Below, in pieces: positions 1 to 64,000 of a stretch of 64,000 bases of DNA; positions within the stretch are counted from its first letter, which is position 1; every line of letters starts with the position of its first letter. The notes under the pieces are model-generated. The model was not told the origin of the DNA. It saw only the letters and a list, made by a program, of their open reading frames with translations, and ran no database searches. Both the position numbers and the translations under genes were made by a program. This DNA is from Parcubacteria bacterium GBS-2 (lineage in GTDB: Bacteria; Patescibacteriota; Minisyncoccia; Minisyncoccales; GBS-2), in contig LEKP01000003.1 of NCBI GenBank assembly GCA_001443025.1, positions 22,652-86,651 of the forward strand. The letters run 5' to 3'.

Positions 1-249
1 TTTTTTGATCAGAAATTGAGTAAAGAGAAAAATTAAAAGCGAAATTGAAGTGTAAAAATAGAATGGTTTTTCAGAAAAGAGGTCAAGGAAAAAACCAGTA
101 AAAATTGCTAAAAAAAGCGAAGAATTTTTTGATAAAAAGAGAAGAGAAAGAAAAAGAGTAAAGAGAGCAAAATTAAATGGAAAAAAAGAAATGGTTTGAA
201 ATAAGATCAAAAAGAAAATCAGAATAAAAACGAAAATTTCTTTCTTCAT
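1..249 (-). CDS. mreD: MreD-like rod-shape membrane protein (start in window, 3' end runs off window start)
   Basis: Not in the ORF track because there is no stop in the window. The ATG at 247-249 overlaps the mreC stop (TAATG). Translation MKKEIFVFILIFFLILFQTISFFPFNFALFTLF... is uniformly hydrophobic. It lies directly downstream of mreC. Confidence 0.5.
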   Translation of the reverse strand, partial: MKKEIFVFILIFFLILFQTISFFPFNFALFTLFLSLLFLSKNSSLFLAIFTGFFLDLFSEKPFYFYTSISLLIFLFTQFLIKK

Positions 250-1037
250 TAAAAATTTAAAATTACGAAAAGATAATCTAAATTTTTTAACTCAAAATAT
301 GGTTTTAAAGTTGCTTGTGTAAAACCTGAAATATCAGATTCTTTTATCTCATCGATTTCACCAACCAAAATCCCATCTGGAAAATTTCCTCCTAGGACTG
401 AGGTAAAAACTTTATCACCAGGAAAAATTTCTTTTTCTTTTGGTATTAGCTCAATTTTCGCTTTAAAATTTCCTTGACCTTTTGCCAAAGCTTCTACTTT
501 TTCTTTGCCAATTTCGACATCGAACGAAAAATTTTTAAAAGTGAAAACTTTAACCTTTGAAAAATTAGAGTAAACTTTCATTACTTTCCCGACTAAAACT
601 TTTTCTGGCAAAATTACAACTTTTCCTTCTTCTATTCCATCTTTACTCCCTTTGTTTATCAAAAAAATGTCTCCTGAAACGTCTTTCCCTAAAAATTTTA
701 CCATCTTCAATTCAAATTCTTTTTCTAAACCTAAAGACAATGCTTTTCTTAAAGCTTGATTTTCTTTTTCTAACTCTCTTAAACTTTCTTTTTCAACGAT
801 TAGTTTTTTAATTTCTGCTTTTAAGCTTTCGTTTTCTTTTTTTAGATTCTTAATTTCGTAAATTGTATCAAGAAAAACTAAAATACTTTGTTGCGTTCTT
901 AGAAGAAATCTTTGAAAAGGAGAAAAAATGAAATAACTAAAATTTTTAATTTGGTCTCTTAACTGATAAAGTAAAAATGAAAGCAAAATCACAAAGAAAA
1001 CTGCTAAAATTGTTTTTCTTAAGGTCTCTTTTTTCAT
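249..1037 (-). CDS. mreC: Rod shape-determining protein MreC
   Basis: N-terminal TM anchor, then a coiled coil (LKKENESLKAEIKKLIVEKESLRELEKENQALR), then a beta-rich C-terminal part with VLVGKV and GILVGEI motifs typical of MreC. Confidence 0.8.
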   Translation of the reverse strand: MKKETLRKTILAVFFVILLSFLLYQLRDQIKNFSYFIFSPFQRFLLRTQQSILVFLDTIYEIKNLKKENESLKAEIKKLIVEKESLRELEKENQALRKALSLGLEKEFELKMVKFLGKDVSGDIFLINKGSKDGIEEGKVVILPEKVLVGKVMKVYSNFSKVKVFTFKNFSFDVEIGKEKVEALAKGQGNFKAKIELIPKEKEIFPGDKVFTSVLGGNFPDGILVGEIDEIKESDISGFTQATLKPYFELKNLDYLFVILNF

Positions 1038-1053
1038 TCACTCCATTATAACA

Positions 1054-1082
1054 GAAAATAAAAAAATGCCCAAAAAAGGGCA
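1054..1082 (-). terminator. Rho-independent terminator after 5S rRNA
   Basis: Minus-strand TGCCC-TTTTTT-GGGCA hairpin followed by a T-run (TTTTTTTATTTT), immediately 3' of 5S. Confidence 0.5.
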
Positions 1083-1096
1083 ATCTTTTCCAATTA

Positions 1097-1209
1097 ACGG
1101 GGGCTACCTACTTTCCCCGGGAGAAGTTCCCGAGTATCATCGGCCTTGGGGTATTTCACTTCCGAGTTCGGAATGGGATCGGGTGGGTCAACCCCAGCAT
1201 AGCCCCCAT
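1097..1209 (-). rRNA. rrf: 5S rRNA
   Basis: Minus-strand sequence carries CCCGATCCCATTCCGAACTCGGAAGTGAAA and a terminal helix GGGGGCTA...TAGCCCCC. GC-rich island in an AT-rich context. Confidence 0.85.
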
Positions 1210-1557
1210 TAACTGGAAAAGATGAGTTTTAACTGCTAGTCAAGAGCCAATTCGCCAATTAGTAGCGCTCCCCTCAATCCCTTACGGGACTTACAGGTGC
1301 GCCCTATCAAGGTCGTAGTCTCCAACCTGGCTCAAGGGGACCTAATCTTGGGGTGGGCTTCGAGCTTAGATGCTTTCAGCTCTTATCCCGTCCCGACGTG
1401 GTTACTGGGCTGTGCGGCTGGCGCCACAACCCATACGCCAGAGGTCAGTTGACCCCGGTCCTCTCGTACTAGGGGCCACTCCCCTCAAGTCCCCAGACGC
1501 CCGCGGTAGATAGGGACCGTACTGTCTCACGACGTACTGAACCCAACTCACGGGTCT

Positions 1558-1588
<31 letters not shown>

Positions 1589-2404
1589 GCTTCTCCACCC
1601 CCAGGATGAGACGAGCCGACATCGAGGTGCCGAACAGGGCCGTAGATGTGAACTCGCGGGCCCTACCAGTCTGTTATCCCCGGCGTAACTTTTGGCCGAT
1701 GATCTCCCCCCTTCCTACAAAGGAGGGTCGGTTCACTAGGGCCGGGTTTCCCCTCTGCTCTCTGCGTCCAGATCGCAGTCAGGCCGGCTTATGCCCTTGC
1801 ACTTTAAGGGCGATTTCCATCCGCCCCAAGCCGACCTTATGCGCGCCCTCGTTACTTTTTAGAGGGCAGATGCCCCATCTAAACTGCCTCGGTGGCACTG
1901 TTCCCACCTTAGCTTGGTTTTTGCCCTAAGCTAAAGTTGAGTTAGAACTTTAGCCTCCAGTGGCGGGTGTTCCATTGGCGGCTCCAGCAGGCCCGGAGAC
2001 CTGCCTTCATAGCCTCCCCGCTACGCTATGCACCAGAAACCAAAGTTCAATACCACCTAGCAGTAAAGCTGCCGGGGTCTTTCCGTCTAGCCGCGGGTAG
2101 GGTGCATCTTCACACCCACTGTATTTTCACCGGGCAGCTGGGGGAGACAGTTCCCCAGTGGTTAAGCCTTTCATGCAGGCCGGAACTTACCCGACAAGGG
2201 ATTACGCTACCTTCGGACGGTCAGAGTTACCGCCGACGCTTACCCGTGGCTTGAGCCGGTGAACTCCCAGAAAAACTCCAGGAATCCCCAGCCGTAACAC
2301 ACGGGCGCTGGTCAGGCCTCAGCCCCTATACATCAGCTTTCGCTTTTTAGCAGGGACCTGTGTTTTTGTTAAACAGTCCCCAGGGAAACTTTCGCTGCGA
2401 CCAG

Positions 2405-2552
2405 ACGCCTCGCTACCGCGAGCCGTAGTAATTAGTTGATTAGTAATTTAGCTGATTAGTAAATTAGCAAATAAATGCTAATTTACTAAAGGTCGCGAAA
2501 GCGACCGTACTAATTTACTAATTACTCCGCTTCGCGATAGCGAAGCGCTGGC
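2405..2552 (-). other. ~125-nt AT-rich expansion segment inside 23S (helix-63 region by alignment from memory)
   Basis: Lies between the conserved blocks CCGTAACTTCGGGAGA and CTGTTTAACAAAAACACAG. Contains reiterated ATTAGTAA words that fold back on each other, plus GC hairpins GGTCGCGAAAGCGACC and GCTTCGCGATAGCGAAGC. Confidence 0.6.
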
Positions 2553-3012
2553 AACCCATCTCCCGAAGTTACGGGTAGCTTTTTTGCCGAGTTCCTTCCC
2601 CAGCTTTCACCCGTTGGCCTTGGTATTCTCTACCAGCCCACCTGTGTCGGTTTGCGGTACGGTTACCTAGGAGTTAACCCTACGGGCTTTTCTAGGAAGA
2701 GGATTCATCAGGAACCCCGGAAAATCCGGCTGAGGGAAAGCCAATAATCCCTCCCAACTACTCCTCTTCGTCACCCTTCAGAACCCCTAGGTAGGGTGGG
2801 AATATTAACCCACTGCCCGTCAGGTGCGCCTTTCGGCTTCCCCTTAGGACCGCCTAACCCGTGGTCGATCACCGTTGCCACGGAAACCTTGGGCTTTCGG
2901 CCCCTGGGGCTTTCACCCAGGTTGCGGTTACTCATGCCAACATCCGCACTCGCCACCAGTCCACCAAGCCTCACGGCTTGACTTCAACCCGGTGGCGACG
3001 CTCCCCTACCAA

Positions 3013-3116
3013 CCACTGCTCCGCAGTGAAATTCCAAATCACAAAATCCAAATTCCAAACATTATTAATTTATGATTTGGTGCTTGGAATTTGGTGCTTC
3101 CATTGCGGAGCAATGG
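3013..3116 (-). other. IVS-like extended hairpin in the 23S helix-45 region
   Basis: About 104 nt replace the short hairpin between CACCGAAG... and ...GGTAGGGGAGCGT. The basal stem CCATTGCTCCGCAATGG / CCACTGCTCCGCAGTGG is near-perfect, and the AT-rich distal arm is self-complementary. Confidence 0.6.
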
Positions 3117-3801
3117 CTCCCCATCTTCGGTGGAGAGCTTAAGCCCCGTTAAATCTTCGGCGCAGGGTCCCTCAACTGGTAAGCTGTTACGCACTTTTTA
3201 AAGGATAGCTGCTTCTAAGCTCACCTTCCAGTTATCTAAGGGACCCCACTTCCTTCTTTTAGCACTTAGCCCTCACTTAGGGACCTTAGATTGGGGTCTG
3301 GGTTGTTCCCCTCTCGACCTAGGACCTTATCGCCCTAAGTCTGACTGCCAGGATGTTAGCAGATAGCATTCGGAGTTTGGTAGGAATATCTGGCAAAAAC
3401 CACGATATTCCTTCCAGTGCTCTACCGCCATCTGCAAACTCCTGACGCTATGCCCAAACATATTTCGGGGAGAACCAGCTATTCCCGAGCTAGTTTAGCC
3501 TTTCACTCCTTGCCCCAGCTCATCCCAAGGTTTTGCACAACCCACGGGTTCGGGCCTCCAGGAAGATTTCTCTTCCCTTCACCCTGGCCAGGGCAAGCTC
3601 GCTCGGCTTCGGGTCTCTCACCCTCCCCTAACGGGCTATTCACCCTCGCTTTCACTCTGCCTACGGGGGATCACCCCTTAGACATGGGGAGAATGAGAAC
3701 TCGTTGGCTCCTGCTCCAATAGGTACGCAGTCAGGGAGAATTTTCTCCCCTCCTGCTCCTTGTGAGTGGATGGTTTCAGGTTCTGTTTCACCCCCCTCAC
3801 C

Positions 3802-3835
<34 letters not shown>

Positions 3836-4538
3836 GCACTATCGGTGTGCGGGAGATATTTAGCCTTGGGAGGTAGTCCTCCCTGCTTCCCACAAGGTTT
3901 TCTTGGCCTCGTGGTACTCGGGGTATAAGACCTGAGAGTTCTCTCCCTTTCGCCTACGGGGCTTTCACCCTCTATGGCAGTCCGTTCCAGGATCTTTCGG
4001 CTAGAGAGAGAATTTATAACTCTCTGAGGATTTTCTCCTCCGTCTTACCCCCACAACCTCCCCCCAGATGTATATCTGGGGGGGTTTGGGCTCCTCCCTT
4101 TTCGCTCGCCGCTACTCAGGGAATACCTTTTGGTTTCTTTTCCTCCGGGTACTGAGATGTTTCACTTCCCCGGGTCTCGCCTCCCCAGGAATTCTCCTGG
4201 AAGGATGAGTGGGGTTTTCCCACCCAGGTTTCCCCATTCGGGAATCCCGGGATCACAGGTTGCTACGCACCTCCCCCGGGCTTATCGCAGCTACGCCACG
4301 CCCTTCATCGCTCCCCGCACCCAAGGCATCCTCCATCCACCCATAAAAGGCTCTTGACTAGCAACCAAAACCCACCTTTGACTCAGAAACCAAACAACCA
4401 ATTCCCTATTCACTTTTAAAGTTCTTCCATCAATCAAACAACCGCCTCGGAGGCGGTTGTTCCAAGAAATTAAGGAGAACTTAAAAATCTAACCGCCTCC
4501 TTTCAATCGATTCATAATTATTTCCTCCATCAATTTCA

Positions 4539-4566
4539 AATTTAACAAATCAAAAGAATTTGTCAA
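4539..4566 (-). promoter_or_regulatory. Sigma70-like promoter for 23S-5S
   Basis: Minus strand TTGACA (4561-4566), 16 nt, TAAATT (4539-4544). It lies just downstream of the preceding gene's stop and ~175 nt upstream of the 23S 5' end. A leader hairpin AACAACCGCC-TCCGA-GGCGGTTGTT sits at ~4437-4461. Confidence 0.45.
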
Positions 4567-4587
4567 GACCTTTAATTTCAGAAATTT

Positions 4588-5274
4588 TTATCTTTCAGAA
4601 ATTTTTTTTCTTATTTCTTCAATCAATTTTGCAGCTGCATCCTTTCCACCTAATCCAAAAGCTAATCCCAGTGCCAAAGAAATAGTACCGATCAACCCAA
4701 AAATCAAAGCATTAACAATCTGAGGAGTTACTCCAAGTTGAAGCAAAATCGCCAATGTAGCAAAAACATAAACTGCTCCTTTCACTAAAGTTCCAAAAAA
4801 TCCTGCATAGCCAACCTCTATTTTCTTTACGGACGCCTTAACTACTTTCTCTAAAATATCGGCAATAATAATCGCAACTACAAAAATTACCACTGCAACT
4901 ATTAAATTCGGTAGCCATAAAACTATTCCTCTTAAAAATTCGGCAAATTGAGTCAATCCTAAAATTTCAACTGCTGCTAACAGAAAAACGATCACTAAAA
5001 TCCATCTGAAAATTTCTCCAATGAATTCTGAGACAGCGACTTTAATTTCTGCTTTTTCTAATGCTTCTTTCCATCCAGCCCTTTCAAAGAATCTATCTAG
5101 CTTTATTTTCCTTAAAACCCCACCAATCATTTTCCCAATTACCAGGGCAACAAACCAACCAACGATAAATACAATCGTTGCTCCGATTAACTTTGGCAAA
5201 AAGAACAGAAAGCCCTTCCAAAGATTCTGCAAGGCTTCCAGAGTAATTAAGGACCAATTTTGAATCATTGTCAT
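4588..5274 (-). CDS. Small multi-pass membrane protein, mechanosensitive-channel-like (conserved TM-helix repeats)
   Basis: 228 aa with four or more hydrophobic helices and repeated charged linkers. Resembles the 'conserved TM helix' MscS-related family from memory. No search was run. Confidence 0.45.
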   Translation of the reverse strand: MTMIQNWSLITLEALQNLWKGFLFFLPKLIGATIVFIVGWFVALVIGKMIGGVLRKIKLDRFFERAGWKEALEKAEIKVAVSEFIGEIFRWILVIVFLLAAVEILGLTQFAEFLRGIVLWLPNLIVAVVIFVVAIIIADILEKVVKASVKKIEVGYAGFFGTLVKGAVYVFATLAILLQLGVTPQIVNALIFGLIGTISLALGLAFGLGGKDAAAKLIEEIRKKISER

Positions 5275-5309
5275 AAAATAAAAGGTTAATTTCGACCTTT
5301 AAAAATCTT

Positions 5310-5381
5310 TGGACCCGGTGGGATTCGAACCCACGACCTCCGCATTGCAAATGCGGCGTTCTACCACTAAACTACAGGCCC
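5310..5381 (-). tRNA. tRNA-Ala (anticodon UGC)
   Basis: Cloverleaf folds by hand: acceptor GGGCCTG/CGGGTCC with a G3:U70 pair, anticodon loop TTTGCAA, T-loop TTCGAAT, discriminator A. No encoded CCA. Confidence 0.95.
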
Positions 5382-5541
5382 AGTCGCTCGCCTCTCCAGC
5401 GCTATCGCACTGGCGCCCCGCCGTGAAATTTTTCACGCGGGGCTTCGGCTCGCTCTCCATAGGGGAAACCGAGGTTCCTCCCTCTCCATGGCGCTCAGAC
5501 ATCTCTTTAAAGGAGATTGTCTTCGCTGTCATCCCCTCTTT
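5382..5541 (-). ncRNA. GC-rich structured spacer between rpmG and tRNA-Ala (modules X+Y of a repeated tRNA-leader element)
   Basis: Module Y (5385-5443) matches 30799-30857 at 41 of the first 43 nt. Module X (5459-5484) is identical over 26 nt to 5873-5898. It forms three hairpins and ends 3-4 nt before the tRNA 5' end. Confidence 0.5.
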
Positions 5542-5703
5542 CTATCTTATTTCCTTGTGTATTGTATGTTTTTTACAAAATTTGCAGTATTTTTTCAACT
5601 CCAGTTTTTTCTTTCCACCTTTCTTTGATTTTCTTTTGTAATAATTTATTCTTTTGCACTCTGAACACTGAAGTTTTGTCAATTGTGATTTTTTCTTTGG
5701 CAT
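5542..5703 (-). CDS. rpmG: 50S ribosomal protein L33
   Basis: Absent from the track (53 aa). Hand translation: MPKKKSQLTKLQCSECKRINYYKRKSKKGGKKKLELKKYCKFCKKHTIHKEIR*. It has the two CxxC zinc-ribbon pairs and the LELKKYC...HT.HKE signature of L33. Confidence 0.85.
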   Translation of the reverse strand: MPKKKSQLTKLQCSECKRINYYKRKSKKGGKKKLELKKYCKFCKKHTIHKEIR

Positions 5704-5704
5704 G

Positions 5705-5776
5705 AGCCAGAGGTGGGAATTGAACCCACGACCTTTCCCTTACCAAGGGAACGTTCTACCACTGAACTACTCTGGC
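5705..5776 (-). tRNA. tRNA-Thr (anticodon GGU)
   Basis: Acceptor GCCAGAG/CTCTGGC, anticodon stem-loop TTCCC-TTGGTAA-GGGAA, T-loop TTCAATT, discriminator U. No encoded CCA. Confidence 0.95.
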
Positions 5777-5777
5777 G

Positions 5778-5862
5778 TGGGTGGGGCAGGATTTGCACCT
5801 GCGGAGGCAAAACTGCCGTCTGGTTTACAGCCAGACCCCTTTGTCTACTCGGGAACCCACCC
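5778..5862 (-). tRNA. tRNA-Tyr (anticodon GUA), class II with long variable arm
   Basis: Acceptor GGGTGGG/CCCACCC, anticodon stem-loop TCTGG-CTGTAAA-CCAGA, variable arm CGGCAGTTTTGCCTC. A single nucleotide separates it from tRNA-Thr. Confidence 0.95.
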
Positions 5863-5927
5863 TTTTCCCTCAATAGGGGAAACCGAGGTTCCTCCCTCAA
5901 TTGCGCTCCACTCACCCCTCCGCTTTG
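5863..5927 (-). ncRNA. GC-rich spacer between tRNA-Ile and tRNA-Tyr (module X copy)
   Basis: Contains the 26-nt block ATAGGGGAAACCGAGGTTCCTCCCTC (plus-strand 5873-5898), identical to 5459-5484. Folds as GGGAGGAAC-CTCG-GTTTCCCC. Confidence 0.4.
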
Positions 5928-5999
5928 TGGGCATGGTAGGAATCGAACCTACGACCTCACCCTTATCAGGGGTGCGTTCTACCATTGAACTACATGCCC
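5928..5999 (-). tRNA. tRNA-Ile (anticodon GAU)
   Basis: Acceptor GGGCATG/CATGCCC, anticodon stem-loop CACCC-CTGATAA-GGGTG, T-loop TTCGATT, discriminator A. Confidence 0.95.
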
Positions 6000-6010
6000 A
6001 CCACTTCTTT

Positions 6011-6039
6011 AATATAACTTTTTATCAAGTTTTTTGCAA
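6011..6039 (-). promoter_or_regulatory. Promoter of the tRNA-Ile/Tyr/Thr-rpmG-tRNA-Ala unit
   Basis: Minus strand TTGCAA (6034-6039), 17 nt, TATATT (6011-6016), 11 nt upstream of the tRNA-Ile 5' end. Confidence 0.5.
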
Positions 6040-6071
6040 ATTGATGATTCATTCTGATTTTTATTAAATCT

Positions 6072-6266
6072 TCAAAAATTCCTCTTTAGTCCAAAAACTT
6101 TTATTTTTTGATTCTCAAATTTCTTCAAAAATTCAAAACTTCCATCACTTGAACCATCGTCAACAAAAATAACTTCGTCTCCAAAATCAATTTCTTTTAA
6201 AACCTTAGCAATTTTGCCTACCCTTTCTCTTTCATTGAAAACTGATAAAATTGTAGAAACTCTCAT
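6072..6266 (-). pseudogene. Family-2 glycosyltransferase N-terminal fragment (64 aa)
   Basis: MRVSTILSVFNERERV...VIFVDDGSSDGS is the N-terminal Rossmann/DxD part of a GT2 enzyme. The ORF stops after 64 aa, whereas GT2 enzymes are usually over 200 aa. Confidence 0.55.
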
Positions 6267-6808
6267 TTTTCCAAAACAAAAATTTTCTTTTTTATCAAAA
6301 AATCTTTCTCTGAAATTAACTTTAAGCCAAGTTTTTTAAAAATTTCTTCCCACTCTTTTTTAGTGTGAAAATTAAATTTTGGAGATTTTCCAAAAAACAA
6401 ATTCCAACTTATCCAGTGAAAAAAACAATAAAGTTTTCCTAAAATTCCTTCTGGTAAATCTTCAAAAATAATTATTCTCTTTCCAACTCTTTTTGCCTCT
6501 TGCAAAATTGAAATTGGATCTTCTGTGTGGTGCAAAACAAAAGAAATTATTACTAAACCGAAAAAATTTTCAGGAAAAGGTATTTTTTTGCCATCGTAAA
6601 TTTTGAATGGAATATTGCAAACTCTTTTATCAACAATGTCTATTCCAATAACTTCTTTTTTCAATCTCTCTCTTATTTTTTCTCCTAAAATTCCAGAGCC
6701 ACAACCTAAATCCAAAATTTTCTCACCTTCCAAAAACTTCTCAATTTCATTTACCATCTTTTCTGCTGCAATCTCATAGAATCGCTGAAAAATCTTCCAA
6801 AAGCTCAT
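6263..6808 (-). CDS. Class I SAM-dependent methyltransferase
   Basis: Motif I ILDLGCGSGILG and the post-I acidic GIDI; 181 aa. Confidence 0.75.
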   Translation of the reverse strand: MSFWKIFQRFYEIAAEKMVNEIEKFLEGEKILDLGCGSGILGEKIRERLKKEVIGIDIVDKRVCNIPFKIYDGKKIPFPENFFGLVIISFVLHHTEDPISILQEAKRVGKRIIIFEDLPEGILGKLYCFFHWISWNLFFGKSPKFNFHTKKEWEEIFKKLGLKLISEKDFLIKKKIFVLEK

Positions 6809-7278
6809 TTTTTCTTTGAAAAGCTTCCAAAGACCAAATCTGGTATTAACTTTTTAAGATCTTTTGTAAAAATTTTTATCGAAAAATTCCAATCTCCACC
6901 GTTTAAAATGATTTCTTTTTCTCTCTTTATCGAATTGTCAACAAAAGTTTGGCATTTCCATAAATTCCCAAAAGGAGGAATCGCTCCCAGTTTTACTCCT
7001 TTTATTCTCTTTTTAATTAATCTTTCAGATGCCAACTCAATTTTTTCTTTATCTATTTTCTTTTTAATTTTTTTAAGATCAAGCTTTTTACTTGCTGGAA
7101 TTAAAACAAAAACCAAAGAATTATTCGCTTTTAAAATCAAGGTCTTTCCAACAATTTTTTCAGGAACTTTTAAAGTTTGAGATTTATCGAAAGCAGTAAA
7201 AACGGTTTTGTGTTTGATTATCTCGTACTTTACTTTTGCTTTCTCTAAAAAATTAATGATTCTTTTTGATACAGCCAT
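6805..7278 (-). CDS. YbaK/ProX-type aminoacyl-tRNA deacylase-like protein
   Basis: From internal Met (MAVSKRIINFLEKAKVKYEIIKHKTVFTAFD...GAIPPFG...ILNGG) the sequence resembles YbaK/EbsC-fold proteins. The track ORF's extra 64 N-terminal codons overlap the 16S trailer and processing stem, so I discarded them. Confidence 0.6.
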   Translation of the reverse strand: MAVSKRIINFLEKAKVKYEIIKHKTVFTAFDKSQTLKVPEKIVGKTLILKANNSLVFVLIPASKKLDLKKIKKKIDKEKIELASERLIKKRIKGVKLGAIPPFGNLWKCQTFVDNSIKREKEIILNGGDWNFSIKIFTKDLKKLIPDLVFGSFSKKK

Positions 7279-7288
7279 TCTTTTTAAA

Positions 7289-7316
7289 ATTTTACAAAAT
7301 AAAAAAGGCTTGTCAA
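7289..7316 (-). promoter_or_regulatory. Promoter of the ybaK-like gene
   Basis: Minus strand TTGACA (7311-7316), 16 nt, TAAAAT (7289-7294), 10 nt before the ATG at 7278. Confidence 0.45.
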
Positions 7317-7323
7317 TCAAGCC
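7296..7323 (-). terminator. Terminator-like hairpin after the 16S transcription unit
   Basis: Minus strand GGCTTG-ATTGA-CAAGCC followed by TTTTTTATTTT. It lies ~45 nt downstream of the 16S 3' processing-stem strand. Confidence 0.5.
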
Positions 7324-7365
7324 GTTCTGGTTATCTAGTTGTCTGGTTATTTGGTGGAATGGTTG

Positions 7366-7391
7366 GGAAAGTTCCTTTGAGTTGTCCCGAC
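7366..7391 (-). other. 16S 3' processing-stem strand
   Basis: RNA-sense GUCGGGACAACUCAAAGGAACUUUCC is complementary (25 Watson-Crick pairs + 1 G:U) to the leader segment encoded at 9391-9416. Confidence 0.7.
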
Positions 7392-7858
7392 CCAGTCGAG
7401 ATTTAGGGCTCCTCGACCAACACCCTAGGATCAAGAAGGGAATTCCATCTCCTTGATCCCAGTCGACCAAAAATTTAATGAGTGATCCACGGGCACCTTC
7501 CGGTACCCGTACCTTGTTACGACTTCGCCCCTCTCACCGGTCCCAGGCTAGTCCAGCTTCCGCTGGGTTTCGCCTGTTACCGGCTCGCTTGGCGTGACGG
7601 GCGGTGAGTACAGGGCTCGGGAACGTATTCACCGGAACATGGCTGATTTCCGGTTACTAGCGATTCCTGCTTCACGGGGTCGAGTTGCAGACCCCGATCC
7701 GAACTGGGGCGGCTTTTAAGGGATTAGCTCCGCCTTACGGCTTGGCAACCCTTTGTAGCCGCCATTGTTCCACGTGTGCAGCCCAGGGCATAAGGGCCAT
7801 GCTGGCCTGGCGTCGTCCCCACCTTCCTCCGGCTCAAACCGGCAGTCCCGCATGACAT

Positions 7859-8172
7859 CCCCCGCACCACTTTTAGCTTCAAGCTAATAAGCAATTTTTA
7901 ATTCTTTTCAGAAGTTCTTGTTTTGCCCTGCCATGGTATTTTAATCTTCTTTCTCTTAAGGTAGCATCTTTTTCACTTGAATATGCTTCAACATAAATGA
8001 GCCTCCATTTTCCCTTTTCCTTAGTAAATCTCGATCTCCCAATTCTATGTTCTTCCAGTCTTCGTTTTAAATCTTTCGTTTTTCCAATATAAAGTTCTTT
8101 CGTTATTTCATTTTGAAGAAGGTATACATACCACCACATTATTAAATCTTAAAACCAAAAGTGGTGCGGGGG
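7859..8172 (-). mobile_element. Stem-flanked insertion in 16S (helix-39 region) carrying a GIY-YIG ORF
   Basis: A perfect 16-bp inverted repeat, CCCCCGCACCACTTTT (7859-7874) / AAAAGTGGTGCGGGGG (8157-8172), brackets an AT-rich 282-bp core. The core is almost entirely ORF 7879-8139. Flanking sequence resumes conserved 16S (…GGGACTGCCGG…). Confidence 0.65.
7879..8139 (-). CDS. GIY-YIG nuclease-domain protein (YhbQ/UPF0213-like), encoded inside the 16S insertion
   Basis: WYVYLLQNEITKELYIGKTKDLKRRLEEHR...RLIYVEAYSSEKDATLRERRLK matches the GIY...YIG...R...E catalytic layout. Same orientation as the rRNA. Confidence 0.8.
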   Translation of the reverse strand: MWWYVYLLQNEITKELYIGKTKDLKRRLEEHRIGRSRFTKEKGKWRLIYVEAYSSEKDATLRERRLKYHGRAKQELLKRIKNCLLA

Positions 8173-8944
8173 CAAACATGCGGCGAGGGTTGCGCAGGTT
8201 TTGGCATCTAAGCTTGCGCCTCACGGTACCTGCTGACGACGGCCATGTAGCACCTGTGCCAGTGTCCTTGTGGAACCCCACGGTTTCCCGCAGGTTTCAC
8301 TGGCATGTCAAGCCCTGGTAAGGTTCCACGGTTGTCGTCGGATTGAGCCACATGGACCACCGCTTGTGCGAGCCCCCGTCTATTCCTTTGAGTTTCACCC
8401 TTGCGAGCGTACTTCCCAGGCGGGGCACTTAACGCGTAAGCTTCGCCACCCACAGGGTCGACACTGCAGGCAGCTAGTGCCCATCGTTTAGGGCGTGGAC
8501 TACAGGGGTATCTAATCCCCTTTGCTCCCCACGCTTTCGTCCCTCAGCGTCAGGGTCGGCCCAGCCGGCTGCCTTCGCTTTCGGCGTTCCTGCCGATATC
8601 AACGGATTTCACCCCTACACCGGCAGTTCCACCGGCCTCTACCGCCCTCTAGTCAAACAGTATCTCAGGCATTCCTCAGGTTGAGCCCGAGGTCTTTAAC
8701 CTGAGACTTGCTTGACCGCCTACGGTACCCTTTACGCCCAGTAAATCCGGCTAACGCTTGTGGCTCACGTATTACCGCTGCTGCTGGCACGTGATTGGCA
8801 GCCACTTATTCCTGCGGTACTCTCACCCCCCAGATATACATCTGGGGGGTTGCTCCCGCAGAAAAGGGGTTTACAACCCGAAGGCCTTCTTCCCCCACGC
8901 GGCGTCGCTGGGTCAGGGTTTCCCCCATTGCCCAATATTCTCGG

Positions 8945-8988
<44 letters not shown>

Positions 8989-9172
8989 GCGGCGGCCACC
9001 CTCTCAGGCCACCTACCCGTCATAGGCTTGGTGGGCCATTACCCCACCAACTACCTGATAGGCCGCGGGCCCTTCCCAGAGCGGTTGGGGTTTTACCCCT
9101 TCCCTTTACTGTTTGGGAATTTCACCCAAACAGACTATCGGGGATTAGCCTGGTTTCCCAGATTGTCCCCGT

Positions 9173-9235
9173 CTCTCCTCCGTCGCCCTTACGGGCTTTG
9201 GAGGACCCACCGTAGCTCGAGAGAGCGAAGGTGGG
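9173..9235 (-). other. ~63-nt GC-rich insertion near the 16S 5' domain
   Basis: Lies between GTAACACGTGGGTAACCTACCCCA and ACGGGGACAATCTGGGAAACC, where E. coli has a direct continuation (from memory). Forms hairpins CCCACC...GGTGGG and TCCTCC...GGAGGA. Confidence 0.5.
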
Positions 9236-9390
9236 TGGGGTAGGTTACCCACGTGTTACTGCCCCGTTCGCCAGGTACCAAGTACAGTATGAGAAACCCC
9301 ATACTGTCTTGGCCCTCTGACTTGCATGCCTTATCCACGCCGCCAGCGTTCAGCCTGGACCAGGATCAAATCCTCAAGAAAAGAAAGAGA

Positions 9391-9416
9391 GTCGGGACAA
9401 CTCAAAGAAACTTTCC
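9391..9416 (-). other. 16S 5' processing-stem strand
   Basis: RNA-sense GGAAAGUUUCUUUGAGUUGUCCCGAC pairs with the trailer segment encoded at 7366-7391. Confidence 0.7.
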
Positions 9417-9532
9417 TTTATTTAATTGTAAAAGTTCATTCAGTTACCTGAAATTCAATCTTTACCAGAGTTTTTTCTTATTTTTTAACTTCCGCAACCT
9501 TCTTTCTTCTTTTTCATGTTCTTTCACTTAAT

Positions 9533-9560
9533 ATTTTAATCCTCCAAAAAAGGTTGTCAA
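9533..9560 (-). promoter_or_regulatory. Sigma70-like promoter for 16S rRNA
   Basis: Minus strand TTGACA (9555-9560), 16 nt, TAAAAT (9533-9538), directly after the rpsP stop. Confidence 0.5.
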
Positions 9561-9564
9561 GGCT

Positions 9565-9870
9565 TTAGTCCTTTTTGCTTTCTTCTCCTTTCTTTTCCTC
9601 TTTTTTCTTTTTATGAACTGGAATTTTCTTTCCTTCTATCACTTTTTCAGAAACTAAAAGATTGTAAACACTCTCTGATGGTTTTGCTCCAACTGATAAC
9701 CAATATTCTATTCTATCTTTTCTTAAAACTTTTTCTTTTGTTAACGGATTCCAAAAGCCCACCTCTTCAACGAACCTTCCCCCTCTTGGAGGATTTCTTT
9801 TGTCAGTAACTACAATTTTAAAAGCTGGCTGATTTTTTTTACCTACTCTGAAAAATCTTATTCTCAACAT
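9565..9870 (-). CDS. rpsP: 30S ribosomal protein S16
   Basis: MLRIRFFRVGKKNQPAFKIVVTDKRNPPRGGRFVEEVGFWNP is the canonical bS16 N-terminus. Has a Lys/Glu-rich tail. Confidence 0.9.
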   Translation of the reverse strand: MLRIRFFRVGKKNQPAFKIVVTDKRNPPRGGRFVEEVGFWNPLTKEKVLRKDRIEYWLSVGAKPSESVYNLLVSEKVIEGKKIPVHKKKKEEKKGEESKKD

Positions 9871-9874
9871 AATT

Positions 9875-10567
9875 TTACCATCCTTTAATTTTTAAAGCGT
9901 TTTTTGCTGCCTCTTCTTCTGCCTCTTGTTTTGAGGTACCTTCACCTTTTGCTACTAATTCATCCCCTAAAAAAACTCCAACAATAAAATGCTTTGCATG
10001 ATCTGGTCCCCATTCTTCTAAAACTTTGTAAGTTGGAGTAATTTTCATTCTTTCTTGAGCTTCTTCTTGAAATTTTGTCTTTGGATCTTTAAAAAGGCCT
10101 TTTTCAATAATTTCTGGAAGTTTTTTCTCTATTAAGTTTTTTTCAACAAAGTTTTTAGTAATTTCATAACCTTGGTCAAGATAAATTGCTCCAATGAGTG
10201 CTTCAAAAGTGTTTGCCAAAATGTACAGTCTTGCTTTTCCAGTTTCTTTTTCTTCTCCTTTTGATAAAAGCAAAAAATCGTTAAAACCCAATTCTTTTGC
10301 TAATTCTCCTAAAATTTTAGCATTAACTAACGCCGCCCTCCAATTAGTCAATTCTCCTTCATTTTTTTCAGGATACTTTTTGTAAAGATATTCAGTAACG
10401 ATCAATTCTAAAACGGCATCTCCCAAAAATTCAAGTCTTTCGTTGTGGGACAAAGGAAAATCTGGATGCTCGTTTAAATACGATCTGTGGCAAAATGCTT
10501 CAATCAATAAATCCCTGTTCTTAAATTCCAATTGTAATTTCTTTTCTAAAATCGCAAAATTTTTCAT
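9875..10567 (-). CDS. rnc: Ribonuclease III
   Basis: Signature [16 protein letters not shown] plus a C-terminal dsRBD ([12 protein letters not shown]...[18 protein letters not shown]). Confidence 0.9.
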
Positions 10568-11013
10568 GTTTTTTCTTTCTCTTCTTTTTTCTCCTCGACT
10601 TCCTGGACAAGTTTATAAACCGTTCCTAAAACTCCGTTAACAAACTTTCCAGAATTTTCTCCCCCAAATCCTTTTGCCAACTCTATTGCTTCGTTTATCG
10701 CGACTTTTGGTGGAACTGCCTTTTTGTCTCCAAACAAAAGTTCATAAATTCCAATTCTCAAAACATTTCTATCGACAATCGACATTTGTTCTAGCGGCCA
10801 CTGAGGAGCAGTTTTTCTAATTATTTCATCGATTTCTTTTAAATGCTTTACCACTCCCAAAACCAACTCAAAAACAAAAGTACCGTCTAATCCTGGACCA
10901 AATTCTTTTAAATTCCTTTCAACAATTTCTTTTAAATTTGCTTTTTGATTGTAAAAATCCCACTCGTAAAGTGATTGCATCGCAATCGATCTTGATAAAT
11001 GTCTCGAAGCCAT
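10564..11013 (-). CDS. nusB: Transcription antitermination factor NusB
   Basis: [14 protein letters not shown]...[14 protein letters not shown]...[14 protein letters not shown] is a typical NusB pattern. Confidence 0.85.
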
Positions 11014-11034
11014 ATTATTTTTTAGAAGGTTCTC

Positions 11035-11301
11035 CTAAGGTTGTTGTTCTAATTTTTGCCTTTCTGCTCCTTCTTTCAATTTCATTTCTTTCTCTCTCTT
11101 TTTTCTTTCTTTTTTTTCTAATTTTGCTAACACGTCAATTACCATTTTCCCTTTATAATATCCACAAAATGGACAAACTTGATGAGGTAAAATAAAATTC
11201 CCGCACTTTTGGCATTTCACCAAGTTGGGTTGTTCCAAATAAATATGCATTCTTCTTCTTCCTACTTTGGATTTTGAATGTCTTTTCTTTGGTACTGCCA
11301 T
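11035..11301 (-). CDS. rpmF: 50S ribosomal protein L32 with Lys/Glu-rich C-terminal extension
   Basis: MAVPKKRHSKSKVGRRRMH...C..CG....PH.VCPFCGYYKG zinc ribbon. Confidence 0.85.
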   Translation of the reverse strand: MAVPKKRHSKSKVGRRRMHIYLEQPNLVKCQKCGNFILPHQVCPFCGYYKGKMVIDVLAKLEKKERKKREKEMKLKEGAERQKLEQQP

Positions 11302-11336
11302 CTTTTGAATACTATACTTTAAATACTATCAGAAAT

Positions 11337-11459
11337 TTAAATTTTTGCAATATGTGTAATTTTTTTTATTGCTACTGCCACCGCAACTACCGGAGCAGCT
11401 AAAAACCCTTTACCAACTTCATTCAATCCAGCTACAACCTCAAACCCTTTTTTCCAAAG
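11337..11459 (-). pseudogene. Relic of the RNase HII N-terminus
   Basis: Hand translation LWKKGFEVVAGLNEVGKGFLAAPVVAVAVAIKKITHIAKI* resembles the RNase HII start (G.DEVGRG.LAGPVV.AAV). There is no in-frame start codon, the catalytic D is replaced by N, and a stop follows ~40 codons in. Confidence 0.35.
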
Positions 11460-11571
11460 TTTTTTTCTTCTCTTAAATTTGGATATTTCATTGTTAAAAT
11501 TTTAACATTGACTTTGATTTTTGAAAAAATTAAAATGGAACAATATGTTTTAAACTATTTACAACATAACT

Positions 11572-14500
11572 ATGAAGTTTACTCATTTACATGTTCATTC
11601 ACATTATTCTCTTTTAGACGGACTTCCTAAGGTCGATGAGATTTTGGATTATTGCCAAAAACTAGGAATGGATTCGGTCGCGCTGACTGATCATGGAGTA
11701 ATCTATGGAGCGGTTGAATTCTACAAAAAGGCAAAAGAGAGGGGAATAAAACCAATAATCGGGGCTGAGCTTTATTTAGCGATAGAAAGTAGATTTCAAA
11801 AAAGACCTGGAATAGACGATAAAAGATACCATATTGTTTTGTTAGTTAAAAATGAAACAGGCTACAAAAATCTAGTAAAACTAATCACTAAAGCGTATCT
11901 GGAAGGTTTTTACTATAAACCGAGAATCGACGAAGAATTACTTTTTCAACATTCAGATGGTTTAATCTGCCTTTCTGCTTGCATTCAAGGAAAAATTCCT
12001 CAGCTTATTTTAGCAAGAAAATTTGATGAAGCAAAAAAAACTGCCTGGAAATATCAAGAAGTTTTCGGAAAAGAAAATTTTTACCTAGAGATCCAGCACC
12101 ATCCGAACATAAAAGAGCAAAGAATTGTAAACGAAGCCTTGATCGAAATTTCAAAGAAATTAAACATTCCTTTAGTCGCTACAAACGACTGCCATTATCT
12201 AAGACCTGAAGAGGCAGAAGCGCAAGATATTTTAATGTTAATCAACACAGGCGCTAACCCTAACGATCCAGAAAGACTTACCATGTTGGCGGACGATTTC
12301 TCAATGAGACCACCAGAAAAAATGATTGAGGATTTCAAAAATATTCCAGAGGCGATTGAAAATACTCAAAAAATTGTTGAGGCTTGTAACTTTGAATTCA
12401 AATTAGGAGAAGTAAAAATGCCAAAGTTTGAAACGCCAAACGGAAAAACTCCGGAAGAATATTTAGAAGAGCTTTGTTATCAAGGATTAAAGAAGAGGTA
12501 CGGAGAAAAAATTGAGGAAAAAGTGTTAGAAAGATTGAGGTATGAACTAGATGTTATCAAAAAAACTGGTTTTGCCTCTTATTTTTTGATCGTCCAAGAT
12601 TTTGTAAATTGGGCGAAATCTCAAAGAATTGTTGTAGGCCCTGGTAGAGGATCTGTAGGAGGCTCTTTGGTAGCCTATGCCCTGGGAATTACAGAAATCG
12701 ATCCTTTAAAGCATGGTCTTTTATTTGAAAGATTCTTAAACCCAGAAAGAGTATCGCCTCCAGACATTGATGTTGATTTTACCGATGAAAGAAGGGATGA
12801 AGTAATTGAATATTTGGCCCAAAAGTATGGAAGAAATAAAGTAGCACAAATTATTACCTTTGGAACAATGGCAGCGAGAGCGGTAGTGAGAGATGTCGGA
12901 AGAGCCTTAGGGTATTCATATTCTTTCTGTGATAAAATTGCAAAATTAATTCCTTCCCATTCAACCTTAGATGAGGCGTTAGCAAAAGTAATAGAACTCA
13001 GACAGGTTTATCAAAATGACGAAAAAGTCCAAAGGCTTTTGGATTTGGCAAGAAAATTGGAAGGAAGAGCAAGACACGTATCAACCCACGCTTGTGGAGT
13101 AGTAATTTCTACAATTCCGTTAGAGGAAATTTGCCCTTTACAGCATCCAACTCAAGACGATGAAACAATTGTTACTCAATATGAAATGAGATCTTTGGAG
13201 GATTTGGGACTTTTAAAAATTGATATTTTAGGTTTAAAGAATCTAACGTTGATTGAAGAAACATTAAAGAAAATTTATGCCATTTATAAGAAAGAAATAA
13301 ACTTAAATGAAATTCCTTTTGACGATAGAAAAACCTACAAACTCTTTCAAAGAGGAGAAACAATTGGAGTGTTCCAATTTGAATCTGAAGGAATGAGAAA
13401 ATGGTTGAAAAAATTAAAACCGAATGTCTTTGAAGATTTAGTTGCAATGATTGCTCTTTATCGACCAGGTCCAATGCAATTTTTGCAAGATTATATAGAT
13501 GGGAAGTTTAAAAGAAAAAAAATTAATTATTTGCATGAAAAGTTGAAACCAATTTTAGAAAAAACCTATGGAGTAATGATTTATCAAGAACAATTGATGG
13601 AAGTGGCAAGAAGTTTGGCTGGTTTTACTCTAGGAGAAGCCGATGTTTTAAGAAAGGCAGTGGGAAAGAAAATAAAGTCTCTTTTGGAGGCACAAAGAGA
13701 AAAATTAATTGAGGGAATGATTAAAAACGGAATTCAAAGAGAGGTAGCTCAAAGAATCTGGGAATGGATTTTGCCCTTTGCCTCTTATGGTTTCAACAAA
13801 TCCCACAGCGTAGCCTATGCCAAAATTGCTTTTTACACTGCTTTCTTGAAAGCTCATTTCCCTGTAGAATTTATGGCTTCTCTTTTGAGTTCTGAACAAG
13901 CCGATGTCGAAAAAATCGGGTTTTTAATCGAAGAGTGCAAAAGAATGGGAATTGAGGTTTTACCACCAGATATTAACGAAAGTTTCAGAAATTTCTCAGT
14001 AGTTCCTGGAAAAAATCAAATTCGTTTTGGGTTGTTAGCAATAAAAAATGTTGGAACAAACACAGTTGAGGCAATCGTTGAAGAAAGAAAGAAAAACGGT
14101 CCTTTTAATTCATTAACCGATTTTCTTTTAAGGATTGAACCTCAAAATTTGAATAAAAAATCTCTAGAAAGTATGATAAAAGCAGGGATTTTTGATAGGT
14201 TCGGGGAAAGAAATCAATTACTTTTTAATTTAGAAAGGATTTTAGAATGGAATAGAGAAAATTATAAAATGAGAAATCAAGGACAAATGGGACTGTTTGA
14301 TTTTTGGGGGAAAAGAAAATTGGAGATAAAACTGGAAAAAACAACTCCTGCAACAAAAATGCAAAAGCTTTCCTGGGAAAAGGAATTATTGGGACTTTAT
14401 GTATCTGCCCATCCTGCCGAGGATTTTCAAAGAATCTTTGAGAAAAAAGCAACTCCAATTTCAAAAATTACAAAGGAAATGGTAGGAAAAATAATCAAGG

Positions 14501-14739
14501 TTGGAGGGATAATTTCTTCAGTAAAAAGAGTTATTACCAAAAGTGGTTCTGCAATGTTTTTCACAAAATTAGAAGACGGAAAAGACAAAATTGAGGTTGT
14601 GTTTTTCCCGAACGTTTTAACTAGAAAACCAATTACCTTAAGAGAAAACACGCCAATAATTGTATCTGGTAGAGTAAATGAAGAAGATGGTATTCCAAAA
14701 ATAATTTGCGAGGATTTCGAGGAAATAATTGAAAGTTAA
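11572..14739 (+). CDS. dnaE: DNA polymerase III alpha subunit
   Basis: PHP domain start FTHLHVHSHYSLLDG, polymerase core (GPGRGSVGGSLVAY, PDIDVDF) and an OB fold near the C-terminus. 1055 aa. Confidence 0.95.
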   Translation: MKFTHLHVHSHYSLLDGLPKVDEILDYCQKLGMDSVALTDHGVIYGAVEFYKKAKERGIKPIIGAELYLAIESRFQKRPGIDDKRYHIVLLVKNETGYKNLVKLITKAYLEGFYYKPRIDEELLFQHSDGLICLSACIQGKIPQLILARKFDEAKKTAWKYQEVFGKENFYLEIQHHPNIKEQRIVNEALIEISKKLNIPLVATNDCHYLRPEEAEAQDILMLINTGANPNDPERLTMLADDFSMRPPEKMIEDFKNIPEAIENTQKIVEACNFEFKLGEVKMPKFETPNGKTPEEYLEELCYQGLKKRYGEKIEEKVLERLRYELDVIKKTGFASYFLIVQDFVNWAKSQRIVVGPGRGSVGGSLVAYALGITEIDPLKHGLLFERFLNPERVSPPDIDVDFTDERRDEVIEYLAQKYGRNKVAQIITFGTMAARAVVRDVGRALGYSYSFCDKIAKLIPSHSTLDEALAKVIELRQVYQNDEKVQRLLDLARKLEGRARHVSTHACGVVISTIPLEEICPLQHPTQDDETIVTQYEMRSLEDLGLLKIDILGLKNLTLIEETLKKIYAIYKKEINLNEIPFDDRKTYKLFQRGETIGVFQFESEGMRKWLKKLKPNVFEDLVAMIALYRPGPMQFLQDYIDGKFKRKKINYLHEKLKPILEKTYGVMIYQEQLMEVARSLAGFTLGEADVLRKAVGKKIKSLLEAQREKLIEGMIKNGIQREVAQRIWEWILPFASYGFNKSHSVAYAKIAFYTAFLKAHFPVEFMASLLSSEQADVEKIGFLIEECKRMGIEVLPPDINESFRNFSVVPGKNQIRFGLLAIKNVGTNTVEAIVEERKKNGPFNSLTDFLLRIEPQNLNKKSLESMIKAGIFDRFGERNQLLFNLERILEWNRENYKMRNQGQMGLFDFWGKRKLEIKLEKTTPATKMQKLSWEKELLGLYVSAHPAEDFQRIFEKKATPISKITKEMVGKIIKVGGIISSVKRVITKSGSAMFFTKLEDGKDKIEVVFFPNVLTRKPITLRENTPIIVSGRVNEEDGIPKIICEDFEEIIES

Positions 14740-14749
14740 CATAGTTAAC

Positions 14750-16468
14750 ATGAAAAAAATAGAAAAAATTAGGCATTCTTTGGCTCACATTTTAGCTTAC
14801 GCAGTGCAAAAACTGTATCCTGGAGTAAAATTTGGTATTGGGCCAGCCATAGAAAATGGCTTTTATTATGATTTTGAGTTGCCAAGAAAAATTACCCAAG
14901 AAGATTTGCCAAAAATTGAAGAAACAATGAGAAAATTACTTAAAGAAGGAATTGAGTTTAAAAAGAAAATCCTCAAAAAGGAGGAGGCAGAGAAAATTTT
15001 TAAAGATCAACCTTACAAATTAGAATTAATCAAAGAAATCGAAGGAGAGAATGTTTCAATTTATGAAAGTGGAGAATTTATCGATCTGTGTGCTGGCCCG
15101 CATGTTAAATCAACAAAAGAAATAAATCCCGAAATTTTTAAATTGGTAAAAATTGCGGGGGCTTATTGGAAAGGTAGTGAAGAAAATCCAATGTTAACTA
15201 GAATTTATGGGATTGCTTTTGAAACCAAAGAAGAATTAGAAAATTATTTGAGAATTCAAGAAGAAATAGAGAAAAGAGATCATAGAGTTTTGGGGCAAAA
15301 ATTGGAATTATTTTTGTTTGATTCAGAGATTGGAGCGGGTCTTCCAATTTGGATGCCAAAAGGAGCAATTTTGAGAAAATTGATTCAAGATTTTTTATTT
15401 GAAGAATTGAAAAATGAAGGTTATGAGTGGGCAGTTACTCCTCATATTGGAAATTTGAATTTATGGAAGACTTCAGGACACTGGGAATTGTACAGAGAAA
15501 ATATGTACTCCCCTATTAAGATCGATGAAGAAGAATATCTTTTAAAACCGATGAATTGCCCTTTTCACGTAAAAATCTACAAGTCAAAAATCAGGTCTTA
15601 TAAAGACTTGCCAATAAAATATGCAGAATTCGGCACGGTTTACCGTTACGAAAGATCTGGAACTTTACATGGGTTAACAAGAGTAAGAGGATTTACTCAA
15701 GACGATGCCCATATCTGGTGTACTCCAGAACAATTACCAAATGAAATTGAAAAACTTTTAAAACACGGACTTAAAATTTTAAAGACGTTTGGTTTTAAAG
15801 AATATAACATTTATCTAGCGACAAGACCTGAAAAATTTGCTGGCACTGAAAAAATGTGGAAAAAGGCAATGGTGGTCCTAAAATACGTCTTGAGAAAAAG
15901 ACATTTAAATTATCAAGTTGATCCAGGGGGCGGAGTTTTTTATGGACCAAAAATTGATATTAAAATTAAAGATTGCTTGGGAAGAGAATGGCAATGTACG
16001 ACAATTCAAGTAGATTTCAATTTACCAGAGAGATTTGATTTAACATATGTTGATAAGAAAGGAAAAAAGAAAAGGCCAATAATGATCCATAGGGCACTTT
16101 TGGGATCGATAGAAAGATTTATTGGTGTTTTGTTGGAGAATACCGGAGGGGCTTTGCCCCTTTGGTTGTCACCTGAACAAATTTGGATAATTCCGATTGG
16201 TTCAAGACACAAAAAGTATGCCAAAGAAATAGATTCTAGGCTTCAGCTTCTAGGTTTCAGATGTCAGCTTAGAGATGAAAACGAAACTGTTTCAAAGAAA
16301 ATCAGAGAAGGCGAAATTCAAAAAATTCCTTATATGTTAGTCGTTGGAGACAAAGAAATGAAATCAAAAACAGTAAGGGTAAGGCAAAGGCAAAAAGGAG
16401 ATATTGGAGAAATGAAGTTGGCAGAATTTATTGAAAAAGTGAAAAATGAAATTGAAAAGAAAACATAA
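14750..16468 (+). CDS. thrS: Threonyl-tRNA synthetase (no TGS domain)
   Basis: Begins at the editing/SAD domain (RHSLAHILAYAV). Class II motifs (FRYE..G.L.GL.RVRGFTQDDAH) and an anticodon-binding domain follow. I prefer the ATG at 14750 over the track's TTG at 14729. Confidence 0.9.
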   Translation: MKKIEKIRHSLAHILAYAVQKLYPGVKFGIGPAIENGFYYDFELPRKITQEDLPKIEETMRKLLKEGIEFKKKILKKEEAEKIFKDQPYKLELIKEIEGENVSIYESGEFIDLCAGPHVKSTKEINPEIFKLVKIAGAYWKGSEENPMLTRIYGIAFETKEELENYLRIQEEIEKRDHRVLGQKLELFLFDSEIGAGLPIWMPKGAILRKLIQDFLFEELKNEGYEWAVTPHIGNLNLWKTSGHWELYRENMYSPIKIDEEEYLLKPMNCPFHVKIYKSKIRSYKDLPIKYAEFGTVYRYERSGTLHGLTRVRGFTQDDAHIWCTPEQLPNEIEKLLKHGLKILKTFGFKEYNIYLATRPEKFAGTEKMWKKAMVVLKYVLRKRHLNYQVDPGGGVFYGPKIDIKIKDCLGREWQCTTIQVDFNLPERFDLTYVDKKGKKKRPIMIHRALLGSIERFIGVLLENTGGALPLWLSPEQIWIIPIGSRHKKYAKEIDSRLQLLGFRCQLRDENETVSKKIREGEIQKIPYMLVVGDKEMKSKTVRVRQRQKGDIGEMKLAEFIEKVKNEIEKKT

Positions 16469-16596
16469 AAGTCAAAGAACTTAAGTATAAAATAATAAAA
16501 AATTAGTAAAAACTTAGAGAAGATGATTAACGATTTAAAAAGAGTGATAGATCTGTTGAGAATTGGGAGATAATTTTTAACCTTTAAAAACTTGAA

Positions 16597-16625
16597 CGGT
16601 CTTGAAAAAGACCGCCTTTTGTTTT
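16597..16625 (+). terminator. Rho-independent terminator after thrS
   Basis: CGGTCTT-GAAA-AAGACCG followed by CCTTTTGTTTT. Confidence 0.6.
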
Positions 16626-16630
16626 ATAGT
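16602..16630 (+). promoter_or_regulatory. Promoter of miaB (leaderless geometry)
   Basis: TTGAAA (16602-16607), 17 nt, TATAGT (16625-16630), then 7 nt to the ATG at 16638. Confidence 0.45.
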
Positions 16631-16637
16631 AAAGATC

Positions 16638-17960
16638 ATGAAATACTTTATCGTCACTTTCGGATGCCAAATGAACAAATCTGACTCAGAAAGAATAGCT
16701 TCGATTTTAGAAAAAACTGGTTATCAAAAAGCCTCAAATGAAAACGAGGCTGATTTAATTTTGGTCAATATGTGCTCTGTAAGGCAATCTGCAGTAGATA
16801 GAGTTTATGGAATGGCGCAAAAGTTTAGAAAAGTCAAAAGTCAAAAGTCAAAAGTCAAAACTTTACTAACAGGTTGTATCTCAAAAAAAGATTTTTTGAA
16901 ATTTAAAAATTTTTTTGATTTCATCTTGCCAATTAAAACTTTGACTTTGTGGCCTGACATTTTAAAAAAGGAAAAATTCCATTTTTCCGCTGATCAGAGA
17001 GAAAAAAAATTTGTTGAGAAATTTGATTGTCAATACTTAAAAATAAAACCAAAATATGAAAAAAATTTTTTAGTTTTTGTTCCAATTTCAATAGGGTGCA
17101 ACAACTTTTGTTCTTTTTGCATTGTCCCTTTTGTTAGAGGGCCTTTGATTTGTAGAGACTATCAAGAAATTTTAAAGGAAGCAAATGAAGCAATAAAAAA
17201 TGGAGCTAAAGAAATTTGGCTCTTGGGTCAAAATGTCAACGATTATAAATCTCCTCGAGATCCTTCAATAAACTTTGCAAAACTTTTAAGAATGGTAAAT
17301 GAAATTGAAGGTAATTTTTGGATCAGGTTTACTTCTCCTCATCCAAAAAATTTTTCAGATGAGTTGATTGAAACGATGGCAAAGTACCAGAAAGTAACTC
17401 CCTATTTGAATTTACCGGTGCAATCAGGTGATGATGAAATATTAAAAAAAATGAATAGAGGCTATACAGTTAAAGAATATAAAAATTTAGTGAAAAAGAT
17501 TAGGAAGGCTTTTAAAAAATACCGAAAAGAACTAGAAAAAGAAGTTGCGATCTCGACTGATGTTATAGTGGGTTTTCCAGGTGAAACAGAAAATAATTTT
17601 CAGAATACAGTCAAACTGTTTAAAGAAATAAAATTCGATATGGCTTACATTGCTCAATATTCCCCTCGTCCAGGAACTGCTGCTGAAAAAATGAAAGATG
17701 AAGTTCCAAAAAAAGAAAAAGAAAGAAGATGGAAAGTTTTAACTGAAATTTTGAAAGAAACTGCCCTAGAAAAAAATAAAAAATTTATCGGAAAAGAAAT
17801 TGAGGTTTTGCCAGAAGAATATAAAGATGGGTTTTTAATTGGAAAATGCAGACACTACAAAACTGTAAAATTTGAAGGAAAAGAAAATTTAATCGGGAAA
17901 TTTGTCAAAGTAAAAATTTTGGATGTCTTCCCATGGGGATTGAAAGGAAAAATTCTTTAA
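16638..17960 (+). CDS. miaB: tRNA methylthiotransferase MiaB-like (radical SAM)
   Basis: UPF0004 N-domain MKYFIVTFGCQMNKSDSE, radical-SAM CNNFCSFCIVP and a C-terminal TRAM domain. Adjacent to miaA. The track's upstream TTG start overlaps the terminator. Confidence 0.85.
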   Translation: MKYFIVTFGCQMNKSDSERIASILEKTGYQKASNENEADLILVNMCSVRQSAVDRVYGMAQKFRKVKSQKSKVKTLLTGCISKKDFLKFKNFFDFILPIKTLTLWPDILKKEKFHFSADQREKKFVEKFDCQYLKIKPKYEKNFLVFVPISIGCNNFCSFCIVPFVRGPLICRDYQEILKEANEAIKNGAKEIWLLGQNVNDYKSPRDPSINFAKLLRMVNEIEGNFWIRFTSPHPKNFSDELIETMAKYQKVTPYLNLPVQSGDDEILKKMNRGYTVKEYKNLVKKIRKAFKKYRKELEKEVAISTDVIVGFPGETENNFQNTVKLFKEIKFDMAYIAQYSPRPGTAAEKMKDEVPKKEKERRWKVLTEILKETALEKNKKFIGKEIEVLPEEYKDGFLIGKCRHYKTVKFEGKENLIGKFVKVKILDVFPWGLKGKIL

Positions 17961-18850
17961 ACAAAAAATTAATTGTCATTGTAGGGCCGACTGCCTCTGG
18001 AAAAACAGAGTTGGCAATTAAATTGGCAAAAAAGTTCAATGGAGAAATAATTAATGCTGATTCAAGACAAGTTTACAAAGGAATGGACATTGGGACCGCA
18101 AAACCAACGAAAGATGAAATGAAGGGTATACCTCACTATCTCTTAGATGTGGTTTCCCCAAAGAGAAAATTTACCGTCGCTCAGTACAGGAAATTGGCTT
18201 TGAAGACAATAGAAAAGATTCAAAAAAAAGGAAAAATTCCATTTTTGGTCGGAGGAACTTGGTTTTATATTAGAGCAGTTGTAGATGGATTGGTAATTCC
18301 AGAAGTTCCTCCAGACTGGAAATTAAGAAAAAAATTGGAAAAAAAATCTCCAAAAGAACTTTATCAAATTTTAAAAAAAATGGACCCAGAAAGAGCAAAG
18401 ACAATAGAAAAAGAGAATAAAAGAAGACTGATCAGAGCAATCGAAATTTGCAAAAGAATTGGAAAAGTTCCTCCTTTAAAATTTAATCCTCTTCCCTACC
18501 CTGTTTTAATGATCGGAATAAAAAGAACAAAAAGGGAATTGAAAGAAAGAATTAAAAAAAGATTTTTTGAATGGTTAAAAAGAGGATTAATTTTGGAAGT
18601 AATAAAATTGAGAAAGCAGGGAGTTTCTTTCAAAAGGATTGAAGAATTTGGAATGCACTATCGAGAAATTGCAAAATATTTGCAAGGAAAAATTTCAGAA
18701 AAAGAAATGATTGAAAACTCAATAAAAGAAATTCAAAATTACGCAAAAAAGCAAATGAACTGGTTTAAAAAAGATAAAAGGATCCATTGGATCCACGAAA
18801 AAGAGCTAAAAAAATTAATTAAATTAATTAAAAAATACTTACAAACTTGA
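17933..18850 (+). CDS. miaA: tRNA dimethylallyltransferase
   Basis: P-loop VIVGPTASGKTELAI, then NADSRQVYKGMDIGTAKP. Confidence 0.85.
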   Translation: MGIERKNSLNKKLIVIVGPTASGKTELAIKLAKKFNGEIINADSRQVYKGMDIGTAKPTKDEMKGIPHYLLDVVSPKRKFTVAQYRKLALKTIEKIQKKGKIPFLVGGTWFYIRAVVDGLVIPEVPPDWKLRKKLEKKSPKELYQILKKMDPERAKTIEKENKRRLIRAIEICKRIGKVPPLKFNPLPYPVLMIGIKRTKRELKERIKKRFFEWLKRGLILEVIKLRKQGVSFKRIEEFGMHYREIAKYLQGKISEKEMIENSIKEIQNYAKKQMNWFKKDKRIHWIHEKELKKLIKLIKKYLQT

Positions 18851-18855
18851 GGATT

Positions 18856-19113
18856 TTATTCTTTCTTTATTACTAACCAGTTTTTCTGAGCAATGTATTC
18901 AATGGCGATGGCGATACCTTGTTCGCTAAGCCATTGAAATATATCGTGTATTTCTTTGATGGAAAGGTCTGAAGCTCTGATCACTATTTTATCTGGAAAT
19001 TCTTCCACTGTTTCCATTTTTAATACTTTTAACAATTCATTTTTATCCCATACCTTCTCTTCCATTTCTTTCACCCCCGCTTTAATTTTTAACAAATTTT
19101 TATATTTTGTCAA
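18856..19113 (-). CDS. Hypothetical small protein
   Basis: 85-aa ORF with no recognisable motif. Overlaps the gatB 3' end by 14 nt, so the true start may be the internal Met (MEEKVWDK). Confidence 0.3.
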   Translation of the reverse strand: MTKYKNLLKIKAGVKEMEEKVWDKNELLKVLKMETVEEFPDKIVIRASDLSIKEIHDIFQWLSEQGIAIAIEYIAQKNWLVIKKE

Positions 19114-20545
19114 GAGCTGATTTGATCAAGTCTCTAGCTATTTGAGGATTGACCCTTCCATGACTTTTTCGTATTACTTGACCAATTAAAAATTGTAGCG
19201 CATTTTCTTTCCCTTTTTTAAAATCTTGAATTGCTTTAGGGTTTTCTCGAAGAACTTCTTCTACAATTTCTTTAATTTTTTCTTCATCAGTAATCTGAAT
19301 CAACTTTCTTTCTTCAATAATATGGGAAGGATCGGCGCCGGTTTTGAACATTTCCTCCAAAACGATTTTAGCGATTTTTGACGAAATTTTTCCCTCCTCA
19401 ATCAAAACAATAAATTCAGCAAAATTTTCTGGAGTGATTAAAAAATCTTCTCCTTTAATTGAAGCCCCTTTTAAAAGACCTAAAAGATCCGTTGTCAAAT
19501 AATTCGTTGCTAATTTAATTTGTCTCAAAAGTTTTTCCTTTGGCAAATTTGGATCAAGTTCTGAAACAACTTTTTCAAAATACTCCCCAAAATCTTTATC
19601 CCTGACAAAGATTTCGATTGATTTTTCGTCTAATCCATATTCTCTTTTGAGCCTTTCTCTTCTTTGTTGAGGGAGCTCTGAAATTTCTGCTCGAATTTTT
19701 TCAATCATTTCTTGAGTAATTTCTAAGGGAGGTAAATCTGGTTCTGGAAAATATCTATAATCTTGAGCTTCTTCTTTTTCCCTTTGTGGAAAGGTAATTT
19801 CTCTCACTGGATCCCAACCTCTCGTTTCTTGAATTACTTTTTTCCCTGCTTTTAAAATTTTTCTTTGTCTTTCGATTTCATGCTCTAAAGCTCTTTCTAC
19901 GGCTTTAAACGAGTTTAAATTTTTAATTTCCACTTTTGTACCAAGCGTATTTCCTTTTTCGCTTAAAGAAATATTTGCTTCAACTCTCATCTGTCCCTTT
20001 TCCATATCAGCATTAGAAACGTCCAAGTACCTTAAAATTAATTGGAGCTCTTCAGCAAATTTCCTTGCTTCCTTTGGTGATTCAATATCGGGTTCTGTGA
20101 CTAATTCCATCAGGGGAACGCCTGCCCTATTAAAATCAACCAAAGAATGATCTTTTCCATGAATTAACCTTCCAGTATCTTCTTCCAAATGAATTCTTCT
20201 TATTCTAATTTTTTTTCCCTCTATTTTTAAAAATCCGCTTTTACAAAGCGGAGTTGAATACTGAGAAATTTGATATCCCTTTGGTAAATCTGGATAAAAA
20301 TAATTTTTCCTTTCAAAAAAAGTGTACTCTGAGATTTCACAATTTAATGCTAGGCCAGTTTTTATTGTTTTTTTTATCGCCTCTTGATTAATCACAGGTA
20401 GAGTGCCAGGATGACCAAGGCAAACTGGGCAAATGTTTATGTTTGGATGTCTTTCATTAGGATCGTTCTTGCAAGAACAAAACATTTTCGATCTAGTTTT
20501 CAATTCAATATGAATTTCCAAACCAATTTTGGGACAATATTTCAT
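19100..20545 (-). CDS. gatB: Asp/Glu-tRNA amidotransferase subunit B
   Basis: KIGLEIHIEL...FCSC...CPVCLGHPGTLP...RIHLEEDTG and a C-terminal YqeY-like domain. Confidence 0.9.
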   Translation of the reverse strand: MKYCPKIGLEIHIELKTRSKMFCSCKNDPNERHPNINICPVCLGHPGTLPVINQEAIKKTIKTGLALNCEISEYTFFERKNYFYPDLPKGYQISQYSTPLCKSGFLKIEGKKIRIRRIHLEEDTGRLIHGKDHSLVDFNRAGVPLMELVTEPDIESPKEARKFAEELQLILRYLDVSNADMEKGQMRVEANISLSEKGNTLGTKVEIKNLNSFKAVERALEHEIERQRKILKAGKKVIQETRGWDPVREITFPQREKEEAQDYRYFPEPDLPPLEITQEMIEKIRAEISELPQQRRERLKREYGLDEKSIEIFVRDKDFGEYFEKVVSELDPNLPKEKLLRQIKLATNYLTTDLLGLLKGASIKGEDFLITPENFAEFIVLIEEGKISSKIAKIVLEEMFKTGADPSHIIEERKLIQITDEEKIKEIVEEVLRENPKAIQDFKKGKENALQFLIGQVIRKSHGRVNPQIARDLIKSALDKI

Positions 20546-20548
20546 AAC

Positions 20549-21223
20549 TTAGAAATTTTTTCTCATTGCTTCCTTTATTATTTCGACTCCAGAACTTGTC
20601 CCAATAATGTCAGCTCCAGCTTTCACTGCTCCTTTTAAATCCTTCAAACTTCTTATTCCGCCTGAAGCCTTGATTAAGAGGCCTGGTGCTCCTTTTCTCA
20701 TTAGTTTTAAATGATAAAATTTTTCTTTTAATTCCCGATGTCCTAAGGGGTCTTTTTCGGTTGCAGTTTTAACACAAATTGCTCCTGCTTTTTTGACAAT
20801 TTGAGAAGCTTTGATTATCTCTTGATCAGTTAAATAACCAGAACCAATGATTACTTTTGTGGGTAAAATTTTGCAAATTTCCTTTAAATCTTTTAAAATT
20901 TTTCCCCATCTTCCATGTTTCGCATCAACAATGTTCATTACAACATCCACTTCATCAGCTCCGTCTTTTTTTGCTCTTTTGCACATTTTTATTCTCTTTT
21001 TATGTGGTGAGTCCCCAATTGGAGAATCAATTAAAGCAATTGTTTTGATTCCAGTTCCTTTTAATTCTTTTGAAACTAATTTTACCCATTCCAACCTCAC
21101 GCAAACCCCCCTAAATCCATACTTTTTTGCCTCCTGGCAAGTTTTCAAAATATCTTCTTTTTTTGCTTTTGGATTAATATTTGTATGATCTATAATTTTT
21201 GCGATTTCTTTTATTTTTTCCAT
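20549..21223 (-). CDS. deoC: Deoxyribose-phosphate aldolase-like class I aldolase
   Basis: IDHTNINPKAK...GFRGVCV...VKTATE (the Schiff-base Lys context)...IKASGGIRS. Confidence 0.7.
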   Translation of the reverse strand: MEKIKEIAKIIDHTNINPKAKKEDILKTCQEAKKYGFRGVCVRLEWVKLVSKELKGTGIKTIALIDSPIGDSPHKKRIKMCKRAKKDGADEVDVVMNIVDAKHGRWGKILKDLKEICKILPTKVIIGSGYLTDQEIIKASQIVKKAGAICVKTATEKDPLGHRELKEKFYHLKLMRKGAPGLLIKASGGIRSLKDLKGAVKAGADIIGTSSGVEIIKEAMRKNF

Positions 21224-21828
21224 AATTTTTCGAGAGTAATTTTTTTAATTTCCTCGACTATTTTTTCTATTTGCCTTTCGCCATTAATTATGAAAACATT
21301 TTTAAATTTTTTTGCCAAAATTTCATAATTTTTCCAAACCTTTTTTAAGGTCTTTTCTTTTTCAAAAAGGGTGATTTCAAACCGGTCTTTTTTTATCCTC
21401 TGAATACAAACTTTTGGGGAAACTTTCAAAAAGAAAGTCAAATCTGGCAAAATAAATTTTTTGTTAATTTCAATTAACCAATCTAAATCGTTAATTTGAA
21501 GGTTCCCATAAGCTATTGTGGAGAAAAAATATCTATCTGAAATTACATTTATTCCCTTCTTTAAAAGAGGGATAATTTCTTTTTCTAGATGGTACGCTCT
21601 ATCCGCGCAAAACAAAAGTTGAAGACATTCAGCCGAAGATTTCCAATCGTGAGTTAGTTGGCTTTTAATCAATCCACCGATTAAATAGGAAGTTGGTTCT
21701 TTCGTTACATGAGTTCTCTTTCCGATTTTATTCAAAAAATCAGCCAGTAACTTAACTTGGGTTGAGTTTCCCGCTCCGTCTAGAGAATCAAAAACGATAA
21801 ATTTTCCTTTGTATGGGTTTTTTAACAT
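21211..21828 (-). CDS. tmk: Thymidylate kinase
   Basis: FIVFDSLDGAGNSTQ P-loop variant and DRY motif (SDRYFFSTIAY). Confidence 0.8.
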   Translation of the reverse strand: MLKNPYKGKFIVFDSLDGAGNSTQVKLLADFLNKIGKRTHVTKEPTSYLIGGLIKSQLTHDWKSSAECLQLLFCADRAYHLEKEIIPLLKKGINVISDRYFFSTIAYGNLQINDLDWLIEINKKFILPDLTFFLKVSPKVCIQRIKKDRFEITLFEKEKTLKKVWKNYEILAKKFKNVFIINGERQIEKIVEEIKKITLEKLWKK

Positions 21829-21846
21829 TTTTCTACTTTTTATATA

Positions 21847-23178
21847 TCAAAAACAAAATTTTACTTTTTGAAATTTTTTTCTAAAAGCCACGATCTCTTT
21901 TTTGAGATTTGAAAGGTTCTCTCTTTCTACTAAAGCTCTCTTAAAAAAGTGAGCTATTTTTATCATTTCTCTTTTTCCCATCCCAAATCTTGTCATTTCT
22001 TGAACTCCGATTCGAATACCAGAAGGATTTCTGGTAGCCTCTCTAGCATGGTCTTTCGGCAAAGCTATTTTGTTTACAATAATGTTTGCTCTTTCTAAAT
22101 TTTCTGCCACTGTTTTTCCTCCCCCAAAATTTTCAACGTTAACGATAATTTGGTGTGATTGAGTAAAGTCTTTTTCTTTCCCTAAAACCTTAAAACCTAA
22201 TTTAAAAAGCTCTTTTGCAAGGGTTTTTGCGTTTTCTACAATTTTTTCTGCGTACTTTTTGCCAAATTTTTTCATTTCTAAAGCAGTAATAGCTAAAGAA
22301 GGTAATCTAAAAATGTGATGATTAGAAACAATTCCTGGAAAAACAGCTCTTTGAATTCTTTTCCAAATCTTTTTATCTAGTCTTGGGCTTCCTAAAATTA
22401 TCCCTCCTTGTGGTCCTGGAAAGGTTTTGTGAGTTGAGGCAGTGATAATATCTGCCCCTTCTTTGAATGGATCTTGAAATTTTCCTCCATAGATTAAGCC
22501 AAAAACATGGGCAGCGTCGTAAACTATAATGGCTTTAGTGTACCTTCTTATTTCTTTTATTGGTTCAGGGAATAAAAACATCGATCTCCCAAGCATAATT
22601 AGTTTTGGCTTGAGTTTCTTGATTAACTTTATAGTTTCTCTTACGTTCAATTGCATTTCAGCTTCATCGAATGGCATCGAAACACTTTTTAAACCACAAG
22701 TTCCAGCAATTCCATACTCTGTTGAAGAAACATGGGCACCAAAAGTCAACCCTGGAGAAAGAAAAATATCTCCTGGCTTTAAAATGGCAGTGTACGTTGC
22801 TAAATTGGCTATTGCTCCAGAAATTGGTCGAACATCTACGTACGGAGTTTTAAACCTTCGAGAGAAAATCTTAATGCAAATTTTTTCTATCTCGCTTGAG
22901 AACTTAACTCCTTGATAATGTTCTTCAAATTCACCATTTATTGTCTCGTGTTCATTGTATCTACCCACAAAATCAGAAACTAAAAATTTCTCTGCCAAGG
23001 GCGAAAGAACATTCTCTGAGGCAATTAAATTTAGGCACTCGCTCCTCCAACGATTTTGATTTTTAACAATATTTTTGATTTTTCTTAAACCTTCTTTCAT
23101 CCAAAAACTAGGAAATTGTCCAGATTCAAATAAAGGGAAAATTGTTTTTTTCATTTTTAGCCTTCCCAAGTCGCCCAC
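21847..23178 (-). CDS. glyA: Serine hydroxymethyltransferase
   Basis: LNLIASENVLSP... and the PLP-lysine context TASTHKTFPGPQGG. Confidence 0.85.
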   Translation of the reverse strand: MGDLGRLKMKKTIFPLFESGQFPSFWMKEGLRKIKNIVKNQNRWRSECLNLIASENVLSPLAEKFLVSDFVGRYNEHETINGEFEEHYQGVKFSSEIEKICIKIFSRRFKTPYVDVRPISGAIANLATYTAILKPGDIFLSPGLTFGAHVSSTEYGIAGTCGLKSVSMPFDEAEMQLNVRETIKLIKKLKPKLIMLGRSMFLFPEPIKEIRRYTKAIIVYDAAHVFGLIYGGKFQDPFKEGADIITASTHKTFPGPQGGIILGSPRLDKKIWKRIQRAVFPGIVSNHHIFRLPSLAITALEMKKFGKKYAEKIVENAKTLAKELFKLGFKVLGKEKDFTQSHQIIVNVENFGGGKTVAENLERANIIVNKIALPKDHAREATRNPSGIRIGVQEMTRFGMGKREMIKIAHFFKRALVERENLSNLKKEIVAFRKKFQKVKFCF

Positions 23179-23999
23179 CTTTTAAAGATTTTTTCTTGGA
23201 CTTTTAATAACTCTTCTCGGTTTATTTTGTTTATTTTGATTCCTTCCCTAATTTCTTTGATAGTTGGAATGAAAATTTTAGAGTTTTTATTTTTAAACGG
23301 ACAATTGGTTTTTTCTCTAACTTCATTTTCTGGACAAGCCCCTCTCATAAATCCCCTACATCCTACCATTCCTCTCATTATAGGCAATTTTTTAATCAAA
23401 TTAAAATAAAGTTGGCTTGCAATGCACCTAAACTCTGGAGAGGCTCTAACACAAAGTCTCAATCCAAGAAGGTTTAAAAGCGATCTTAAATTTATCGTTA
23501 CGTGATAAATTCCGACTGCCTGGCAAAATGGTAAAATGTATCTTGCGGATTCTCTGGGCAATCTTTCTTTTAAGAATTTTTCATAAATTTCTAAATTTTT
23601 CTTTATGTTTTTTAAAAAAATCTCTCTTTGCTCTCTTGCTGTTTTATCTTTCGGATTTAAAAGATGCCAGGGAAGAATGATTTCAAAAGCCGGGATTTTT
23701 TTATCAATTCCTTCTGAAACTTTAATGTATCTGGTAGAATAGCCCGTATGACTTTGGATTCTGTGTTCTAAGTACTCTGGGGCATTTCCCTTTGTCATTT
23801 TCAAATCAAATTTAATAATAATGTGCTCTACTGCTGAAGTGTAATCATTTTCAACAATCATTTTAAAAACATTTTCCCTTTCAACTCCTGAGGGAACTCC
23901 GCTTAACCTCGCACTGTAAACGACTTCTTCCCAAGCGCCTTTTCCTCTAACTACCTTAAAATTCCAAACTCTTGGTTTGACTATTTTAATTTTCAACAT
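23157..23999 (-). CDS. thyX: Flavin-dependent thymidylate synthase ThyX-like
   Basis: The ThyX motif HR..S....S.RY is present as EHRIQSHTGYSTRY. Context is tmk/glyA/dCMP deaminase. Confidence 0.7.
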   Translation of the reverse strand: MLKIKIVKPRVWNFKVVRGKGAWEEVVYSARLSGVPSGVERENVFKMIVENDYTSAVEHIIIKFDLKMTKGNAPEYLEHRIQSHTGYSTRYIKVSEGIDKKIPAFEIILPWHLLNPKDKTAREQREIFLKNIKKNLEIYEKFLKERLPRESARYILPFCQAVGIYHVTINLRSLLNLLGLRLCVRASPEFRCIASQLYFNLIKKLPIMRGMVGCRGFMRGACPENEVREKTNCPFKNKNSKIFIPTIKEIREGIKINKINREELLKVQEKIFKRWATWEG

Positions 24000-24028
24000 C
24001 CTTCGCTAAGATAATTTTTTCTCTTTTT

Positions 24029-24517
24029 TTATCTTTTTCCAATTTTTTCTAGATAAGTTTTGGTGTCTTCGCTGATCCACTCTTGGGTGTTTATATATTT
24101 TATTCCGCCATCTTCCTTTCTAATCACAACTTTTTCAATTCCAGCATTAATTAAAACTCTTTTGCACCGATCACAGGGCAAGGCTTCCACCAATTTTCCT
24201 TCTTTATCAATCCCAGCAATATAAAGAGTTCCTCCAAAAACACTGCTCCCATTTCTGGCGGCATTTATAACTGCATTTTCTTCAGCATGAACTGCGGGGC
24301 AATCTTCATAGGCTGTCCCATGAGGTAAATTTTTTAAATCTTTAATACAACCTACCTCAAAACAATTTATTACTTTTCTTGCCGGACCATTATAACCTGT
24401 TGAAACTATGGTATCGTTTTTTACAATAACTGCCCCATATTTTCTCCTAATGCAAGGAGATCTTTGAGAAATAGCTTTGGCAATCTCTAAATAATATTCA
24501 TCTCTTGACGGTCTCAT
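24029..24517 (-). CDS. dCMP deaminase
   Basis: Zinc sites HAEENAV and PCDRCKR; 162 aa. Confidence 0.85.
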   Translation of the reverse strand: MRPSRDEYYLEIAKAISQRSPCIRRKYGAVIVKNDTIVSTGYNGPARKVINCFEVGCIKDLKNLPHGTAYEDCPAVHAEENAVINAARNGSSVFGGTLYIAGIDKEGKLVEALPCDRCKRVLINAGIEKVVIRKEDGGIKYINTQEWISEDTKTYLEKIGKR

Positions 24518-24542
24518 TTTAATTTTTATAAATTTGCAATCT

Positions 24543-24965
24543 TCAATCTACAATTTCAATACCCATATTCTTTGCCTGACTCTCAATAATTTTCATTGCT
24601 TTTTCAATATCTGTAGTATTCAAATCAGGAAGTTTTTCTTGTGCAATTTTCCTCAATTGTTCTCTGGTTATTTTTCCGACCTTTTTTTTGTTTGGCTCTC
24701 CAGACCCCTTTTCAATTCCAGCCGCTTTTTTCAAAAATTCTGCAGTTGGAGGTCTTTTTATTTCAATATCAAAAGTCCTGTCTTCGTAAATTGTAACTTT
24801 GACAGGTATTGTCCAGCCTGCCTTATCTTTTGTCGCCTGATTGAATTTATCACAAAATTCTTTAATGTTTATTCCATGAGGAGCTAAAGCAGGACCCACT
24901 GGTGGAGCTGGAGTCGCCTGCCCTGCTGGAATTTGAATTTTGACTATTGCTTTTATTTTTTTCAT
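24543..24965 (-). CDS. rplK: 50S ribosomal protein L11
   Basis: [27 protein letters not shown] is the canonical uL11 N-terminus. Confidence 0.95.
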
Positions 24966-25507
24966 AATTTTTTGATCTGTAAATAATCCAGTTCGACTGG
25001 AGTATCTCTACCAAATAAGTTAATCATTACCTTTACCCTTCCTCTTTCTTCGTCAATTTCTGCAATTTTCCCATCAAGATCCTTAAAAGGACCATCTATA
25101 ACTTTAACCAGATCTCCAACTTTAAATTCAATTTTATACTGAGGCTCTTTGACCTCAATTCTTTTCAATAATTCCTTCATTTCCTCATCTGAAACTGGAA
25201 TTGGTGTCGTTCCTGAACCAATGAATCCGGTGACGTTTGGTGTGTTTCTTACCACATACCAAGAATCATCGGTGACTATCATTTCAACAAAAACATATCC
25301 AGGATAAATTTTTTCTTCGACTATTTCTCTTTTTCCTCCTTTAACTTTAATCTTTTTCTCTTTTGGTACCAAAACATTAAAAATCTTATCTTCCATTCCG
25401 AAAGCTTCAATCCTTTGTTTCAGATTTCTAGCTACTGCCTCTTCGTACCCCGAATAAGTATGGATAACGTACCATCTTCTTTCTTGTGGTAGTTTTTGTT
25501 TTGGCAT
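24962..25507 (-). CDS. nusG: Transcription termination/antitermination factor NusG
   Basis: [15 protein letters not shown] (NGN domain) and the KOW motif [18 protein letters not shown]. Confidence 0.95.
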
Positions 25508-25511
25508 GGTT

Positions 25512-25706
25512 TTATTTTAAAATAAAGTTTTTTAAAAGGAAGGAAAAGACATAATCTAAACTTCCCAAGTATACTGCCACTACTAACGAAATTATAACCA
25601 CAATTAATGTGTATTGTAAAGTTTCTTTGAAAGTTGGCCACTTAATTTTTTTCAACTCCGTTATTGATTCTTTGAAGAAGTTAATAATTTTTGATAAAAA
25701 TTTCAT
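25512..25706 (-). CDS. secE: Preprotein translocase subunit SecE
   Basis: 64 aa with a single C-terminal TM. ELKKIKWPT motif. Position directly upstream of nusG. Confidence 0.75.
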   Translation of the reverse strand: MKFLSKIINFFKESITELKKIKWPTFKETLQYTLIVVIISLVVAVYLGSLDYVFSFLLKNFILK

Positions 25707-25709
25707 AAT

Positions 25710-27626
25710 TTAAATGTCCAAATTTTTAACCTTTTTGGCAAAGGTATAAATAAACCTTTTTCTTGGCAAAACATTCTTTCCCATTAAAATATCAAAAGTT
25801 CTATCTGCCTCCTTTGCGTCTTCAATTTTAACTTTTATCAGAACTCTTTTTTCAGGATTCATCGTTGTCTCCCAAAGTTCTTCCGGATTCATTTCTCCAA
25901 GACCCTTGTACCTTTGAATTGAAACTGAAGATTTTTTTAATTCTTTCAAGACTTTTTCCTTTTCCTCTTCTGAGTAAGCATACCTTACTTCTTTTCCTGC
26001 TTGAATTTTGTAAAGCGGTGGCTTTGCAATGTACAAATATCCCCTTTCTATTACTGGCCTAAAATATCGATAAAACAAAGTTAAAAGTAAAGTCTTAATG
26101 TGATTACCGTCGACGTCAGCATCGCAAGCAATGATGATTCTATGGTATCTTATTTTTTCGATATCAAAATCTTCAGCAATCGCAGTACCCAAAGCAATTA
26201 TTAAAGACCTAATTTCTTTTGAAGCTAAAATTTTATCCAGCCTCGCTCTTTCTACGTTTAAAATTTTTCCCCTCAATGGTAAGATTGCTTGGAAACGTCT
26301 ATCCCTTGCTTGCCTCGAGGACCCACCTGCGGATTCTCCCTCCACAATAAAAAGTTCTGCATTCTCTGGGTTTTTTGTAGTACAATCTGCCAATTTTCCA
26401 GGTAAAGTCAATCCTTCTAGTATTCCTTTTCTTAATACAGTTTCTTTTGCAGCTTTAGCCGCTTTTCTTGCCTTTTGAGCTAAGATACATTTTTGTAAAA
26501 TTGCTCTTGCATCCGAAGGATTTTTTTCAAAAAAATCTAAAATTGCTTCAGAAACTACGCTTTCAACTGCTACTTTCGCTTCAGGATTTCCTAACTTTTC
26601 TTTGGTCTGTCCTTCAAATTGCGGATTTTCTATTTTTATCGACACGATTGCAGTCAATCCTTCTCTGATATCTTCCCCGCTCAAATTTTCGTCGTTTTCT
26701 TTTAAAATTCCATTCTTTCTAGCATATTCGTTAAAGGTCTTTGTTAGAGCAGTTCTAAAACCTGTTAAATGAGTACCTCCGTAAGGATTATAAATATTAT
26801 TAGCAAAAGCTTCTTCGTAACTTTCATACTCATCAGTATAGCAAAAAGCTGCCTCTACTAAGATGCCATTCTTCTGACCAGAGCAATAGAAAATATTTTT
26901 CATTATTTTCTCTTGCCCAGAAGTCAAATACCTCAAGTAAGAAACAATTCCTCCCTCAAAATAGAAACAATAATTTTCTGGAGGTTTTGTTCTCTGGTCT
27001 GAGAATAAAAATTTTAATCCTTTATTTAAAAATGCCTGCTGTCTTAAGAAATGTAAAATTTTATCTCTATCAAATCTAACTTCTTTGAAAATCTCAGGGT
27101 CTGGTTCAAAAATCACTGTCGTTCCTCTTTTATTCGTTTTTCCAACTTTTATTACATTAGTGATTGGTTTTCCTCTTGAGTATTCCTGATAATACTCATA
27201 TCCATCCCTAAAAACTTGAACCTTCATATATTTTGAAAGAGCGCAGACTGCAGAAATTCCTACTCCATGTAGACCACCAGTACAAACATAAACTTTGCTA
27301 CCAAACTTTGCTCCTGCATGGAGTGTAGTAACAATCGTTTCTAAAGCTGGTTTTTTTGTCTGAGGGTGAATATCAACTGGAATTCCTCTTCCATTATCTT
27401 CAACCTTTACTCTATTTTTTGACAAAAGTGAAACTTTTATTTCGTCACAATAACCCATGATTGCTTCATCAATACTGTTGAAAACGATTTCTCTTAATAA
27501 ATGATGAACTCCCTCAACCCCGGTTGAACCAATATACATTCCAGGTCTTTTCCTTACAGGTTCTAATCCTGACAAAATCTGAATATCTTTTGCTGTATAT
27601 TCTCCTGGTTTTATTTCTTTTTTCAT
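25710..27626 (-). CDS. gyrB: DNA gyrase subunit B
   Basis: GHKL ATPase (HHLLREIVFNSIDEA, GGLHGVG), Toprim EGESAGGS and the PLRGKILNVE motif. Confidence 0.95.
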   Translation of the reverse strand: MKKEIKPGEYTAKDIQILSGLEPVRKRPGMYIGSTGVEGVHHLLREIVFNSIDEAIMGYCDEIKVSLLSKNRVKVEDNGRGIPVDIHPQTKKPALETIVTTLHAGAKFGSKVYVCTGGLHGVGISAVCALSKYMKVQVFRDGYEYYQEYSRGKPITNVIKVGKTNKRGTTVIFEPDPEIFKEVRFDRDKILHFLRQQAFLNKGLKFLFSDQRTKPPENYCFYFEGGIVSYLRYLTSGQEKIMKNIFYCSGQKNGILVEAAFCYTDEYESYEEAFANNIYNPYGGTHLTGFRTALTKTFNEYARKNGILKENDENLSGEDIREGLTAIVSIKIENPQFEGQTKEKLGNPEAKVAVESVVSEAILDFFEKNPSDARAILQKCILAQKARKAAKAAKETVLRKGILEGLTLPGKLADCTTKNPENAELFIVEGESAGGSSRQARDRRFQAILPLRGKILNVERARLDKILASKEIRSLIIALGTAIAEDFDIEKIRYHRIIIACDADVDGNHIKTLLLTLFYRYFRPVIERGYLYIAKPPLYKIQAGKEVRYAYSEEEKEKVLKELKKSSVSIQRYKGLGEMNPEELWETTMNPEKRVLIKVKIEDAKEADRTFDILMGKNVLPRKRFIYTFAKKVKNLDI

Positions 27627-29620
27627 TTTTTTCTAACTTCCCAATTTGGATTTTTTTCTAAGTTTTCAATAATTTTTTGAAAAGCTTTTTCAACCTCCTC
27701 TGGTAAAATTGCTCTTTCTTTTAGTTGAAAGATTATGCGAAAAGCTAAACTTTTTCTTTCTTCTTCAATTTCCTCATAAATGTCGAAAAGGTCGATGTCT
27801 CTAATTAATTTTCCTGCAGCTTCTTCTATCACATTCATTATCTCTTCCACCAAAACATTCTTTGGTACTAAAACAGAAATATCCCTAACAATTGCTGGAT
27901 AGACAGAAAATGGTTCGTATTCATGTTCTTCAGTAGCTAATTTTGCTAGTTTTTCAAAATCGATATCGAAAGCAACTATATTATTTTTGATTTTGTATTT
28001 TTCAAGAATTCTTTTTGAAATCTCTCCTAAAAATCCAATCTCTTCTCCATCGATTTTAATTTCCGCAGACTTTTTGATTTTCCAAATTGAAATTTTACTT
28101 TCTTCTGGTGTTGGTTGGTAAAAATCAAAATAAAAGTTAGAAATTCCCATTTTCTTTAAAAGGGCATCGATCACACCCTTTGCCTCAAAAAATTTCTCCC
28201 CGGTAATTACTCCAGCAAGCGCCTTTTTCTCTTTTTTATTTTTAAAAATCTTTCCAATTTCAAAAATTTTTATTTCTGAAAATTCTGCCTGATTTTTTTG
28301 TATATTTTTGATCAACCCTGGAATTAAAGATGGCCTCAAAAATTGATAGAAAGCTGAAGCAGGATTTTCAATTTCCGTTGCTTCTTTTTTAAAACCAAAA
28401 TTTTCAATGTCTTCTTTAGATAAGAATGAATAATTATAAACTTCGGTAAAACCCAAAGAAACTAAGACATCTTTGACGAAATTTTCCCAGAATATCTCTG
28501 AATTTTTCTTTGGAGGAATGAGAGCGGAAATTGGAAATTGCTTTTGAATCTTCTCATATCCATAAATTCTTCCAATCTCTTCTATTAAATCTTCTTGGAT
28601 TGAAACATCCCTTCGAAAAGTTGGAACTTCAACTTCTAGTTTTTGATTTACCTTAAAACCTAAGTTCTTTAGAATTTTTAAAATTCTTGACTTTGGAATT
28701 TTTACGCCCAAAAGCGACTCAACTTTCTCAATTTCCAATTTTATCTTTTTTGGCAAAGCTTTCTCTGGATAGTAGTCCAAAACCCCTTTTGCAATTTTTC
28801 CACCACAAATTTTTGAAATTAAATAGGCTGCTCTATTTATTGCAATTTCAGTTAAATTTGGATCAAGGCCATGGGAAAATCTCATAGAGGCATCAGTTTT
28901 CAAATCCAACTTTACAGAACTTCTCCGAATTATTACAGGATCAAAATTTGCGCTTTCTAAAAAAACGATCTTTGTATTTTGTGAAATTCCAGTTTCTTTT
29001 CCCCCTTTTATTCCAGCAATGGCAATTGGCCTTTTTTGATCTGCTATTACTAAAATATCTTTATCTAAATCGTATTTTTCATCATCTAAGGTCGATATTT
29101 TTTCTCCTTTTTTTGCAAACCTTACAATCACTTTCTTTCCTTCGATCTTTTCAAGATCGAAAGCATGAAGGGGTTGACCTAGTTCTAGCATTACATAATT
29201 TGTAATATCCACAACGTTGTTTATTGGCTTTATTCCGCAAGCCTCCAGCCTTTCTTTAATCCACTGGGGTGATTCTCCAACTTTTACATCAAGAATAACT
29301 CTCGCTGTATACCTTTGACATCCAGAGAAAACTTTGATTGAAGCAAAATCTTTTGCCTTGAGATTTTTTTCCTCTTGAATTTTCCATTTTTCCTCTTTTA
29401 ATTTCAACCCCAAAATTGAAGAAATTTCCCTGGCAATACCTAAATGAGAATAACAATCTGTTCTATTTGGCAAAACATCGATATCTAAAACAAAATCTTT
29501 GCCGATTTTTTCAACTTTCTCAACTTCAAAACAATGCATTGTTAAAATTTCTGCAAGCTTTTCTGGTTTTGGCAATTTTTTATCAAAAAAAGATTGCAAC
29601 CAATTAAAAGAAAATTTCAT
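27623..29620 (-). CDS. pheT: Phenylalanyl-tRNA synthetase beta subunit (short form)
   Basis: N-terminus MKFSFNWLQ, B3/4 and B5 domains and a C-terminal FDX-ACB-like domain. Directly follows pheS. Confidence 0.9.
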   Translation of the reverse strand: MKFSFNWLQSFFDKKLPKPEKLAEILTMHCFEVEKVEKIGKDFVLDIDVLPNRTDCYSHLGIAREISSILGLKLKEEKWKIQEEKNLKAKDFASIKVFSGCQRYTARVILDVKVGESPQWIKERLEACGIKPINNVVDITNYVMLELGQPLHAFDLEKIEGKKVIVRFAKKGEKISTLDDEKYDLDKDILVIADQKRPIAIAGIKGGKETGISQNTKIVFLESANFDPVIIRRSSVKLDLKTDASMRFSHGLDPNLTEIAINRAAYLISKICGGKIAKGVLDYYPEKALPKKIKLEIEKVESLLGVKIPKSRILKILKNLGFKVNQKLEVEVPTFRRDVSIQEDLIEEIGRIYGYEKIQKQFPISALIPPKKNSEIFWENFVKDVLVSLGFTEVYNYSFLSKEDIENFGFKKEATEIENPASAFYQFLRPSLIPGLIKNIQKNQAEFSEIKIFEIGKIFKNKKEKKALAGVITGEKFFEAKGVIDALLKKMGISNFYFDFYQPTPEESKISIWKIKKSAEIKIDGEEIGFLGEISKRILEKYKIKNNIVAFDIDFEKLAKLATEEHEYEPFSVYPAIVRDISVLVPKNVLVEEIMNVIEEAAGKLIRDIDLFDIYEEIEEERKSLAFRIIFQLKERAILPEEVEKAFQKIIENLEKNPNWEVRKK

Positions 29621-29621
29621 T

Positions 29622-30653
29622 TTAGAACTGGTGTAAAAACCTTAAATCGCCTGAATTAAACAACCTTATGTCTGGAATTTTATATTTGAGCATTACTAAT
29701 CTATTCATTCCAAAGCCAAAAGCAAATCCCTGCCATTCTTTTGGATTTAATTTACAGTTTTTGTAAACATTAGGATGAACCATTCCTGCCCCTCCGCATT
29801 CTAGCCATCCTGAATTCTTACAAACTTGGCATCCTTTTCCATTACAAAGAACGCAAGAAATGTCTACTTCAAAAGAAGGCTCAGTAAATGGAAAAAAAGA
29901 AGGCCTCAACCTAATTTTTACTTCTTTTTCAAAAAATCTTTTTAAGAATTCTTCAATAATTGCCTTAAAGTTTGCAACAGAAATATCTTTCCCAACCATC
30001 AATCCTTCAAGCTGCCAAAAATCTATTTCATGAGAGGCATCAATAGCATCTAATCTAAAGACTCTTCCTGGAACGATAATTCTCAATGGTGGCGAATTCT
30101 TCTCCATGTAGCGAATTTGGACTGAAGAAGTATGACTTCTCATTAATCCACCGCTTTTTAAATAAAAAGTTTTCCCCAAAGATAAAACATCTCTTGCTGG
30201 GTGGTCTGGAGGGATGTTTAAGGCATCGAAATTGTGCCATTCATCTTCGATTTCTGGTCCTTCAACAACTTCAAATCCCATTGATTGGAAAATCTCTTCT
30301 ATTTTTCTTCTAGCAAGGGTAATTGGATGATAATGACCGATGGGAGCTTTTGGAGGAGGGATTGTAATATCGATCCATTCTTTTTCTTCTACTTCTTTTT
30401 CAGCCTTTTCTTTTAATTCCTTTGCCTTCTTTTCAAATTCCTCCATTAAACTTTCTTTCATTTTTCCAAACTTTTCGCCAAAGATTTTTCTTTGCTTTTT
30501 GGGCAATTTTGGAATGATCTTTGAAATTTTCTTAACCTCCCCATCTTTTCCGAAAACTTCTTTGAAAATTGTGTCCAATTCTTTTAAACTTTCTGCTTTT
30601 TCAATTTTCTTTCTTACTTTGTTTTCAAGGCTTTTGAGATCAATTTTTTCCAT
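29622..30653 (-). CDS. pheS: Phenylalanyl-tRNA synthetase alpha subunit
   Basis: Class II motifs (HPI..., FRLDAIDASH, GGAGMVHP, GFAFGFGMNRL). Confidence 0.95.
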   Translation of the reverse strand: MEKIDLKSLENKVRKKIEKAESLKELDTIFKEVFGKDGEVKKISKIIPKLPKKQRKIFGEKFGKMKESLMEEFEKKAKELKEKAEKEVEEKEWIDITIPPPKAPIGHYHPITLARRKIEEIFQSMGFEVVEGPEIEDEWHNFDALNIPPDHPARDVLSLGKTFYLKSGGLMRSHTSSVQIRYMEKNSPPLRIIVPGRVFRLDAIDASHEIDFWQLEGLMVGKDISVANFKAIIEEFLKRFFEKEVKIRLRPSFFPFTEPSFEVDISCVLCNGKGCQVCKNSGWLECGGAGMVHPNVYKNCKLNPKEWQGFAFGFGMNRLVMLKYKIPDIRLFNSGDLRFLHQF

Positions 30654-30661
30654 ATACTCAA

Positions 30662-30690
30662 ATTTTAAAATAAAAAGGGTTAAAAATCAA
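30662..30690 (-). promoter_or_regulatory. Promoter of pheS (leaderless geometry)
   Basis: Minus strand TTGATT (30685-30690), 17 nt, TAAAAT (30662-30667), 8 nt to the ATG at 30653. Overlaps the tRNA terminator hairpin. Confidence 0.45.
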
Positions 30691-30695
30691 CCCTT
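30663..30695 (-). terminator. Terminator after tRNA-Thr(UGU)
   Basis: Minus strand AAGGGTT-GATTTTT-AACCCTT followed by TTTATTTT. Confidence 0.55.
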
Positions 30696-30722
30696 ACTCA
30701 CTCAACCTGAGTCTAAATTTTG

Positions 30723-30794
30723 AGCCGGCGGAGGGATTTGAACCCACGACCCACCGCTTACAAGGCGGTTGCTCTACCACTGAGCTACGCCGGC
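30723..30794 (-). tRNA. tRNA-Thr (anticodon UGU)
   Basis: Acceptor GCCGGCG/CGCCGGC, anticodon stem-loop ACCGC-CTTGTAA-GCGGT, T-loop TTCAAAT (one U:U mismatch in the T stem), discriminator U. No encoded CCA. Confidence 0.9.
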
Positions 30795-31022
30795 ACCTCG
30801 CTCGCCTCTCCAGCGCTTTCGCGCTGGCGCCCCGCCGTGAATCCTCCACGCGGGGCTTCGCTGCCACCTCCTCCTGGTAGGTAGAAATTATTCTCTTACT
30901 TTTAGTACACGGGCTCGCTTCGTTCCACTCTTCATAGGGGAAATCTAGTTTTCCCTTGATTGTTGTTTTACTCACTCCTTCGTTATCGCTTCGGGAATTC
31001 TCTTTGCAGTCACTTCCCTCCT
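30795..31022 (-). ncRNA. ~230-nt structured leader upstream of tRNA-Thr(UGU) (long version of the tRNA-leader element)
   Basis: Module Y (30799-30857) is near-identical to 5385-5443. A module-X-like hairpin GGGAAAACTAGATTTCCCCTATG lies at ~30933-30958. Additional hairpins are present and there is no credible ORF. Confidence 0.45.
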
Positions 31023-31029
31023 GCTAGAT

Positions 31030-31057
31030 AGAATACTATGTTGATGTCTGACGTCAA
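31030..31057 (-). promoter_or_regulatory. Candidate promoter of the tRNA-Thr(UGU) leader
   Basis: Minus strand TTGACG (31052-31057), 16 nt, TATTCT (31030-31035). The -35 lies inside the palindrome ATGTTGACGTCAGACATCAACAT. Confidence 0.3.
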
Positions 31058-31198
31058 CATAACTTTCTGAAAGTTGCGATCTTTGTCGTCATTTTTCTTC
31101 CTAATTAAGGATTAATTTTTCAACCCTCGACTACGCTTCGCTTATTCTCTTCTGTCAAAAATCAATTTTTCCTTTTTAAAAAGTACCTAACCAGAAGA

Positions 31199-31531
31199 CT
31201 ATTTAATCTCTCTCTTTATTTTATCCCAATACTCATCAGCTTTTCGCTTTTCTTTTTTTCTTTGTTTTTCCCTTAATTTTTTCAGCCAGTGAAAAGTTAA
31301 ATTATCAATTTTTAGACTCAAAATTCTTACTCTAGCAATCCACTTTTGTAAAAAAATCTCGAAGGAAAAGTCTCTAAATGGGTTCAATTTTTTAATTTTC
31401 TTTTTAAATTTTGAAATCGCATCTTCTCGAGGAAACTCAAATGCCAAAATTAAAGGAATTTTTCTAATAAAGGTAAAAAACATTCCAAAAAAACTCAAAA
31501 CTAAAATTATAAGGAAAATTACCTCTAACAT
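31199..31531 (-). CDS. Hypothetical membrane-anchored protein
   Basis: 110 aa with an N-terminal TM (VIFLIILVLSFFGMFFTFI) and a basic C-terminus. No motif recognised. Confidence 0.4.
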   Translation of the reverse strand: MLEVIFLIILVLSFFGMFFTFIRKIPLILAFEFPREDAISKFKKKIKKLNPFRDFSFEIFLQKWIARVRILSLKIDNLTFHWLKKLREKQRKKEKRKADEYWDKIKREIK

Positions 31532-31977
31532 TAAATTTCAAATCTAGCAAATCTTCCGATAGTAATATTTTCATCAAATTTCGCAATGTACTCTGCAATC
31601 AAATCCTTTATTTTCTTTGTTTCATCTCTAATCCAATTTTGTTCCAAGAGAGGAATCTCTTCTGGATTTATAGCAGCAATTTGAAGACATAATTCATGGG
31701 CTAATTTTTGAAACTCTGGATTTTTTGCAACAAAATCAGATTCGCAACGAAGTTCCAACAAAACTCCAATTCTTTTTCCAGAATGGATATATGCCTCGAT
31801 TATTCCTTCTTTAGTTTCTCTTTCTTTTTTCTTTTGAGCAATTTGACCATGTTTCTCCCTTAAAATTTCTTTTGCTTTTTCCAAATCTCCCTTCGCTTCT
31901 TCTAATGCTTTTTTACACTCCCCTATCGAGATTTCGGTTTCTTCCCTAAGTTTTTTTATTTTTTCGATCAAATTCAT
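31531..31977 (-). CDS. tsf: Elongation factor Ts (short form, 148 aa)
   Basis: UBA-like N-domain IKKLREETEISIGECKKALEEAKGDLEKA, then GVLLELRCESDFVAKN. Follows rpsB. Confidence 0.8.
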   Translation of the reverse strand: MNLIEKIKKLREETEISIGECKKALEEAKGDLEKAKEILREKHGQIAQKKKERETKEGIIEAYIHSGKRIGVLLELRCESDFVAKNPEFQKLAHELCLQIAAINPEEIPLLEQNWIRDETKKIKDLIAEYIAKFDENITIGRFARFEI

Positions 31978-32690
31978 TTTTGTTTTACCTTTAAAATTGC
32001 TTCTTTTACCTTTTCTAAAATGTATTTTACAGATGAAACTGCATCGTCATTTGCGGGGATAGGATAATCCGCTAATGTCGGATCAGTATTAGTATCTGAA
32101 ATTGCAATTATTTTTATTCCTTTTTCTCTAGCCTCTTTTACTGCAAGTTTATCTTTTACCATATCGCAAATAAAAATTGCATCTGGCAGTTTTTCCATAT
32201 TTTTTATCCCTCCAAATTTTTTTTCCAATTTTTGAATCTCTTTTTCTATTTCTGCCCTTTCTTTTTTTGTATATTTTTCAAAAAAGCCTTCCGCTTTTTT
32301 CTTTTCAAGATCCTTCAAGTATTCTGCCCTCTTTTTTATTACCTCAAAATTGGTAAAAGTTCCTCCAAGCCATCTCTCGTTAACGTAAGGATAACCCAAC
32401 TCGCTCGCAATTTCTTTAACTAAATCCTTTATTTGAGGCTTTGTTCCCACAAATAAAATTGTCTTGTTTTGCAAAACTAATTCCTGAATGAATTTTAAGG
32501 CTTCTTCAAGCTTTTGTTTTGTTTTTTCAAGATCGATTATGTGAACTGTGTTCCTTACTCCAAAAATAAAAGGAAACATCTTTGGATGAACTTTTGATGT
32601 CTTGTGTCCAAAATGAAGCCCTGCCTTTCCCATTTCTTCAACATTGATTCTAAAATCTCCTTCTTTTATTTTTTCTTCATTCTCAACCAT
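31974..32690 (-). CDS. rpsB: 30S ribosomal protein S2
   Basis: MGKAGLHFGHKTSKVHPKM...NTVHIIDLEKT...ISDTNTDP. I start at MVENEEK (32690). The track's 20 extra codons fall in the duplicated promoter region. Confidence 0.9.
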   Translation of the reverse strand: MVENEEKIKEGDFRINVEEMGKAGLHFGHKTSKVHPKMFPFIFGVRNTVHIIDLEKTKQKLEEALKFIQELVLQNKTILFVGTKPQIKDLVKEIASELGYPYVNERWLGGTFTNFEVIKKRAEYLKDLEKKKAEGFFEKYTKKERAEIEKEIQKLEKKFGGIKNMEKLPDAIFICDMVKDKLAVKEAREKGIKIIAISDTNTDPTLADYPIPANDDAVSSVKYILEKVKEAILKVKQK

Positions 32691-32696
32691 ATTTTT

Positions 32697-32776
32697 AAAT
32701 ATATCACTATTTAAACAGCAAATCAAATATTGAATTTTCAAATATATCACTATTTAAACAGCAAATCAAATATTGA
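32697..32776. repeat. 43-bp tandem duplication in the rpsB / repeat-gene divergent promoter region
   Basis: AAATATATCACTATTTAAACAGCAAATCAAATATTGA occurs at 32697-32733 and again at 32740-32776 (37/37 identical). Confidence 0.85.
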
Positions 32777-32801
32777 CAAAATATAAATGGTTTGATAAAA
32801 T
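32773..32801 (+). promoter_or_regulatory. Promoter of the repeat-protein gene
   Basis: TTGACA (32773-32778), 17 nt, TAAAAT (32796-32801). GGAGGTG at 32808-32814 lies 10 nt before the ATG at 32825. Confidence 0.55.
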
Positions 32802-32824
32802 GAAAACGGAGGTGAACTTTAAAA

Positions 32825-33955
32825 ATGACAGATGAAAAAGAGGTGAAGGTGTTTAAGTTATGGAGGGAACTCTTGGAACAAGGACCCACAAATGAAGATT
32901 TGCGCTATATCATTAAGTGGGTAGAACCTTTAAGGAAAGAGGCTGGGCAGAAACTCTTGGAACAAGGGCCAACAAAGGAAGATTTGTTCTATATCATTAC
33001 GTGGGTAGAACCTTTAAGGAAAGAGGCTTGGGAGAAACTCTTGGAACAGGGGCCCACAAAGGAAGATTTGCGCTATATCATTAAGTGGGTAAAACCTTTA
33101 AGGAAAGAGGCTTGGGAGAAACTTTTGGAACAAGGACCCACAAATGAAGATTTGCGCTATATCATTAAGTGGGTAGAACCTTTAAGGAAAGAGGCTGGGC
33201 AGAAACTCTTGGAACAAGGGCCAACAAAGGAAGATTTGTTCTATATCATTACGTGGGTAGAACCTTTAAGGAAAGAGGCTTGGGAGAAACTTTTGGAACA
33301 AGGACCCACAAATGAAGATTTGCGCTATATCATTAAGTGGGTAGAACCTTTAAGGAAAGAGGCTGGGCAGAAACTCTTGGAACAAGGGCCAACAAAGGAA
33401 GATTTGTTCTATATCATTAAGTGGGTAAAACCTTTAAGGAAAGAGGCTTGGCAGAAACTCTTGGAACAGGGGCCCACAAAGGAAGATTTGTTCTATATCA
33501 TTAAGTGGGTAGAACCTTTAAGGAAAGAGGCTTGGGAGAAACTTTTGGAACAAGGACCCACAAATGAAGATTTGCGCTATATCATTAAGTGGGTAGAACC
33601 TTTAAGGAAAGAGGCTTGGCAGAAACTCTTGGAACAAGGGCCCACAAATGAAGATTTGCGCTATATCATTGAGTGGGTAGAACCTTTAAGGAAAGAGGCT
33701 TGGCAGAAACTCTTGGAACAAGGGCCCACAAATGAAGATTTGCGCTATATCATTGAGTGGGTAGAACCTTTAAGGAAAGAGGCTGGGCAGAAACTCTTGG
33801 AACAAGGGCCAACAAAGGAAGATTTGTTCTATATCATTGAGTGGGTAGAACCTTTAAGGAAAGAGGCTTGGGAGAAACTCTTGGAACAGGGGCCCACAAA
33901 GGAAGATTTGCGCTATATCATTAAGTGGGTAAAAACCTTTAAAGAGAGAGGCTAA
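32825..33955 (+). CDS. Tandem-repeat protein: 13 x 28-aa helical-type units (LLEQGPT.EDL.YII.WV.PLRKEA..K)
   Basis: A 376-aa ORF with no signal peptide. After 15 N-terminal residues the whole protein is 28-aa units. Visibly GC-richer than its neighbours. Has its own promoter and terminator. Confidence 0.8.
   Translation: MTDEKEVKVFKLWRELLEQGPTNEDLRYIIKWVEPLRKEAGQKLLEQGPTKEDLFYIITWVEPLRKEAWEKLLEQGPTKEDLRYIIKWVKPLRKEAWEKLLEQGPTNEDLRYIIKWVEPLRKEAGQKLLEQGPTKEDLFYIITWVEPLRKEAWEKLLEQGPTNEDLRYIIKWVEPLRKEAGQKLLEQGPTKEDLFYIIKWVKPLRKEAWQKLLEQGPTKEDLFYIIKWVEPLRKEAWEKLLEQGPTNEDLRYIIKWVEPLRKEAWQKLLEQGPTNEDLRYIIEWVEPLRKEAWQKLLEQGPTNEDLRYIIEWVEPLRKEAGQKLLEQGPTKEDLFYIIEWVEPLRKEAWEKLLEQGPTKEDLRYIIKWVKTFKERG
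32870..33955 (+). repeat. 84-bp tandem repeat array, 12 full units + 1 truncated
   Basis: Units are ~90-100% identical at the DNA level. A 168-bp higher-order block (units 1-2) recurs as units 4-5. Confidence 0.95.
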
Positions 33956-34064
33956 GAAACTGCTAAAACGCACAAAAGAAGGCATTATGAAGGAAATTAG
34001 AAAACTCTACCCACCCTTATAAAGAGAGCCTCTCTTCCTCTATTTCCTTGGTTCTTTGGATACA

Positions 34065-34094
34065 CTCTAAGCATTTTTTGCTTAGAGTTTTTTT
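34065..34094 (+). terminator. Rho-independent terminator after the repeat gene
   Basis: CTCTAAGCA-TTTTT-TGCTTAGAG followed by TTTTTTT. Confidence 0.7.
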
Positions 34095-34122
34095 ATTGAG
34101 AATTAAATTTCCATTAAAAAAT

Positions 34123-34150
34123 TTGACATTTAAAAAGAATTTGCTAATAT
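34123..34150 (+). promoter_or_regulatory. Promoter of rpmE-prfA (leaderless geometry)
   Basis: TTGACA (34123-34128), 16 nt, TAATAT (34145-34150), 9 nt to the ATG at 34160. Confidence 0.5.
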
Positions 34151-34159
34151 TCCACTTAT

Positions 34160-34369
34160 ATGAAGGAAAACATTCACCCAAAATATTATCCAAATGCTAA
34201 GGCAAAATGCGCCTGCGGTGCAGAATTTGAGGTTGGTTCTACAAAACCTTACATGGAAATTGAGATTTGTTCAAGATGCCATCCAGCTTTTACTGGAAAA
34301 GAAAAAATTGTCGAAACTGTAAGCGAAGTAAAAAAGTTTAAAGAAAGATTAAAGAAAATGAAAAAATGA
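34160..34369 (+). CDS. rpmE: 50S ribosomal protein L31
   Basis: MKENIHPKYY...CACG...CSRCHPAFTGK is a zinc-binding bL31. Confidence 0.9.
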   Translation: MKENIHPKYYPNAKAKCACGAEFEVGSTKPYMEIEICSRCHPAFTGKEKIVETVSEVKKFKERLKKMKK

Positions 34370-35109
34370 TTGAATCTATAATCGTTGAAATTAGGGCGGG
34401 AGTTGGAGGAGAAGAAGCCGCCCTTTTTGCAAAGGACCTCTTTAGAATGTATTCAAAATTTGCCCAAAAACAAGGTTGGGGAATGCAGGTTTTGGATCTG
34501 AAAGAATCTGATTTGGGAGGAATAAAAGAGGTTACGTTTGAATTGAAAGGAGAGAACGTTTATCAGAAGATGCAATGGGAAGGAGGGGTTCACAGGGTTC
34601 AAAGAGTTCCAAAAACAGAAAAAACAGGAAGAATTCATACTTCGACTGCAACTGTTGCGGTCTTAAGAAAACCAAAAGTGGAAGATAACATTATCATTAA
34701 TCCCAACGATTTAGAAATTGATTACTACAAAGCTTCTGGACCCGGAGGCCAATACGTAAACAAAAGAATGACTGCTGTAAGAATTAAGCATTTACCAACT
34801 GGCATTGTGGTCACTTGTCAAACTGAGAGATCTTTGCAACAAAACAAAGAATCAGCTTTAGAAATTTTGAAAGCAAAGCTTTTAGAAAAAAAGGAAATGG
34901 AAAATTTGGAAAAATTAACAAAAGAAAGGAGAGAACAAATTGGCTGGGCAAAGAGGGCAGAAAAAATTAGAACTTATAATTTTCCTCAAGATAGAGTTAC
35001 AGACCACAGAATTAAAAAGAACTTTCACGATATTGAAGAGATAATGGATGGAAATTTAGAGAAAATAATTTCAACTCTTGAAAAGTCATACTCTTTTCCA
35101 AAATCTTAA
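34366..35109 (+). CDS. prfA: Peptide chain release factor, RF1-type, lacking N-terminal domain 1
   Basis: Starts at the domain-2 block IVEIRAGVGGEEAALFAKDLFRMY. Has the P-x-T tripeptide (PKT in RVQRVPKTEKTGRIHTS) and the GGQ motif (SGPGGQYVNK). The start overlaps the rpmE stop (ATGA), so there is no room for upstream coding. Confidence 0.8.
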   Translation: MIESIIVEIRAGVGGEEAALFAKDLFRMYSKFAQKQGWGMQVLDLKESDLGGIKEVTFELKGENVYQKMQWEGGVHRVQRVPKTEKTGRIHTSTATVAVLRKPKVEDNIIINPNDLEIDYYKASGPGGQYVNKRMTAVRIKHLPTGIVVTCQTERSLQQNKESALEILKAKLLEKKEMENLEKLTKERREQIGWAKRAEKIRTYNFPQDRVTDHRIKKNFHDIEEIMDGNLEKIISTLEKSYSFPKS

Positions 35110-36430
35110 TATCTTCCTCATAACGAGAGGCAATTGCCATTACTGAATTTCCATAGAAAGAATATCTGGGATTGGTTGTCCCTGAAAAATAAATCATTGC
35201 TGCTTTCCATTCTGCCTCGTAAGTTCTCTTGGCTGCTCCATAATCTGCTAAATAAAGAGCGGCGGCAACAAAGGCGTCTTTTATATTCCAGGGATCTGCA
35301 GAGCCTGTAATTTGTTTTACTCTATTTTTGTATTTTATCCAAGTTGAGGGAATAAATTGAGCAGGGCCCATTGCCCCTCCCCAACCACCAACAGAAGGAA
35401 TCGGACAAGAAACTAGGGTATTAAAGGGATCTCTTCCCAATTCTTTAGTAATGTTTAGAAAATGAGGTACATCGCGAGTTGGATTCATTACCTTCTCAAC
35501 TTTTTCTCCAGTATTAACTCTTATTCCCTGTCCTGTTTTTGGATCTTTTAAAAAACACTGGCCAACGTTCTTTCCGATGTTTGACTCTTGAGTTAGAACC
35601 GCTAATAAAAATGCTGGTCTCACTCCAGTTATTTTTTCAACATATTTTGCCAATTCATAAGCCTCGCCAAAAGTCGGAGCTTGAGGAACCCCGATTAGTT
35701 CAAAAATCCTCGCTCTGATTTTTGCTGCTTCCTTCTCAATTTCCTTTTTCTCTGCCAAAAGTTTTTGATATTGTGCTTCAGTTAATTTTGATAAATGTTC
35801 TTTTTCTTTTTTCAGATTTTCGCTTTCTTGTTTTTGTAAAGTTTGCATTTTTAAAATTCTTTCTAAATTCTCTTTCTCTTTTTCTAGAATCATTTTCTGA
35901 TCTTCTAAAGAGATTTTTAAATTTTTAACCACATCAAGTAAATCTTTAGTTTTCGAATTCAAAATTTCCAAATACATTAAGTTGTCGAAAAATCCAGAAA
36001 GATTTTTTTCAGAAATTAAAATTTCAATTAAAGACTTTTTATCCATTTCATAAACCGTTCTCAAAATTTCGACTAATTTCCTTTTTTGGGCTTCAATTTT
36101 TTGAGAAGTTTTTTCAATTGATTCTTGAGTATCTTTAATTTGTAAAGAAACGTCTCTAATCATTACATTGCTTTGTTCAATTTCAAGCTTTAATTTGTCA
36201 ATTTTTTGCTTCAAAAGATAAATTTGATTTTGAAGAGTTTTCTTTTCCTTCTCGGTCTTTTGAATGTTTTGCTCGTACTTTTTTATTTCCTCTTCGTATT
36301 TTTTCAACAAAGATTCACATTCCTCTCTCGTCTGACAAGGAGGTTCTTCTTGAGAAAAAATTCTAAAAGAAGGCATAAAAAGCATCAATAAAAAGAAGAG
36401 AAAAATAATTGCTCTAAAAATTTTTGGCAT
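35012..36430 (-). CDS. Secreted coiled-coil protein with C-terminal lytic-transglycosylase-like domain
   Basis: Signal/TM MPKIFRAIIFLFFLLMLFMPSF, ~230 aa of heptad-rich coiled coil, then LLAVLTQESN...GAMGPAQFIPSTW (MltB/SLT-like). Confidence 0.6.
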   Translation of the reverse strand: MPKIFRAIIFLFFLLMLFMPSFRIFSQEEPPCQTREECESLLKKYEEEIKKYEQNIQKTEKEKKTLQNQIYLLKQKIDKLKLEIEQSNVMIRDVSLQIKDTQESIEKTSQKIEAQKRKLVEILRTVYEMDKKSLIEILISEKNLSGFFDNLMYLEILNSKTKDLLDVVKNLKISLEDQKMILEKEKENLERILKMQTLQKQESENLKKEKEHLSKLTEAQYQKLLAEKKEIEKEAAKIRARIFELIGVPQAPTFGEAYELAKYVEKITGVRPAFLLAVLTQESNIGKNVGQCFLKDPKTGQGIRVNTGEKVEKVMNPTRDVPHFLNITKELGRDPFNTLVSCPIPSVGGWGGAMGPAQFIPSTWIKYKNRVKQITGSADPWNIKDAFVAAALYLADYGAAKRTYEAEWKAAMIYFSGTTNPRYSFYGNSVMAIASRYEEDIKILEKSMTFQELKLFSLNFHPLSLQYRESSF

Positions 36431-36717
36431 TATTTTGTTGACAATTTATAAAAGTCAATATGAATTACTTTTCCCTTAATTGGCTCTCTTTGAATTTCTT
36501 TAATCAGAACTCTGTAGTCTTTATCTTCAACCTTCAAAATAATCTGCAAATTTTCATTTTTTTCTCTCAAAAGCTTTTCAAATTCTTTATCATCAATCTC
36601 TAAATTCAAATTTTCAATTCCTGGCCCATACAAAACAGCAGGAATTTTCCCTTCTTTTAGAAGGGTTTTTGCCTTCTTTCCAATGGCCTCTCTTATTCTT
36701 GCTCTCAAGACCTGCAT
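36430..36717 (-). CDS. rplY: 50S ribosomal protein L25 (short form)
   Basis: KEGKIPAVLYGPG...NLEIDDKEF..LL...IQREPIKGKVIHIDF. Confidence 0.75.
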   Translation of the reverse strand: MQVLRARIREAIGKKAKTLLKEGKIPAVLYGPGIENLNLEIDDKEFEKLLREKNENLQIILKVEDKDYRVLIKEIQREPIKGKVIHIDFYKLSTK

Positions 36718-36720
36718 TTT

Positions 36721-37824
36721 TCATTTTCTTATTTTGAATCTTTTTTCTAATTTTTTGAGTTCTTCAACAATCCCAGTATACTCTAATTCTTCCATCGGAA
36801 GCATTGCTGCTCCATAAAACCCTTGTTTTCTTATTTCGATTGCTTTTTTAGCAGCTTCTCTTCTCACTTCATCCCAAAATGGGTGATCGAAACAATCAAC
36901 AGGTTCTGTTAATTTTCCGTTTTTCATTGAAAATGCTAAACAAGATACTACCGGAGGTCCATCAAAGAAAGAAATTGTTGAATTTTTCTTAACCGGCATC
37001 AAGGGTCCAATATGGGAACCTCTCATAAAGCCCGCGACATAATATCCCAAAGCATAGGGAGCTAAAATTTCTCCAGTGGCTGGAAAATCTTTTTGGGTTC
37101 TAACTAGCATTACAGGATCGTCTTTTCCAACATATTTTCCTGCAATGTTTCTTAATCTGGTAGTTGAAGCTGCAACTACTTGTTCGCCAGTTGCTCTAGA
37201 AAATATTGATTCCACAACAAACCTTCCTGGTTCTCTTAACAAAATCGCAATATCATAAATTTCTTCTGGGCTCACCAATTCAATCACCTTGTCTGCCTCA
37301 GTATAAGAAACATCCATTATCACAAATTTGAATCCTTTCTTTAGAGTTGGTGATAAAATTAGGCCAGCACAATACATTGGATCACAAAACGCCAAATACA
37401 ATGGTAAATTAAAAGCACCAGGTTCAGTTTTGTCTGCCATGAAAAATAAAAATGGTTCTGCTTCCCTTTCTTCAATTTCCATTTCAGCAACTTGAGGCCC
37501 CATTCCTTTTACATTTCCAGAAAAGGCTGTTGCTAAAAGATCTTGGCCTGCACCATAAAGTCCTTGAGATTTTGCTACCTCTGTCGCTTTTAATAAAGCA
37601 TCATAGCAGAGTTTATGAATTTTTCTGCTTCCTATTCCTTTTTTATGAGTCGTTAAAATCGAAATGTCATCGCCTGTATGGCCAATGTAATAATCAATAA
37701 TCAATCCTTTTCCCTTCTTTTTTATTTCCTCCTCCACTGCTTCTAACATTTTCTTTGAAGGTTTTATGTGTCCTCCGATCGACCCAACATCCGCTTTGAT
37801 TACTGAAATTGTAATTTTTGCCAT
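36721..37824 (-). CDS. fbp: Bifunctional fructose-1,6-bisphosphate aldolase/phosphatase (class V FBPase)
   Basis: N-terminus KITISVIKADVGSIGGH and overall length (367 aa) match the archaeal-type FBP aldolase/phosphatase family (from memory). Confidence 0.85.
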   Translation of the reverse strand: MAKITISVIKADVGSIGGHIKPSKKMLEAVEEEIKKKGKGLIIDYYIGHTGDDISILTTHKKGIGSRKIHKLCYDALLKATEVAKSQGLYGAGQDLLATAFSGNVKGMGPQVAEMEIEEREAEPFLFFMADKTEPGAFNLPLYLAFCDPMYCAGLILSPTLKKGFKFVIMDVSYTEADKVIELVSPEEIYDIAILLREPGRFVVESIFSRATGEQVVAASTTRLRNIAGKYVGKDDPVMLVRTQKDFPATGEILAPYALGYYVAGFMRGSHIGPLMPVKKNSTISFFDGPPVVSCLAFSMKNGKLTEPVDCFDHPFWDEVRREAAKKAIEIRKQGFYGAAMLPMEELEYTGIVEELKKLEKRFKIRK

Positions 37825-37941
37825 ATTAAAGAATTTTTTAATTTAACTTGACCTTTATTTAATTATAGCAAAAAAGATACTCTTAATTTAAATTTGTCAA
37901 TTAACTGTCAGTTTGTTCCAACAAATTCAGTTTTCTATTTT

Positions 37942-38478
37942 TTATTCTGGTAAAAAAATTGCAATATCTCGAGGATCCCAAGCCCCTGCTCCCTCACCCC
38001 AGCAAGTACAACAAATCGGCCTTTCCCCAGTAGGACAATTATTAGTTTCACAAACTGCATATAAAACAGCATACCATCCCTGACAGCCACAACAAGGATT
38101 TTGAACTCTCATATACCGATAACTACATTGTTCCCAACTACTTGATCCAACAGGACGTCTTTCAATAGGGGTTTTAATTAATCCTTCATTAACCAAGGGT
38201 TGAATAAAGGGGTCGTTTTCACCATTTAAAATACTCCCTCCATCCCAACTACTCCAACAACCAACATCTCCGGTATCAGTATTGTCTGGATAGCGACCAT
38301 ATTTATCATAATAAAGCTGAAGGGCGGTTACAATTTGTCTTAAATCGGCTAGTCTCTTTGTATCTCTTGCCTTTGCCCTAGCTGGTCTCAAACTCACTAA
38401 AACAATGCTCGAGAGCATTCCAATCACTGCAATCACTACTAAAAGTTCAATTAAGGTGAAAGATTTATCTTTTCTCAT
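37942..38478 (-). CDS. Type IV pilin-like protein, Cys-rich C-terminal domain
   Basis: Prepilin leader and methylation motif MRKDKSFTLIELLVVIAVIGMLSSIVL. The C-terminal half carries ~10 Cys, including CCGC and CCTC. Confidence 0.75.
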   Translation of the reverse strand: MRKDKSFTLIELLVVIAVIGMLSSIVLVSLRPARAKARDTKRLADLRQIVTALQLYYDKYGRYPDNTDTGDVGCWSSWDGGSILNGENDPFIQPLVNEGLIKTPIERRPVGSSSWEQCSYRYMRVQNPCCGCQGWYAVLYAVCETNNCPTGERPICCTCWGEGAGAWDPRDIAIFLPE

Positions 38479-38496
38479 TAATTATATGTTGTAAAA

Positions 38497-41400
38497 TTAC
38501 CTTTTGACCCTTATTTTCGCTAAATTCAAAATTGTCTTAATTACGGTATCTGGATTTATCGACATTGATTGAATTCCCTCTCTCATTATGAATTCTGCAA
38601 ATTCAGGCCAATCTGAAGGAGCTTGGCCACAAATTCCGCAATATTTTTTCTTCTGATTGCAAATTTTTATTACTCTTTTTACCATTTCTTTCACTGCTTC
38701 GTTCCTTTCGTCACCAACTTTGGCAACTAGAGCTGAATCTCTATCTAATCCTAAAACCAACTGCGTTAAATCGTTAGAGCCGATTGAAAATCCATCAAAA
38801 ATTTTTAAAAATTCTTCAGCCAAAATTACGTTTGAAGGAATTTCACACATGCAAATTACTTTCAATCCATCTTTTCCTTTTTTTAATCCATTTTTCTCTA
38901 TTAGTTCCAAGACTTTTCTCCCTTCTTCTGGTGTTCGACAAAACGGAATCATTACCCAAATGTTTTTCAACCCAAATTCTTCTCTTGCTCTTTTTATTGC
39001 TTTACATTCCATTTCAAAAGCAGGCTGGAACTTTGGATCATAATACCTTGAAGCCCCTCTCCATCCCAACATTGGATTTGATTCTTCGGGTTCAAAGAGT
39101 TCTCCGCCAATTAATTGCCTATATTCATTAGTCTTAAAATCTGAAAATCTAACAATCACTGGCTTTGGCCAAAAAGCAGCTGCAATTTGGGCTATTCCTT
39201 CTGCAAGTTCTTTGTAGAAATGTTCTTTTTTGTCTTTGTGTTCGATTGTAATTTCTTCAATTTTTTCAACAATTTCTTTTATTTTTTTGTTTCTTTTTGC
39301 CTCTCTCTTTAATTTTTGATAATGATAAAGAGCTAAAGGATGAATTCTAATTTTTTCTGCTAAAATAAACTCAATCCTTGCTAGGCCTACTCCATCGTTT
39401 GGCAAAAACGAAGTTTTAAAAGCAATATCTGGAGCCCCAATGTTTATCATTATTTTTGTTTTCACTTTTGGAATTTTTTCTAAATCGTATTTTTTAACTT
39501 TGAAAGGAATTTTTCCCAAAAATATCCTACCCACTGAACCTGAAGTGCAATCTACTGTTACTTCCTGACCAGTTTTTAATACCTTGGTTGCGAATCTCGT
39601 TCCAACGATTGCCGGAATTCCAAGCTCCCTTCCGATTATTGCAGCATGACAATTTTCAACCAAAATTGGGGTTAAACGACTGGTAAAAACTAAGTAGTTG
39701 TGATTATCTTCAACTTCAATATTATAAACCCTCTTTTTGACCGAAATTTTCTTTCCTTTTACTCGAAGCATCTTTAAAGGAGAATCGATAATTCTTGTTA
39801 ATTCATGGTTTTCTTTTGTCCCTTCGATTAAAGGAATAACATAATTTTTAATCTTTTCCGCGTCTATTAGAAGATTGTTCTTTATGTAAAGGAAGATTCT
39901 TCCTTTGTAATTGACTAAATTGGCTATATCTTCCAAAAGCTGTTTGGCAGCGAAAAATCTGGAACCAAATTTTACTTTTTTCCCTTCTCCTTTTACTCTT
40001 TTTGTGAATTTTATTATTTCGTCGATTTTATCGACAATCAAAATGTTTTTGATCGTTCGATTTTTAATTACATAAAAATTAATTCCTAATCTTAAACAAC
40101 AAATTGAAATTGCTCGAAGCAATTTTTCATCAGAACAAAAAATTTGAATTCTTCTTTCAAAAAAAGTACCATCACCATCGATCACTCCTGCTAAAAAATT
40201 AAATAGAAATTCGTCTTGAGCTGAAAGTAAAATCTCTTCCAATTTTTCTTTTTTTTGCAAAATTACTTCAGCAATCTCTTTTTTATAACATTTTAATGCT
40301 AAACATTCTCCACCCTTAATCTTTTTTCCTCTTATTATTCCCTCAGTTGGAAGTTTTTTAATAAAATGCAAATTGCATTTAAATATTTCAGAAAAATATC
40401 TCGAAACTGCATTTATAAATGGCAATTTTTCTTTAGTAGGTTTTTGAATAAATGAAACTCCTCCGCGTCTTTGGGTAAGATAAATATTTCCATCGGTCAT
40501 TATAGCCCCCAGCAGATATCCTAATTGGGGGGGGAGGTTTTTATTCCTGAAAGGAGGGATTTTAAAAACACTTAAAACGCATTCTTTCTTTGAAATAATA
40601 TCTTTAATCTCTTCAGAAATTAAGTTCCTATTTTTAAAAGTTAAAAATTTATGATCTGAAGTAACTTCTAAGAAATTTCCTTTCATTCTTCCAGTTTGTG
40701 AAATTTCAACTCTCATTAAATTGGAACTTTCTCTTGAGAAAACGTTTGAAATTTTTTTCCATTCTAATCTAAGGGTTTTACGATTTAAAGATAAAGTTTT
40801 CATCTCTTCATTTTTAAATCGTTTAAAAATTTCTTCTAAAGAAAGGAATCCTTTATCAGTGAGAATTTTTGTTTCTCCACTAAAACAGGTTCTTCCCCCT
40901 TCATCCGTTACAATTGCAGAAGCAATTCTCATTGCCACGACCCAATCAGGGTCTGTCATTCTTGTTACTAAAACCTCTCCCTTTTTGAATTCTCCAATTT
41001 TTGAAACATCTTCAATGACATGAACTTTCCCCTGTCCTACTTTATTTCCTATTGCAATTCCAGTTAAAATTGGTTTTTTGGTTGTTTTTATTTCATATTC
41101 TTCATAAACTCTTTCTTTCTTTGGTGCGTGGACTGTTTCGGGTCTTGATTGAACGATGAATAGCTGATTTGTCTTTCCATCTTTTGCCCACTCAATATCT
41201 TGGTGCATCCCATAATGCTCCTCCAAAATCATTGCCCATTTTGCCAAAGTTAAAATTTCATCGTCACTTAAAGAAAATTTTAGTTGGTCTTTTTGGGAAA
41301 CTTTCACCTCCTTTAGCCCTCCTCCCTTTTTATAAACCAATTTTCTGTCTTTTTTGCCCAAATCTTTCCTAATTATTGCTTTATATCCCTCTTTTAATGT

Positions 41401-42141
41401 TGGCTTGAAAACATAAAAAGTATCTGGAATTATTTTTCCTTTAACGATCATTTCTCCTTGCCCAAAAATTGAGTTGATTAATACAACATTCTCAAACCCG
41501 GTTTCAGTATCCAAAGTAAACATCACGCCAGAAGAAGCTAAATCTGACCTAACCATCTTTTGAACACAAACAGAAAGAGCAACTTTTAAATGTTCAAATC
41601 CTTTTTCTTCTCTGTAAGCAATTGCTCTGTCAGTGAAAAGAGAGGCAAAACATTTTTTCACTGCTTTTAATAAATTCTCATTTCCGGAAATGTTAATATA
41701 ACTTTCGTGCTGGCCAGCAAAAGAGGCAGTAGCTAAATCTTCTGCAGTTGCAGAAGACCTCACCGCCACATCGACATTTTTTTGACCATAAATTTTCGAG
41801 AGTTTTCGATAGTTTTCTAAAATTTCTTTCTCAAGATCTTGGGGAAATTTTCCTTTCAAAATTAAATTTCGAGCTCTTTTTCCCGTTTCTTTTAAAGATT
41901 GAATGTTTTTTGGGTCAAATTTTTCAAAAATTTCTTTCAATCTTTCATCAATTTCGTTAAATCTCAAAAAGTATCTAAAAGCATCAGCAGTAATTGCAAA
42001 ACCATTGGGAATTTGAATTCCTTTTTTTGACAATTTAGAAAACATTTCACCCAAAGAAGCGTTCTTTCCACCAACCAAGGGTACATCATCTTTTGAAATT
42101 TCTTTGAACCAAAGGATGTATTTTTTCATGTTATTTTCCAA
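38497..42141 (-). CDS. ppsA: Phosphoenolpyruvate synthase (pyruvate, water dikinase) interrupted by an intein
   Basis: ATP-grasp N-domain (VGGKNASLGEM), the phospho-His domain split as ...VTDEGGRT / CHAAIIGRELGIP..., and the PEP-utilising C-domain (GSNDLTQ). Confidence 0.9.
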   Translation of the reverse strand: MENNMKKYILWFKEISKDDVPLVGGKNASLGEMFSKLSKKGIQIPNGFAITADAFRYFLRFNEIDERLKEIFEKFDPKNIQSLKETGKRARNLILKGKFPQDLEKEILENYRKLSKIYGQKNVDVAVRSSATAEDLATASFAGQHESYINISGNENLLKAVKKCFASLFTDRAIAYREEKGFEHLKVALSVCVQKMVRSDLASSGVMFTLDTETGFENVVLINSIFGQGEMIVKGKIIPDTFYVFKPTLKEGYKAIIRKDLGKKDRKLVYKKGGGLKEVKVSQKDQLKFSLSDDEILTLAKWAMILEEHYGMHQDIEWAKDGKTNQLFIVQSRPETVHAPKKERVYEEYEIKTTKKPILTGIAIGNKVGQGKVHVIEDVSKIGEFKKGEVLVTRMTDPDWVVAMRIASAIVTDEGGRTCFSGETKILTDKGFLSLEEIFKRFKNEEMKTLSLNRKTLRLEWKKISNVFSRESSNLMRVEISQTGRMKGNFLEVTSDHKFLTFKNRNLISEEIKDIISKKECVLSVFKIPPFRNKNLPPQLGYLLGAIMTDGNIYLTQRRGGVSFIQKPTKEKLPFINAVSRYFSEIFKCNLHFIKKLPTEGIIRGKKIKGGECLALKCYKKEIAEVILQKKEKLEEILLSAQDEFLFNFLAGVIDGDGTFFERRIQIFCSDEKLLRAISICCLRLGINFYVIKNRTIKNILIVDKIDEIIKFTKRVKGEGKKVKFGSRFFAAKQLLEDIANLVNYKGRIFLYIKNNLLIDAEKIKNYVIPLIEGTKENHELTRIIDSPLKMLRVKGKKISVKKRVYNIEVEDNHNYLVFTSRLTPILVENCHAAIIGRELGIPAIVGTRFATKVLKTGQEVTVDCTSGSVGRIFLGKIPFKVKKYDLEKIPKVKTKIMINIGAPDIAFKTSFLPNDGVGLARIEFILAEKIRIHPLALYHYQKLKREAKRNKKIKEIVEKIEEITIEHKDKKEHFYKELAEGIAQIAAAFWPKPVIVRFSDFKTNEYRQLIGGELFEPEESNPMLGWRGASRYYDPKFQPAFEMECKAIKRAREEFGLKNIWVMIPFCRTPEEGRKVLELIEKNGLKKGKDGLKVICMCEIPSNVILAEEFLKIFDGFSIGSNDLTQLVLGLDRDSALVAKVGDERNEAVKEMVKRVIKICNQKKKYCGICGQAPSDWPEFAEFIMREGIQSMSINPDTVIKTILNLAKIRVKR
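39652..40887 (-). mobile_element. Intein (412 aa) with LAGLIDADG homing-endonuclease domain
   Basis: Residues 419-830 of the ORF. N-terminal splice block CFSGETKIL, LAGLIDADG blocks LGYLLGAIMTDGNI and FLAGVIDGDGTF, and C-terminal block HNYLVFT...ILVEN followed by the +1 Cys of CHAAI. Confidence 0.85.
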
Positions 42142-44056
42142 TTACTTTTTTAATATTTTCGACGCTTTCTGGATTAGCCAAAGTAGATAAATCTCCAAGT
42201 TCTTCTCCAGTAAACAATCTCTTCAAAATTCTCCTCATTATTTTCCCTGACCTTGTTTTTGGCAAATCTTCAACCAAATAAACTTCTTTTGGTAGAGCAA
42301 TCGGCCCAATTTGTTTTCTGATTAAATTTATGACCTCATTTTTCACTTCCTCTCCTCTCTTCTTCCCTTTGTAAACAACAAAAACCATCGGAACTTCACC
42401 TTTTATTTCATCCGGAACTCCAACGACTGCTGATTCTGTGATCTCTTCGTGTAAATTGACTGCTGCTTCTAGTTCTCCAGTGCAAATTCTGTGACCTGCT
42501 ACTTTTATTACATCATCAACTCGACCCACAATCCTGATTAAACCATTTTCATCTTTGAAGGCCCCATCTGAAGTAAAATAAATTTTGTCTCCATACTGAC
42601 TCCAATAAGTTTCTTTGTATTTTTCAGGATTCTTGTAAGTTCCTCTCAGCATTCCAGGTGAAAATGGAGGCAAAATTACTAAATTCCCTTTTTCTCCCAC
42701 TTTACACGAATTTCCTTTTTCATCTAAAATGTCAATTTTTATTCCAGGAAACGGCAATCCTGCATGAGCAGGCTTAAAAGGCCCAATTCCTGGTAATGAT
42801 GTAATTAAAATTCCGCCAGTTTCTGTCTGCCACCAAGTATCGACGATTGGACATCTTTCTTTTCCAACGTTTTTGAAATACCAAAGCCAAGTTGATTCAT
42901 CTATCGGTTCACCAACTGAACCCAAAAGACGCAAAGTTTCAAATTTATAATTCTTTATCACTTCTTCGCCATACTTGACAAACATTCTAATGGCAGTTGG
43001 GGCAGTGTAAAAAATCGTTACTTTGTGTTTTTCAATAATTTGAGCCCATCTATCTGGAGTTGGCCAATCTGGGGCTCCTTCAAAAATTAAAGTTGTAATT
43101 CCGTTTAATAATGGACTATAGCAGGTATATGAATGACCGGTAATCCACCCTAAGTCGGAAGTGCACCACAAAATATCATTCTCATGCATGTCAAAAATCC
43201 ATTTTCCTGTCCAATAAACTTGAACTGTATAGCCTCCGCATACATGCATACATCCTTTTGGAACTCCAGTTGTTCCTGAAGTAAAGAGTACAAAAAACAA
43301 ATCTTCGCTATCCATCTTTTCTGCTTCGCAAAAATCGCTTTCTTTTTCTATTAACTGGTGGTACCAAAAATCCCTACTTTCATCAAAGGGAATTTGGTTT
43401 CCTGCTCTCTTTACAACAATGACTTTTTCAACTTTTGTATCTTTTATTGCCTCGTCAGCAGATTCTTTCAAATTAATGATTTTTCCTCTCCTGTAGTACC
43501 CATCTGCGGTAATTAAAATCTTAGCTTCTGTGATTTGTAGCCTAATTTTTAAAGCTTGAGAAGAAAATGCTGAAAAAACTACGGTATGGACTGCCCCAAT
43601 CCTGGCACAAGCTAACATTGAAATTATTGCCTCTGGAATCATTGGCAAATAAATTCCAACAGTATCTCCTTTTTTTACTCCCAAACTTTTTAGAGTATTA
43701 GCAAATTTGCAAACTTGCTTGAATAATTCTTCGTAAGTTAAAATTTTGGAACTTTCTCCGGTAGGTTCTGGCTCCCAAATAATTGCTGGCTTATTCTTGA
43801 TTTTTTTCCAACCAAGTTTGTTTTCCTCGAAAATATTAGTAGTAATGTTTATCTTTCCTCCTAAAAACCACTTAAAATAAGGGGGTTGATGTTCGAATGC
43901 CTTTTTCCATTTTTCAAACCAAAAAAGTTCTTTTGCCAATTTTTCCCAAAATTTTATTGGATCCTTTAATGCTTTTTGATAAATTTTTGGATCAGAAATT
44001 ATCGCCCTCTTTTGAAACTCTTTTGTTGGATAATATAGATCACCTTTTTTGAGCAT
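42131..44056 (-). CDS. acs: Acetyl-CoA synthetase (AMP-forming)
   Basis: FTSGTTGVPKG, YWQTETGG-type WWQTETGG, and the C-terminal PKTRSGKIMRR. Confidence 0.9.
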   Translation of the reverse strand: MLKKGDLYYPTKEFQKRAIISDPKIYQKALKDPIKFWEKLAKELFWFEKWKKAFEHQPPYFKWFLGGKINITTNIFEENKLGWKKIKNKPAIIWEPEPTGESSKILTYEELFKQVCKFANTLKSLGVKKGDTVGIYLPMIPEAIISMLACARIGAVHTVVFSAFSSQALKIRLQITEAKILITADGYYRRGKIINLKESADEAIKDTKVEKVIVVKRAGNQIPFDESRDFWYHQLIEKESDFCEAEKMDSEDLFFVLFTSGTTGVPKGCMHVCGGYTVQVYWTGKWIFDMHENDILWCTSDLGWITGHSYTCYSPLLNGITTLIFEGAPDWPTPDRWAQIIEKHKVTIFYTAPTAIRMFVKYGEEVIKNYKFETLRLLGSVGEPIDESTWLWYFKNVGKERCPIVDTWWQTETGGILITSLPGIGPFKPAHAGLPFPGIKIDILDEKGNSCKVGEKGNLVILPPFSPGMLRGTYKNPEKYKETYWSQYGDKIYFTSDGAFKDENGLIRIVGRVDDVIKVAGHRICTGELEAAVNLHEEITESAVVGVPDEIKGEVPMVFVVYKGKKRGEEVKNEVINLIRKQIGPIALPKEVYLVEDLPKTRSGKIMRRILKRLFTGEELGDLSTLANPESVENIKKVIGK

Positions 44057-44094
44057 GTTTTTTAAAGTTTTTTTTAAACCTTTATCACTTCATT

Positions 44095-44126
44095 ATAACA
44101 AAAAAGTCGGGGCAAGGAAGCCCGAC
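44095..44126 (-). terminator. Terminator after gap
   Basis: Minus strand GTCGGG-CTTCCTTG-CCCGAC-type hairpin followed by TTTTTTGTT. Confidence 0.6.
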
Positions 44127-44148
44127 GAAAATTCGAAATAATTTTCAA

Positions 44149-45159
44149 TCAAAGCCTCTTACCAACAAATTCAGCAAATTCGGCCAATCTACAAGCGTAT
44201 GCCCATTCGTTATCGTACCAGGCAACGACTTTAACTAGATTATCAATTACCATTGTTGATAAAGCATCAACTACTGCAGAATAAGAATTTCCAATGTAAT
44301 CTGAAGATACCAAGGGAGCGTCTTCTACGCCTAAAATTCCTTTCAGTCTTTCGCTTTGCGAAGCCTTCTTCAAAACATAATTTACCTCTTCTTTCGTTGT
44401 TTTCTTTTCAACTTCGCAAATTAAATCCAAAACTGAAACTGTTGGAACTGGAACTCTAAAAGCAATTCCATCCAATTTCCCTTTCAATTCTGGAATGACA
44501 TTTCCAATTGCTCTCGCTGCTCCGGTTGTGGTTGGAATAATATTTAAACCTGCAGCTCTTGCTCTCCTTAAATCTCTATGGGCCAAATCTAAAACTCTTT
44601 GATCGTTTGTGTAAGCGTGAACTGTGCTCATGAAACCTTTCACAATCTTGAAATTTTCATGCAAAACTTTTGCAACCGGAGCTAAACAATTAGTGGTACA
44701 AGAGCCCATATCAACAATGTCATATTTTGGATCGAATTTGTCTTCGTTCACTCCCAAAACGAATTCTGGGATTTTTTCAGGATTTTTCGATGGCGCAGAA
44801 ATTATTACTTTTTTTGCCCCAGCTTCCAAATGTTTTTTAGCTCCTTCATAATCTGTAAAAACTCCGCTAGATTCAATAACAATGTCTACTTTCAACTCCT
44901 TCCAGGGTAGTTTAGCTGGATCTTTTTCAGAGAAAACTTTGAATTTTTGACCATCAACAACCAAATAATCTCCCTCCGCCTTTACCGTTTTTTGATAAAC
45001 TCCATAAATTGAATCGTACTTTAACAAGTGAGCGAGAGTGGTTGCATCGCTCAAATCGTTGATTGCTACTACTTCCAAATCTGGATGGTTCTCGATTATC
45101 CTTTTAAAAACTGGACGTCCTATTCTCCCAAAACCATTAATTGCAACCCTTATTGCCAT
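44149..45159 (-). CDS. gap: Glyceraldehyde-3-phosphate dehydrogenase
   Basis: INGFGRIGR, active site SCTTNCLAP, WYDNEW. Confidence 0.95.
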   Translation of the reverse strand: MAIRVAINGFGRIGRPVFKRIIENHPDLEVVAINDLSDATTLAHLLKYDSIYGVYQKTVKAEGDYLVVDGQKFKVFSEKDPAKLPWKELKVDIVIESSGVFTDYEGAKKHLEAGAKKVIISAPSKNPEKIPEFVLGVNEDKFDPKYDIVDMGSCTTNCLAPVAKVLHENFKIVKGFMSTVHAYTNDQRVLDLAHRDLRRARAAGLNIIPTTTGAARAIGNVIPELKGKLDGIAFRVPVPTVSVLDLICEVEKKTTKEEVNYVLKKASQSERLKGILGVEDAPLVSSDYIGNSYSAVVDALSTMVIDNLVKVVAWYDNEWAYACRLAEFAEFVGKRL

Positions 45160-45190
45160 GTTTTTAATTATTAAATTTTTGATGCGGCCT

Positions 45191-45427
45191 TTATTTCAAA
45201 TTTAAAAGCTCATCAATTTTCTCTTTATCAAATCCTATCACAACTTGACCATCGATTTCAATTACCGGAACCCCCATTTGCCCTGATTTTTGAATCATTT
45301 CTAGTGCTGCCTTTTCATCTTTTGAAACATCAATTTCCTCAAATTTAATTCCCCTACTTTTCAAATATTCCTTTGCTATAAAACAAAACGGGCAAGTTGG
45401 AGTTGTGTAAATTTTAATTGTTGGCAT
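45191..45427 (-). CDS. Glutaredoxin/NrdH-like small redoxin
   Basis: MPTIKIYTTPTCPFC...GVPVIEIDG. I prefer this ATG over the track's upstream GTG. Confidence 0.7.
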   Translation of the reverse strand: MPTIKIYTTPTCPFCFIAKEYLKSRGIKFEEIDVSKDEKAALEMIQKSGQMGVPVIEIDGQVVIGFDKEKIDELLNLK

Positions 45428-45431
45428 AGTT

Positions 45432-46388
45432 TTATTGGCAAGAACCACTATTTGAACTACCTGTTGTCATCCCAAAACCAGGTGAAAGTGTTTCCTCAGG
45501 AAGTTTTTGAGTGCATTCATCTGGTGGGTTCAAAAACGCATTGCAAATTACCTGCTTTACTTTTTCTGGCGATCTTTCAACATTGACCACTGAATCGTTA
45601 ATAACTAAAGTTGGCGATCCCCTGACTCCATATTTTTCGTTCAAATCTTGATGAACATTAAACGGTGGATATCCAGTTTCAGTGAAACTTTCTGAAATTT
45701 TAAATTCCCTATCGGTCGCTTGCTCGCAAGAGTTTAGTTTTTCTTGATCAATATTGGCCTCTTTCAAACAATTTTCTGAATTCCCATCTTTAACGAAGCA
45801 CTCCAAATATGCCAAATATTTTTCTTTTTCTTCTTTTTGGATACAATATTGTCTCAAATTTTCTTCCATTTCTTTTTTCCCATGCATTATATAATCAACG
45901 AAATAAATTCCAATGTCAGCTTTATCTTTCAAAAGTTGCCAAGCAGGCAATAGGGCTTTTTGCATTTGAAGTCCAAAGGGACAATAGGACATGACAAAAA
46001 GCTTAACATCGGGTCTTTCTCTTTTTTCAACTTGAGTTTGTTGAGTTTCCGATTTTTCAGTTTCTGTTGATTGTTCAATTTTTTTGGTTAAATCAATTGC
46101 ATAAGGAAACAAATATTTTCCATCTTTTGTAACAAAACTTTGAAATTGTTGATCTCCAATTTGCAGATCTATTCTGTAAAATCCTTTCTCTTCAGCCCAA
46201 GAAATCAAATTTGCGCTTTGCCCTTGTTCTTTAACTAATTCATTTATGTACTCCATTGCCTTTTTCACTTCGTTCGGCACTGATCCTCCTCCTCTTGGAA
46301 AAAAATAAACCAAAGATCCAACAAGACTTCCAATTACCACAAAGACAAAGGCTCCAGTTATTATTTTTTTGATTAATTCTTTTTTCAC
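45432..46388 (-). CDS. Membrane-anchored thioredoxin-fold (DsbA-like) protein
   Basis: TM anchor ITGAFVFVVIGSLVGSLVYFF and thioredoxin-fold motif FVMSYCPFG. I prefer the GTG at 46388 (overlap GTGA with the upstream gene) over the track's TTG at 46451. Confidence 0.55.
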   Translation of the reverse strand: MKKELIKKIITGAFVFVVIGSLVGSLVYFFPRGGGSVPNEVKKAMEYINELVKEQGQSANLISWAEEKGFYRIDLQIGDQQFQSFVTKDGKYLFPYAIDLTKKIEQSTETEKSETQQTQVEKRERPDVKLFVMSYCPFGLQMQKALLPAWQLLKDKADIGIYFVDYIMHGKKEMEENLRQYCIQKEEKEKYLAYLECFVKDGNSENCLKEANIDQEKLNSCEQATDREFKISESFTETGYPPFNVHQDLNEKYGVRGSPTLVINDSVVNVERSPEKVKQVICNAFLNPPDECTQKLPEETLSPGFGMTTGSSNSGSCQ

Positions 46389-46630
46389 TCTTTTATCGCC
46401 TCGTTTATCTCTTTTAAGACCTTTTCGACCTCTATTCCATAAAGGTCGCAAACTTTGCCAATTTCTAAATTCTCAATTTCCATTCTAGCGAAGGGACAAG
46501 CTAGACAAGGAAAATTATATTTTTCCAAAACCTCAACTAATTTTGGCTCTTTTAAAATTTCTGCTAAGGTTGTTTTTTCAGTAATTTTCCCCATTATTTC
46601 AATTTTAGTCCATTTTAAAAATTTTTTCAA
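46385..46630 (-). CDS. DUF1858-like small redox-disulfide protein
   Basis: TLAEILKEPKLVEVLEKYNFPCLACPFA resembles the hybrid-cluster-associated disulfide domain family (from memory). The true start may be the internal Met (MGKITEK). Confidence 0.5.
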   Translation of the reverse strand: MKKFLKWTKIEIMGKITEKTTLAEILKEPKLVEVLEKYNFPCLACPFARMEIENLEIGKVCDLYGIEVEKVLKEINEAIKE

Positions 46631-49212
46631 CTTGATTTTTTCAAAAAGTATTTAACTGCCTCAAACAGGACTAAATTGATCAGGCCAAAAACGATCAAAA
46701 AAATCCATTCATAAATTCCAAGTGGCACTGTCTTCAGTAAAACTTGAAAAGGGGGAAAATAGATAGAAAAAAGCAAAAGGATCATTCCTAAAGTTAAAGT
46801 TAAATTTAAAACTTTATTCGAAAATGGATTGTATTCCCAAATGTTTTTTCTGAAGTTTTTGCAAGAAAAAGCATAGCAAAAAGAGCCAAAAGCAAAGCCA
46901 GCAAAGCAAAAAGTCCTCAGTTTTTCAATAGCTAATCCCTGGTTGTGCAAAAACCAAAACATCAAGAACAAAATAATATCAGTTAAAATTCCGCCAAACA
47001 AAAACAAATATACAATTTCTTTTGTTAAAAGAGGGACCTTTGGATTTTCTGGTTTTCTTTCCATTATTTCTTTTTCTTCCGGCTCAAAAGCAAAAGCTAT
47101 TCCTTGAGGACTTCCTTCAACAAAGTTTTTCCACAAAATCTGAATTGGTAAAACTGGTAAAGGCAATTTTGCCAAAAATGCTCCCAGAACCAGTAAAATT
47201 TCAGTAAAACACTCAGTGCACATGAATAAAATCGTCTTTCTAACATTATCTAAGATTCTTCTTCCTTCTCTTACTGCCTTAACAATCACTTCAAAACTGT
47301 CGTTTAGTAAAACCAAATCAGAAGCTTCTTTTGCCACTTCCGACCCAGAACCTAAGGCTACTCCAATATCTGCTTTTCTTAAAGCTGGAGCATCGTTTAC
47401 ACCATCTCCTGTCATTGCCACTACTTCTCCTTTTTCTTGGAATAAAGAAACAATCTTTGACTTATGAATAGGCTCTACCCTCGCAAAGATTTTAATTTCT
47501 TTTAATTTTTCTTTGAGTTTTTCTTCATCAATTTTCTCCAAATCTCTTCCTTCTAAAATGTTTTCTTCTTCTATTTTTAGCCCTAGTTCTTTTGCCACTG
47601 CTTTTGCAGTTAATTTGTGGTCTCCGGTTACAATCACTGGTAAAATATTTGCCATTTGACAGGTTTTAATCGCTTCTTTTACTCCTGGTCTTAAAGTATC
47701 AGAAAGAGCTAAAAACCCAGCAAACTTTAACCTTAAATTGAAAATTTCTTCTGGTAAAATTTTTTCTTTTTCAATTCCAGGAAGATAACCAGCTCCAACG
47801 ACTCTGTATCCTTCTTCCAAAAGCGCATTCAAACCCTTTTTTAATTTTTCTTTCTCGGGGGTATCCAAAAATTCCAATAGCTTTTCTGGAGCACCCAGAT
47901 AATAAAGATTTTTTTGGTTTCCTTCTCTGTAAATTGCCAAAGAAAATTTATACCTTGGTGAAAATGGTAAAAAATAGATTAAATCTTTTTCAAACTCTTT
48001 TTTATTCAAACCAATTTCTATTGCCTTTTCTAAAATCGCTTTCTCTGTTGGCCTTCCAACAATTTTCCATTTTTCTTTTGGATCTTTTGAATTTTCAATG
48101 AATGCTTCGGTACACAAAAGAGCAAATTTGATTGCTAAAAATTCATCGCCAACGATTTTTTGAACCTTCATTTTTCCTTCAGTCAAAGTTAAAGTTTTGT
48201 CAGTACAAATTACTGTCGTTGACCCCAAGGTCTCAACAGAAGCTAGTTTTCTTATTAGTCCTTGTTTTCTCAAAATTCTTTGTGCTCCCAAAGCCAAAGT
48301 AACAGTAATTGCAATCGGCAATCCCTCTGGAATTGAAGAAACTGCCAAAGCTACTACTGTTTCAAAAAGCAAAAATAAATTTTTTCTCAACTCTTCTCTT
48401 TGAAGACCAATTATGAAAACAATTAAAACAAAGAACAAAACCAAAATTGCAACTTGAATAGTAAATTTTTTTATTTTCCTTTGAAGCGGGGTCAATCTTT
48501 TTTCTTCTTTTTGAGCCAATTTTGCGATTTTACCAATTTCTGTATTTTGGCCAGTTCCAACAACGATTGCTTTTCCCCTTCCCTCTTCTATTGTCGTTCC
48601 CATGTAAACCATGTTTTCTCTATCTGCCAAAGGAGTATCTTCAGGTAATACTTCAGTATGTTTTAAAGATGGCCAAAATTCTCCAGTTAAAATCATTTCA
48701 TTTACTGTTAGATTCTGACTTTCAATTACCCTAGCATCAGCTGGAACTTTGTCTCCTGCAGAAAGCAAAATCAAATCTCCAGGAACTAATTCTCTAGCAT
48801 CAATGATTCTTTCTCTTCCTTCTCTAATTACTTTCGCTTCTATTTTTAAAATCTTTTTTAACTCTTCTAAAATTTTGATTGCTTTTCTTTCTTGATAAAA
48901 CCCCAAAAAAGCATTAAAGAGCAAAACTAAAAAAATCGCCAGGGCATCTAAAAACTGGTGAAAAACCAAACTCAAAAGAACAGCAAAGAGCAAGATTATG
49001 ATAAAAAGATGCTTAAACTGAGACAAAAACAAAGAAAAATTAGAAGATGTTTTTTCTTCAGGAATTTCGTTTTTCCCAAACTCTCTCTGTCTAATTTCAA
49101 TTTCTTTTTCGCTCAAACCCTCTTTTAAACTCGTTCTTTGAATTTTTTCAATTTCTTCAATTTTTAAATTGTGCCAAAAAACCTCAGACATTTTATTTGG
49201 TCGACTCTTCAA
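46627..49212 (-). CDS. P-type cation-transporting ATPase (P2-like) with atypical DKTLT phosphorylation motif
   Basis: PGD...GDKVPAD, TGE, ICTDKTLTLT, TGDHKLTA, GDGVNDAPAL and ~10 TM segments. Confidence 0.85.
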   Translation of the reverse strand: MKSRPNKMSEVFWHNLKIEEIEKIQRTSLKEGLSEKEIEIRQREFGKNEIPEEKTSSNFSLFLSQFKHLFIIILLFAVLLSLVFHQFLDALAIFLVLLFNAFLGFYQERKAIKILEELKKILKIEAKVIREGRERIIDARELVPGDLILLSAGDKVPADARVIESQNLTVNEMILTGEFWPSLKHTEVLPEDTPLADRENMVYMGTTIEEGRGKAIVVGTGQNTEIGKIAKLAQKEEKRLTPLQRKIKKFTIQVAILVLFFVLIVFIIGLQREELRKNLFLLFETVVALAVSSIPEGLPIAITVTLALGAQRILRKQGLIRKLASVETLGSTTVICTDKTLTLTEGKMKVQKIVGDEFLAIKFALLCTEAFIENSKDPKEKWKIVGRPTEKAILEKAIEIGLNKKEFEKDLIYFLPFSPRYKFSLAIYREGNQKNLYYLGAPEKLLEFLDTPEKEKLKKGLNALLEEGYRVVGAGYLPGIEKEKILPEEIFNLRLKFAGFLALSDTLRPGVKEAIKTCQMANILPVIVTGDHKLTAKAVAKELGLKIEEENILEGRDLEKIDEEKLKEKLKEIKIFARVEPIHKSKIVSLFQEKGEVVAMTGDGVNDAPALRKADIGVALGSGSEVAKEASDLVLLNDSFEVIVKAVREGRRILDNVRKTILFMCTECFTEILLVLGAFLAKLPLPVLPIQILWKNFVEGSPQGIAFAFEPEEKEIMERKPENPKVPLLTKEIVYLFLFGGILTDIILFLMFWFLHNQGLAIEKLRTFCFAGFAFGSFCYAFSCKNFRKNIWEYNPFSNKVLNLTLTLGMILLLFSIYFPPFQVLLKTVPLGIYEWIFLIVFGLINLVLFEAVKYFLKKSS

Positions 49213-49507
49213 TCCAATTTAAAAAATCTTTGTTCCCCTTTTCAATACCAAAAGAAATAATGCAGGGCACAGAATAAGAGTGAAATCCTTTTACCCTTTT
49301 TATTATTTTCTCAACCAAACTCTTTTTCGTTTTCACAAAGATTCCATATTCTCCGCTTTTTTCAATTTTTCCCTTCCACCAATATAAAGATTCGATTTTA
49401 AAAATGTTGCAACAAGCTGCCAATCTTTCAGAAACTAAAGTTTTGGCAATTCTTTTTGCTTCTTTTTTTGTTGGTGCAGTAATATAAACAAAGCTAAATT
49501 TTTTCAT
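49193..49507 (-). CDS. cutA: Divalent-cation tolerance protein CutA
   Basis: 104 aa. VYITAPTKKEAKRIAKTLVSERLAACCNI...YWWKGKIE is a typical CutA1 sequence. Confidence 0.8.
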   Translation of the reverse strand: MKKFSFVYITAPTKKEAKRIAKTLVSERLAACCNIFKIESLYWWKGKIEKSGEYGIFVKTKKSLVEKIIKRVKGFHSYSVPCIISFGIEKGNKDFLNWIEESTK

Positions 49508-49620
49508 CCTTGTGTAACAGTTCTATTAATTCTATCAAAAAAGCTCAAAATTAAAAAAATTGATTAACCTACAATGACATTTTCACATTTGATCAATTGC
49601 GCAAATGTGCAAATATCGAT

Positions 49621-52044
49621 TTATGATTTGTTATTATTTTTAGCGAAAATTACCTTTAGAATTTCAAGTAAAATTGTAGTCAAAATTCCAATACTAAAGA
49701 CAATTCCCCAATGCCAAAACTTCAAGGGCATAGTGTTCAAAACCTTTTGAAGAGGAGGAAAATAAATGGCTAAAAACAAAAGTAAAAATCCATAAAGGAT
49801 GGCTAAGGGTAAAAATTTATTTTCAAAAAAATTTTCTATTCTGATGATTGGCCTTTTGAGATTCTTGAAAGAAACAACATAAATTAAATCAATAGTTCCC
49901 AAGGTTGCAAAAACTAAAGTGCTCGCTAATTTTAGATTTTCACTTTTTATTCCAAAATTGAAAAACAAAAAAGTTGAAATCAAGGAAACAAAAATAGTAA
50001 TTGAAAAAATCAAAGTAATCAATAGTTTATCCAAAATTGGCTCTTTTTTAATATCGATTGGCTTTCTTTCCATTAGTCCTTTTTCTTTTGGTTCAAAAGC
50101 AAAAATCAAATCTGGGGGACCATCGCAGATTAAATGTAAATATAAAATTTGGGGAATGGTTAAGGGCGGAGGAAATCTTAAAATTCCAGCTAAAAATAAA
50201 ACTGCAATCTCCAAAAAGGAATTTGAAAGAACATAACCTACACTCTTTTTAATGTTTGACAAAATTAACCTGCCTTCTTCGCAAGCTGAAACTATTGTCT
50301 TGAAATTGCTATCTAACAAAATCAAATCTGCAGCTTCTTTTGCAACTTCTGTTGCCTCCCCAACTGCAATTCCAATGTCTGCTTCTTTTAAAGCTAAAGC
50401 ATCGTTTACTCCATCTCCTGTCATTGCCACTATTTCTCCTTTTTCTTGCAAGACATCAACGATTTTTCTTTTTTGATGAGGTAAAACTCTAGTAAACAAA
50501 ACAATTTTATCGATTTTTTCTTTCAATTCTTCTTTTGAAATTTTTTCTAACTCTTCAGACTCCATCACATTTTCTGGTGTAATTTCCAATCCCAAATAAT
50601 TTGCCACTCTTTCTGCTGTTTTTCTGTAATCACCGGTGACAATTTTTACTGAAATTCCTGCTTTTTTTGCTATTTTTATTAATTCTTTTGCTTCTTTCCT
50701 CACTGGATCTGAAATTCCTACAATTCCCAAAAATTCAAAATCTTTTTTCTCTTTTAAATTGCCAGTTTCTTTTTTAGCAAAAGCTAAAACTCTCAAACCT
50801 TCTTTTGCCCATTCGTCTAAGATCTCTGAATATTTTTTCTTTTTCTCTTCATCAATTTGGCAAAAATTTAAAACTACTTCTGGCGCCCCGCTCAATAGCG
50901 AAATTCTTTTTCCTTCAATTTCCCAAATTGACATTGAGTATTTTTTGGCACTATCGAAAGGTTCCTCAAAAATTTCTTTTCCCTCTTTTAAAAATTTTTC
51001 TGCAAGTTTGCCCAAATTTTCTTTTGCAAAATTGAAAAGCGCAACTTCCAAACTTGTTCTTTCTTCGTTATTCAAAAGCATCACTTTTAAAGCATCTTCT
51101 TTATTTTCAAATTGAAATTTCACAACCTTCATTTTCCCCTCTGTCAAAGTCCCAGTTTTATCAAGGCAAATGACAGAGGTTGAACCTAAAACTTCAGTTG
51201 CCAAAAGAGTTTTCACTAGTCCTTGCTTTTTCAAAATTCTTCTCATTCCCAAAGCCAAAACGACAGTAATTATCACAGGTAAGGCCTCTGGAATTGCTGC
51301 AACTGCTAAAACGATTGAAGTTTTGAAAGCAGAATAAATTTTTCCTCCAGTTAAAACCTGAGCCAAAAAAATTAAAAAACAAATTACTAAAACTAAAATT
51401 GCCAAATTTTTTGAAAGATCCTCCAATTTCTTTTGTAGAGGTGTTTTTCCTTCTTCAATTTCAATCAACGCCTTTCCAATTTTCCCAAATTCAGTTTCTT
51501 TTCCAATTTTTTCAATTTCCATTATTCCCTTTCCAGAGAGTACCGTCGTTCCCATGAAAACTTTGTCCCTTTCTTTTTTTGTTATTCCCTCTTCCTCTCC
51601 AGTTAAAATTGCTTCAGAAACTAAAATCTCACCTTGAACGAGCTTTCCATCAGCAGGAATTCTATCTCCTGAAATTAAAACCACCAAATCTCCAGGAACT
51701 AACTCTTTTGCATCAATCAATTTTCTTTTTCCTTCCCTAATTACCATTGCCACAGGTTTTATCATTTTTCTTAAAGCATAAAGGGTCTTTTTTGCATTGT
51801 ATTCTTGGAAAAAACCCATTAAAATGTTCAAAATTACTACTGCAATGATCAAAACGAAATCAAAAAGTTCTCCAAAAATTAAAGAAATTGCTCCAACAAA
51901 AAGCAAAATATAAATTAGAGGGTTTTTAAATTGAGAAATGAAAAGTGGAAAAACCTTAAGTTTTTCTCTTTCCAAGATTAAATTCCATCCATATTTTTTT
52001 CTCCTTTCTAAAACCTCTTTTTCTTTTAACCCTTCAAGGCTCAT
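49621..52044 (-). CDS. P-type cation-transporting ATPase (P2-like), canonical motifs
   Basis: SGDRIPAD, TGE, ICLDKTGTLT, TGDYRKTA, GDGVNDALAL. Confidence 0.9.
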   Translation of the reverse strand: MSLEGLKEKEVLERRKKYGWNLILEREKLKVFPLFISQFKNPLIYILLFVGAISLIFGELFDFVLIIAVVILNILMGFFQEYNAKKTLYALRKMIKPVAMVIREGKRKLIDAKELVPGDLVVLISGDRIPADGKLVQGEILVSEAILTGEEEGITKKERDKVFMGTTVLSGKGIMEIEKIGKETEFGKIGKALIEIEEGKTPLQKKLEDLSKNLAILVLVICFLIFLAQVLTGGKIYSAFKTSIVLAVAAIPEALPVIITVVLALGMRRILKKQGLVKTLLATEVLGSTSVICLDKTGTLTEGKMKVVKFQFENKEDALKVMLLNNEERTSLEVALFNFAKENLGKLAEKFLKEGKEIFEEPFDSAKKYSMSIWEIEGKRISLLSGAPEVVLNFCQIDEEKKKKYSEILDEWAKEGLRVLAFAKKETGNLKEKKDFEFLGIVGISDPVRKEAKELIKIAKKAGISVKIVTGDYRKTAERVANYLGLEITPENVMESEELEKISKEELKEKIDKIVLFTRVLPHQKRKIVDVLQEKGEIVAMTGDGVNDALALKEADIGIAVGEATEVAKEAADLILLDSNFKTIVSACEEGRLILSNIKKSVGYVLSNSFLEIAVLFLAGILRFPPPLTIPQILYLHLICDGPPDLIFAFEPKEKGLMERKPIDIKKEPILDKLLITLIFSITIFVSLISTFLFFNFGIKSENLKLASTLVFATLGTIDLIYVVSFKNLKRPIIRIENFFENKFLPLAILYGFLLLFLAIYFPPLQKVLNTMPLKFWHWGIVFSIGILTTILLEILKVIFAKNNNKS

Positions 52045-52889
52045 TTTGCAAAGAAAATTTTTGCTTCGCTTAATATTCTATCTTTCTTTGGGATTTTTAC
52101 TTTTTCAAATTTTTTTTCTAAAATATCCTTTGCCAAAACTATACCTTGGGAGATCAGTTCTTTCGCGAGTTGACCAGTGACTGATGGCAAAATCGTTATT
52201 GGATAAAAATTATTTTTTTCAATTAACCTCTCAAGTCCTCGCCCTGGAGGATACTTCCAACCTAGTAATTCGACTCCCACACACTCTGAATATTTAATAG
52301 CCTCTGTAGTAAATTTTGCGTTAGTAATTAAAATACTTTTGTATTCCATTTTTGTATCGAAAAATTTTCTCCTTTGAATATCTAAAAATCTAGCGTAATT
52401 AGCTAAGGCAGATTTTAAATCAACCCTTCCTCCTGCCTCCCGTCTAAATTTGCACTCAGCAATGTAAAGAAAATTTTCTTTTTTTGCTAAAAAATCTATT
52501 TCATAACTCACGCAACATCCTGGAATTATTTGATTCATTTTCACTTCAAATCCCTCGATTTCAAAAATCCTCGCCACAAATTTTTCAAAGGGAAAACCAG
52601 TTGGTCCTAATTTTTCTAATGATTTTTTTAAGTTAAATTTTATCGCAGACTGAGGAGTTTCTTTTAATAAAAGTTCAAAAATCCTATCAAAGATTTGAGA
52701 GGTTGAAATTCCATCAAAGACTTCTTTTTCAATTTTCCTTGCTATTTTTAATGCAACTTCTTTTGATGCACCAACATTTCTCGCCGATTGATAAACTTTT
52801 TTAAAAGAAAATGGTTCTCTTTCCCCTCTTAAATTAATAACATAAATTTTTTCCATCATAATTAACTGTTCTGAATATACGAATTTCAC
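52041..52889 (-). CDS. ATP-cone domain fused to a restriction-endonuclease-like (Mrr/PD-(D/E)xK) domain
   Basis: The N-terminus (IYVINLRGEREPFSFKKVYQSARNVGASKEVALKIARKIE) looks like an ATP-cone. The middle has FEKFVARIFEIEGF...YEIDFLAKKENFLYIAECKF (D...E.K nuclease core). The start is probably the internal MMEK/MEK. Confidence 0.55.
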   Translation of the reverse strand: MKFVYSEQLIMMEKIYVINLRGEREPFSFKKVYQSARNVGASKEVALKIARKIEKEVFDGISTSQIFDRIFELLLKETPQSAIKFNLKKSLEKLGPTGFPFEKFVARIFEIEGFEVKMNQIIPGCCVSYEIDFLAKKENFLYIAECKFRREAGGRVDLKSALANYARFLDIQRRKFFDTKMEYKSILITNAKFTTEAIKYSECVGVELLGWKYPPGRGLERLIEKNNFYPITILPSVTGQLAKELISQGIVLAKDILEKKFEKVKIPKKDRILSEAKIFFAK

Positions 52890-52916
52890 TTTTTCACAAT
52901 GGTGAAATTTTGAAAA

Positions 52917-54194
52917 TCAGTGAGTAGCACAAGAAATGCAAGGATCATAAACTCTAATTAACGATCTAATTTTTCTAATTTGCTCTTCTTTTTTTAGTCT
53001 CAAAATCTTTGGTAAGAAATCTTTAAGGTCCTCTTCTATGTTGTGCAAAAATTGAGCAGTAGGAGTAATAATGTTGCAGTTTAAAATTCTTCCGTCTTTG
53101 TCAATTTCGTAATAGTGGAAAAGAGTTCCTCTGGGAGCTTCTAAAGCGCTCAGTCCGCTTGAAGGATGAAATTTGATTTCTGGTTTTTCTTTTTTGAGTG
53201 GCATTTTCAAAATTTCTTTTAATAATTCTTGACAAACTTCCAAAAAGTACAAAACCTCAATCGCTTGAGAAAAAAGATTATAAAAAATATTTTTAAAATA
53301 CTCTTTTTCTTTGATTTTTCTCTCTTTCAAAAATTCCTCAAACTTTTCCCTAGAATTTTTTGTTAAAAATCTTCCATTATTTTTAATTCTGGCGATTGCT
53401 CCTACCATGTAAGCCTTGCCTCTAAACTTTACTTTCTTTACTGGCGGTGACTTTAAATCCTCTTCAATTTGAACTGAGTAAAAATCAGAGAAAGTAAATT
53501 TTTCTTCCCCAATTTTAACGATTTTTTCAAGATAATAAGGATAATTTTTTCCATTGAAAACTGAAGCAAAAAGAGTTTCTCTTTCAAATTCTGGGTACTC
53601 AATTTTTTTGAAAGTGTCCACTAACAAGTTTGCATCTTCAATTGCTTGAGGAATTTTTTCTAAAATCTGTTTCAATTTTTCTTTTTCTGGAATTTTTGTA
53701 AAACCTCCAACGATCGGTGTTATTGGATGGACTGCTCTTCCTCCAACAATTCTCGTTATTTCTAAAGCAAGATCCCTTACTCTTAATGCTGCCTTTGATT
53801 CTTTTTTAAATTTCTTTAAAAGTTCCAAATCGTTTTCAATATTAAAAAAATCTGGCAAAGAAAGGAAAAACAAATGCAAAGTATGGGAATGGATAATGTT
53901 TGCAGCCAAAAGCAATTTTCTCAAAAGAATAATCTCTTCTGAGATTTTAACATTTAAAGCGCTTTCTATCGCAGTGCAAGCCCCTAAAATATGAGGTACA
54001 GGGCAAATTCCACAAATTCTCGAAACAACGATCGGAACTTCAAAATATCTTCTTCCAATCAAAATTCCTTCAATCTGTCTCAATCCCAAAAGAGTTTGAA
54101 ACTTCAATTCCTCAATTTCCCCAGTTTTTGTTACTTTTGCCCAAAACCCAGCTTCCCCCTCAATTTTATGAATATGGGGAATGGTGATTTTCAT
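52917..54194 (-). CDS. [NiFe] hydrogenase large subunit (cytoplasmic group-3-like)
   Basis: N-terminal metal motif RICGICPVPH and C-terminal DPCISCATH. Confidence 0.85.
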   Translation of the reverse strand: MKITIPHIHKIEGEAGFWAKVTKTGEIEELKFQTLLGLRQIEGILIGRRYFEVPIVVSRICGICPVPHILGACTAIESALNVKISEEIILLRKLLLAANIIHSHTLHLFFLSLPDFFNIENDLELLKKFKKESKAALRVRDLALEITRIVGGRAVHPITPIVGGFTKIPEKEKLKQILEKIPQAIEDANLLVDTFKKIEYPEFERETLFASVFNGKNYPYYLEKIVKIGEEKFTFSDFYSVQIEEDLKSPPVKKVKFRGKAYMVGAIARIKNNGRFLTKNSREKFEEFLKERKIKEKEYFKNIFYNLFSQAIEVLYFLEVCQELLKEILKMPLKKEKPEIKFHPSSGLSALEAPRGTLFHYYEIDKDGRILNCNIITPTAQFLHNIEEDLKDFLPKILRLKKEEQIRKIRSLIRVYDPCISCATH

Positions 54195-54949
54195 AATTTT
54201 AAAAATTTTTCTATGTCATCTTTTATTCCAAAAATTTCCAAATTGTCTTCGATTTCTTTTGGGCTTTTGAATTTTTTTAATGTTTCTAAAAATCCTTTTG
54301 GGTTTATGTTTTTTAAAATCCCCCTGCAGCCATAACAAAGTTGAAAATTTTTTGGACAAATTGCTTGGCACCCTGCCAAAGTTATCGGTCCCAAACAGGG
54401 TTCTCTTTTTCTTAAAAAACAGGTTTCTTTCCCCTGATGCTCGCATTCTGAACAAACTGGCTTTTGTGGAAATTCTGGAATTTTCCCTTTTATCAATTCC
54501 TTTGCATATTTTAGAAATTCCTCTCCATTGATGGGACAACCTGGAATGTAAAAATCTACTTTAACAAAGTTGTCAATTTCTTTAATCTCTGGATTTTCAA
54601 CGTTTAATTTTTTGTAAATGTACCTTATTGTCCTTTCTCTTCCTTGATAATTTTTCATTTCTGGAATTCCACCTAAAGCTGCACAATTTCCCATTGCCAC
54701 TAAAATTTTTGATTCTTTTCTGATTTTTTTTAATAAATTTATCTCCTCTTTCTTTATTGGCAATCCCTCAACAAATGAAACATCAATTTCTACTTTCCCT
54801 TTTGGAAATGGTATTTCTTCAATTAATGAAAAATCGATTAAATCAATTTCTCTTAAAAAATCAAAAAATTTTTCTCCCAAATCCAAAAGCGCAAATTGGC
54901 AACCTTCGCAAGAAGTTAAAGAAAAAAGGGCAACTTTTGGTTTTCTCAT
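54191..54949 (-). CDS. [NiFe] hydrogenase small subunit (no Tat signal)
   Basis: KVALFSLTSCEGCQ, GNCAALGG, GCP and distal Cys clusters. Translationally coupled to the large subunit. Confidence 0.8.
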   Translation of the reverse strand: MRKPKVALFSLTSCEGCQFALLDLGEKFFDFLREIDLIDFSLIEEIPFPKGKVEIDVSFVEGLPIKKEEINLLKKIRKESKILVAMGNCAALGGIPEMKNYQGRERTIRYIYKKLNVENPEIKEIDNFVKVDFYIPGCPINGEEFLKYAKELIKGKIPEFPQKPVCSECEHQGKETCFLRKREPCLGPITLAGCQAICPKNFQLCYGCRGILKNINPKGFLETLKKFKSPKEIEDNLEIFGIKDDIEKFLKL

Positions 54950-54961
54950 TAGTTTATTTTT

Positions 54962-55669
54962 TCACTTTTTCAAATAATTTGCAATTTCGATTGACAATTG
55001 AGTGTATTTTTTTAAATTTTCCAGGTCTTCTTTAGAAAGTTTTTCAAGGGCTAAACCCCAGTGAAAAGAAATAAAATCTCCAATTTTGATTTTTGGTAAA
55101 ATACTTTTAAACCAAAAAACTCTCCTCTTTGTTGGTTTTCCCAAAAACCACTTTTTCTCTTTCAAAAGCGGTTGATATTCAACTATCAAATTCGCAATTT
55201 GCAATTTAGAATCTTCAATTTTCAAAATTTTTCCCCAAGAAATTTTGCAAAGATCTTTCATTCCCTCTGTCATAATTAAGCCCTTTCTCATTGGTCCTAC
55301 AATTAAAACATGGAAAGAATGATGGGCTTTTGAGTTTTCAAGTAATTTTTCTGCCAATTTAGGTTTCTTTAAATGTTTTTTTACCATTTCTTTCAATTTT
55401 GAAATTCTCACTTTTTCTAAAAGTTCATTTCCGACCCAATAAGCCCTAACCACTTTTTCATCAAAGTGATTTGAAATTTTACTTTCTTTTGCAATCAATT
55501 TGTAATAAAAGAGAGAGCCCTCAAAGGTTTCTAAAATCTCTTTTATGTTCGGTACCTTTTCTCCTTTTAAAAAATGCAAAATTTCATGAGAAGCTTCCTC
55601 TCCCATTCCACAAAGCCCGAACCTTCCTGGAGGAAAACTATAGAGAGCGGCGATTTTAAGCCCTCGCAT
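54962..55669 (-). CDS. Unknown N-domain fused to a HypC/HupF-like C-terminal domain
   Basis: The C-terminal ~90 aa, CKISWGKILKIED...IKIGDFISFHWGLALEKLSKED, parallels HypC (MC.G.PG.I..ID...VGD.VLVH.GFA...). The N-terminal 140 aa were not recognised. Confidence 0.4.
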   Translation of the reverse strand: MRGLKIAALYSFPPGRFGLCGMGEEASHEILHFLKGEKVPNIKEILETFEGSLFYYKLIAKESKISNHFDEKVVRAYWVGNELLEKVRISKLKEMVKKHLKKPKLAEKLLENSKAHHSFHVLIVGPMRKGLIMTEGMKDLCKISWGKILKIEDSKLQIANLIVEYQPLLKEKKWFLGKPTKRRVFWFKSILPKIKIGDFISFHWGLALEKLSKEDLENLKKYTQLSIEIANYLKK

Positions 55670-56573
55670 AAATTAGAGATTTAAGATTTTCTAAGATCTT
55701 TTTGGTAGCAAAGATAGTAATAATTCCAGCTAAAATCAAAATCCCAGAAGCTATTTCTTGTAAAGGAATTTTTGCTCCTGAAATTAGATTTAAAAGCGTA
55801 GTTATCGGAGAACCCAAAAGCAAAATCACAGTGGCTTTGGAAACCGGAACGTATTTTAATCCTGAATACCAAGTGATAACATAAAAGAATAAAATTATTC
55901 CAGTTATTAGAACCCAAATTATTTGCTTTAAGTTCAATACAAAAATTTGAGAAGCCTGAGCAGTGAAAAGTAAGTAAATAAAAATGAAAATTGAGCCAAA
56001 AAACATTCTTCCAAAGGCAACAGTTTTTCCGTCCAAATTCGAGGTAGAAAGTAAGTATTTCGAAAGAGTATTCTCAACTGCCCAAAAAAGAGTAGCAATT
56101 AAAATTAAAAGGTCTCCCCTATCTGGCACAAAAGAAAATTTTTTTAGCAAGAGGGCATTGGCAAATAATAAAATTGAAGCCCCAAAAATAAATTTTCGAT
56201 CAATTTTCTCTTTTAAAAATAAAAGTGCTAAAATTGCAACCCACAAAAACATTGTCTTGTGAATGAAAGATCCCTCTGCCGAAGATGTAATTTTTAATCC
56301 TTTGAAAAATAACAAAAATGGAATAGAACCTCCGACTAAACCAATCAGAGCTAAAAAAATCCACTCTCTTTTTTTGAGAGTTTTAATTCTCTTTAAATCA
56401 AAGAATAACAAAAGCGAACCTAAAATTAAGGCAACTAGAGCCACTCTTAAAAAAGTGTAAACTTCAGCGCTTTTGAAAATTCCAACCCCAAATTTGTTAA
56501 CGAAAATTGCAAAACCTGAAATTATCGCAGTTAGTGTGACTAATAGATATCCTTTGTTCATATTTTTAAACAT
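55656..56573 (-). CDS. EamA/DMT-family transporter
   Basis: 305 aa with ten predicted TM helices in two similar halves. Confidence 0.7.
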   Translation of the reverse strand: MFKNMNKGYLLVTLTAIISGFAIFVNKFGVGIFKSAEVYTFLRVALVALILGSLLLFFDLKRIKTLKKREWIFLALIGLVGGSIPFLLFFKGLKITSSAEGSFIHKTMFLWVAILALLFLKEKIDRKFIFGASILLFANALLLKKFSFVPDRGDLLILIATLFWAVENTLSKYLLSTSNLDGKTVAFGRMFFGSIFIFIYLLFTAQASQIFVLNLKQIIWVLITGIILFFYVITWYSGLKYVPVSKATVILLLGSPITTLLNLISGAKIPLQEIASGILILAGIITIFATKKILENLKSLIYARA

Positions 56574-56964
56574 TTTCTTTTATTTCTTTTGCAATTTTTT
56601 CCATTTCCTCCTTTCCAATTTTACGAATTAAGGATAAATCAATCAAAGCTCCATGTCCATCTTCAGGAAATCTTGGAACCAAATGAATGTGAGCATGAGG
56701 AACTTCTTCGCCAATAATAAAAGAAACTACAAAATCTGTTTTCATTGATTTTTTAATAACTCTAGCAATTTTTCCGACTACTTCAAAGTATTCTCCCAAA
56801 TAAGGAACGTCCCAAACCCATCTAAAATGCTCCTTTGGAATTACTAAAGTGTGGCCTGGATTTCTTGGATTAATATCTAAAAACGCTAAAAATTTTTCAT
56901 TTTCAAAAACTTCAAAACAAGGAATTTCTTTTTTTGCTATCTTGCAAAAAACGCAATTTTCCAT
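56566..56964 (-). CDS. HIT-family hydrolase
   Basis: CVFCKI...NPGHTLVIPKEH and the histidine triad HAHIHLVP. Confidence 0.85.
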   Translation of the reverse strand: MENCVFCKIAKKEIPCFEVFENEKFLAFLDINPRNPGHTLVIPKEHFRWVWDVPYLGEYFEVVGKIARVIKKSMKTDFVVSFIIGEEVPHAHIHLVPRFPEDGHGALIDLSLIRKIGKEEMEKIAKEIKENV

Positions 56965-57004
56965 ACTATTAAGAAATTATACCAAAAATTGATACAATAA
57001 AAAA

Positions 57005-58957
57005 GTGAAACTAGGAAAACACATAAAATGGTTAAGGAGATTGGTTGAAAGAGAAAGGGAAGCAGAGATTGAAATAATGAAAAAAGAAATCAAAAGCCTT
57101 TCTGGAAAAGAAAGAGAAAAAGTAGGAAGGGCAATCTTGGGATTGAAAGGAAAAGTAATTGGAAGGGAATTTTCATTTAAAATAGTGAAATTTGGAAGAG
57201 AAAGAGAAATTGAAACTGAAATTTCAGTTGGAGATTTGGTTTTGATTTCAAAAGGAAATCCATTAAGAAGCAATTTAGTTGGGGTAGTTACTGAAAAAGG
57301 AAAAAAATATTTGTCAGTTGCTTTAGAAAAAACTCCTAGCTGGGCGTTTTCTAATGTGAGAATCGATCTTTTTGCAAATGACATTACCTTTAGGAGGCAG
57401 ATTGAGAATTTAGAAAATTTAAAAGAAGGTGGAAGATTGGCTTTAAAGTATAGCCTAGGGGGATTAACTCCCTTGCCATCAAAAAAAATCAATTTCTCCC
57501 CGATAGATAAAAACTTAAATCCTTCTCAAAAATTAGCAGTTTCTTTTTCTTTGGGAACTAAAGATTTCTTTTTGATCCAAGGACCTTTTGGAACAGGAAA
57601 AACTAGAACTTTAGCTGAAATTGTTTTGCAATTGGTTAAGAAAGGAGAGAAAGTTTTAGTTAGTGCCGAAAGTAATGTGGCGGTCGATAATTTAGTAGAA
57701 AAATTGAGAGAAAAGGCAAAAATTGTGAGGTTGGGACACCCTTCGAGAGTGGCAAAAAATTTAATTGACTCAACTTTAGTTTATCAAGTTGAAAATTCAA
57801 AGGGTTATAAAAAAGTAAAAAAATTAAGAGAGAAAATTGAAGAATTAGTTGCCTTTCGAGATCAATTTTTAAAACCAACTCCTCAAAGAAAAAGAGGTTT
57901 GAGAGATGAGAAAATTTTAAAATTGGCTGAAACAAAACGGACGAAAAGGGGAATAAAAATTGAAGATATCGAATCGATGGCAGAATGGATAAAAATTCAA
58001 AATCAAATAGCAAAAATAATCAAAGAAATTTCAAAAATTGAAGAAAGAATAGCTGAGAAAATTTTAGAGGAAGCTGAAGTAGTTTTGTGTACTAATTCTT
58101 CTGCAGCGCTTGACTTTTTGAGAAATTTTGAATTTGATACTGCAATAATCGATGAAGCAACTCAGGCAACAATTCCTAGTATTTTAATTCCGATTTGTAA
58201 AGCAAAAAAATTCATTTTAGCAGGAGATCACAAACAATTGCCCCCAACTGTTTTATCTGAGAAAGCGAAAGCTCTTTCTGAAACCCTGTTTGAAAAATTG
58301 ATCCAAAGATACCCAGAAAAGTCGGTCCTGCTCAACGTACAGTATAGAATGAATGAGGCCTTGATGGAATTTCCAAATAAAGAATTTTATGAGGGAAAAT
58401 TAAAAACTGATGAAAGCGTAAAAAATATTACTCTAAAAGATTTCAAAATAAAAATTCCAAAATTTGGAAACTTTTGGGATAAAATTTTAGACCCAGAAAA
58501 CGTTATTTGCTTTTTAGATACATCAAAATCTGAGGAAAAATTTGAAAGAGTTAGGGCTGAATCCTTTTCAAAAGAAAATCCCTTTGAGGTGGAGGTTGTA
58601 AAATCAATTTTAGAAAAAATGTTTGAGGTGGGAATTAAAAAAGAATGGATCGGGGTGATTACCCCTTATGATGACCAATTAGATCTTTTAAGAAGAAATT
58701 TAGGAGAAATGGTCGAAATAAATACCGTTGATGGCTACCAAGGAAGAGAAAAAGAAATTATTTTGATTTCTTTTGTAAGAAGTAATAAAGAAAAAATCTT
58801 GGGGTTTTTGACTGATTTGAGAAGATTAAATACTGCTATTACTCGAGCTAAAAGAAAATTAATCTGTGTTGGAGACATTGAAACATTAAAAATTCATCCT
58901 GTTTATGAAAGATTTATTGATTTTGTTAAAGAAAGAGGAGTCCTGGTTACTTTGTGA
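57005..58957 (+). CDS. Superfamily-1B helicase (Upf1/IGHMBP2/DNA2-like)
   Basis: Walker A QGPFGTGKT, motif II IIDEATQA, GDHKQLPP, YRM, VDGYQGREKEII, RRLNTAITRAK. Confidence 0.85.
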   Translation: MKLGKHIKWLRRLVEREREAEIEIMKKEIKSLSGKEREKVGRAILGLKGKVIGREFSFKIVKFGREREIETEISVGDLVLISKGNPLRSNLVGVVTEKGKKYLSVALEKTPSWAFSNVRIDLFANDITFRRQIENLENLKEGGRLALKYSLGGLTPLPSKKINFSPIDKNLNPSQKLAVSFSLGTKDFFLIQGPFGTGKTRTLAEIVLQLVKKGEKVLVSAESNVAVDNLVEKLREKAKIVRLGHPSRVAKNLIDSTLVYQVENSKGYKKVKKLREKIEELVAFRDQFLKPTPQRKRGLRDEKILKLAETKRTKRGIKIEDIESMAEWIKIQNQIAKIIKEISKIEERIAEKILEEAEVVLCTNSSAALDFLRNFEFDTAIIDEATQATIPSILIPICKAKKFILAGDHKQLPPTVLSEKAKALSETLFEKLIQRYPEKSVLLNVQYRMNEALMEFPNKEFYEGKLKTDESVKNITLKDFKIKIPKFGNFWDKILDPENVICFLDTSKSEEKFERVRAESFSKENPFEVEVVKSILEKMFEVGIKKEWIGVITPYDDQLDLLRRNLGEMVEINTVDGYQGREKEIILISFVRSNKEKILGFLTDLRRLNTAITRAKRKLICVGDIETLKIHPVYERFIDFVKERGVLVTL

Positions 58958-58958
58958 T

Positions 58959-59810
58959 TTATTTTGTAAAAACGACTGCAGAATATCCAACAACTTGCGA
59001 TTTTTCCCCATAAATTGTATCTCCTGAATTTTGATACTTTAACAATTTTGCTTTCCCTTTTAAATTTCTTGAAATTTCCAAAATCGTCTTTATCGTATCT
59101 TGGGCGCAAGCAAAAGTATCAACATCTGGGAAAAGTTTTTTTAGAGTTTCAATTTTTTCTTTAAATTTTTCAGGATCTAATCTTAAAATTCCTTCGATAG
59201 TTCTTTTGTCTACTTCTATTGCAATCTCATAAGGAGGATAATGGGAAAGGTCGGCCGAAGCAACTACTAAAATTTTCCTTTTTTCCATCAATTTCAAAAT
59301 TGCTTTTGCTAACTCTTTCCAATCTTTGTCTTCAGAGCCAAAAATCAGGGGCAAAATTTTAAAATTTTTCAAAACTTTTTGTAAAAATGGAACTTGAACT
59401 TCTAAAGAGTGTTCAAACAAATGGGCAGAATCTTTAACAAAAAATCTTTTTGAAAAATCCAAAATTTCTCTTGCCAATTCTTCATCAACTTTTACTCTTC
59501 CCAAAGGGGTTTCCCACTCTCCCCTATCCCAAACTGAAACTCCATCGAAATATTCGTAATGGGAATCTCCAATCAAAACAACAGTTTCAAATTTTTTCCC
59601 TTGAATTGCTCTATAACAATGGGCAGCAACAAGACCTGAAAAAACATAACCTGCGTGGGGAACTAAAATTCCAAAGATTTCTCCTTCAATTTTAGGTATT
59701 TTTGCTTCTTTCAAAAAACCTTCGATCATTTCTTCTAGTTCTTTTTTCTCTCCTGGATAAAATTGCCCTGCCACCGCAGAAAATCTCAATTTTTCTCTTT
59801 GGTCTACCAT
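58959..59810 (-). CDS. Memo-like / AmmeMemoRadiSam system protein B
   Basis: AGQFYPG...ILVPHAGYVFSG...SADLSH. Confidence 0.8.
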   Translation of the reverse strand: MVDQREKLRFSAVAGQFYPGEKKELEEMIEGFLKEAKIPKIEGEIFGILVPHAGYVFSGLVAAHCYRAIQGKKFETVVLIGDSHYEYFDGVSVWDRGEWETPLGRVKVDEELAREILDFSKRFFVKDSAHLFEHSLEVQVPFLQKVLKNFKILPLIFGSEDKDWKELAKAILKLMEKRKILVVASADLSHYPPYEIAIEVDKRTIEGILRLDPEKFKEKIETLKKLFPDVDTFACAQDTIKTILEISRNLKGKAKLLKYQNSGDTIYGEKSQVVGYSAVVFTK

Positions 59811-60652
59811 TTTAGAAATATTTCTACGACAAAAATCAAAAGCTCAATTAAAATCAAAATGATGATTATTAATTCTAAAAAATGACCTCTTTGAGCGGAA
59901 ATAAAATCTAACAAAATTTTGTTATGGTCTGCTAAAAACCTAATTTTTTCGTTCAAGATATCAAACCTGTCTCCTAGTTCAAATTCGTAAAATAATTTGT
60001 TATAAAGTCGCTCCAACTCTGATCTCTCCCAAGTAGTTTCTGGTTTGTCAAAAAGAGACAGATGGGAAATTGTGCGTTGTCTTACAGCCAAAATATCTCC
60101 AATTTCTCTTAATAACTCTTTTTCTCTAAGTTTTCTTATTTTTCCTGATTTTAAAATTCCAATTAATCTCTCCAATTCAGAAACTCTTTGCTCTATTTCT
60201 TTTTCAAATCTTTCCAGGGCCACTGACTGAGAAATGACAAAAGAAATTACTTGAACTTTTTCCTTATCAATTTTTGTTAAATATACTTTACCAAACCTCA
60301 CATTTTCTATTTCTTTCCCTGTGAAAACTTTCAAAGTATCAAAATAAGGGTAGTTTTTATCGAATTCTTCAATAAACGGAGAAATTTCTTGGACGAATTC
60401 TTCTCTTAATTTTTTTGGAACGTTCCAAAAAGTTACTACTCCAAATTTCGTTAAAACCGCGTATTGGCCCAGGGCTAACCTTAAAACAATCGGGTGGTCT
60501 CTAGTGATATAAGGATATTTTTTAAGGTTCTCTTGAAGTTTTTTTAGGTCTATTTTCTCCCCCAAATAACAACTAAAAATAGAAAAATTTTTCCTCAATT
60601 TTTTAAAGGAAGGGGTTTTTACCACCTCTCTTTTTGCTTGTTCTTCCATCAT
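59804..60652 (-). CDS. DUF155 / RMD1-family protein
   Basis: Central ISQSVALERFE block and a single C-terminal TM (LELIIIILILIELLIFVV). Family assignment is from memory. Confidence 0.45.
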   Translation of the reverse strand: MMEEQAKREVVKTPSFKKLRKNFSIFSCYLGEKIDLKKLQENLKKYPYITRDHPIVLRLALGQYAVLTKFGVVTFWNVPKKLREEFVQEISPFIEEFDKNYPYFDTLKVFTGKEIENVRFGKVYLTKIDKEKVQVISFVISQSVALERFEKEIEQRVSELERLIGILKSGKIRKLREKELLREIGDILAVRQRTISHLSLFDKPETTWERSELERLYNKLFYEFELGDRFDILNEKIRFLADHNKILLDFISAQRGHFLELIIIILILIELLIFVVEIFLKW

Positions 60653-60675
60653 TTCTATATTATTCTATTTTTCAG

Positions 60676-60702
60676 AAAAAGAAAAACCCCCACAAGGAGA
60701 GG
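60676..60702 (-). terminator. Terminator-like hairpin
   Basis: Minus strand CCCTC-TCCTTGT-GGGGG followed by TTTTTCTTTTTC, downstream of the 60723 gene. Confidence 0.45.
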
Positions 60703-60722
60703 GTTTTAGTTTTTTGATAATT

Positions 60723-60980
60723 TTATAATGAATTCAAATCTTGATCTATTTCTTGGAATTCTCTTTCCAAATTTAAAATTTCAATCCCTTCTAAGTCTTG
60801 ATTGATAGCAATCACAGAATCTTCTTTTGGAACTACTTCCTCTGCGGGGGGTAGTGTGGGCACAGGGCTAACAACTCTTTTCTTTGTCCACCAGTATCCG
60901 ATCCCAACCAAAATCAATATAAGTAGTAAGACCAAAATAACCGGAATAAAACTCTTTTTTGTTTCTGTTTTTTGTTCCAT
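60723..60980 (-). CDS. Hypothetical single-pass membrane protein
   Basis: 85 aa with one TM helix (FIPVILVLLLILILVGIGYWW). Confidence 0.35.
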   Translation of the reverse strand: MEQKTETKKSFIPVILVLLLILILVGIGYWWTKKRVVSPVPTLPPAEEVVPKEDSVIAINQDLEGIEILNLEREFQEIDQDLNSL

Positions 60981-60984
60981 GTTT

Positions 60985-61710
60985 TTATTGAGTTGGTTGG
61001 GTCGTAGTTGGCACCTCTAACTCATCGACTTTTGGAATTTGAGCCAATGCAACAGCAGCTTGTCTTACCGCATCTCTTGCATCTTTGACCAACTTTTCCA
61101 CTGCTTTCAAGTCATCGTGAAGCTGTTGTCTTAATTTTCCAACATCCAATCTTAAATTTTCTTCAGTTGTAATTTCTGGAGGTTCATAAACTTTTTCTGC
61201 CTGAGCTTTCACTGCTTTTCTGGCTTTTTCAATGGCTTCGTGAGCTTTTTGAATTGCTTCTTCTACTTTACTTACGTCTTTTCCGTTAAGTTTTGCCTTT
61301 GCGGTCCTGCTTTCAATTCTTTCTAAAACTTTTCCTAAATGATCCAAAACATCCAAATAATGATCGGTTAATCTTTCATTCAAAGCATTGATTCTTTCAT
61401 AAATTCTTTCAACAATCTTTTGCTTTCTTTCGCTAATTCTTTCTCTTAATTTTTCCCTCAATTGTGCTTTGAGTTCTTCTATTTTCGTTTTCATTTCTTC
61501 TCTTTTTTCTTGAATTTGATTCTTATATTCCATTCGTACTTGTTCAATCTGCCTTTTTGTCTCCTCTCTAATTTGCTGAAATTCTTGCACTGAAATTCTA
61601 GACCTATCTCTTATCCTTTCCATCAGTCTGGGAGTAGTTGTTTGAGCAAAAGTGCCAATTCCAATCCCCAAAATCACCAAAGTTATTAGAGAAATCGCAA
61701 CTTTTTTCAT
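60985..61710 (-). CDS. Hypothetical secreted coiled-coil protein
   Basis: Signal peptide MKKVAISLITLVILGIGIGTFAQ, then Glu/Lys/Arg-rich heptads. Confidence 0.4.
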   Translation of the reverse strand: MKKVAISLITLVILGIGIGTFAQTTTPRLMERIRDRSRISVQEFQQIREETKRQIEQVRMEYKNQIQEKREEMKTKIEELKAQLREKLRERISERKQKIVERIYERINALNERLTDHYLDVLDHLGKVLERIESRTAKAKLNGKDVSKVEEAIQKAHEAIEKARKAVKAQAEKVYEPPEITTEENLRLDVGKLRQQLHDDLKAVEKLVKDARDAVRQAAVALAQIPKVDELEVPTTTQPTQ

Positions 61711-61837
61711 GAAGACCCTTTAACTTTTTATTCGACCTTTCCAATTTTATTTTAGATTTTTTTTATTAAGATGACAATCACTAATCTTTTTAAGAATTCC
61801 TAATTTCCTAAAAAATTTCGTTTCTCTTTAGCTGTTT

Positions 61838-62230
61838 TTATTTAACAATTTCCACTTTCCATTTTCCATTCACCCACAGTCCTAAAACTTTTACTTGAAA
61901 ATTCATCGACTCTATTATTTTTTTTCCTCTTTTTATATGGTAAATGTGCTTTTCTTTTTCGACTGGATTACCAGCACAATCTTCATGACCAACTATTGCT
62001 ACTATTTTTGATCCGTGTTTTTTCACTGATATTGCTATTTTTTGACTGATTCCATTCAAAGTTTTTTGATCGCCTTCTGCTAAAATTTTATCCATGCCGG
62101 GTTCTGTAATCATATCTACAAAATCGACCTTGTATTTATTTTTTAAAAATTTAATAACCGGCTCTTGAACTCTTCCATCCATACAATTTAAAGCGGTAGC
62201 AAATTTTTTTCCTTTCATTGTATTTTTCAA
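61838..62230 (-). CDS. Short beta-carbonic-anhydrase-like protein
   Basis: C-x-D-x-R (CMDGR) and H-x-x-C (HEDC) spaced as in the beta-CA zinc site. At 130 aa it is shorter than typical beta-CAs. Confidence 0.4.
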   Translation of the reverse strand: MKNTMKGKKFATALNCMDGRVQEPVIKFLKNKYKVDFVDMITEPGMDKILAEGDQKTLNGISQKIAISVKKHGSKIVAIVGHEDCAGNPVEKEKHIYHIKRGKKIIESMNFQVKVLGLWVNGKWKVEIVK

Positions 62231-62259
62231 TTTTTCGAAAAATTAACAAAAATGACCTT

Positions 62260-63519
62260 TTAACAACAGTAAAGTCTTTTTGGAATTTTTCCCTCTTCTG
62301 TCTTTCCGAAAGGATTGCCAAATTCTCTAATATTTTCGATCATTTCTTTGTTTACCCCTGTTTGTAAATTTTCTTTTTCAAGATAGCCCCTTAATTTCTT
62401 CATTAATTCTGGTAAATTGATTTTTACTGGGCAATTTTGATAACAGGCCATACAAGAAGTACAAGAAAAACAATTTGAATCAACCGCTTTTTTAAAACTT
62501 TCAGAAAACCCAGCAAAAATTATCCCTTTTGAACCCAAATACTTTGATCCGTAATTTCTTCCGATTTGATGGAAAACTGGGCAAAAGTTCAAACAAGCAC
62601 CGCAGTTAATACAATACAAAAGCTCTTCAAAACCTTCTTTCAAAAGTTTTGTCCTGCCATTATCTATTAAAATCAAATTCACTTCTCTTGCTCCCTGAGC
62701 ACCAATCACAACTTGATTTTGAATGTCAGCTGTTTTTGAAGGTCCAGAAATTATCGAAACATAAACTGGAAAATCTTGCCCTGTTCCCCAAATAGCAGAA
62801 GCTTTCACAATTTTTAAAGCGGATTCTAAATTTTCAACGATTTTCTCAAAGCCAGAAACAATAATATGAGTTTGGGGCCATTTTGAGACCAAAGATATAT
62901 TTCCTTCGTTTTCTAAAATTAAAATTTTACCATCAGAAGTTATAGCATTAGCCCCAGAAATTCCAATTTCAGACTGAGAAATTTTTTCCCTTAATAAATT
63001 TCTAACAAAATTTGCAATTTTTTCTGGTTTAGATTCTAAATCCACATTAAATTTCTCTTTAATTTTTTTTGCAATTTCTTCTGGAGTCAAATGAATAGCA
63101 GGTAATACCGGATGAGATTCTTTTTCTCCCATTATTTGACAAATGAAATCTCCCAAGTCAGTTTCTGTTAATTCTTTATCAGTTAAAAATCCTTCTTCTT
63201 CAATTTCATTAAAAACGTTCGATTTTGATTTGATAATTTTTGTTTTACCTTCAGCTAATTTCTCAATAATTTCTCTAGCTTCTTTTACATCCTTTGCCTC
63301 AAAAACATTAATTCCGTTTTCTTTCAATGCGGAAATTGCTTTTTTCTTTAAGCTCTCAATTTCTGAGATTGCTTTCTTTTTAATTTGATAAAGTTCTTCT
63401 CTAAAATTTTCGTATTCTAAATTATTTCTCAAAAGCGCCATTTTCCTTTTTTCTCTATATTCCAAAACCACTTTCCACAAAACAGCTTTTGTTTTTTCTG
63501 ATAAAAATTCTCCTTTCAT
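62260..63519 (-). CDS. LutB/YkgF-like iron-sulfur protein (LUD domain + 2x[4Fe-4S])
   Basis: CINCGACLNFCPV and CTSCMACYQNCPV ferredoxin motifs after a LUD/DUF162-like region. Confidence 0.7.
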   Translation of the reverse strand: MKGEFLSEKTKAVLWKVVLEYREKRKMALLRNNLEYENFREELYQIKKKAISEIESLKKKAISALKENGINVFEAKDVKEAREIIEKLAEGKTKIIKSKSNVFNEIEEEGFLTDKELTETDLGDFICQIMGEKESHPVLPAIHLTPEEIAKKIKEKFNVDLESKPEKIANFVRNLLREKISQSEIGISGANAITSDGKILILENEGNISLVSKWPQTHIIVSGFEKIVENLESALKIVKASAIWGTGQDFPVYVSIISGPSKTADIQNQVVIGAQGAREVNLILIDNGRTKLLKEGFEELLYCINCGACLNFCPVFHQIGRNYGSKYLGSKGIIFAGFSESFKKAVDSNCFSCTSCMACYQNCPVKINLPELMKKLRGYLEKENLQTGVNKEMIENIREFGNPFGKTEEGKIPKRLYCC

Positions 63520-64000
63520 AAATCTTCAAATAATTCTATTAATTCTTTGACCTCAATTTCTTTTGCATTTTCTTTTAAATGAAGATAACAAAGCGGGCAA
63601 TTAGTGCATAAAATTTTTGCCCCAGTTTTTTTTGCTTGCTCAATCCTATCTTTTGCAATTTTATTTGCCAACTCTGGCTCATTAGATTTCACCCCTCCGC
63701 CACCTCCACAACAAAAGCTCTCATTTCTTGAAAGCTCCATTTCTGAAATTTCGTATCCTTGAGATTTAATTATTTCTCTTGGTTCTTCAAAAATTCCCAT
63801 TCCTCTACCTAAATGACAGGGGTCATGAAAAGTAATTTTTTCTTTAATCTCTTTTTTCTTAATTTTTCCTTCTTTAATTGCTTTTTCTAAAACTTGAGAA
63901 ATGTGCAGAACCTCAATATTCCATTCTTTGCCCAAAGCTTTGGAGTATTCAATTTTAAAAGTCATTGCGCAAGCGGGACAATTTGTAATTATTTTTTTAA
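63516..64000 (-). CDS. LutA/YkgE-like (Fe-S) oxidoreductase with CCG domains (5' end beyond window)
   Basis: HDPCHLGRG and FCCGGGGG (CCG motif). The frame stays open upstream of the track's Met (…IITNCPACAMTF…) to the window edge. Confidence 0.7.
   Translation of the reverse strand, partial: KKIITNCPACAMTFKIEYSKALGKEWNIEVLHISQVLEKAIKEGKIKKKEIKEKITFHDPCHLGRGMGIFEEPREIIKSQGYEISEMELSRNESFCCGGGGGVKSNEPELANKIAKDRIEQAKKTGAKILCTNCPLCYLHLKENAKEIEVKELIELFEDL

Follow-up and report, generated by a model that had tools for sequence, protein, structure and literature searches.

A GC-rich element runs from the rpmG stop codon (5542-5544) up to the tRNA-Ala(UGC) gene, ending 2 nt (CU) before the tRNA 5' end. 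When the whole window (the entire 64-kb stretch of DNA analysed here, about 32% GC) was scanned, filters off, with a covariance model (CM) built from relatives, exactly three significant copies of this element were found, all on the minus strand: 5382-5544 upstream of tRNA-Ala (142.9 bits, E 1e-43), 30798-30986 upstream of tRNA-Thr(UGU) (45.7 bits, E 5e-13) and 5838-5926 upstream of tRNA-Tyr (23.8 bits, E 3.5e-6). Each lies on the strand of its tRNA, with a gap of 2-4 nt to the gene. A further match at 22826-22945 (12.3 bits, 34% GC) is AT-rich and lacks the modules described below, and it was judged spurious. The leaders concerned are 65-230 nt long, with a GC content of about 60% against 32% for the genome, and they are common to unrelated tRNAs. 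The same window also has an ordinary short leader, that of tRNA-Ile, whose distance from a TTGCAA-17-TATATT promoter, predicted by a consensus scan, is about 5 nt. A terminator-like hairpin is found 3' of tRNA-Ala(UGC).

Table 1. Leader elements and neighbouring tRNA genes in the window.
Feature	Position	Strand	Basis or remark
Full element, type Y-a (start motif + A + X + Y)	5383..5541	-	CM match, fold
Purine-rich start motif AAAGAGGGGAUGACAG	5526..5541	-	Family consensus AGGAAGAGGGGUGACAG
Hairpin A	5493..5526	-	Covarying pairs in alignments A1 and A2
Extended hairpin X	5457..5491	-	RNAalifold helix, columns 54-94
Module Y, three-way junction	5384..5455	-	MFE fold, covariation
Y1 hairpin	5416-5442	-	Within Ala module Y
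Y2 hairpin	5396-5413	-	Within Ala module Y
tRNA-Ala(UGC)	5310..5381	-	Rfam tRNA 75.6 bits; ARAGORN
Truncated second-type unit	5863..5926	-	tRNA-Ile to tRNA-Tyr spacer; CM 23.8 bits
tRNA-Tyr(GUA)	5778..5862	-	
tRNA-Thr(GGU)	5705-5776		Directly 3' of tRNA-Tyr; without an element of its own
Mosaic leader of tRNA-Thr(UGU)	30795..31022	-	CM 45.7 bits, sequence
Promoter-like TTGACG-16-TATTCT	31057-31030		Upstream of Thr leader; predicted by consensus scan
tRNA-Thr(UGU)	30723..30794	-	

The original prediction had described two structured modules, X and Y, in front of these tRNAs. All of the sequences that it gave were found at their places on the minus strand: module X is identical over 26/26 positions at 5459-5484 and 5873-5898 (blastn-short E 2e-9), and the Y copies indeed differ by a U:G to C:G change in a stem and by a dissimilar first loop. 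Both modules are thus real, but hairpin A and the outer helix of Y had been overlooked and X turned out to be longer. The resemblance between copies goes well beyond chance, since the Ala leader (5384-5447) and the Thr(UGU) leader (30798-30860) share 90.6% identity over 64 nt (blastn-short E 2e-15) and since a degenerate X pattern occurs in the window only at the three copies and in 0/100 shuffles. The fold of the Ala leader also beats those of shuffled sequences (z = -5.5).

The Ala copy contains all of the modules. Its 5' part carries the start motif, named here in the form AGGAAGAGGGG, with a core GGGGUGACAG in which U, G, A, A and G are invariant and the other positions reach at least 90% conservation in an alignment of 33 sequences. 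In hairpin A, GC closing pairs are followed by a tandem G.A/A.G internal loop and then by a stem that has one purine unpaired and is capped by an AU-rich loop; its pairs 22-48, 23-47 and 24-46 (alignment A1) each occur as up to four Watson-Crick types, and likewise in A2. Hairpin X, which includes the module X of the original prediction (5459-5484), consists of an outer CCAU/AUGG helix, a 2-nt bulge and a GGGAGGAAC...GUUUCCCCU stem, and its outer-helix pair 87-181 (A2) is CG in 109 sequences and AU in 9, corresponding to CCAU/AUGG versus CAAU/AUUG. The outer helix of module Y is formed by GAGCGAGCC (5447-5455) pairing with the "tail" GGCGAGCGA (5384-5392), with tandem G.A pairs inside. Across the family this helix alternates between tandem-GA versions and fully Watson-Crick versions (CUUGCC/GGCAAG, CCUGCC/GGCAGG, UUUGCC/GGCAAA, UUCGCC/GGCGAA and CGAGCC/GGCUCG), and the Y2 hairpin covaries as well (UA:21/CG:12 and GC:21/AU:12).

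The two other window copies are rearranged. The Tyr unit is made of an A' relic GCGGAGGGGUGAGUGGAGCG, an X hairpin of the CAAU..AUUG kind (5871-5903) and a tail AGGGAAAA, and its counterpart in the relatives of the "long" class is the 3' half of their second unit. The leader of tRNA-Thr(UGU) is a mosaic: its 5' part is a decayed second-type unit with an X variant (30932-30962) and an outer-helix 5' strand GCGAGCC (30912-30918); its middle (30861-30911) is an AU-rich linker, resembling the inter-unit linker of the relatives' "long" class, together with the start of a new unit; and its 3' part comprises Y1 (30830-30855), Y2 (30810-30827), an outer-helix 3' strand (30798-30806) and a GGU tail.

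Across the family, the helices are kept by compensatory changes. Paired cells make up 98.3% (A1) and 97.1% (A2) of the total, against 35-52% with slid partners, or 35-48% for A2 alone; double changes affect 11/29 pairs in A1 and 22/29 pairs in A2, and the observed covariation score was reached by 0/500 shuffles. Folds average about -69 kcal/mol, and the sense RNA is more stable than the antisense RNA in 41/41 copies, with a mean gain of 7.7 kcal/mol. The elements show a strong purine bias (63%), and a wobble strand test weakly favours a sense RNA (GU+UG 62 versus AC+CA 43, p = 0.08). The single-stranded motifs CCAUGGAG and CCCUAUGGAGAGCG are invariant and GAGCGA nearly so, with variable stems between them. 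Three places have conserved tandem G.A/A.G loops, namely the bases of hairpin A and of Y1 (in Y-b) and the Y outer helix; these loops are symmetric, without the 3-nt bulge of a kink-turn or L7Ae-type site. Open reading frames that overlap the element region extend into the tRNA, and X (20, 24, 25 or 28 nt long) and Y (with Y1 present, absent or miniaturised) carry insertions and deletions that are not multiples of three, so that a protein-coding sequence was rejected.

Related metagenome contigs totalling 572 kb gave 137 CM matches (123 distinct) at E<=1e-8. A same-strand tRNA lies within 450 nt downstream in 120/161 HMM matches, covering 22 anticodon types, and at least 22 tRNA species are preceded by copies. 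A unit begins with a purine-rich stretch and continues with hairpin A and the extended hairpin X; a three-way junction Y may come next, and a purine-rich tail closes the unit 0 to about 5 nt from the mature tRNA 5' end. The unit lies on the tRNA strand in almost all cases. Module variants are discrete and freely combined, giving A+X, A+X+Y-a, A+X+Y-b, tandem and truncated classes, and the distances from X to the tRNA likewise fall into discrete classes that agree with module content. AT-rich heptamer arrays lie upstream of many copies; their spacings do not fit a sigma-70 -35/-10 geometry, which was rejected for them. Contig ends aside, nearly all full-length matches adjoin a tRNA gene, the exception being one non-tRNA structured locus seen on four contigs. 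Conversely, 92/215 evaluable tRNA genes in the family loci lack an element and also have no tRNA in front of them, a figure inflated by second-type units that fall outside the model.

The host group is a single narrow clade of CPR/Patescibacteria, probably from hot springs, near Nealsonbacteria, a Nealsonbacteria/Parcubacteria placement that is based on the names of homologues with 63-66% identity. Pattern scans beyond this group gave what we regard as chance matches: 15 among GTDB species representatives with a strict exact pattern, all in unrelated taxa; 26 in viral contigs with a loose X-only pattern, in phage or other coding sequence and mostly in one phage gene family; and 1 in viral contigs with a strict A-X pattern, on a 116,382-bp contig, presumably the same chance match as L076 of the metagenome scan. 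The family appears to be undescribed, as a literature search found no paper describing such an element. Using Rfam 15 at gathering thresholds, the window gave rRNA and tRNA matches only, and at E<=10 the sole match overlapping the leaders was a 13-bit chance match on the opposite strand; nine related loci gave no match to the element either. The families covered include hammerhead, twister, HDV-like, pistol, hatchet, riboswitches, T-box and TwoAYGGAY, as well as HEARO/omega RNAs, 6S, SRP and tmRNA. The proposal of a recurrent structured element abutting tRNA 5' ends is therefore supported and passed all three refutation tests that had been set for it, the element having no Rfam match, recurring in related genomes beside many further tRNAs, and showing pairing and compensatory changes well above controls. 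What had escaped the original prediction is that this element is a modular, mosaic repeat with a fast turnover.

This turnover is visible between close relatives, in which copies have been gained, lost, swapped, tandem-duplicated and truncated. tRNA-Thr(UGU) lacks the element in L008, L012 and L013, and is preceded by A+X only in L014 and L081 and by the mosaic in the window; tRNA-Ala(UGC) lacks it in L045 and is preceded by A+X in L044, by a mini tail in L042, by Y-b in L070 and by the full Y-a in the window. A segment of 404 nt (30795..31198, minus strand) is missing at the orthologous Thr(UGU) site of relatives, where the stop codon of the upstream ORF leads directly to the tRNA: L008, whose PheS is 84% identical, reads ...AAATAG-T-GCCGGCG where the window reads ...AAATAG-T-[403 nt]-GCCGGCG, and L012 likewise lacks the segment. 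Since modules are mosaic, tandem or truncated and since orthologous tRNAs can lack the element, no single copy is essential. A tRNA fragment is present at the Thr locus of L015.

Not every full-length copy is a leader: about 14 point convergently at the 3' end of tRNA-Gly (GCC, UCC, CCC) or, once, of tRNA-Lys, so that all three tRNA-Gly isoacceptors have a convergent copy at their 3' end. Tandem copies facing tRNA-Gly each carry a 13-14-nt relic of an antisense tRNA-Gly 3' end. At the L102/L147/L083 locus, stand-alone copies have no sense tRNA downstream and the element precedes a non-tRNA structured region.

On balance, we lean towards the reading that these units are a lineage-restricted, modular non-coding cassette of tRNA 5' leaders and inter-tRNA spacers that recombines between loci and is removed by RNase P. 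The cassette would be transcribed together with its tRNA, some copies apparently bringing an AT-rich promoter-like 5' part and others directly following a stop codon or another tRNA; all three window copies and the 120 family matches counted above have the same-strand, contiguous upstream position. Its RNA would fold alone into self-contained hairpins, RNase P would cut it off at tRNA +1, and recombination or gene conversion may spread and homogenise it among tRNA loci. An RNase P RNA of bacterial class A was found in the clade (L092, 127.9 bits), and none within the 64-kb window. The cassette might insulate tRNA folding from the upstream transcript, stabilise or pace the precursor at high temperature, or carry a promoter. 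Because any one tRNA can do without the element, its likeliest status is that of a leader that is tolerated or mildly useful rather than an essential determinant; an obligatory role in precursor processing, one of the functions first suggested, is unlikely given the relatives' tRNAs that lack it (Thr(UGU) in L008 and L012, Ala in L045). Bacterial RNase P prefers a single-stranded leader, so that the outer helix of Y-a copies, which stops 0-4 nt from the predicted cleavage site, should hinder cleavage. The precise abutment to the tRNA is left unaccounted for by a passive-leader model.

Comparison with known systems places the family near several of them. The family shares with ordinary pre-tRNA 5' leaders its position, strand and presumable removal by RNase P, whereas ordinary leaders, such as that of tRNA-Ile in the window, are short, unstructured and not conserved between tRNAs; the leaders of this family are folded and common to many tRNAs. 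The modular BOX repeats of S. pneumoniae (boxA-boxB(n)-boxC) are, in the account given by Croucher et al. 2011 (PMC3049150), structured, co-transcribed with neighbouring genes and likelier to be parasitic than specialised. The tRNA-linked family is, like BOX as that account presents it, a lineage-restricted, multi-copy intergenic repeat whose module number and insertions vary among related genomes, and module number and kind indeed vary here within a single lineage. Unlike the scattered intergenic BOX of the same account, it is not dispersed irrespective of gene type but confined to the flanks of RNA genes, adjoining tRNA genes in a fixed orientation a few nt from the mature 5' end; no sequence relation is known or expected, and the host here is a small-genome CPR bacterium.

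Several processed RNAs offer another comparison. RNase P defines the 3' end of a non-tRNA RNA that adjoins a tRNA or tRNA-like structure in MALAT1-mascRNA, in plant tRNA-snoRNA dicistrons and in mitochondrial tRNA punctuation, and we know of no bacterial multi-copy example. As in MALAT1-mascRNA, a structured RNA lies here immediately 5' of a tRNA and RNase P would give it a precise 3' end, but those cases are eukaryotic or organellar, whereas this family is bacterial and its release and stability are putative. 3'ETS-leuZ of E. coli, as outlined in PMC7154689, is likewise a non-tRNA transcript segment that is freed by tRNA processing and may have a function of its own, but it is a 3' trailer from one locus, pairing with sRNAs via Hfq, rather than a multi-copy structured 5' leader.

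The units could instead be a non-autonomous mobile element acting at the DNA level at tRNA boundaries, which we consider unlikely: its hairpins would be read as DNA, the RNA structure being a by-product, and its 3' end would point at the gene, meeting most tRNAs at their 5' boundary and tRNA-Gly at its 3' boundary. Filled and empty orthologous sites, tandem, nested and truncated copies with mosaic modules, the copies facing all three tRNA-Gly isoacceptors, their relics that look like a repeated attachment core, and the tRNA fragment at the L015 Thr locus all speak for it, as do a similar palindromic GC hairpin shared by the elements and the RNase P RNA and a wobble test without a clear preference for RNA. 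Such an element might be REP/BIME-like, IS200/IS605-PATE-like or a miniature integrative element. REPs have a conserved 5' GTAG-type tetranucleotide and mostly lie downstream of ORFs. Like REP/BIME elements (PMC2817692), the family consists of GC-rich imperfect palindromes, mosaic, with compensatory change and with strain-variable position and copy number, but REPs alternate in orientation within BIMEs and go with a RAYT gene, neither of which is seen at the loci covered here: tandem units have the same orientation, lack a GTAG head, carry long conserved purine-rich single strands and stand upstream of tRNAs. A MITE is not supported either, as reverse complementarity is lacking between the 5' end AGGAAGAGGGGTGACAG and the 3' end GGAGCGGAGCGA; the elements thus have no terminal inverted repeats, and filled versus empty sites show no target-site duplication, the old spacer being replaced rather than split. 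A PATE, a kind of element that inserts 3' of a fixed tetra- or pentanucleotide in genomes with a TnpA (Y1) gene, would fit this lack of repeats and duplications, as well as the hairpins with unpaired bases near both ends. The left border has no constant target sequence. Also against mobility, no transposase, integrase or reverse-transcriptase Pfam match was found among the genes listed around the fetched loci, elements occur at RNA genes only and not in other intergenic regions, and the purine bias, the better folding of the sense strand in every copy compared and RNA-type motifs (GNNA tetraloops and tandem sheared G.A loops) point to an RNA.

If it is the RNA that matters, the released leaders may themselves be the product, as abundant and stable small RNAs with a 3' end made by RNase P, a reading that we find rather improbable. 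In trans, their repeated GGAG/GAGCG purine tracts and their tandem-GA loops could, for instance, titrate an RNA-binding protein; in cis, the leaders could act on RNA polymerase in the manner of processive antitermination RNAs. The highly conserved single-stranded motifs between variable stems, the very stable folds and the stand-alone (L102/L147/L083) and tRNA-Gly-facing copies would agree with this, many copies per genome would make the loss at a single locus harmless, and bacterial tRNA-precursor spacers can be sponges, as PMC7154689 relates for 3'ETS-leuZ (Lalaouna 2015). However, complementarity to RNase P RNA, 16S or 23S did not exceed chance, the 7-10-nt matches of a guide-like pairing being at chance level; mimicry of Shine-Dalgarno or anti-SD sequences by the GGAGG-like tracts was rejected since the 16S 3' end has no CCUCC and local genes have no SD; and the partner protein, the target and the accumulation are all hypothetical. 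Kinship with rRNA-type leaders or boxA was also discarded, as the 16S and 23S rRNA leaders are AT-rich, unrelated and without the element. Very improbable in our view is a regulatory or catalytic leader, also among the roles first proposed, which would gate RNase P as an RNA thermometer or ligand switch or would make the tRNA 5' end by self-cleavage. The Y outer helix 0-4 nt from tRNA +1, with its partly weak G.A pairs, would suit such a device, the window species is probably thermal (one sample record name contains 'GBSSSed77C'), and RNase P can be controlled by engineered leader structures according to PMC8925977. Nevertheless, many A+X copies have no Y and a single-stranded tail, the same tRNAs are element-free in relatives, no ribozyme or riboswitch model matched even at E<=10, no conserved pocket-like junction is apparent beyond the helices, and the clade has its RNase P RNA.

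Tentatively, the cassettes may represent a new class of bacterial RNA element, consisting either of RNase P-released functional leader RNAs or of a new tRNA-end-homing mobile element. In thermophilic CPR bacteria, released RNAs could possibly titrate a protein or bring about processive antitermination in untranslated tRNA operons, and a tRNA-end-homing element would explain why copies converge on the 3' end of tRNA-Gly and why 13-nt relics of this tRNA exist.

If this picture is right, an uncultured clade with a minimal genome, in which non-coding DNA is scarce, spends a noticeable part of it on one structured RNA cassette linked to tRNA genes. The family offers a covariation-backed fold with unusual motifs, namely helices with recurring tandem G.A pairs and one helix that borders the RNase P site, and a natural set of substrates for how RNase P handles structured leaders. 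It would also make the concerted evolution, or the mobility, of RNA modules among RNA genes amenable to study, and it is of value for annotation, where such GC-rich islands may be mistaken for genes or assembly errors.

The original prediction quoted modular sequences before three tRNA genes of the window, and all of them were present there: the tRNA-Ala and tRNA-Thr(UGU) leaders have 64 nt in common at 90.6% identity (E 2e-15), and the tRNA-Ala and tRNA-Tyr leaders carry a stretch in which 26/26 nt are identical. A degenerate pattern for hairpin X matched exactly these three sites in the window and none in 100 shuffles, and the tRNA-Ala leader folded 5.5 sd better than its shuffles. Using PheS and channel-protein homologues to obtain orthologous loci, we found similar sequence preceding tRNA-Met (twice), Asp, Tyr, Ala and Thr in other genomes, and a stricter pattern (GCCATGGAG-N12-35-CCCTATKGAGRG) was derived from these loci. 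When run on GTDB species representatives, it matched unrelated taxa only, which we put down to chance, and on viral contigs it matched once, presumably repeating the chance match L076 of the metagenome scan. In JGI metagenomes it matched 107 stretches, which include chance matches in coding sequence of unrelated organisms, and 75 of the loci sampled contained family matches when the window and previously fetched loci are included. A covariance model trained on 33 full-length copies then gave 137 matches (123 distinct) at E<=1e-8 in 572 kb of related contigs, where the element precedes further tRNAs, and exactly the three reported sites in the window. The window copies are part of a family and not a three-copy curiosity.

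The window is AT-rich (~32% GC) CPR/Patescibacteria DNA whose 16S, 23S and 5S rRNA genes and five tRNA genes are all encoded on the minus strand. Going from 16S to 23S rRNA, one meets three ORFs, then a promoter-like site, tRNA-Ile and a 64-nt spacer, then tRNA-Tyr, tRNA-Thr(GGU) and rpmG; a 159-nt GC-rich stretch leads to tRNA-Ala, which is followed by a terminator-like hairpin and the gene of a mechanosensitive channel. Exact copies of the window's PheS are present in metagenomes, one sample label containing 'GBSSSed77C', which we read as 77 C hot-spring sediment; homologues at 63-66% identity are labelled Nealsonbacteria/Parcubacteria. Both rRNA matches are longer than their models, which indicates insertions in 16S and 23S. 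The 3' end of the 16S rRNA lacks the canonical anti-Shine-Dalgarno CCUCC, as judged from its sequence, and GGAGG was not found upstream of the rpmG, pheS or channel-gene starts in the window.

Coordinates of features in the window and in loci of relatives (L-numbers)
Feature	Locus	Position	Strand	Remarks
Element at tRNA-Ala	window	5383-5541	minus	complete A+X+Y-a
Element in tRNA-Tyr spacer	window	5863-5926	minus	3' half of second-type unit
Element at tRNA-Thr(UGU)	window	30795-31022	minus	decayed second-type unit, linker, Y-a
tRNA-Thr(UGU)	window	30723-30794	minus	flanked by small membrane-protein ORF and pheS
16S rRNA	window	7475-9381	minus	match 1907 nt, model 1533 nt
16S rRNA 3' end	window	~7475-7490	minus	...GGAUCACUCAUUAA
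23S rRNA	window	1239-4356	minus	match 3118 nt, model 2925 nt
Protein-coding genes separating rRNA genes	window	6072-7470; 4588-5274		
84-nt unit x 12 in tandem	window	32784-34007		83-98% identical (outermost 72%), raised GC; possibly encodes a repeat protein
Direct repeats	window	47294-47545; 50303-50554		72% identical, ~3 kb apart; probably paralogous neighbouring genes
Direct repeats	window	48249-48367; 51210-51328		as preceding pair
LAGLIDADG ORF inside 23S	L042	7175-7636		
tRNA-Thr allele, 5' fragment	L015	~990-1020		GCCAGGGTAGCTCAATGGTAGAGCA...
Heptamer arrays (many loci)	window	31185-31198		
	L013	2350-2387		
	L015	955-990		
	L044	3390-3430		
	L072			
	L078			
tRNA-Gly-facing copies	L065	5483-6051		
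	L092	2514-2742		
	L093	426-671		
	L101	3324-3540		
	L138	2196-2635		
	L144	2189-2620		
	L161	525-989		
Structured region after element	L102	1335-1505		11-bp GC stem, then U-run
RNase P RNA with CCCGCCAGAAYATNTTCTGGCGGG hairpin	L092	3117-3491		

A full unit starts with AGGAAGAGGGGUGACAG, followed by hairpin A, which is closed by G-C and C-G pairs below a symmetric tandem G.A/A.G loop; its upper stem (~10 bp) contains a single unpaired purine and is capped by an AU-rich loop. After a (C)GCC linker comes hairpin X (CCAU/AUGG, a 2-nt bulge and the stem AGGGGAGAAACC..GGUUUCUCCCCU), then AGAG, module Y and 0 to ~5 more nucleotides before the tRNA. In module Y, a three-way junction, the strand right after X pairs with a tail right before the tRNA to form an outer helix enclosing Y1, a hairpin with an unpaired purine that is either long or reduced to a GNRA-like mini-hairpin, and Y2, a 7-8-bp hairpin with a GNNA loop. 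The outer strands are GAGCGAGCC/GGCGAGCGA in the Y-a type and GCGGAGC on both sides in the Y-b type, where Y2 is flipped from CCAG..CUGG to CUGG..CCAG. In a second unit type (A'-X'), CAAU/AUUG replaces CCAU/AUGG and the unit ends with UAUUGAGGGAAA. Besides A+X+Y there are units of A+X alone, truncated relics, and tandems in which Y1 is interrupted by the AU-rich linker joining the units. In some elements (L083, L165, L107/L138), a palindromic GC hairpin (CCCGCCAGAAYATNTTCTGGCGGG) takes the place of hairpin A or Y2, and the same hairpin and a close variant lie inside an RNase P RNA, as if hairpin modules moved between RNA genes.

The selection on structure that had been suggested from a single stem change was borne out in larger alignments. 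In the MAFFT alignment of 33 copies, 98.3% of cells were paired compared with 35-52% when partners were slid, double changes occurred in 11/29 pairs, and 0/500 shuffles reached the observed covariation score; the 123-sequence alignment, which is biased towards the model that built it, gave 97.1% compared with 35-48% and double changes in 22/29 pairs. As many as four Watson-Crick types occur at a single pair (AU 41, UA 27, CG 21 and GC 16 at pair 26-77), and the switch from CCAU/AUGG to CAAU/AUUG is visible as CG 109 / AU 9. In the common types, tandem G.A breaks up the Watson-Crick pairing of the Y outer helix; one sub-class has Watson-Crick pairs throughout this helix, in five different sequences. 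Since the variation comes as a limited set of discrete module variants (~6-8 for hairpin A) that are recombined, independent events are fewer than these cell counts suggest; taken together, the alignments argue that the structure of the element is under selection.

Using an HMM, we found a same-strand tRNA within 450 nt downstream of 120/161 matches, with 22 different anticodons represented; 15 matches ran into contig ends, and a handful were short opposite-strand matches to the palindromic X. The element was absent from the rRNA leaders examined. Among 215 tRNAs that could be evaluated in family loci, at least 89 had an abutting element, 34 directly followed another tRNA and 92 had neither, a number inflated because second-type units were left out of the model; in this sample, no element was ever seen at Cys, Gln, Glu, Lys, Ile(GAU) or several Arg, Ala and Leu isoacceptors. 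Some copies follow AT-rich heptamer arrays such as (ATTGCAA)n, while others begin straight after a stop codon or another tRNA. Such arrays, also with (TCTGGTT)n or (AGTGRYY)n, immediately precede tRNA genes or elements, and their spacing did not fit a simple -35/-10 promoter.

The orientation of the element, nearly constant with respect to tRNA transcription, points to an RNA made from the tRNA strand, and further support comes from the purine content (63%), the GNNA loops, the G.A motifs and a sense strand that folds 7.7 kcal/mol better (41/41 copies); a wobble test (GU+UG 62 versus AC+CA 43, p = 0.08) was only suggestive of a sense RNA. Since the clade has a bacterial class A RNase P RNA, the element would naturally be expected to be freed at tRNA +1, and we infer that RNase P would make this cut.

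Comparison of orthologous loci revealed turnover. At the Thr(UGU) locus, where the window has 404 nt, the tRNA lies <=1 nt after the upstream ORF stop codon in L008 (PheS 84% identical), overlaps that codon in L012 (PheS 74%), and follows an unrelated 66-nt AT-rich leader in L013 or A+X only in L014 and L081. A 5' fragment of another tRNA-Thr allele just upstream of the intact tRNA-Thr(UGU) of L015 suggests that a tRNA gene was replaced at this locus. The Ala(UGC) locus carries a 29-nt AT-rich spacer in L045 (channel protein 89% identical), A+X with a second-type tail in L044, a mini tail in L042, the Y-b version in L070 and the full Y-a version in the window; at tRNA-Tyr, L045 has a full element but the window only a relic. 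Filled sites had their former spacer replaced. Copies within one genome can be near-identical: the window's two X copies carry one and the same genome-specific variant, and two copies of L082 match over ~150 nt.

The best reading of these observations is a leader/spacer cassette that would recombine among tRNA loci, be transcribed together with the tRNAs and be removed by RNase P. Its main rival is a DNA-level mobile element targeted to tRNA gene boundaries, the only reading that naturally accounts for the copies facing tRNA-Gly and for their relics. About 14 full copies point towards a tRNA gene from its 3' side; nearly all of these, singly or in pairs, face tRNA-Gly, with all three isoacceptors represented (GCC, UCC and CCC, in three operon contexts), and one similar case faces tRNA-Lys(CUU) in L087. 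In the tRNA-Gly-facing copies, all outer-helix pairs are Watson-Crick, and an additional G-rich motif (CUAGGGGURAGGGUGU) stands ahead of the antisense tRNA; in tandems, the distal copy ends in a relic, 13-14 nt long, of the 3' end of antisense tRNA-Gly. In L092, a facing copy stands back to back with a normal copy, their starts ~33 nt apart, a distance that could hardly accommodate a separate promoter. For such a mobile element, however, no enzyme was identified, and neither terminal inverted repeats nor target duplications were seen in copies or filled-site comparisons.

A trans-acting RNA released from the leader ranks third, and a gating or self-cleaving leader, the latter among the roles first proposed, is unlikely. 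Four contigs (L102, L147, L083, L137), taken to be one orthologous locus, have the element followed by a ~170-nt structured region instead of a tRNA; the L102 region shows long-range complementarity (CCAAUCCUAAG/CUUAGGAUUGG, GUGGGUGCCAG/CUGGCGGCACCCAC) and no Rfam match.

In the way it appears to work, the element resembles a pre-tRNA leader, and in its evolution a mosaic repeat of the BOX/BIME type, but by defining features it belongs to neither. Since no Rfam family matched it in the window (even at E<=10) or in related loci, the exact pattern gave no true match in GTDB representatives and our literature search found no description of such an element, we class it as an apparently undescribed structured interspersed repeat or pre-tRNA spacer element; that it will prove to be a functional class, or to have a mobility mechanism, of its own seems to us rather doubtful. 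As a recombining cassette, each copy would be dispensable and at most mildly useful, and may serve in folding insulation, in precursor stability or pacing at high temperature, or in promoter carriage.

Follow-up and report, generated by a model that had tools for sequence, protein, structure and literature searches.

The 16S rRNA gene of the window, by which we mean the whole 64,000-nt stretch of DNA analyzed here, has no anti-Shine-Dalgarno (anti-SD) sequence, and the Shine-Dalgarno (SD) signal is likewise absent from its 51 gene starts. According to textbooks, bacteria select their start sites by pairing of SD with anti-SD, and the CCUCC core of the anti-SD is among the most conserved motifs of rRNA. 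The reading that we favor, with a probability of roughly 0.8, is that this lineage lost the anti-SD core long ago, dropped initiation by SD-anti-SD pairing and selects its start codons in SD-independent ways. The 3′ end of the gene consists of the following elements.

9381-7475, minus strand: 16S rRNA gene (Rfam RF00177, 1310 bits, model positions 1-1533)
7511-7488, minus strand: helix 45 (UACGGGUACCGGAAGGUGCCCGUG), intact in the cmscan alignment
7477..7487, minus strand: GAUCAC at 7487-7482 and then UCAUU at 7481-7477, which the SSU alignment places at the position of the anti-SD core (CCUCC)
7469..7481, minus strand: AU-rich linker after helix 45, which differs among relatives in sequence and in length (~12-25 nt; columns 31-47 of alignment A1)

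The gene spans 1907 nt versus 1533 nt in the model because it carries insertions. Its alignment to the bacterial SSU model holds through helix 45 and GGAUCAC, after which UCAUUAA faces CUCCUUU of the model; in the Rfam SSU alignment the 3′ end reads ...ugGAUcACCUCCUUu in the model and ...GUGGAUCACUCAUUAA in the window. The tail following helix 45 is thus GGAUCAC-UCAUUAAAUUUUUGG, where the bacterial model has GGAUCACCUCCUUU at the same place. A regular-expression search found no CCTCC on the minus strand from 7480 to 7300. The alignment and the search bear out the sequence-only reading, which had described a 16S tail without the CCUCC core at 7470-7490 (correct, when read on the minus strand) and a trailer without CCUCC up to the processing stem. 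The stem that it proposed is real, but the trailer in front of it measures ~88 nt and not ~110 nt.

We compared this tail with those of related organisms, which were gathered by homology to the YbaK-like protein encoded next to the 16S gene, with retrieval of the respective contigs, and by a metagenome scan of 16S ends for GGATCAC followed by a sequence other than CCUCC. The scan yielded six contigs with the unusual helix 45 of the window, and four of the six carry the tail TCATTAAATTTTTGG. Since this tail is identical in four independent metagenome contigs (L124, L126, L129 and L130), it is not an assembly error. Altogether, the relatives represent 14 distinct lineages from independent metagenomes, with 16S identities to the window of 78-96%. 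All 10 pairs of helix 45 are kept, with compensatory changes among the relatives. In all 14, the 250 nt that follow helix 45 are free of CCTCC, which leaves no case of a CCUCC hidden in the trailer, and CCUCCU is absent from the 16S 3′ end in the window and the 14 relatives alike. The sequences that follow GGAUCA(C/U) in the relatives are AU-rich and vary in sequence and length (UUAAAUUAAAUAAU, UCAAUUUAUAAU, UCAAUUGAAUUUUAAG, UACACUUUAUUUUUG and others), and GAUCA itself has decayed in three relatives to GGACCA, AGAACA and GGAACA. By the evidence of these tails, the anti-SD loss is clade-wide and ancient in the lineage. The sequence after helix 45 would now be an unconstrained AU-rich linker. 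Most CPR are reported to have lost era, and the KH domain of Era binds GAUCACCUCC (PMC10582724); we infer that this loss may have removed the last constraint on the 16S tail, which would explain the drift of GAUCA in the relatives.

It is extremely unlikely that the gene of the window is not a functional 16S, or that its 3′ end is an artefact of misassembly, a pseudogene or a counterpart to a second rrs copy with CCUCC. A single rrs copy is visible within the 64-kb window, and metagenome assemblies sometimes collapse or mis-join rRNA operons, but the gene matches the model over its entire length (1310 bits), retains intact helices 44 and 45 and has a long processing stem with covariation. The same tail recurs in four independent JGI assemblies, related tails occur in 14 lineages with synteny conserved in most, and the mRNA side independently lacks SD. 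A second copy is also disfavored by the single rRNA operon that CPR genomes usually have.

Variant 16S ends were also seen elsewhere. The exact pattern of the window (its helix 45 plus GGATCA) had 0 matches in GTDB species genomes. The looser pattern GGAAGGTGNNNNTGGATCACD matched at least 119 loci; 16S ends made up 5 among the matches listed, the sole notable one among them being that of Candidatus Burkholderia crenata (L105) with GGATCACTTTTTTTCT. This locus (LGTG01000434.1, ~2290, minus strand) has the 16S 3′ end GGATCACTTTTTTTCTCGAG without CCUCC. Ca. Burkholderia crenata is a genome-eroded leaf-nodule symbiont, and its tail may reflect either a further anti-SD loss that occurred independently or the decay of an rrs copy. 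Four BNJV/BNJS metagenome contigs (L121, L123, L125 and L127) as well as L021 and L087 have 16S ends reading GGATCACTCTTTCTAAGGA or GGATCACTCCTTTCT, which are the canonical tail minus one or two C; homopolymer errors in assembly are as likely a cause of these C-short tails as real variation.

The non-rRNA parts of the window have ~31-36% GC, which together with insertions in 16S is typical of CPR. GyrB of the window shares 72-73% identity with proteins of Ca. Nealsonbacteria and of the Patescibacteria group, and L143 (GCA_014357975.1), a Candidatus Parcubacteria bacterium, shows 63% identity in the YbaK-like protein and 84% in 16S; these closest named homologues assign the window to an uncultured bacterium of the CPR/Parcubacteria. 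Loss of the anti-SD has been reported in a subgroup of Parcubacteria that overlaps the group lacking uL1 (Tsurumaki et al., 2022, RNA 28:1041, PMC9297842), and the motif was detected in only 48% of Parcubacteria according to passages of the same paper. The window resembles the subgroup, as described there, in its CPR/Parcubacteria affiliation, a 16S 3′ end without CCUCCU and insertions in rRNA genes. The passages of PMC9297842 give motif detection rates only and do not name the exact lineage of the window, and searches of that paper by term returned no mention of SD usage in mRNAs, promoter-to-start spacing or a conserved structured trailer. On whether CPR, Parcubacteria or Patescibacteria use SD or leaderless mRNAs, the literature search returned only brief passages of PMC9297842 and a remark on YchF in PMC12641178. 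As far as these passages go, anti-SD loss in Parcubacteria is largely known and the window is a further member of that group. What is added here to the published loss is the demonstration for the mRNAs, the spacing between promoter and ATG, and the conserved structured 16S trailer.

The genomic context of uL1 was inspected at the following loci.

24543..25507, minus strand: nusG-rplK pair (Pfam), with rplK at 24965-24543
24517-24029: dCMP deaminase (Pfam), directly after rplK in place of rplA (uL1)

The nusG-rplK pair is followed by genes for dCMP deaminase, thyX, SHMT and tmk instead of rplA-rplJ-rplL, and tblastn with E. coli L1, L10 and L12 found no homologues of uL1, uL10 and bL12 in the 64-kb window. 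Within these 64 kb, an rplK not followed by rplA appears to fit the uL1-lacking Parcubacteria. We also considered a degenerate L1 stalk in 23S rRNA as a sign of uL1 loss; the stalk (H76-78, about 1950-2070) is intact and thus uninformative.

To quantify SD usage, gene starts were called naively as the first ATG of the longest non-overlapping ORFs of ≥90 aa, and the best duplex energy between positions -22 to -2 and ACCUCCUUA was compared with that at internal ATGs as controls. The 51 starts of the window averaged -1.61 kcal/mol versus -2.98 kcal/mol at internal ATGs, which amounts to a depletion, and 41 starts of the relatives averaged -2.00 versus -2.67 kcal/mol at controls, again with no SD enrichment. 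The same script returned -5.28 versus -2.58 kcal/mol for E. coli (51% GC, p=1e-12) and -7.67 versus -2.20 kcal/mol for Staphylococcus phage K (29% GC, p=1e-23). GGAG within -20 to -4 was present at 4% of the 51 window starts and 9% of the internal-ATG controls, whereas the same pipeline found it at 31% versus 2% in E. coli and 64% versus 4% in phage K. Naive as the caller is, it nevertheless recovers the SD signal in both controls. Thus the test of SD enrichment and free energy that the sequence-only reading had proposed shows no enrichment at the 51 starts of the window, and its statement that some 20 inspected starts lack a GGAGG-type motif holds quantitatively for the larger set. Both exceptions that it named are present, namely GGAGGTG before the gene of a repeat protein and GGAG 3 nt before the ATG of mreC (1037). 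The former alone combines a good SD-like sequence with suitable spacing.

32808..32814, plus strand: GGAGGTG, ending 10 nt before the ATG at 32825

Its occurrence fits chance, because one in 51 starts matches the rate of GGAGG at internal controls (2%). With an rRNA lacking the anti-SD and mRNAs lacking SD, the suggestion that SD-dependent initiation has largely been abandoned in this organism is supported. Organisms without anti-SD have been described as also being without SD (PMC6107228).

What marks the starts instead is foremost their A-richness. A occupies position -3 at 0.71 of the starts versus 0.33 of internal ATGs (0.63 of the starts in the relatives) and positions -4 and -5 at 0.61, while G is depleted upstream of starts (0.13 vs 0.22). 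The start regions also fold less stably than controls (-5.1 vs -7.4 kcal/mol, p=2e-5), a property shared by E. coli and phage K and hence universal rather than organism-specific. TATAA and ATAAT are among the most enriched words upstream of starts.

An A-rich upstream region could mean that the anti-SD was replaced rather than lost, with the U-rich tail (UCAUUAAAUUUUUGG) pairing with A-rich sequences in an AU-type version of SD and anti-SD. In line with this, the U-tract complements AAAAT, AAAAAT and AAATT are 2-2.6 times commoner at starts than at internal ATGs (p ~1e-4), and most relatives have a U-run somewhere in the linker. However, starts have no advantage over controls in duplex energy with the native tail (-1.76 vs -2.45 kcal/mol for 13 nt, -3.27 vs -3.81 kcal/mol for 18 nt). 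Among the reverse complements of all 5- and 6-mers from GGAUCAC to hairpin 2 of the trailer, only those of the U-tract (AAAAT, AAAAA and AAATT) are enriched, but stronger enrichment is seen for A/T-rich words that lack complementarity to the tail (TATAA 8.2-fold, AAATA 5.5-fold, AATAA 5.2-fold); the signal therefore reflects general A-richness plus -10 boxes. Moreover, the linker is conserved among relatives in neither sequence nor length, and a 5-bp A:U duplex is unstable on its own by nearest-neighbor energetics. We thus rejected the new tail as an alternative anti-SD on account of the duplex energies, the explanation by A-richness and the unconserved linker, and consider such a replacement very unlikely.

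The -10 boxes point to a second feature of the starts. A -10-like hexamer begins at -20 to -12 in half of the operon-first genes (10 of 20) and in a single one of the 33 others (binomial p=6e-5); the relatives, with a weaker signal, have it at 8 of 37 starts (22%, p=0.009), E. coli at 0 of 27 and phage K at 4 of 43. Leaderless-dominated initiation calls for a -10 element at a fixed short distance from operon-first start codons (about 7 nt, counted from its 3′ end), and these counts agree with it. Operon-first starts with such a -10 cluster are found, for example, at 1037, 7278, 11301, 25507, 32690, 56964 and 60652. As the -10 box stands 12-20 nt before the ATG, the hexamer spacing in this AT-rich genome suggests that operon-first genes may be expressed from leaderless or very short-leader mRNAs. 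The mreC gene provides an example.

1045..1072, minus strand: extended -10 promoter (TGtTATAAT) abutting the mreC start, a 10/12 match with TG in the promoter scan, ending 7 nt before the ATG at 1037

This promoter predicts a leaderless mreC transcript. The GGAG noted above sits in the discriminator region between the extended -10 and the ATG, and is for this reason probably not even transcribed.

Gene packing was considered as a third feature. Same-strand neighbors overlap in 14 of 48 pairs, seven of them by 4 nt (ATGA type) compared with one 4-nt ATGA overlap in E. coli. Neighbors within 30 nt of each other number 27 of 48 in the window and 23 of 52 in E. coli, a modest excess. Since apart from the ATGA overlaps the packing is only slightly above that of E. 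coli, we rejected it as a distinctive feature; it is permissive and not diagnostic.

Under SD-independent start selection, these features would correspond to three routes. Operon-first genes would be translated from leaderless or very short-leader mRNAs by leaderless, 70S-type initiation. Starts that are A-rich at -3, -4 and -5, poor in G and weakly structured may be recognized in the manner of the Kozak-like signature of Bacteroidia. Downstream genes that are tightly packed or overlap by ATGA could be reached by termination-reinitiation coupling, so that internal cistrons would depend on A-rich unstructured junctions together with coupling.

Although the linker is variable, the region that follows it is not. 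Between the linker and the processing stem, the 14 lineages (14/14) share the same ordered set of elements, namely GUCGA, hairpin 1, GGGUGUUGG and hairpin 2.

7462..7468, minus strand: single-stranded motif GGUCGAC, in which GUCGA is invariant in 14 lineages (columns G45-A49 of alignment A1)
7426..7461, minus strand: trailer hairpin 1 (RNAalifold), 15 bp with an apical GG-AAUU-CC and a 2-nt bulge
7417..7425, minus strand: single-stranded motif GGGUGUUGG between hairpins 1 and 2, in invariant or nearly invariant columns of A1
7396..7416, minus strand: trailer hairpin 2, a 5-7 bp stem with a conserved GCCCxAAA loop, both sides being changed in 3 of 5 pairs
9391..9416, minus strand: 5′ strand of the processing stem, in the leader (leader-trailer cofold)
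7366..7393, minus strand: 3′ strand of the processing stem, in the trailer (leader-trailer cofold)
10567-9875, minus strand: RNase III gene (rnc), upstream of 16S

The carriers of this module are the window at 7396-7468 on the minus strand and L120, L124, L128, L129 and L135-L143 at the equivalent position. In hairpin 1, 97.6% of the alignment cells are paired and both sides are changed in 9 of 15 pairs; over the 20 pairs of the two hairpins together, these values are 96.8% and 12 of 20. The observed values were reached in 0 of 500 shuffles, and slid controls were only 40-60% paired. The cofold pairs leader 9416-9391 with trailer 7393-7366 in a stem of ~28 bp and has an energy of -93 kcal/mol for the whole leader and trailer including both hairpins. 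The predicted stem is likely to be the RNase III processing stem of pre-16S rRNA. With rnc located upstream of the 16S leader, the presumed nuclease for this stem is encoded beside its substrate. The genes rpmF (L32), nusB, rnc and rpsP (S16) adjoin the leader upstream on the same strand (9565-11301), and S16 is followed by the 16S gene also in L135 and L143.

The only Rfam family with a match at E≤0.01 over 7380-7700 was SSU, with none for the trailer structure, and there was no match to this structure at gathering thresholds in the 64-kb window. The two covarying hairpins with their invariant flanking motifs, placed between helix 45 and the processing stem, are possibly unreported. The distal pairs of hairpin 1 are formed by AAGGAG and CUUCUU in the window and in close relatives, resembling a helix of SD and anti-SD, and the pyrimidine arm might thus be regarded as a displaced or masked anti-SD that is held in cis and freed after processing. 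The corresponding pairs are GAAAAC:GUUUUC in L138 and GAAAAG:CUUUUU in L142, however; the pairing is kept but not the sequence, and therefore selection acts on the helix rather than on an anti-SD sequence. CUUCUU also differs from CCUCC, and the mRNAs lack a purine-rich partner motif, with G being depleted upstream of starts. We assign this possibility a negligible probability, and hairpin 1 was discarded as a mimic of SD and anti-SD in cis or as a masked anti-SD, its purine and pyrimidine sequences being unconserved and its pairing conserved.

The conserved module most likely serves as a signal for 3′ maturation of pre-16S rRNA, for example by directing endonucleolytic cleavage within the AU-rich linker. 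Less likely than the maturation signal, and unlikely in itself, is that the module (GUCGA, the hairpin with the GGAAUUCC apex, GGGUGUUGG and hairpin 2) stays on mature 16S rRNA as a lineage-specific 3′ expansion at the platform or mRNA-exit site, the usual location of the SD/anti-SD helix. One circumstantial point favors such retention: the ribonucleases of CPR are reported to be limited to RNase III, RNase J and PNPase (PMC12641178). Stable hairpins stall PNPase, so an exonuclease would have difficulty trimming the RNA from the RNase III cut back to helix 45. If true, retention would give the 30S subunit a structurally new 3′ end, in an organism whose initiation is mostly on leaderless mRNAs. 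The structured trailer is in any case a concrete target for mapping how such ribosomes finish their 3′ end.

These features were compared with known systems. Prokaryotes rich in leaderless mRNAs include Actinobacteria, Deinococcus and many archaea, as in the 'leaderless' classes of GeneMarkS-2. They share with the window a -10 element at a fixed short distance before operon-first starts and no SD there, but leaderless-rich bacteria are generally known to keep the anti-SD and to use SD for internal cistrons. Bacteroidia such as Flavobacterium johnsoniae, whose ribosomes have been studied (Baez 2019, PMC6847099; Jha 2021, PMC7797042), resemble the window in mRNAs without SD, A-rich Kozak-like starts with A at -3 and low structure. 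Unlike the window, Bacteroidia retain the canonical anti-SD, which is hidden in a pocket of bS21, bS18 and bS6 and is kept for regulation of rpsU and prfB (PMC6847099, PMC7797042). The window, in which the anti-SD sequence itself is gone, is thus like Bacteroidia on the mRNA side but not of the Bacteroidia type, and no residual regulation of the Bacteroidia style is therefore possible. Other bacteria without anti-SD include Blattabacterium, Chryseobacterium, Carsonella and some Mycoplasma (Lim 2012; Amin 2018, PMC6107228). Common to them and the window are loss of CCUCC together with SD, the lack of a variant SD/anti-SD pair and clustering by lineage. The window differs from them in belonging to another phylum and to a deep clade with 16S identity down to 78%, and its clade in the decay of GAUCA and the conserved two-hairpin trailer after the tail.

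A deep, species-rich CPR clade without any anti-SD is a natural experiment. It shows that the anti-SD is dispensable for translation in bacteria, for assembly of the 30S subunit (Era binds GAUCACCUCC) and for any regulation that depends on SD, an example being the prfB frameshift. Gene finders that score ribosome binding sites will misplace starts in such genomes, and 5′ regions will have to be redesigned when CPR genes are expressed in hosts that depend on SD, or vice versa.

The rRNA operon of the window is broken up by protein-coding genes at 4588-7278, and the 16S gene itself contains an ORF.

4356-1239, minus strand: 23S rRNA gene (Rfam)
1210-1095, minus strand: 5S rRNA gene (Rfam)
7278-6805: YbaK-like deacylase, a protein with a tRNA-editing domain, just downstream of 16S and before tRNA-Ile
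6808-6263: SAM methyltransferase, between 16S and tRNA-Ile
5274-4588: protein matching Pfam MS_channel_1st_1 (mechanosensitive ion channel TM helix), between tRNA-Ala and 23S
8139-7879, minus strand: GIY-YIG endonuclease ORF of 86 aa (Pfam E=2e-15), in the ~300-nt insertion of 16S

The spacer between 16S and 23S holds four tRNAs (Ile, Tyr, Thr and Ala) besides the protein-coding genes, tRNA-Tyr and tRNA-Thr thus also being inside it. The order of 16S, the ybaK-like gene and the methyltransferase gene is kept in most relatives. The ~300-nt AT-rich insertion in the 16S gene (~7861-8173, minus strand) is closed by a 15-bp stem (CCCCGCACCACUUUU / AAAAGUGGUGCGGGG) and lies, as we presume from our own comparison with the E. 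coli sequence, in the region of helix 37. A second insertion of ~94 nt is located in the 5′ domain at about 9135-9230. The 16S genes of two relatives, L138 and L142, have LAGLIDADG ORFs in place of GIY-YIG. Elsewhere in the window, Pfam matches include a fructose-1,6-bisphosphatase of type V (FBPase_3) and both subunits, large and small, of a NiFe hydrogenase (36721-37824 and 52917-54949), as well as GAPDH, acetyl-CoA synthetase and lactate-utilization (LUD/CCG) proteins.

Follow-up and report, generated by a model that had tools for sequence, protein, structure and literature searches.

A rearranged member of a family of structured leaders found 5′ of tRNA genes in Patescibacteria

The usual view of bacterial tRNA leaders is that they are short and disposable and have no structure. 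Ordinary pre-tRNA 5′ leaders lie directly 5′ of the mature tRNA, carry A or U at position −1, are presumably removed by RNase P and, as at loci L009–L062, are short, unstructured and not conserved between tRNA genes. The element described here shares their position, the nucleotide at −1 and the presumed fate, but it is a folded, conserved domain of 110–230 nt that is common to at least ten different tRNAs. It was studied 5′ of tRNA-Thr(UGU) in a 64,000-nucleotide stretch of DNA, referred to throughout as the window.

T-box leaders are also long and structured, contain G·A motifs and are functionally tied to tRNA, and GGUGGCAGCG in the element loosely recalls a T-box sequence. However, T-box leaders sit 5′ of aminoacyl-tRNA synthetase genes, whereas the element sits 5′ of tRNA genes and has no specifier codon. 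A T-box (RF00230) assignment, suggested by GGUGGCAGCG and the hairpin that follows it, was rejected: there is no Rfam match and no terminator, and the same leader precedes different tRNAs. On the tRNA strand the element contains no internal hairpin with a U-run and no terminator/antiterminator pair. Leaders of rRNA operons (boxB-boxA-boxC, nut-like) are promoter-proximal, belong to stable-RNA operons and act in cis before being discarded, as may the element; the element differs in being tRNA-specific and multi-copy, and no boxA-like sequence was noticed by eye. The element is specific to tRNA units, for the 16S leader of the window lacks it and has an ordinary promoter. At MALAT1-mascRNA and 3′ETS-leuZ the 3′ end of an upstream RNA comes from RNase P cleavage at a downstream tRNA or tRNA-like structure, as it would here, but these are single loci, whereas the element forms a multi-copy family in front of genuine tRNAs.

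REP/BIME, ERIC and Correia elements resemble the element in being multi-copy, modular and structured when transcribed, in that some carry promoters and in that their copies are kept alike. They are scattered between genes in both orientations, whereas the element has one orientation and abuts tRNA 5′ ends. In its presumed working the element comes nearest to a stable-RNA operon leader or to such an extragenic repeat, and its strict position right at the tRNA 5′ end sets it apart from both. GOLLD and ROOL are structured, phage-associated non-coding RNAs of 500–800 nt that are often found beside tRNA genes; their Rfam models did not match the element, and no copies of it were found in viral contigs (two pattern scans, chance matches only). 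TIGR arrays are built of short repeat units and variable spacers and adjoin a Tas (Nop-domain) gene. TIGR-Tas is reported to be a tandem interspaced guide-RNA array of CPR-type parasitic bacteria and phages (PMC12045711). The units of our element measure 88–160 nt, lack variable spacers and lie against tRNAs. Searches of the full-text literature gave no earlier account of the element; we regard it as a new RNA family, different in kind from those already described, and any function for it as putative.

The tRNA-Thr(UGU) locus and its host

The gene for tRNA-Thr(UGU) occupies positions 30722–30794 on the minus strand (ARAGORN; Rfam tRNA, 73.4 bits) and does not encode CCA. The gene order on this strand is rpsB-tsf-hyp, leader, tRNA-Thr(UGU), pheS-pheT, with the hypothetical ORF ending at 31199. 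The 400-bp gap 5′ of the tRNA holds no credible ORF, in line with the first-pass annotation: only two ORFs are present, both overlap the tRNA or its antisense strand, neither has a Pfam match, and a protein-coding reading of the gap was discarded. A terminator-like hairpin with a U-run (30695–30675) separates tRNA-Thr(UGU) from pheS, which makes it probable that the tRNA forms a transcription unit by itself.

A bacterial rRNA set and five tRNAs are encoded in the window, all of them in minus orientation. Its G+C content is 35%, with the rRNA and tRNA genes as islands of 55–64% G+C; the leader, at 60–68% G+C, resembles these genes. Such G+C-rich rRNA and tRNA islands in an AT-rich genome fit a thermophile. 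The closest PheS relatives are genome bins of Patescibacteria (CPR), several of them labelled Nealsonbacteria or Paceibacterota, and an identical PheS is found on nine metagenome contigs. One of these bears the name GBSSSed77C, which we take to stand for Great Boiling Spring sediment at 77 °C. The hosts are probably a small group of hot-spring, thermophilic Patescibacteria. The carrier organisms are very compact Patescibacteria with very small genomes. Walking outward beyond the window ends in the same genome gave no further tRNAs or elements. A motif scan of the 64-kb window gave no rnpA, a scope that says nothing about the genome.

The Rfam/Infernal scan that the first-pass annotation had proposed was run with 4227 models. 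The leader has no match at the gathering score or, in a scan of 30500–31400, at E ≤ 10, and the only Rfam matches in the window are to tRNA, rRNA and an L10 leader elsewhere; at E ≤ 1, five related loci gave no match to the element either. This bears out the view, first reached by eye, that the leader is not RNase P RNA, tmRNA or SRP RNA. For RNase P RNA (RF00010, RF00011, RF00373) no match was obtained in the gathering-score, E ≤ 10 or E ≤ 1 scans. RNase P RNA is normally encoded by a single-copy gene, and three copies of the element within one 64-kb window do not fit it. Neither the window nor the metagenome loci gave a tmRNA with ARAGORN, and the downstream gene is a complete tRNA-Thr(UGU). 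SRP RNA, 6S RNA and the other Rfam families likewise gave no covariance-model match. We also discarded an anti-Shine-Dalgarno sponge, an idea that came from the many GGAGG motifs: the 3′ end of the host's own 16S rRNA (GGAUCACUCAUUAA) lacks CCUCC, and the genes lack a Shine-Dalgarno motif.

A recurring unit and its conserved fold

The leader had been described as one version of a recurring tRNA-leader element, and copies are indeed present both in the window and in related organisms. The window holds three, one each before tRNA-Thr(UGU), tRNA-Ala and tRNA-Tyr. A full standard (alpha) unit lies between rpmG and tRNA-Ala(UGC) at 5384–5541 on the minus strand (covariance model 159.3 bits, E = 6e-43; fold z = −5.8), and a short beta-type unit, consisting of the 5′ box and P3 only, precedes tRNA-Tyr(GUA) at 5863–5924, also on the minus strand (21.8 bits, E = 2e-4). 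The last 64 nt of the tRNA-Thr leader are 90.6% identical to 5384–5447 of the tRNA-Ala leader (E = 8e-19 within the window) and the remainder aligns with it more loosely. Both of these leaders can be aligned with that of tRNA-Tyr across the central P3 region.

When JGI metagenomes were scanned with a common 19-mer, GCGCTGGAGAGGCGAGCGA, 24 loci were obtained, 14 of which are of low G+C content (32–48%) and carry the same element; the ten high-G+C loci were set aside as chance matches. Covariance model R1, built on 11 full units (alignment A2), detects 29 units in the window and the 14 low-G+C metagenome loci. Leaving out duplicates (L094, the same as L088, and L097, the same as L095), there are about 26 distinct units in 13 low-G+C metagenome contigs. 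An R1 match in the 23S gene (E = 0.048) is weak and was taken as chance. Ten tRNA species carry a unit: Ala, Tyr, Thr(UGU), Ser(GGA), Ser(UGA), two Met, Asp, Trp and Ile(UAU). All units share the strand of the tRNA and each lies directly 5′ of a tRNA or of another unit, except for one orphan at L096. Of the terminal units, 17 end 0–4 nt 5′ of the first base of the tRNA; short units that lack the junction are, by eye, equally close. Units measure 88–160 nt overall and the standard unit 110–160 nt. Neighbouring genes vary across the loci (rpmG, hyp-pheS, tRNA clusters) and no conserved protein gene was seen.

The fold was derived with RNAalifold from a MAFFT alignment, and base pairs were counted on the 22-sequence model alignment. 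Seven helices are supported by the covariance model. The unit opens with a G-rich 5′ box (GGGGUGACAG), followed by P2, a hairpin closed by GC and tandem G·A (GCGAG...CGAGC), and by P3, a long hairpin of the form CCAUGG-A-GGGGAGA...UCUCCCC-UAUGG. A three-way junction is formed by P4 (GCGAGCC/GGCGAGC, with tandem G·A), the variable P5 (3–10 bp) and P6 (CCAGCGC/GCGCUGG, or CUGGCGC/GCGCCAG in a second subtype). After P6 come the junction AGA, the 3′ strand of P4, GA, a linker and the tRNA. A K-turn reading of P2 was rejected, as its tandem G·A is flanked on both sides by Watson-Crick pairs and there is no 3-nt bulge; a tRNA-like junction was also rejected, with no tRNA-model or ARAGORN match on the elements.

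P6 and P4 covary across the family. In the 22-sequence alignment, which was fitted to the model and so favours the structure, pairing holds in 95.1% of cells, compared with 36–51% when the partners are slid, and 29 of 37 pairs show changes on both sides, a number reached by 0 of 500 shuffles; indeed, none of the 500 reaches any of five measures. An independent treatment of 11 sequences (MAFFT and RNAalifold) still gives double changes at 15 of the 37 pairs. By our own tally roughly 31 cells are G·U, with 11 of them at a single P3 pair, and these pair only on the tRNA-sense strand, which points to selection on RNA structure rather than on DNA hairpins. Compensatory changes thus go beyond both the shuffled and the slid controls, as expected for a structured RNA under selection. 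The joining strands GAAG and AGA are conserved and the hairpin loops vary.

The junction invites two functional readings. The first is a sensor (a riboswitch, a thermometer or a protein-binding leader) in which the junction would gate the access of RNase P and hence the output of tRNA. The three-way junction has conserved purine-rich joining strands (GAAG, AGA) and lies 2–6 nt from the cleavage site, and PMC7897497 provides an engineered precedent in which sequestration of the leader controls RNase P cleavage. That system, an RNase P riboswitch to which such a sensor would be the natural counterpart, is synthetic and ligand-controlled, and shares with the element a 5′ leader structure beside the RNase P site. 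The architecture of the element speaks against a sensor: with a P5 of 3 to 10 bp and no junction in beta units, it varies more than a ligand pocket would allow. Covariation gives no support to any alternative pairing, and the element is not tied to one tRNA identity. We regard a sensor as very unlikely. The second reading, a ribozyme that would release the 5′ end of the tRNA by cleaving itself, draws on the joining strands GAA and a single C and on CUGGAGA, which superficially resembles the hammerhead core CUGANGA. The hammerhead idea, taken from this GAA / C / CUGGAGA junction, was dropped: CUGG is the 3′ strand of P6 and covaries to CCAG, leaving no conserved catalytic core. No ribozyme family matches at E ≤ 10 or E ≤ 1, and a linker that varies from 0 to 4 nt would not yield exact tRNA 5′ ends. 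A ribozyme is thus barely credible.

Make-up of the long tRNA-Thr(UGU) leader

All features of the tRNA-Thr leader lie on the minus strand. A candidate sigma-70-type promoter, TTGACG-16-TATTCT (31057–31030, nine of 12 consensus matches), is present as the first-pass annotation had it, together with an inverted repeat, ATGTTGA...TCAACAT (31060–31038), that surrounds it. The other parts named there (a purine-rich segment, a hairpin like ‘module X’, an AU-rich insert and ‘module Y’) could also be located. The start predicted near 31024–31022 would give a leader of about 230 nt. GCAGGAGGGAAGUGACUGC corresponds to 31024–31006.

The 5′ part of the leader is a diverged beta-type unit (unit 1, 31024–30931), collinear with the beta-type units of L088 (tRNA-Tyr), L090 and L093 and with the tRNA-Tyr leader of the window. 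It comprises the G-rich 5′ box GGAGGGAAGUGAC (31021–31009), the P2 hairpin region around GCGAUAAC (31008–30963) and the P3 hairpin GGGAAA/UUUCCC, or ‘module X’ (30955–30938), flanked by CAAUCAA...CUAUGAAG. Read from the sequences, both strands of the P2 stem differ between unit 1 (AUUCC/GGAGU) and L090 (GUGCC/GGCAC). Next comes the start of a type-2 three-way junction, GAGUGGAACGAAGCGAGCCCGUGU (30930–30907; compare GAGAGCGGAGCGAAGCGAGCCCGUGUGAA in the tRNA-Thr and tRNA-Met leaders of L093), which is broken off inside P5; the minimum-free-energy fold makes GGCGAGC at 30806–30800 the partner of its GCGAGCC.

An AU-rich spacer (30906–30875) then separates the units. It ends in AAUUUCUACCUACCA, the 5′ flank that is conserved at beta-type units, with a −10-like AATAAT/TAATTT. 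The same flank is found 5′ of the tRNA-Tyr unit of L088 (aaatttctacctacca), a close variant (tttctacctccta) at the tRNA-Trp unit of L111, and similar flanks in L093 and L100. From these comparisons the 45-nt ‘insert’ is this spacer between two units. CCAGGAGGAGGUGG corresponds to 30877–30864. Unit 2 begins with GGAGGAGGUGGCAGCGAAG (30874–30856), in which the 5′ box is joined straight to the junction with P2 and P3 deleted. It continues into the 3′ module, or ‘module Y’ (30855–30798), which shows the 90.6% identity with the tRNA-Ala leader and consists of the P5 hairpin CCCCGCGUG...CACGGCGGGG (30855–30830), the P6 hairpin CCAGCGC-GAAA-GCGCUGG (30827–30810) and, preceded by the junction AGA and followed by GA, the 3′ strand of P4, GGCGAGC (30806–30800). 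Module Y adjoins the tRNA; the gap to tRNA +1, the presumed RNase P site, is a linker of 3 nt (GGU, 30797–30795). The covariance model matches the leader at 30798–30933 with 51.7 bits (E = 8e-13). The fold of the single sequence stands out only modestly from shuffles (z = −2.5); it is the comparison with the other copies that provides the real support. An alignment of 31040–31105 is suggestive of a third, decayed unit, without being significant (score 28 versus 20.1 ± 3.4 for shuffles).

The syntenic ortholog at L095/L097 (rpsB-tsf-hyp-[element]-tRNA-Thr-pheST; PheS 86%, EF-Ts 86% and S2 91–92% identical to the window) has a single standard 145-nt unit 5′ of tRNA-Thr(UGU), with which the window leader is collinear only over its last ∼ 64 nt. 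By this comparison the long leader is a rearranged chimera of two unit types that amounts to about 1.5–2 units. Tandem or partial units are found elsewhere too: two before tRNA-Met1 of L093, three before tRNA-Ala of L090 and three before each of two tRNA-Ser genes of L103. Given these, the succession of a beta-type 5′ part, a broken-off junction, a flank and unit 2 makes the long form a product of recombination inside the family. The leader had been annotated as a long version of the element; its length of ∼ 230 nt and its membership of the family stand, but it is not a distinct longer RNA.

The expectation that the leader is conserved with tRNA-Thr(UGU) holds for L095 and its 86% identical PheS, but not for L009 or more distant relatives. 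At L009 (PheS 67% identical) tRNA-Thr(UGU) follows the homologous upstream ORF by way of AT-rich sequence without an element, so that the cassette has the look of something inserted between the ORF and the tRNA. Among GTDB relatives, sequence and R1 searches of 80 pheS loci (1.25 Mb, PheS 42–70% identical) gave no element; by our count these loci hold about 130 tRNAs, and the tRNA upstream regions that were read in the closest of them are AT-rich and contain no folded element. Carrier lineages themselves have tRNAs without it, namely Ile(GAU), Val, Phe, Leu(GAG) and Ser(GCU), and the same tRNA can vary: tRNA-Tyr has an element in the window and none in L111, tRNA-Ser(GGA) has one in L092 and none in L099. 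Modules can drop out, such as P3 in the tRNA-Ala unit of L088 and the junction in beta units. As far as these genomes go, the family appears to be a multi-copy, lineage-restricted, structured leader module of tRNA units.

This distribution has to be weighed against a different explanation, in which the element is a selfish or neutral recombining intergenic repeat that carries a promoter and persists before tRNAs as insertion there is harmless, with no benefit to the tRNA. A multi-copy, modular and lineage-restricted family would be expected, as would tandem arrays, chimeric or shortened units and differences in presence or absence for the same tRNA. Orthologous leaders also differ in architecture, both at tRNA-Ala (window, L088, L090) and at tRNA-Thr (window, L095, L093), and near-identical leaders occur at different tRNAs: 64 nt are shared at ∼ 90% between the tRNA-Ala and tRNA-Thr leaders of the window, and L093 tRNA-Asp and L100 tRNA-Trp form another such pair on separate contigs. 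What does not suit a repeat of this kind is the strict position and orientation, 0–4 nt from tRNA +1, unlike that of REP, ERIC or Correia elements, and the extensive compensatory changes with their strand-specific G·U pairs; moreover, the hosts are very compact Patescibacteria. Measured as a repetitive element or MITE, the family is multi-copy and its copies are highly similar, but they are not dispersed in both orientations, and no terminal or other inverted repeats, target-site duplications or transposase were noticed by eye. Taken together, we consider a selfish or neutral repeat rather unlikely. The variation in presence or absence before tRNAs, the loss of modules and the tandem arrays are equally compatible with a dispensable or selfish repeat and with a required cis role.

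Proposed working of the cassette

Our preferred reading, to which we give a probability of roughly one half, is that the leader is a rearranged member of an undescribed family of cassettes, each consisting of a promoter and a self-folding leader that is removed by RNase P and acts in cis. Its descriptive part is near-certain; for the cis role we see about even odds. A standard unit would bring an extended −10 with a start in the GGGG run and would thereby drive tRNA transcription without reliance on the upstream gene. The leader RNA would fold on its own as a compact, G+C-rich domain and be released when RNase P cuts at the tRNA 5′ end. The cassette may thus serve as a cis-acting module for the expression and maturation of tRNAs in an AT-rich, probably thermophilic host, while recombination would keep the copies within a genome alike, the same process having produced the chimeric long copy of the window.

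Two further observations bear on this reading. Bacterial RNase P is not known to prefer a helix that comes as close as 2–6 nt to its cleavage site, given the binding of the leader by the RNase P protein. In a folding test of insulation, predicted cross-pairing with the tRNA was as extensive for native leaders as for shuffled ones.

The orphan unit of L096 scores 175.6 bits, among the best units, and carries a promoter-like sequence of its own; what comes after it is an 11-bp hairpin with a U-run, not a tRNA. Such a high-scoring copy, ending in a hairpin and terminator, sits uneasily with the cassette reading. It would suit a leader that is itself the product, a stable, abundant trans-acting RNA of ∼ 150 nt whose 3′ end is made by RNase P, by analogy with MALAT1/mascRNA. 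A G+C content equal to that of stable RNAs would be consistent with this, as would conserved junction nucleotides combined with variable loops, a pattern seen in protein-binding or compactly folded RNAs. Yet only one orphan copy is known, whole modules are dispensable, RNase P would not release units inside arrays, and there is no conserved single-stranded loop with which to target another RNA. A trans-acting product therefore seems unlikely to us.

That the element constitutes a new class of tRNA-linked functional RNA, with a specific role in the tRNA biogenesis of thermophilic Patescibacteria, is a possibility that we put forward tentatively and with some doubt. If so, the junction might recruit or gate RNase P or an alternative 5′-processing enzyme, or the leader might be a stable released RNA; in both cases bacterial tRNA genes would have their first dedicated structured RNA domain of natural origin. 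Up to ∼ 230 nt of conserved, folded RNA, about three times the length of a tRNA, stand before many tRNA genes, and the retention of so much sequence in very small genomes suggests that the element does something. An action on tRNA transcription or 5′ processing would add a new layer to tRNA biogenesis, perhaps as a natural means of gating or recruiting RNase P, and the element might show how an AT-rich thermophile handles the synthesis of stable RNA. A selfish element, for its part, would amount to a bacterial repeat aimed at the 5′ edge of tRNA genes, comparable to the retrotransposons of yeast and Dictyostelium that target tRNAs. On both views the RNA family is new and well supported, and its model (R1) and alignments (A2 and A4) allow hot-spring metagenomes and metatranscriptomes to be searched for it.

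The promoter of the proposed cassette can be compared between copies. A scan of 1.2 kb found four promoter-like sites where 2.4 are expected, so the match to TTGACG-16-TATTCT proves nothing by itself. First units, however, have an AT-rich 5′ sequence that ends in an extended −10 (TGaTATAAG; e.g. TGATATAAG) ∼ 7 nt before GGGG, and a second type of flank, TAAAAT-TTCTACCTAnnAGGAGG, is found 5′ of beta units. The window site occupies the place equivalent to the promoter-like sequence of the other copies, and this makes the predicted promoter plausible. By our own reading, tRNAs without the element have a −10-like hexamer that ends 8–13 nt upstream of the tRNA, which would give them near-leaderless transcripts.

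Ribosomal RNA genes and translation starts

The rRNA genes of the window are unlinked (1095–9381, minus strand). The 16S rRNA gene (7475–9381, minus strand) spans 1907 nt versus the 1533 positions of the model, with a low-G+C gap inside the span at ∼ 7890–8144, and the 23S rRNA gene lies at 1239–4356 on the same strand. The two are ∼ 3 kb apart, and the interval carries protein-coding ORFs together with tRNA-Ile, Tyr, Thr, rpmG and tRNA-Ala. In a locus from a related strain (L122, ERZ27289264), the counterparts of these ORFs have Pfam tRNA_edit, methyltransferase, glycosyltransferase-fragment and MscS-like domains. The 23S rRNA match spans 3507 nt in L122 versus 3118 nt in the window, and three LAGLIDADG homing-endonuclease ORFs (L122 6844–9301) lie in or just 3′ of the L122 match. 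This points to rRNA introns that vary between strains.

Since the 16S rRNA ends in ...GUGGAUCACUCAUUAA (window 7475–7500, minus strand), the usual anti-Shine–Dalgarno CCUCC is absent from its 3′ end. The 25 nt 5′ of the predicted gene starts (n = 49, whole window) are A-rich and contain no Shine–Dalgarno-like motif. Judged by these sequences, the organism appears not to use Shine–Dalgarno pairing.

Repeats and a possible decayed unit 5′ of leader elements

Short purine-rich repeats (GAGUGA, AAGUGAUC, AAUGAGU) occur in runs 5′ of several beta-type units (diverged copies of the tRNA-leader element that lack the three-way junction) and 5′ of one tRNA without the element. The sites are L111 ∼ 12440–12500, L088 ∼ 170–215, L093 ∼ 720–760 and, again in L111, 5′ of tRNA-Thr(GGU). 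The unusual 16S 3′ tail (GAUCACUCAU) is complementary to some of these repeats.

Upstream of the tRNA-Thr(UGU) leader, window 31040–31105 (minus strand) reads UUAGGAAGAAAAAUGACGACAAAGAUCGC...AUGUUGACG, similar to the standard-unit start UUAGGAAGAGGGGUGACAGCGAAGACGAUC...AUGUCUGAGCG, and resembles such a start decayed towards A/U, with an alignment score (z ∼ 2.3) that is not significant. If this is a decayed unit, the candidate −35 (TTGACG of the promoter-like TTGACG-16-TATTCT, 31057–31030, minus strand) would fall within it.

Unusual tRNA genes, an orphan element and a repeat protein

A nested-looking tRNA-Ile(GAU) gene is found in the duplicate loci L094 (∼ 2600–2860) and L088 (1–200). The 5′ and 3′ parts of a tRNA (GGGCAUGUAGUUCAGUGGUAGA ... 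GGUCGUAGGUUCAAUUACUACCAUGCCCA) lie on either side of a ∼ 200-nt insert, which contains a complete second tRNA-Ile(GAU) with an inverted repeat on both sides. L102 encodes a tRNA-Ile with a UAU anticodon (2980–3051) behind a full leader element; this is an unusual bacterial reading of AUA, because most bacteria decode that codon with a lysidine-modified CAU tRNA.

Downstream of the orphan element of L096 (1334–1515), which has no tRNA, lie an 11-bp hairpin and terminator. The hairpin loop contains CCCAAUCCUAAG and GUGGGUGCC, and both recur ∼ 100 nt downstream on the opposite strand, in swapped order, adjoining a convergent terminator. Rfam gave no match here.

A 33-residue unit (LLEQGPTxEDLRYIIKWVEPLRKEAxQK), repeated ∼ 11 times in tandem, makes up nearly all of a 376-aa ORF (32825–33955, plus strand) that is divergent from rpsB in the window.
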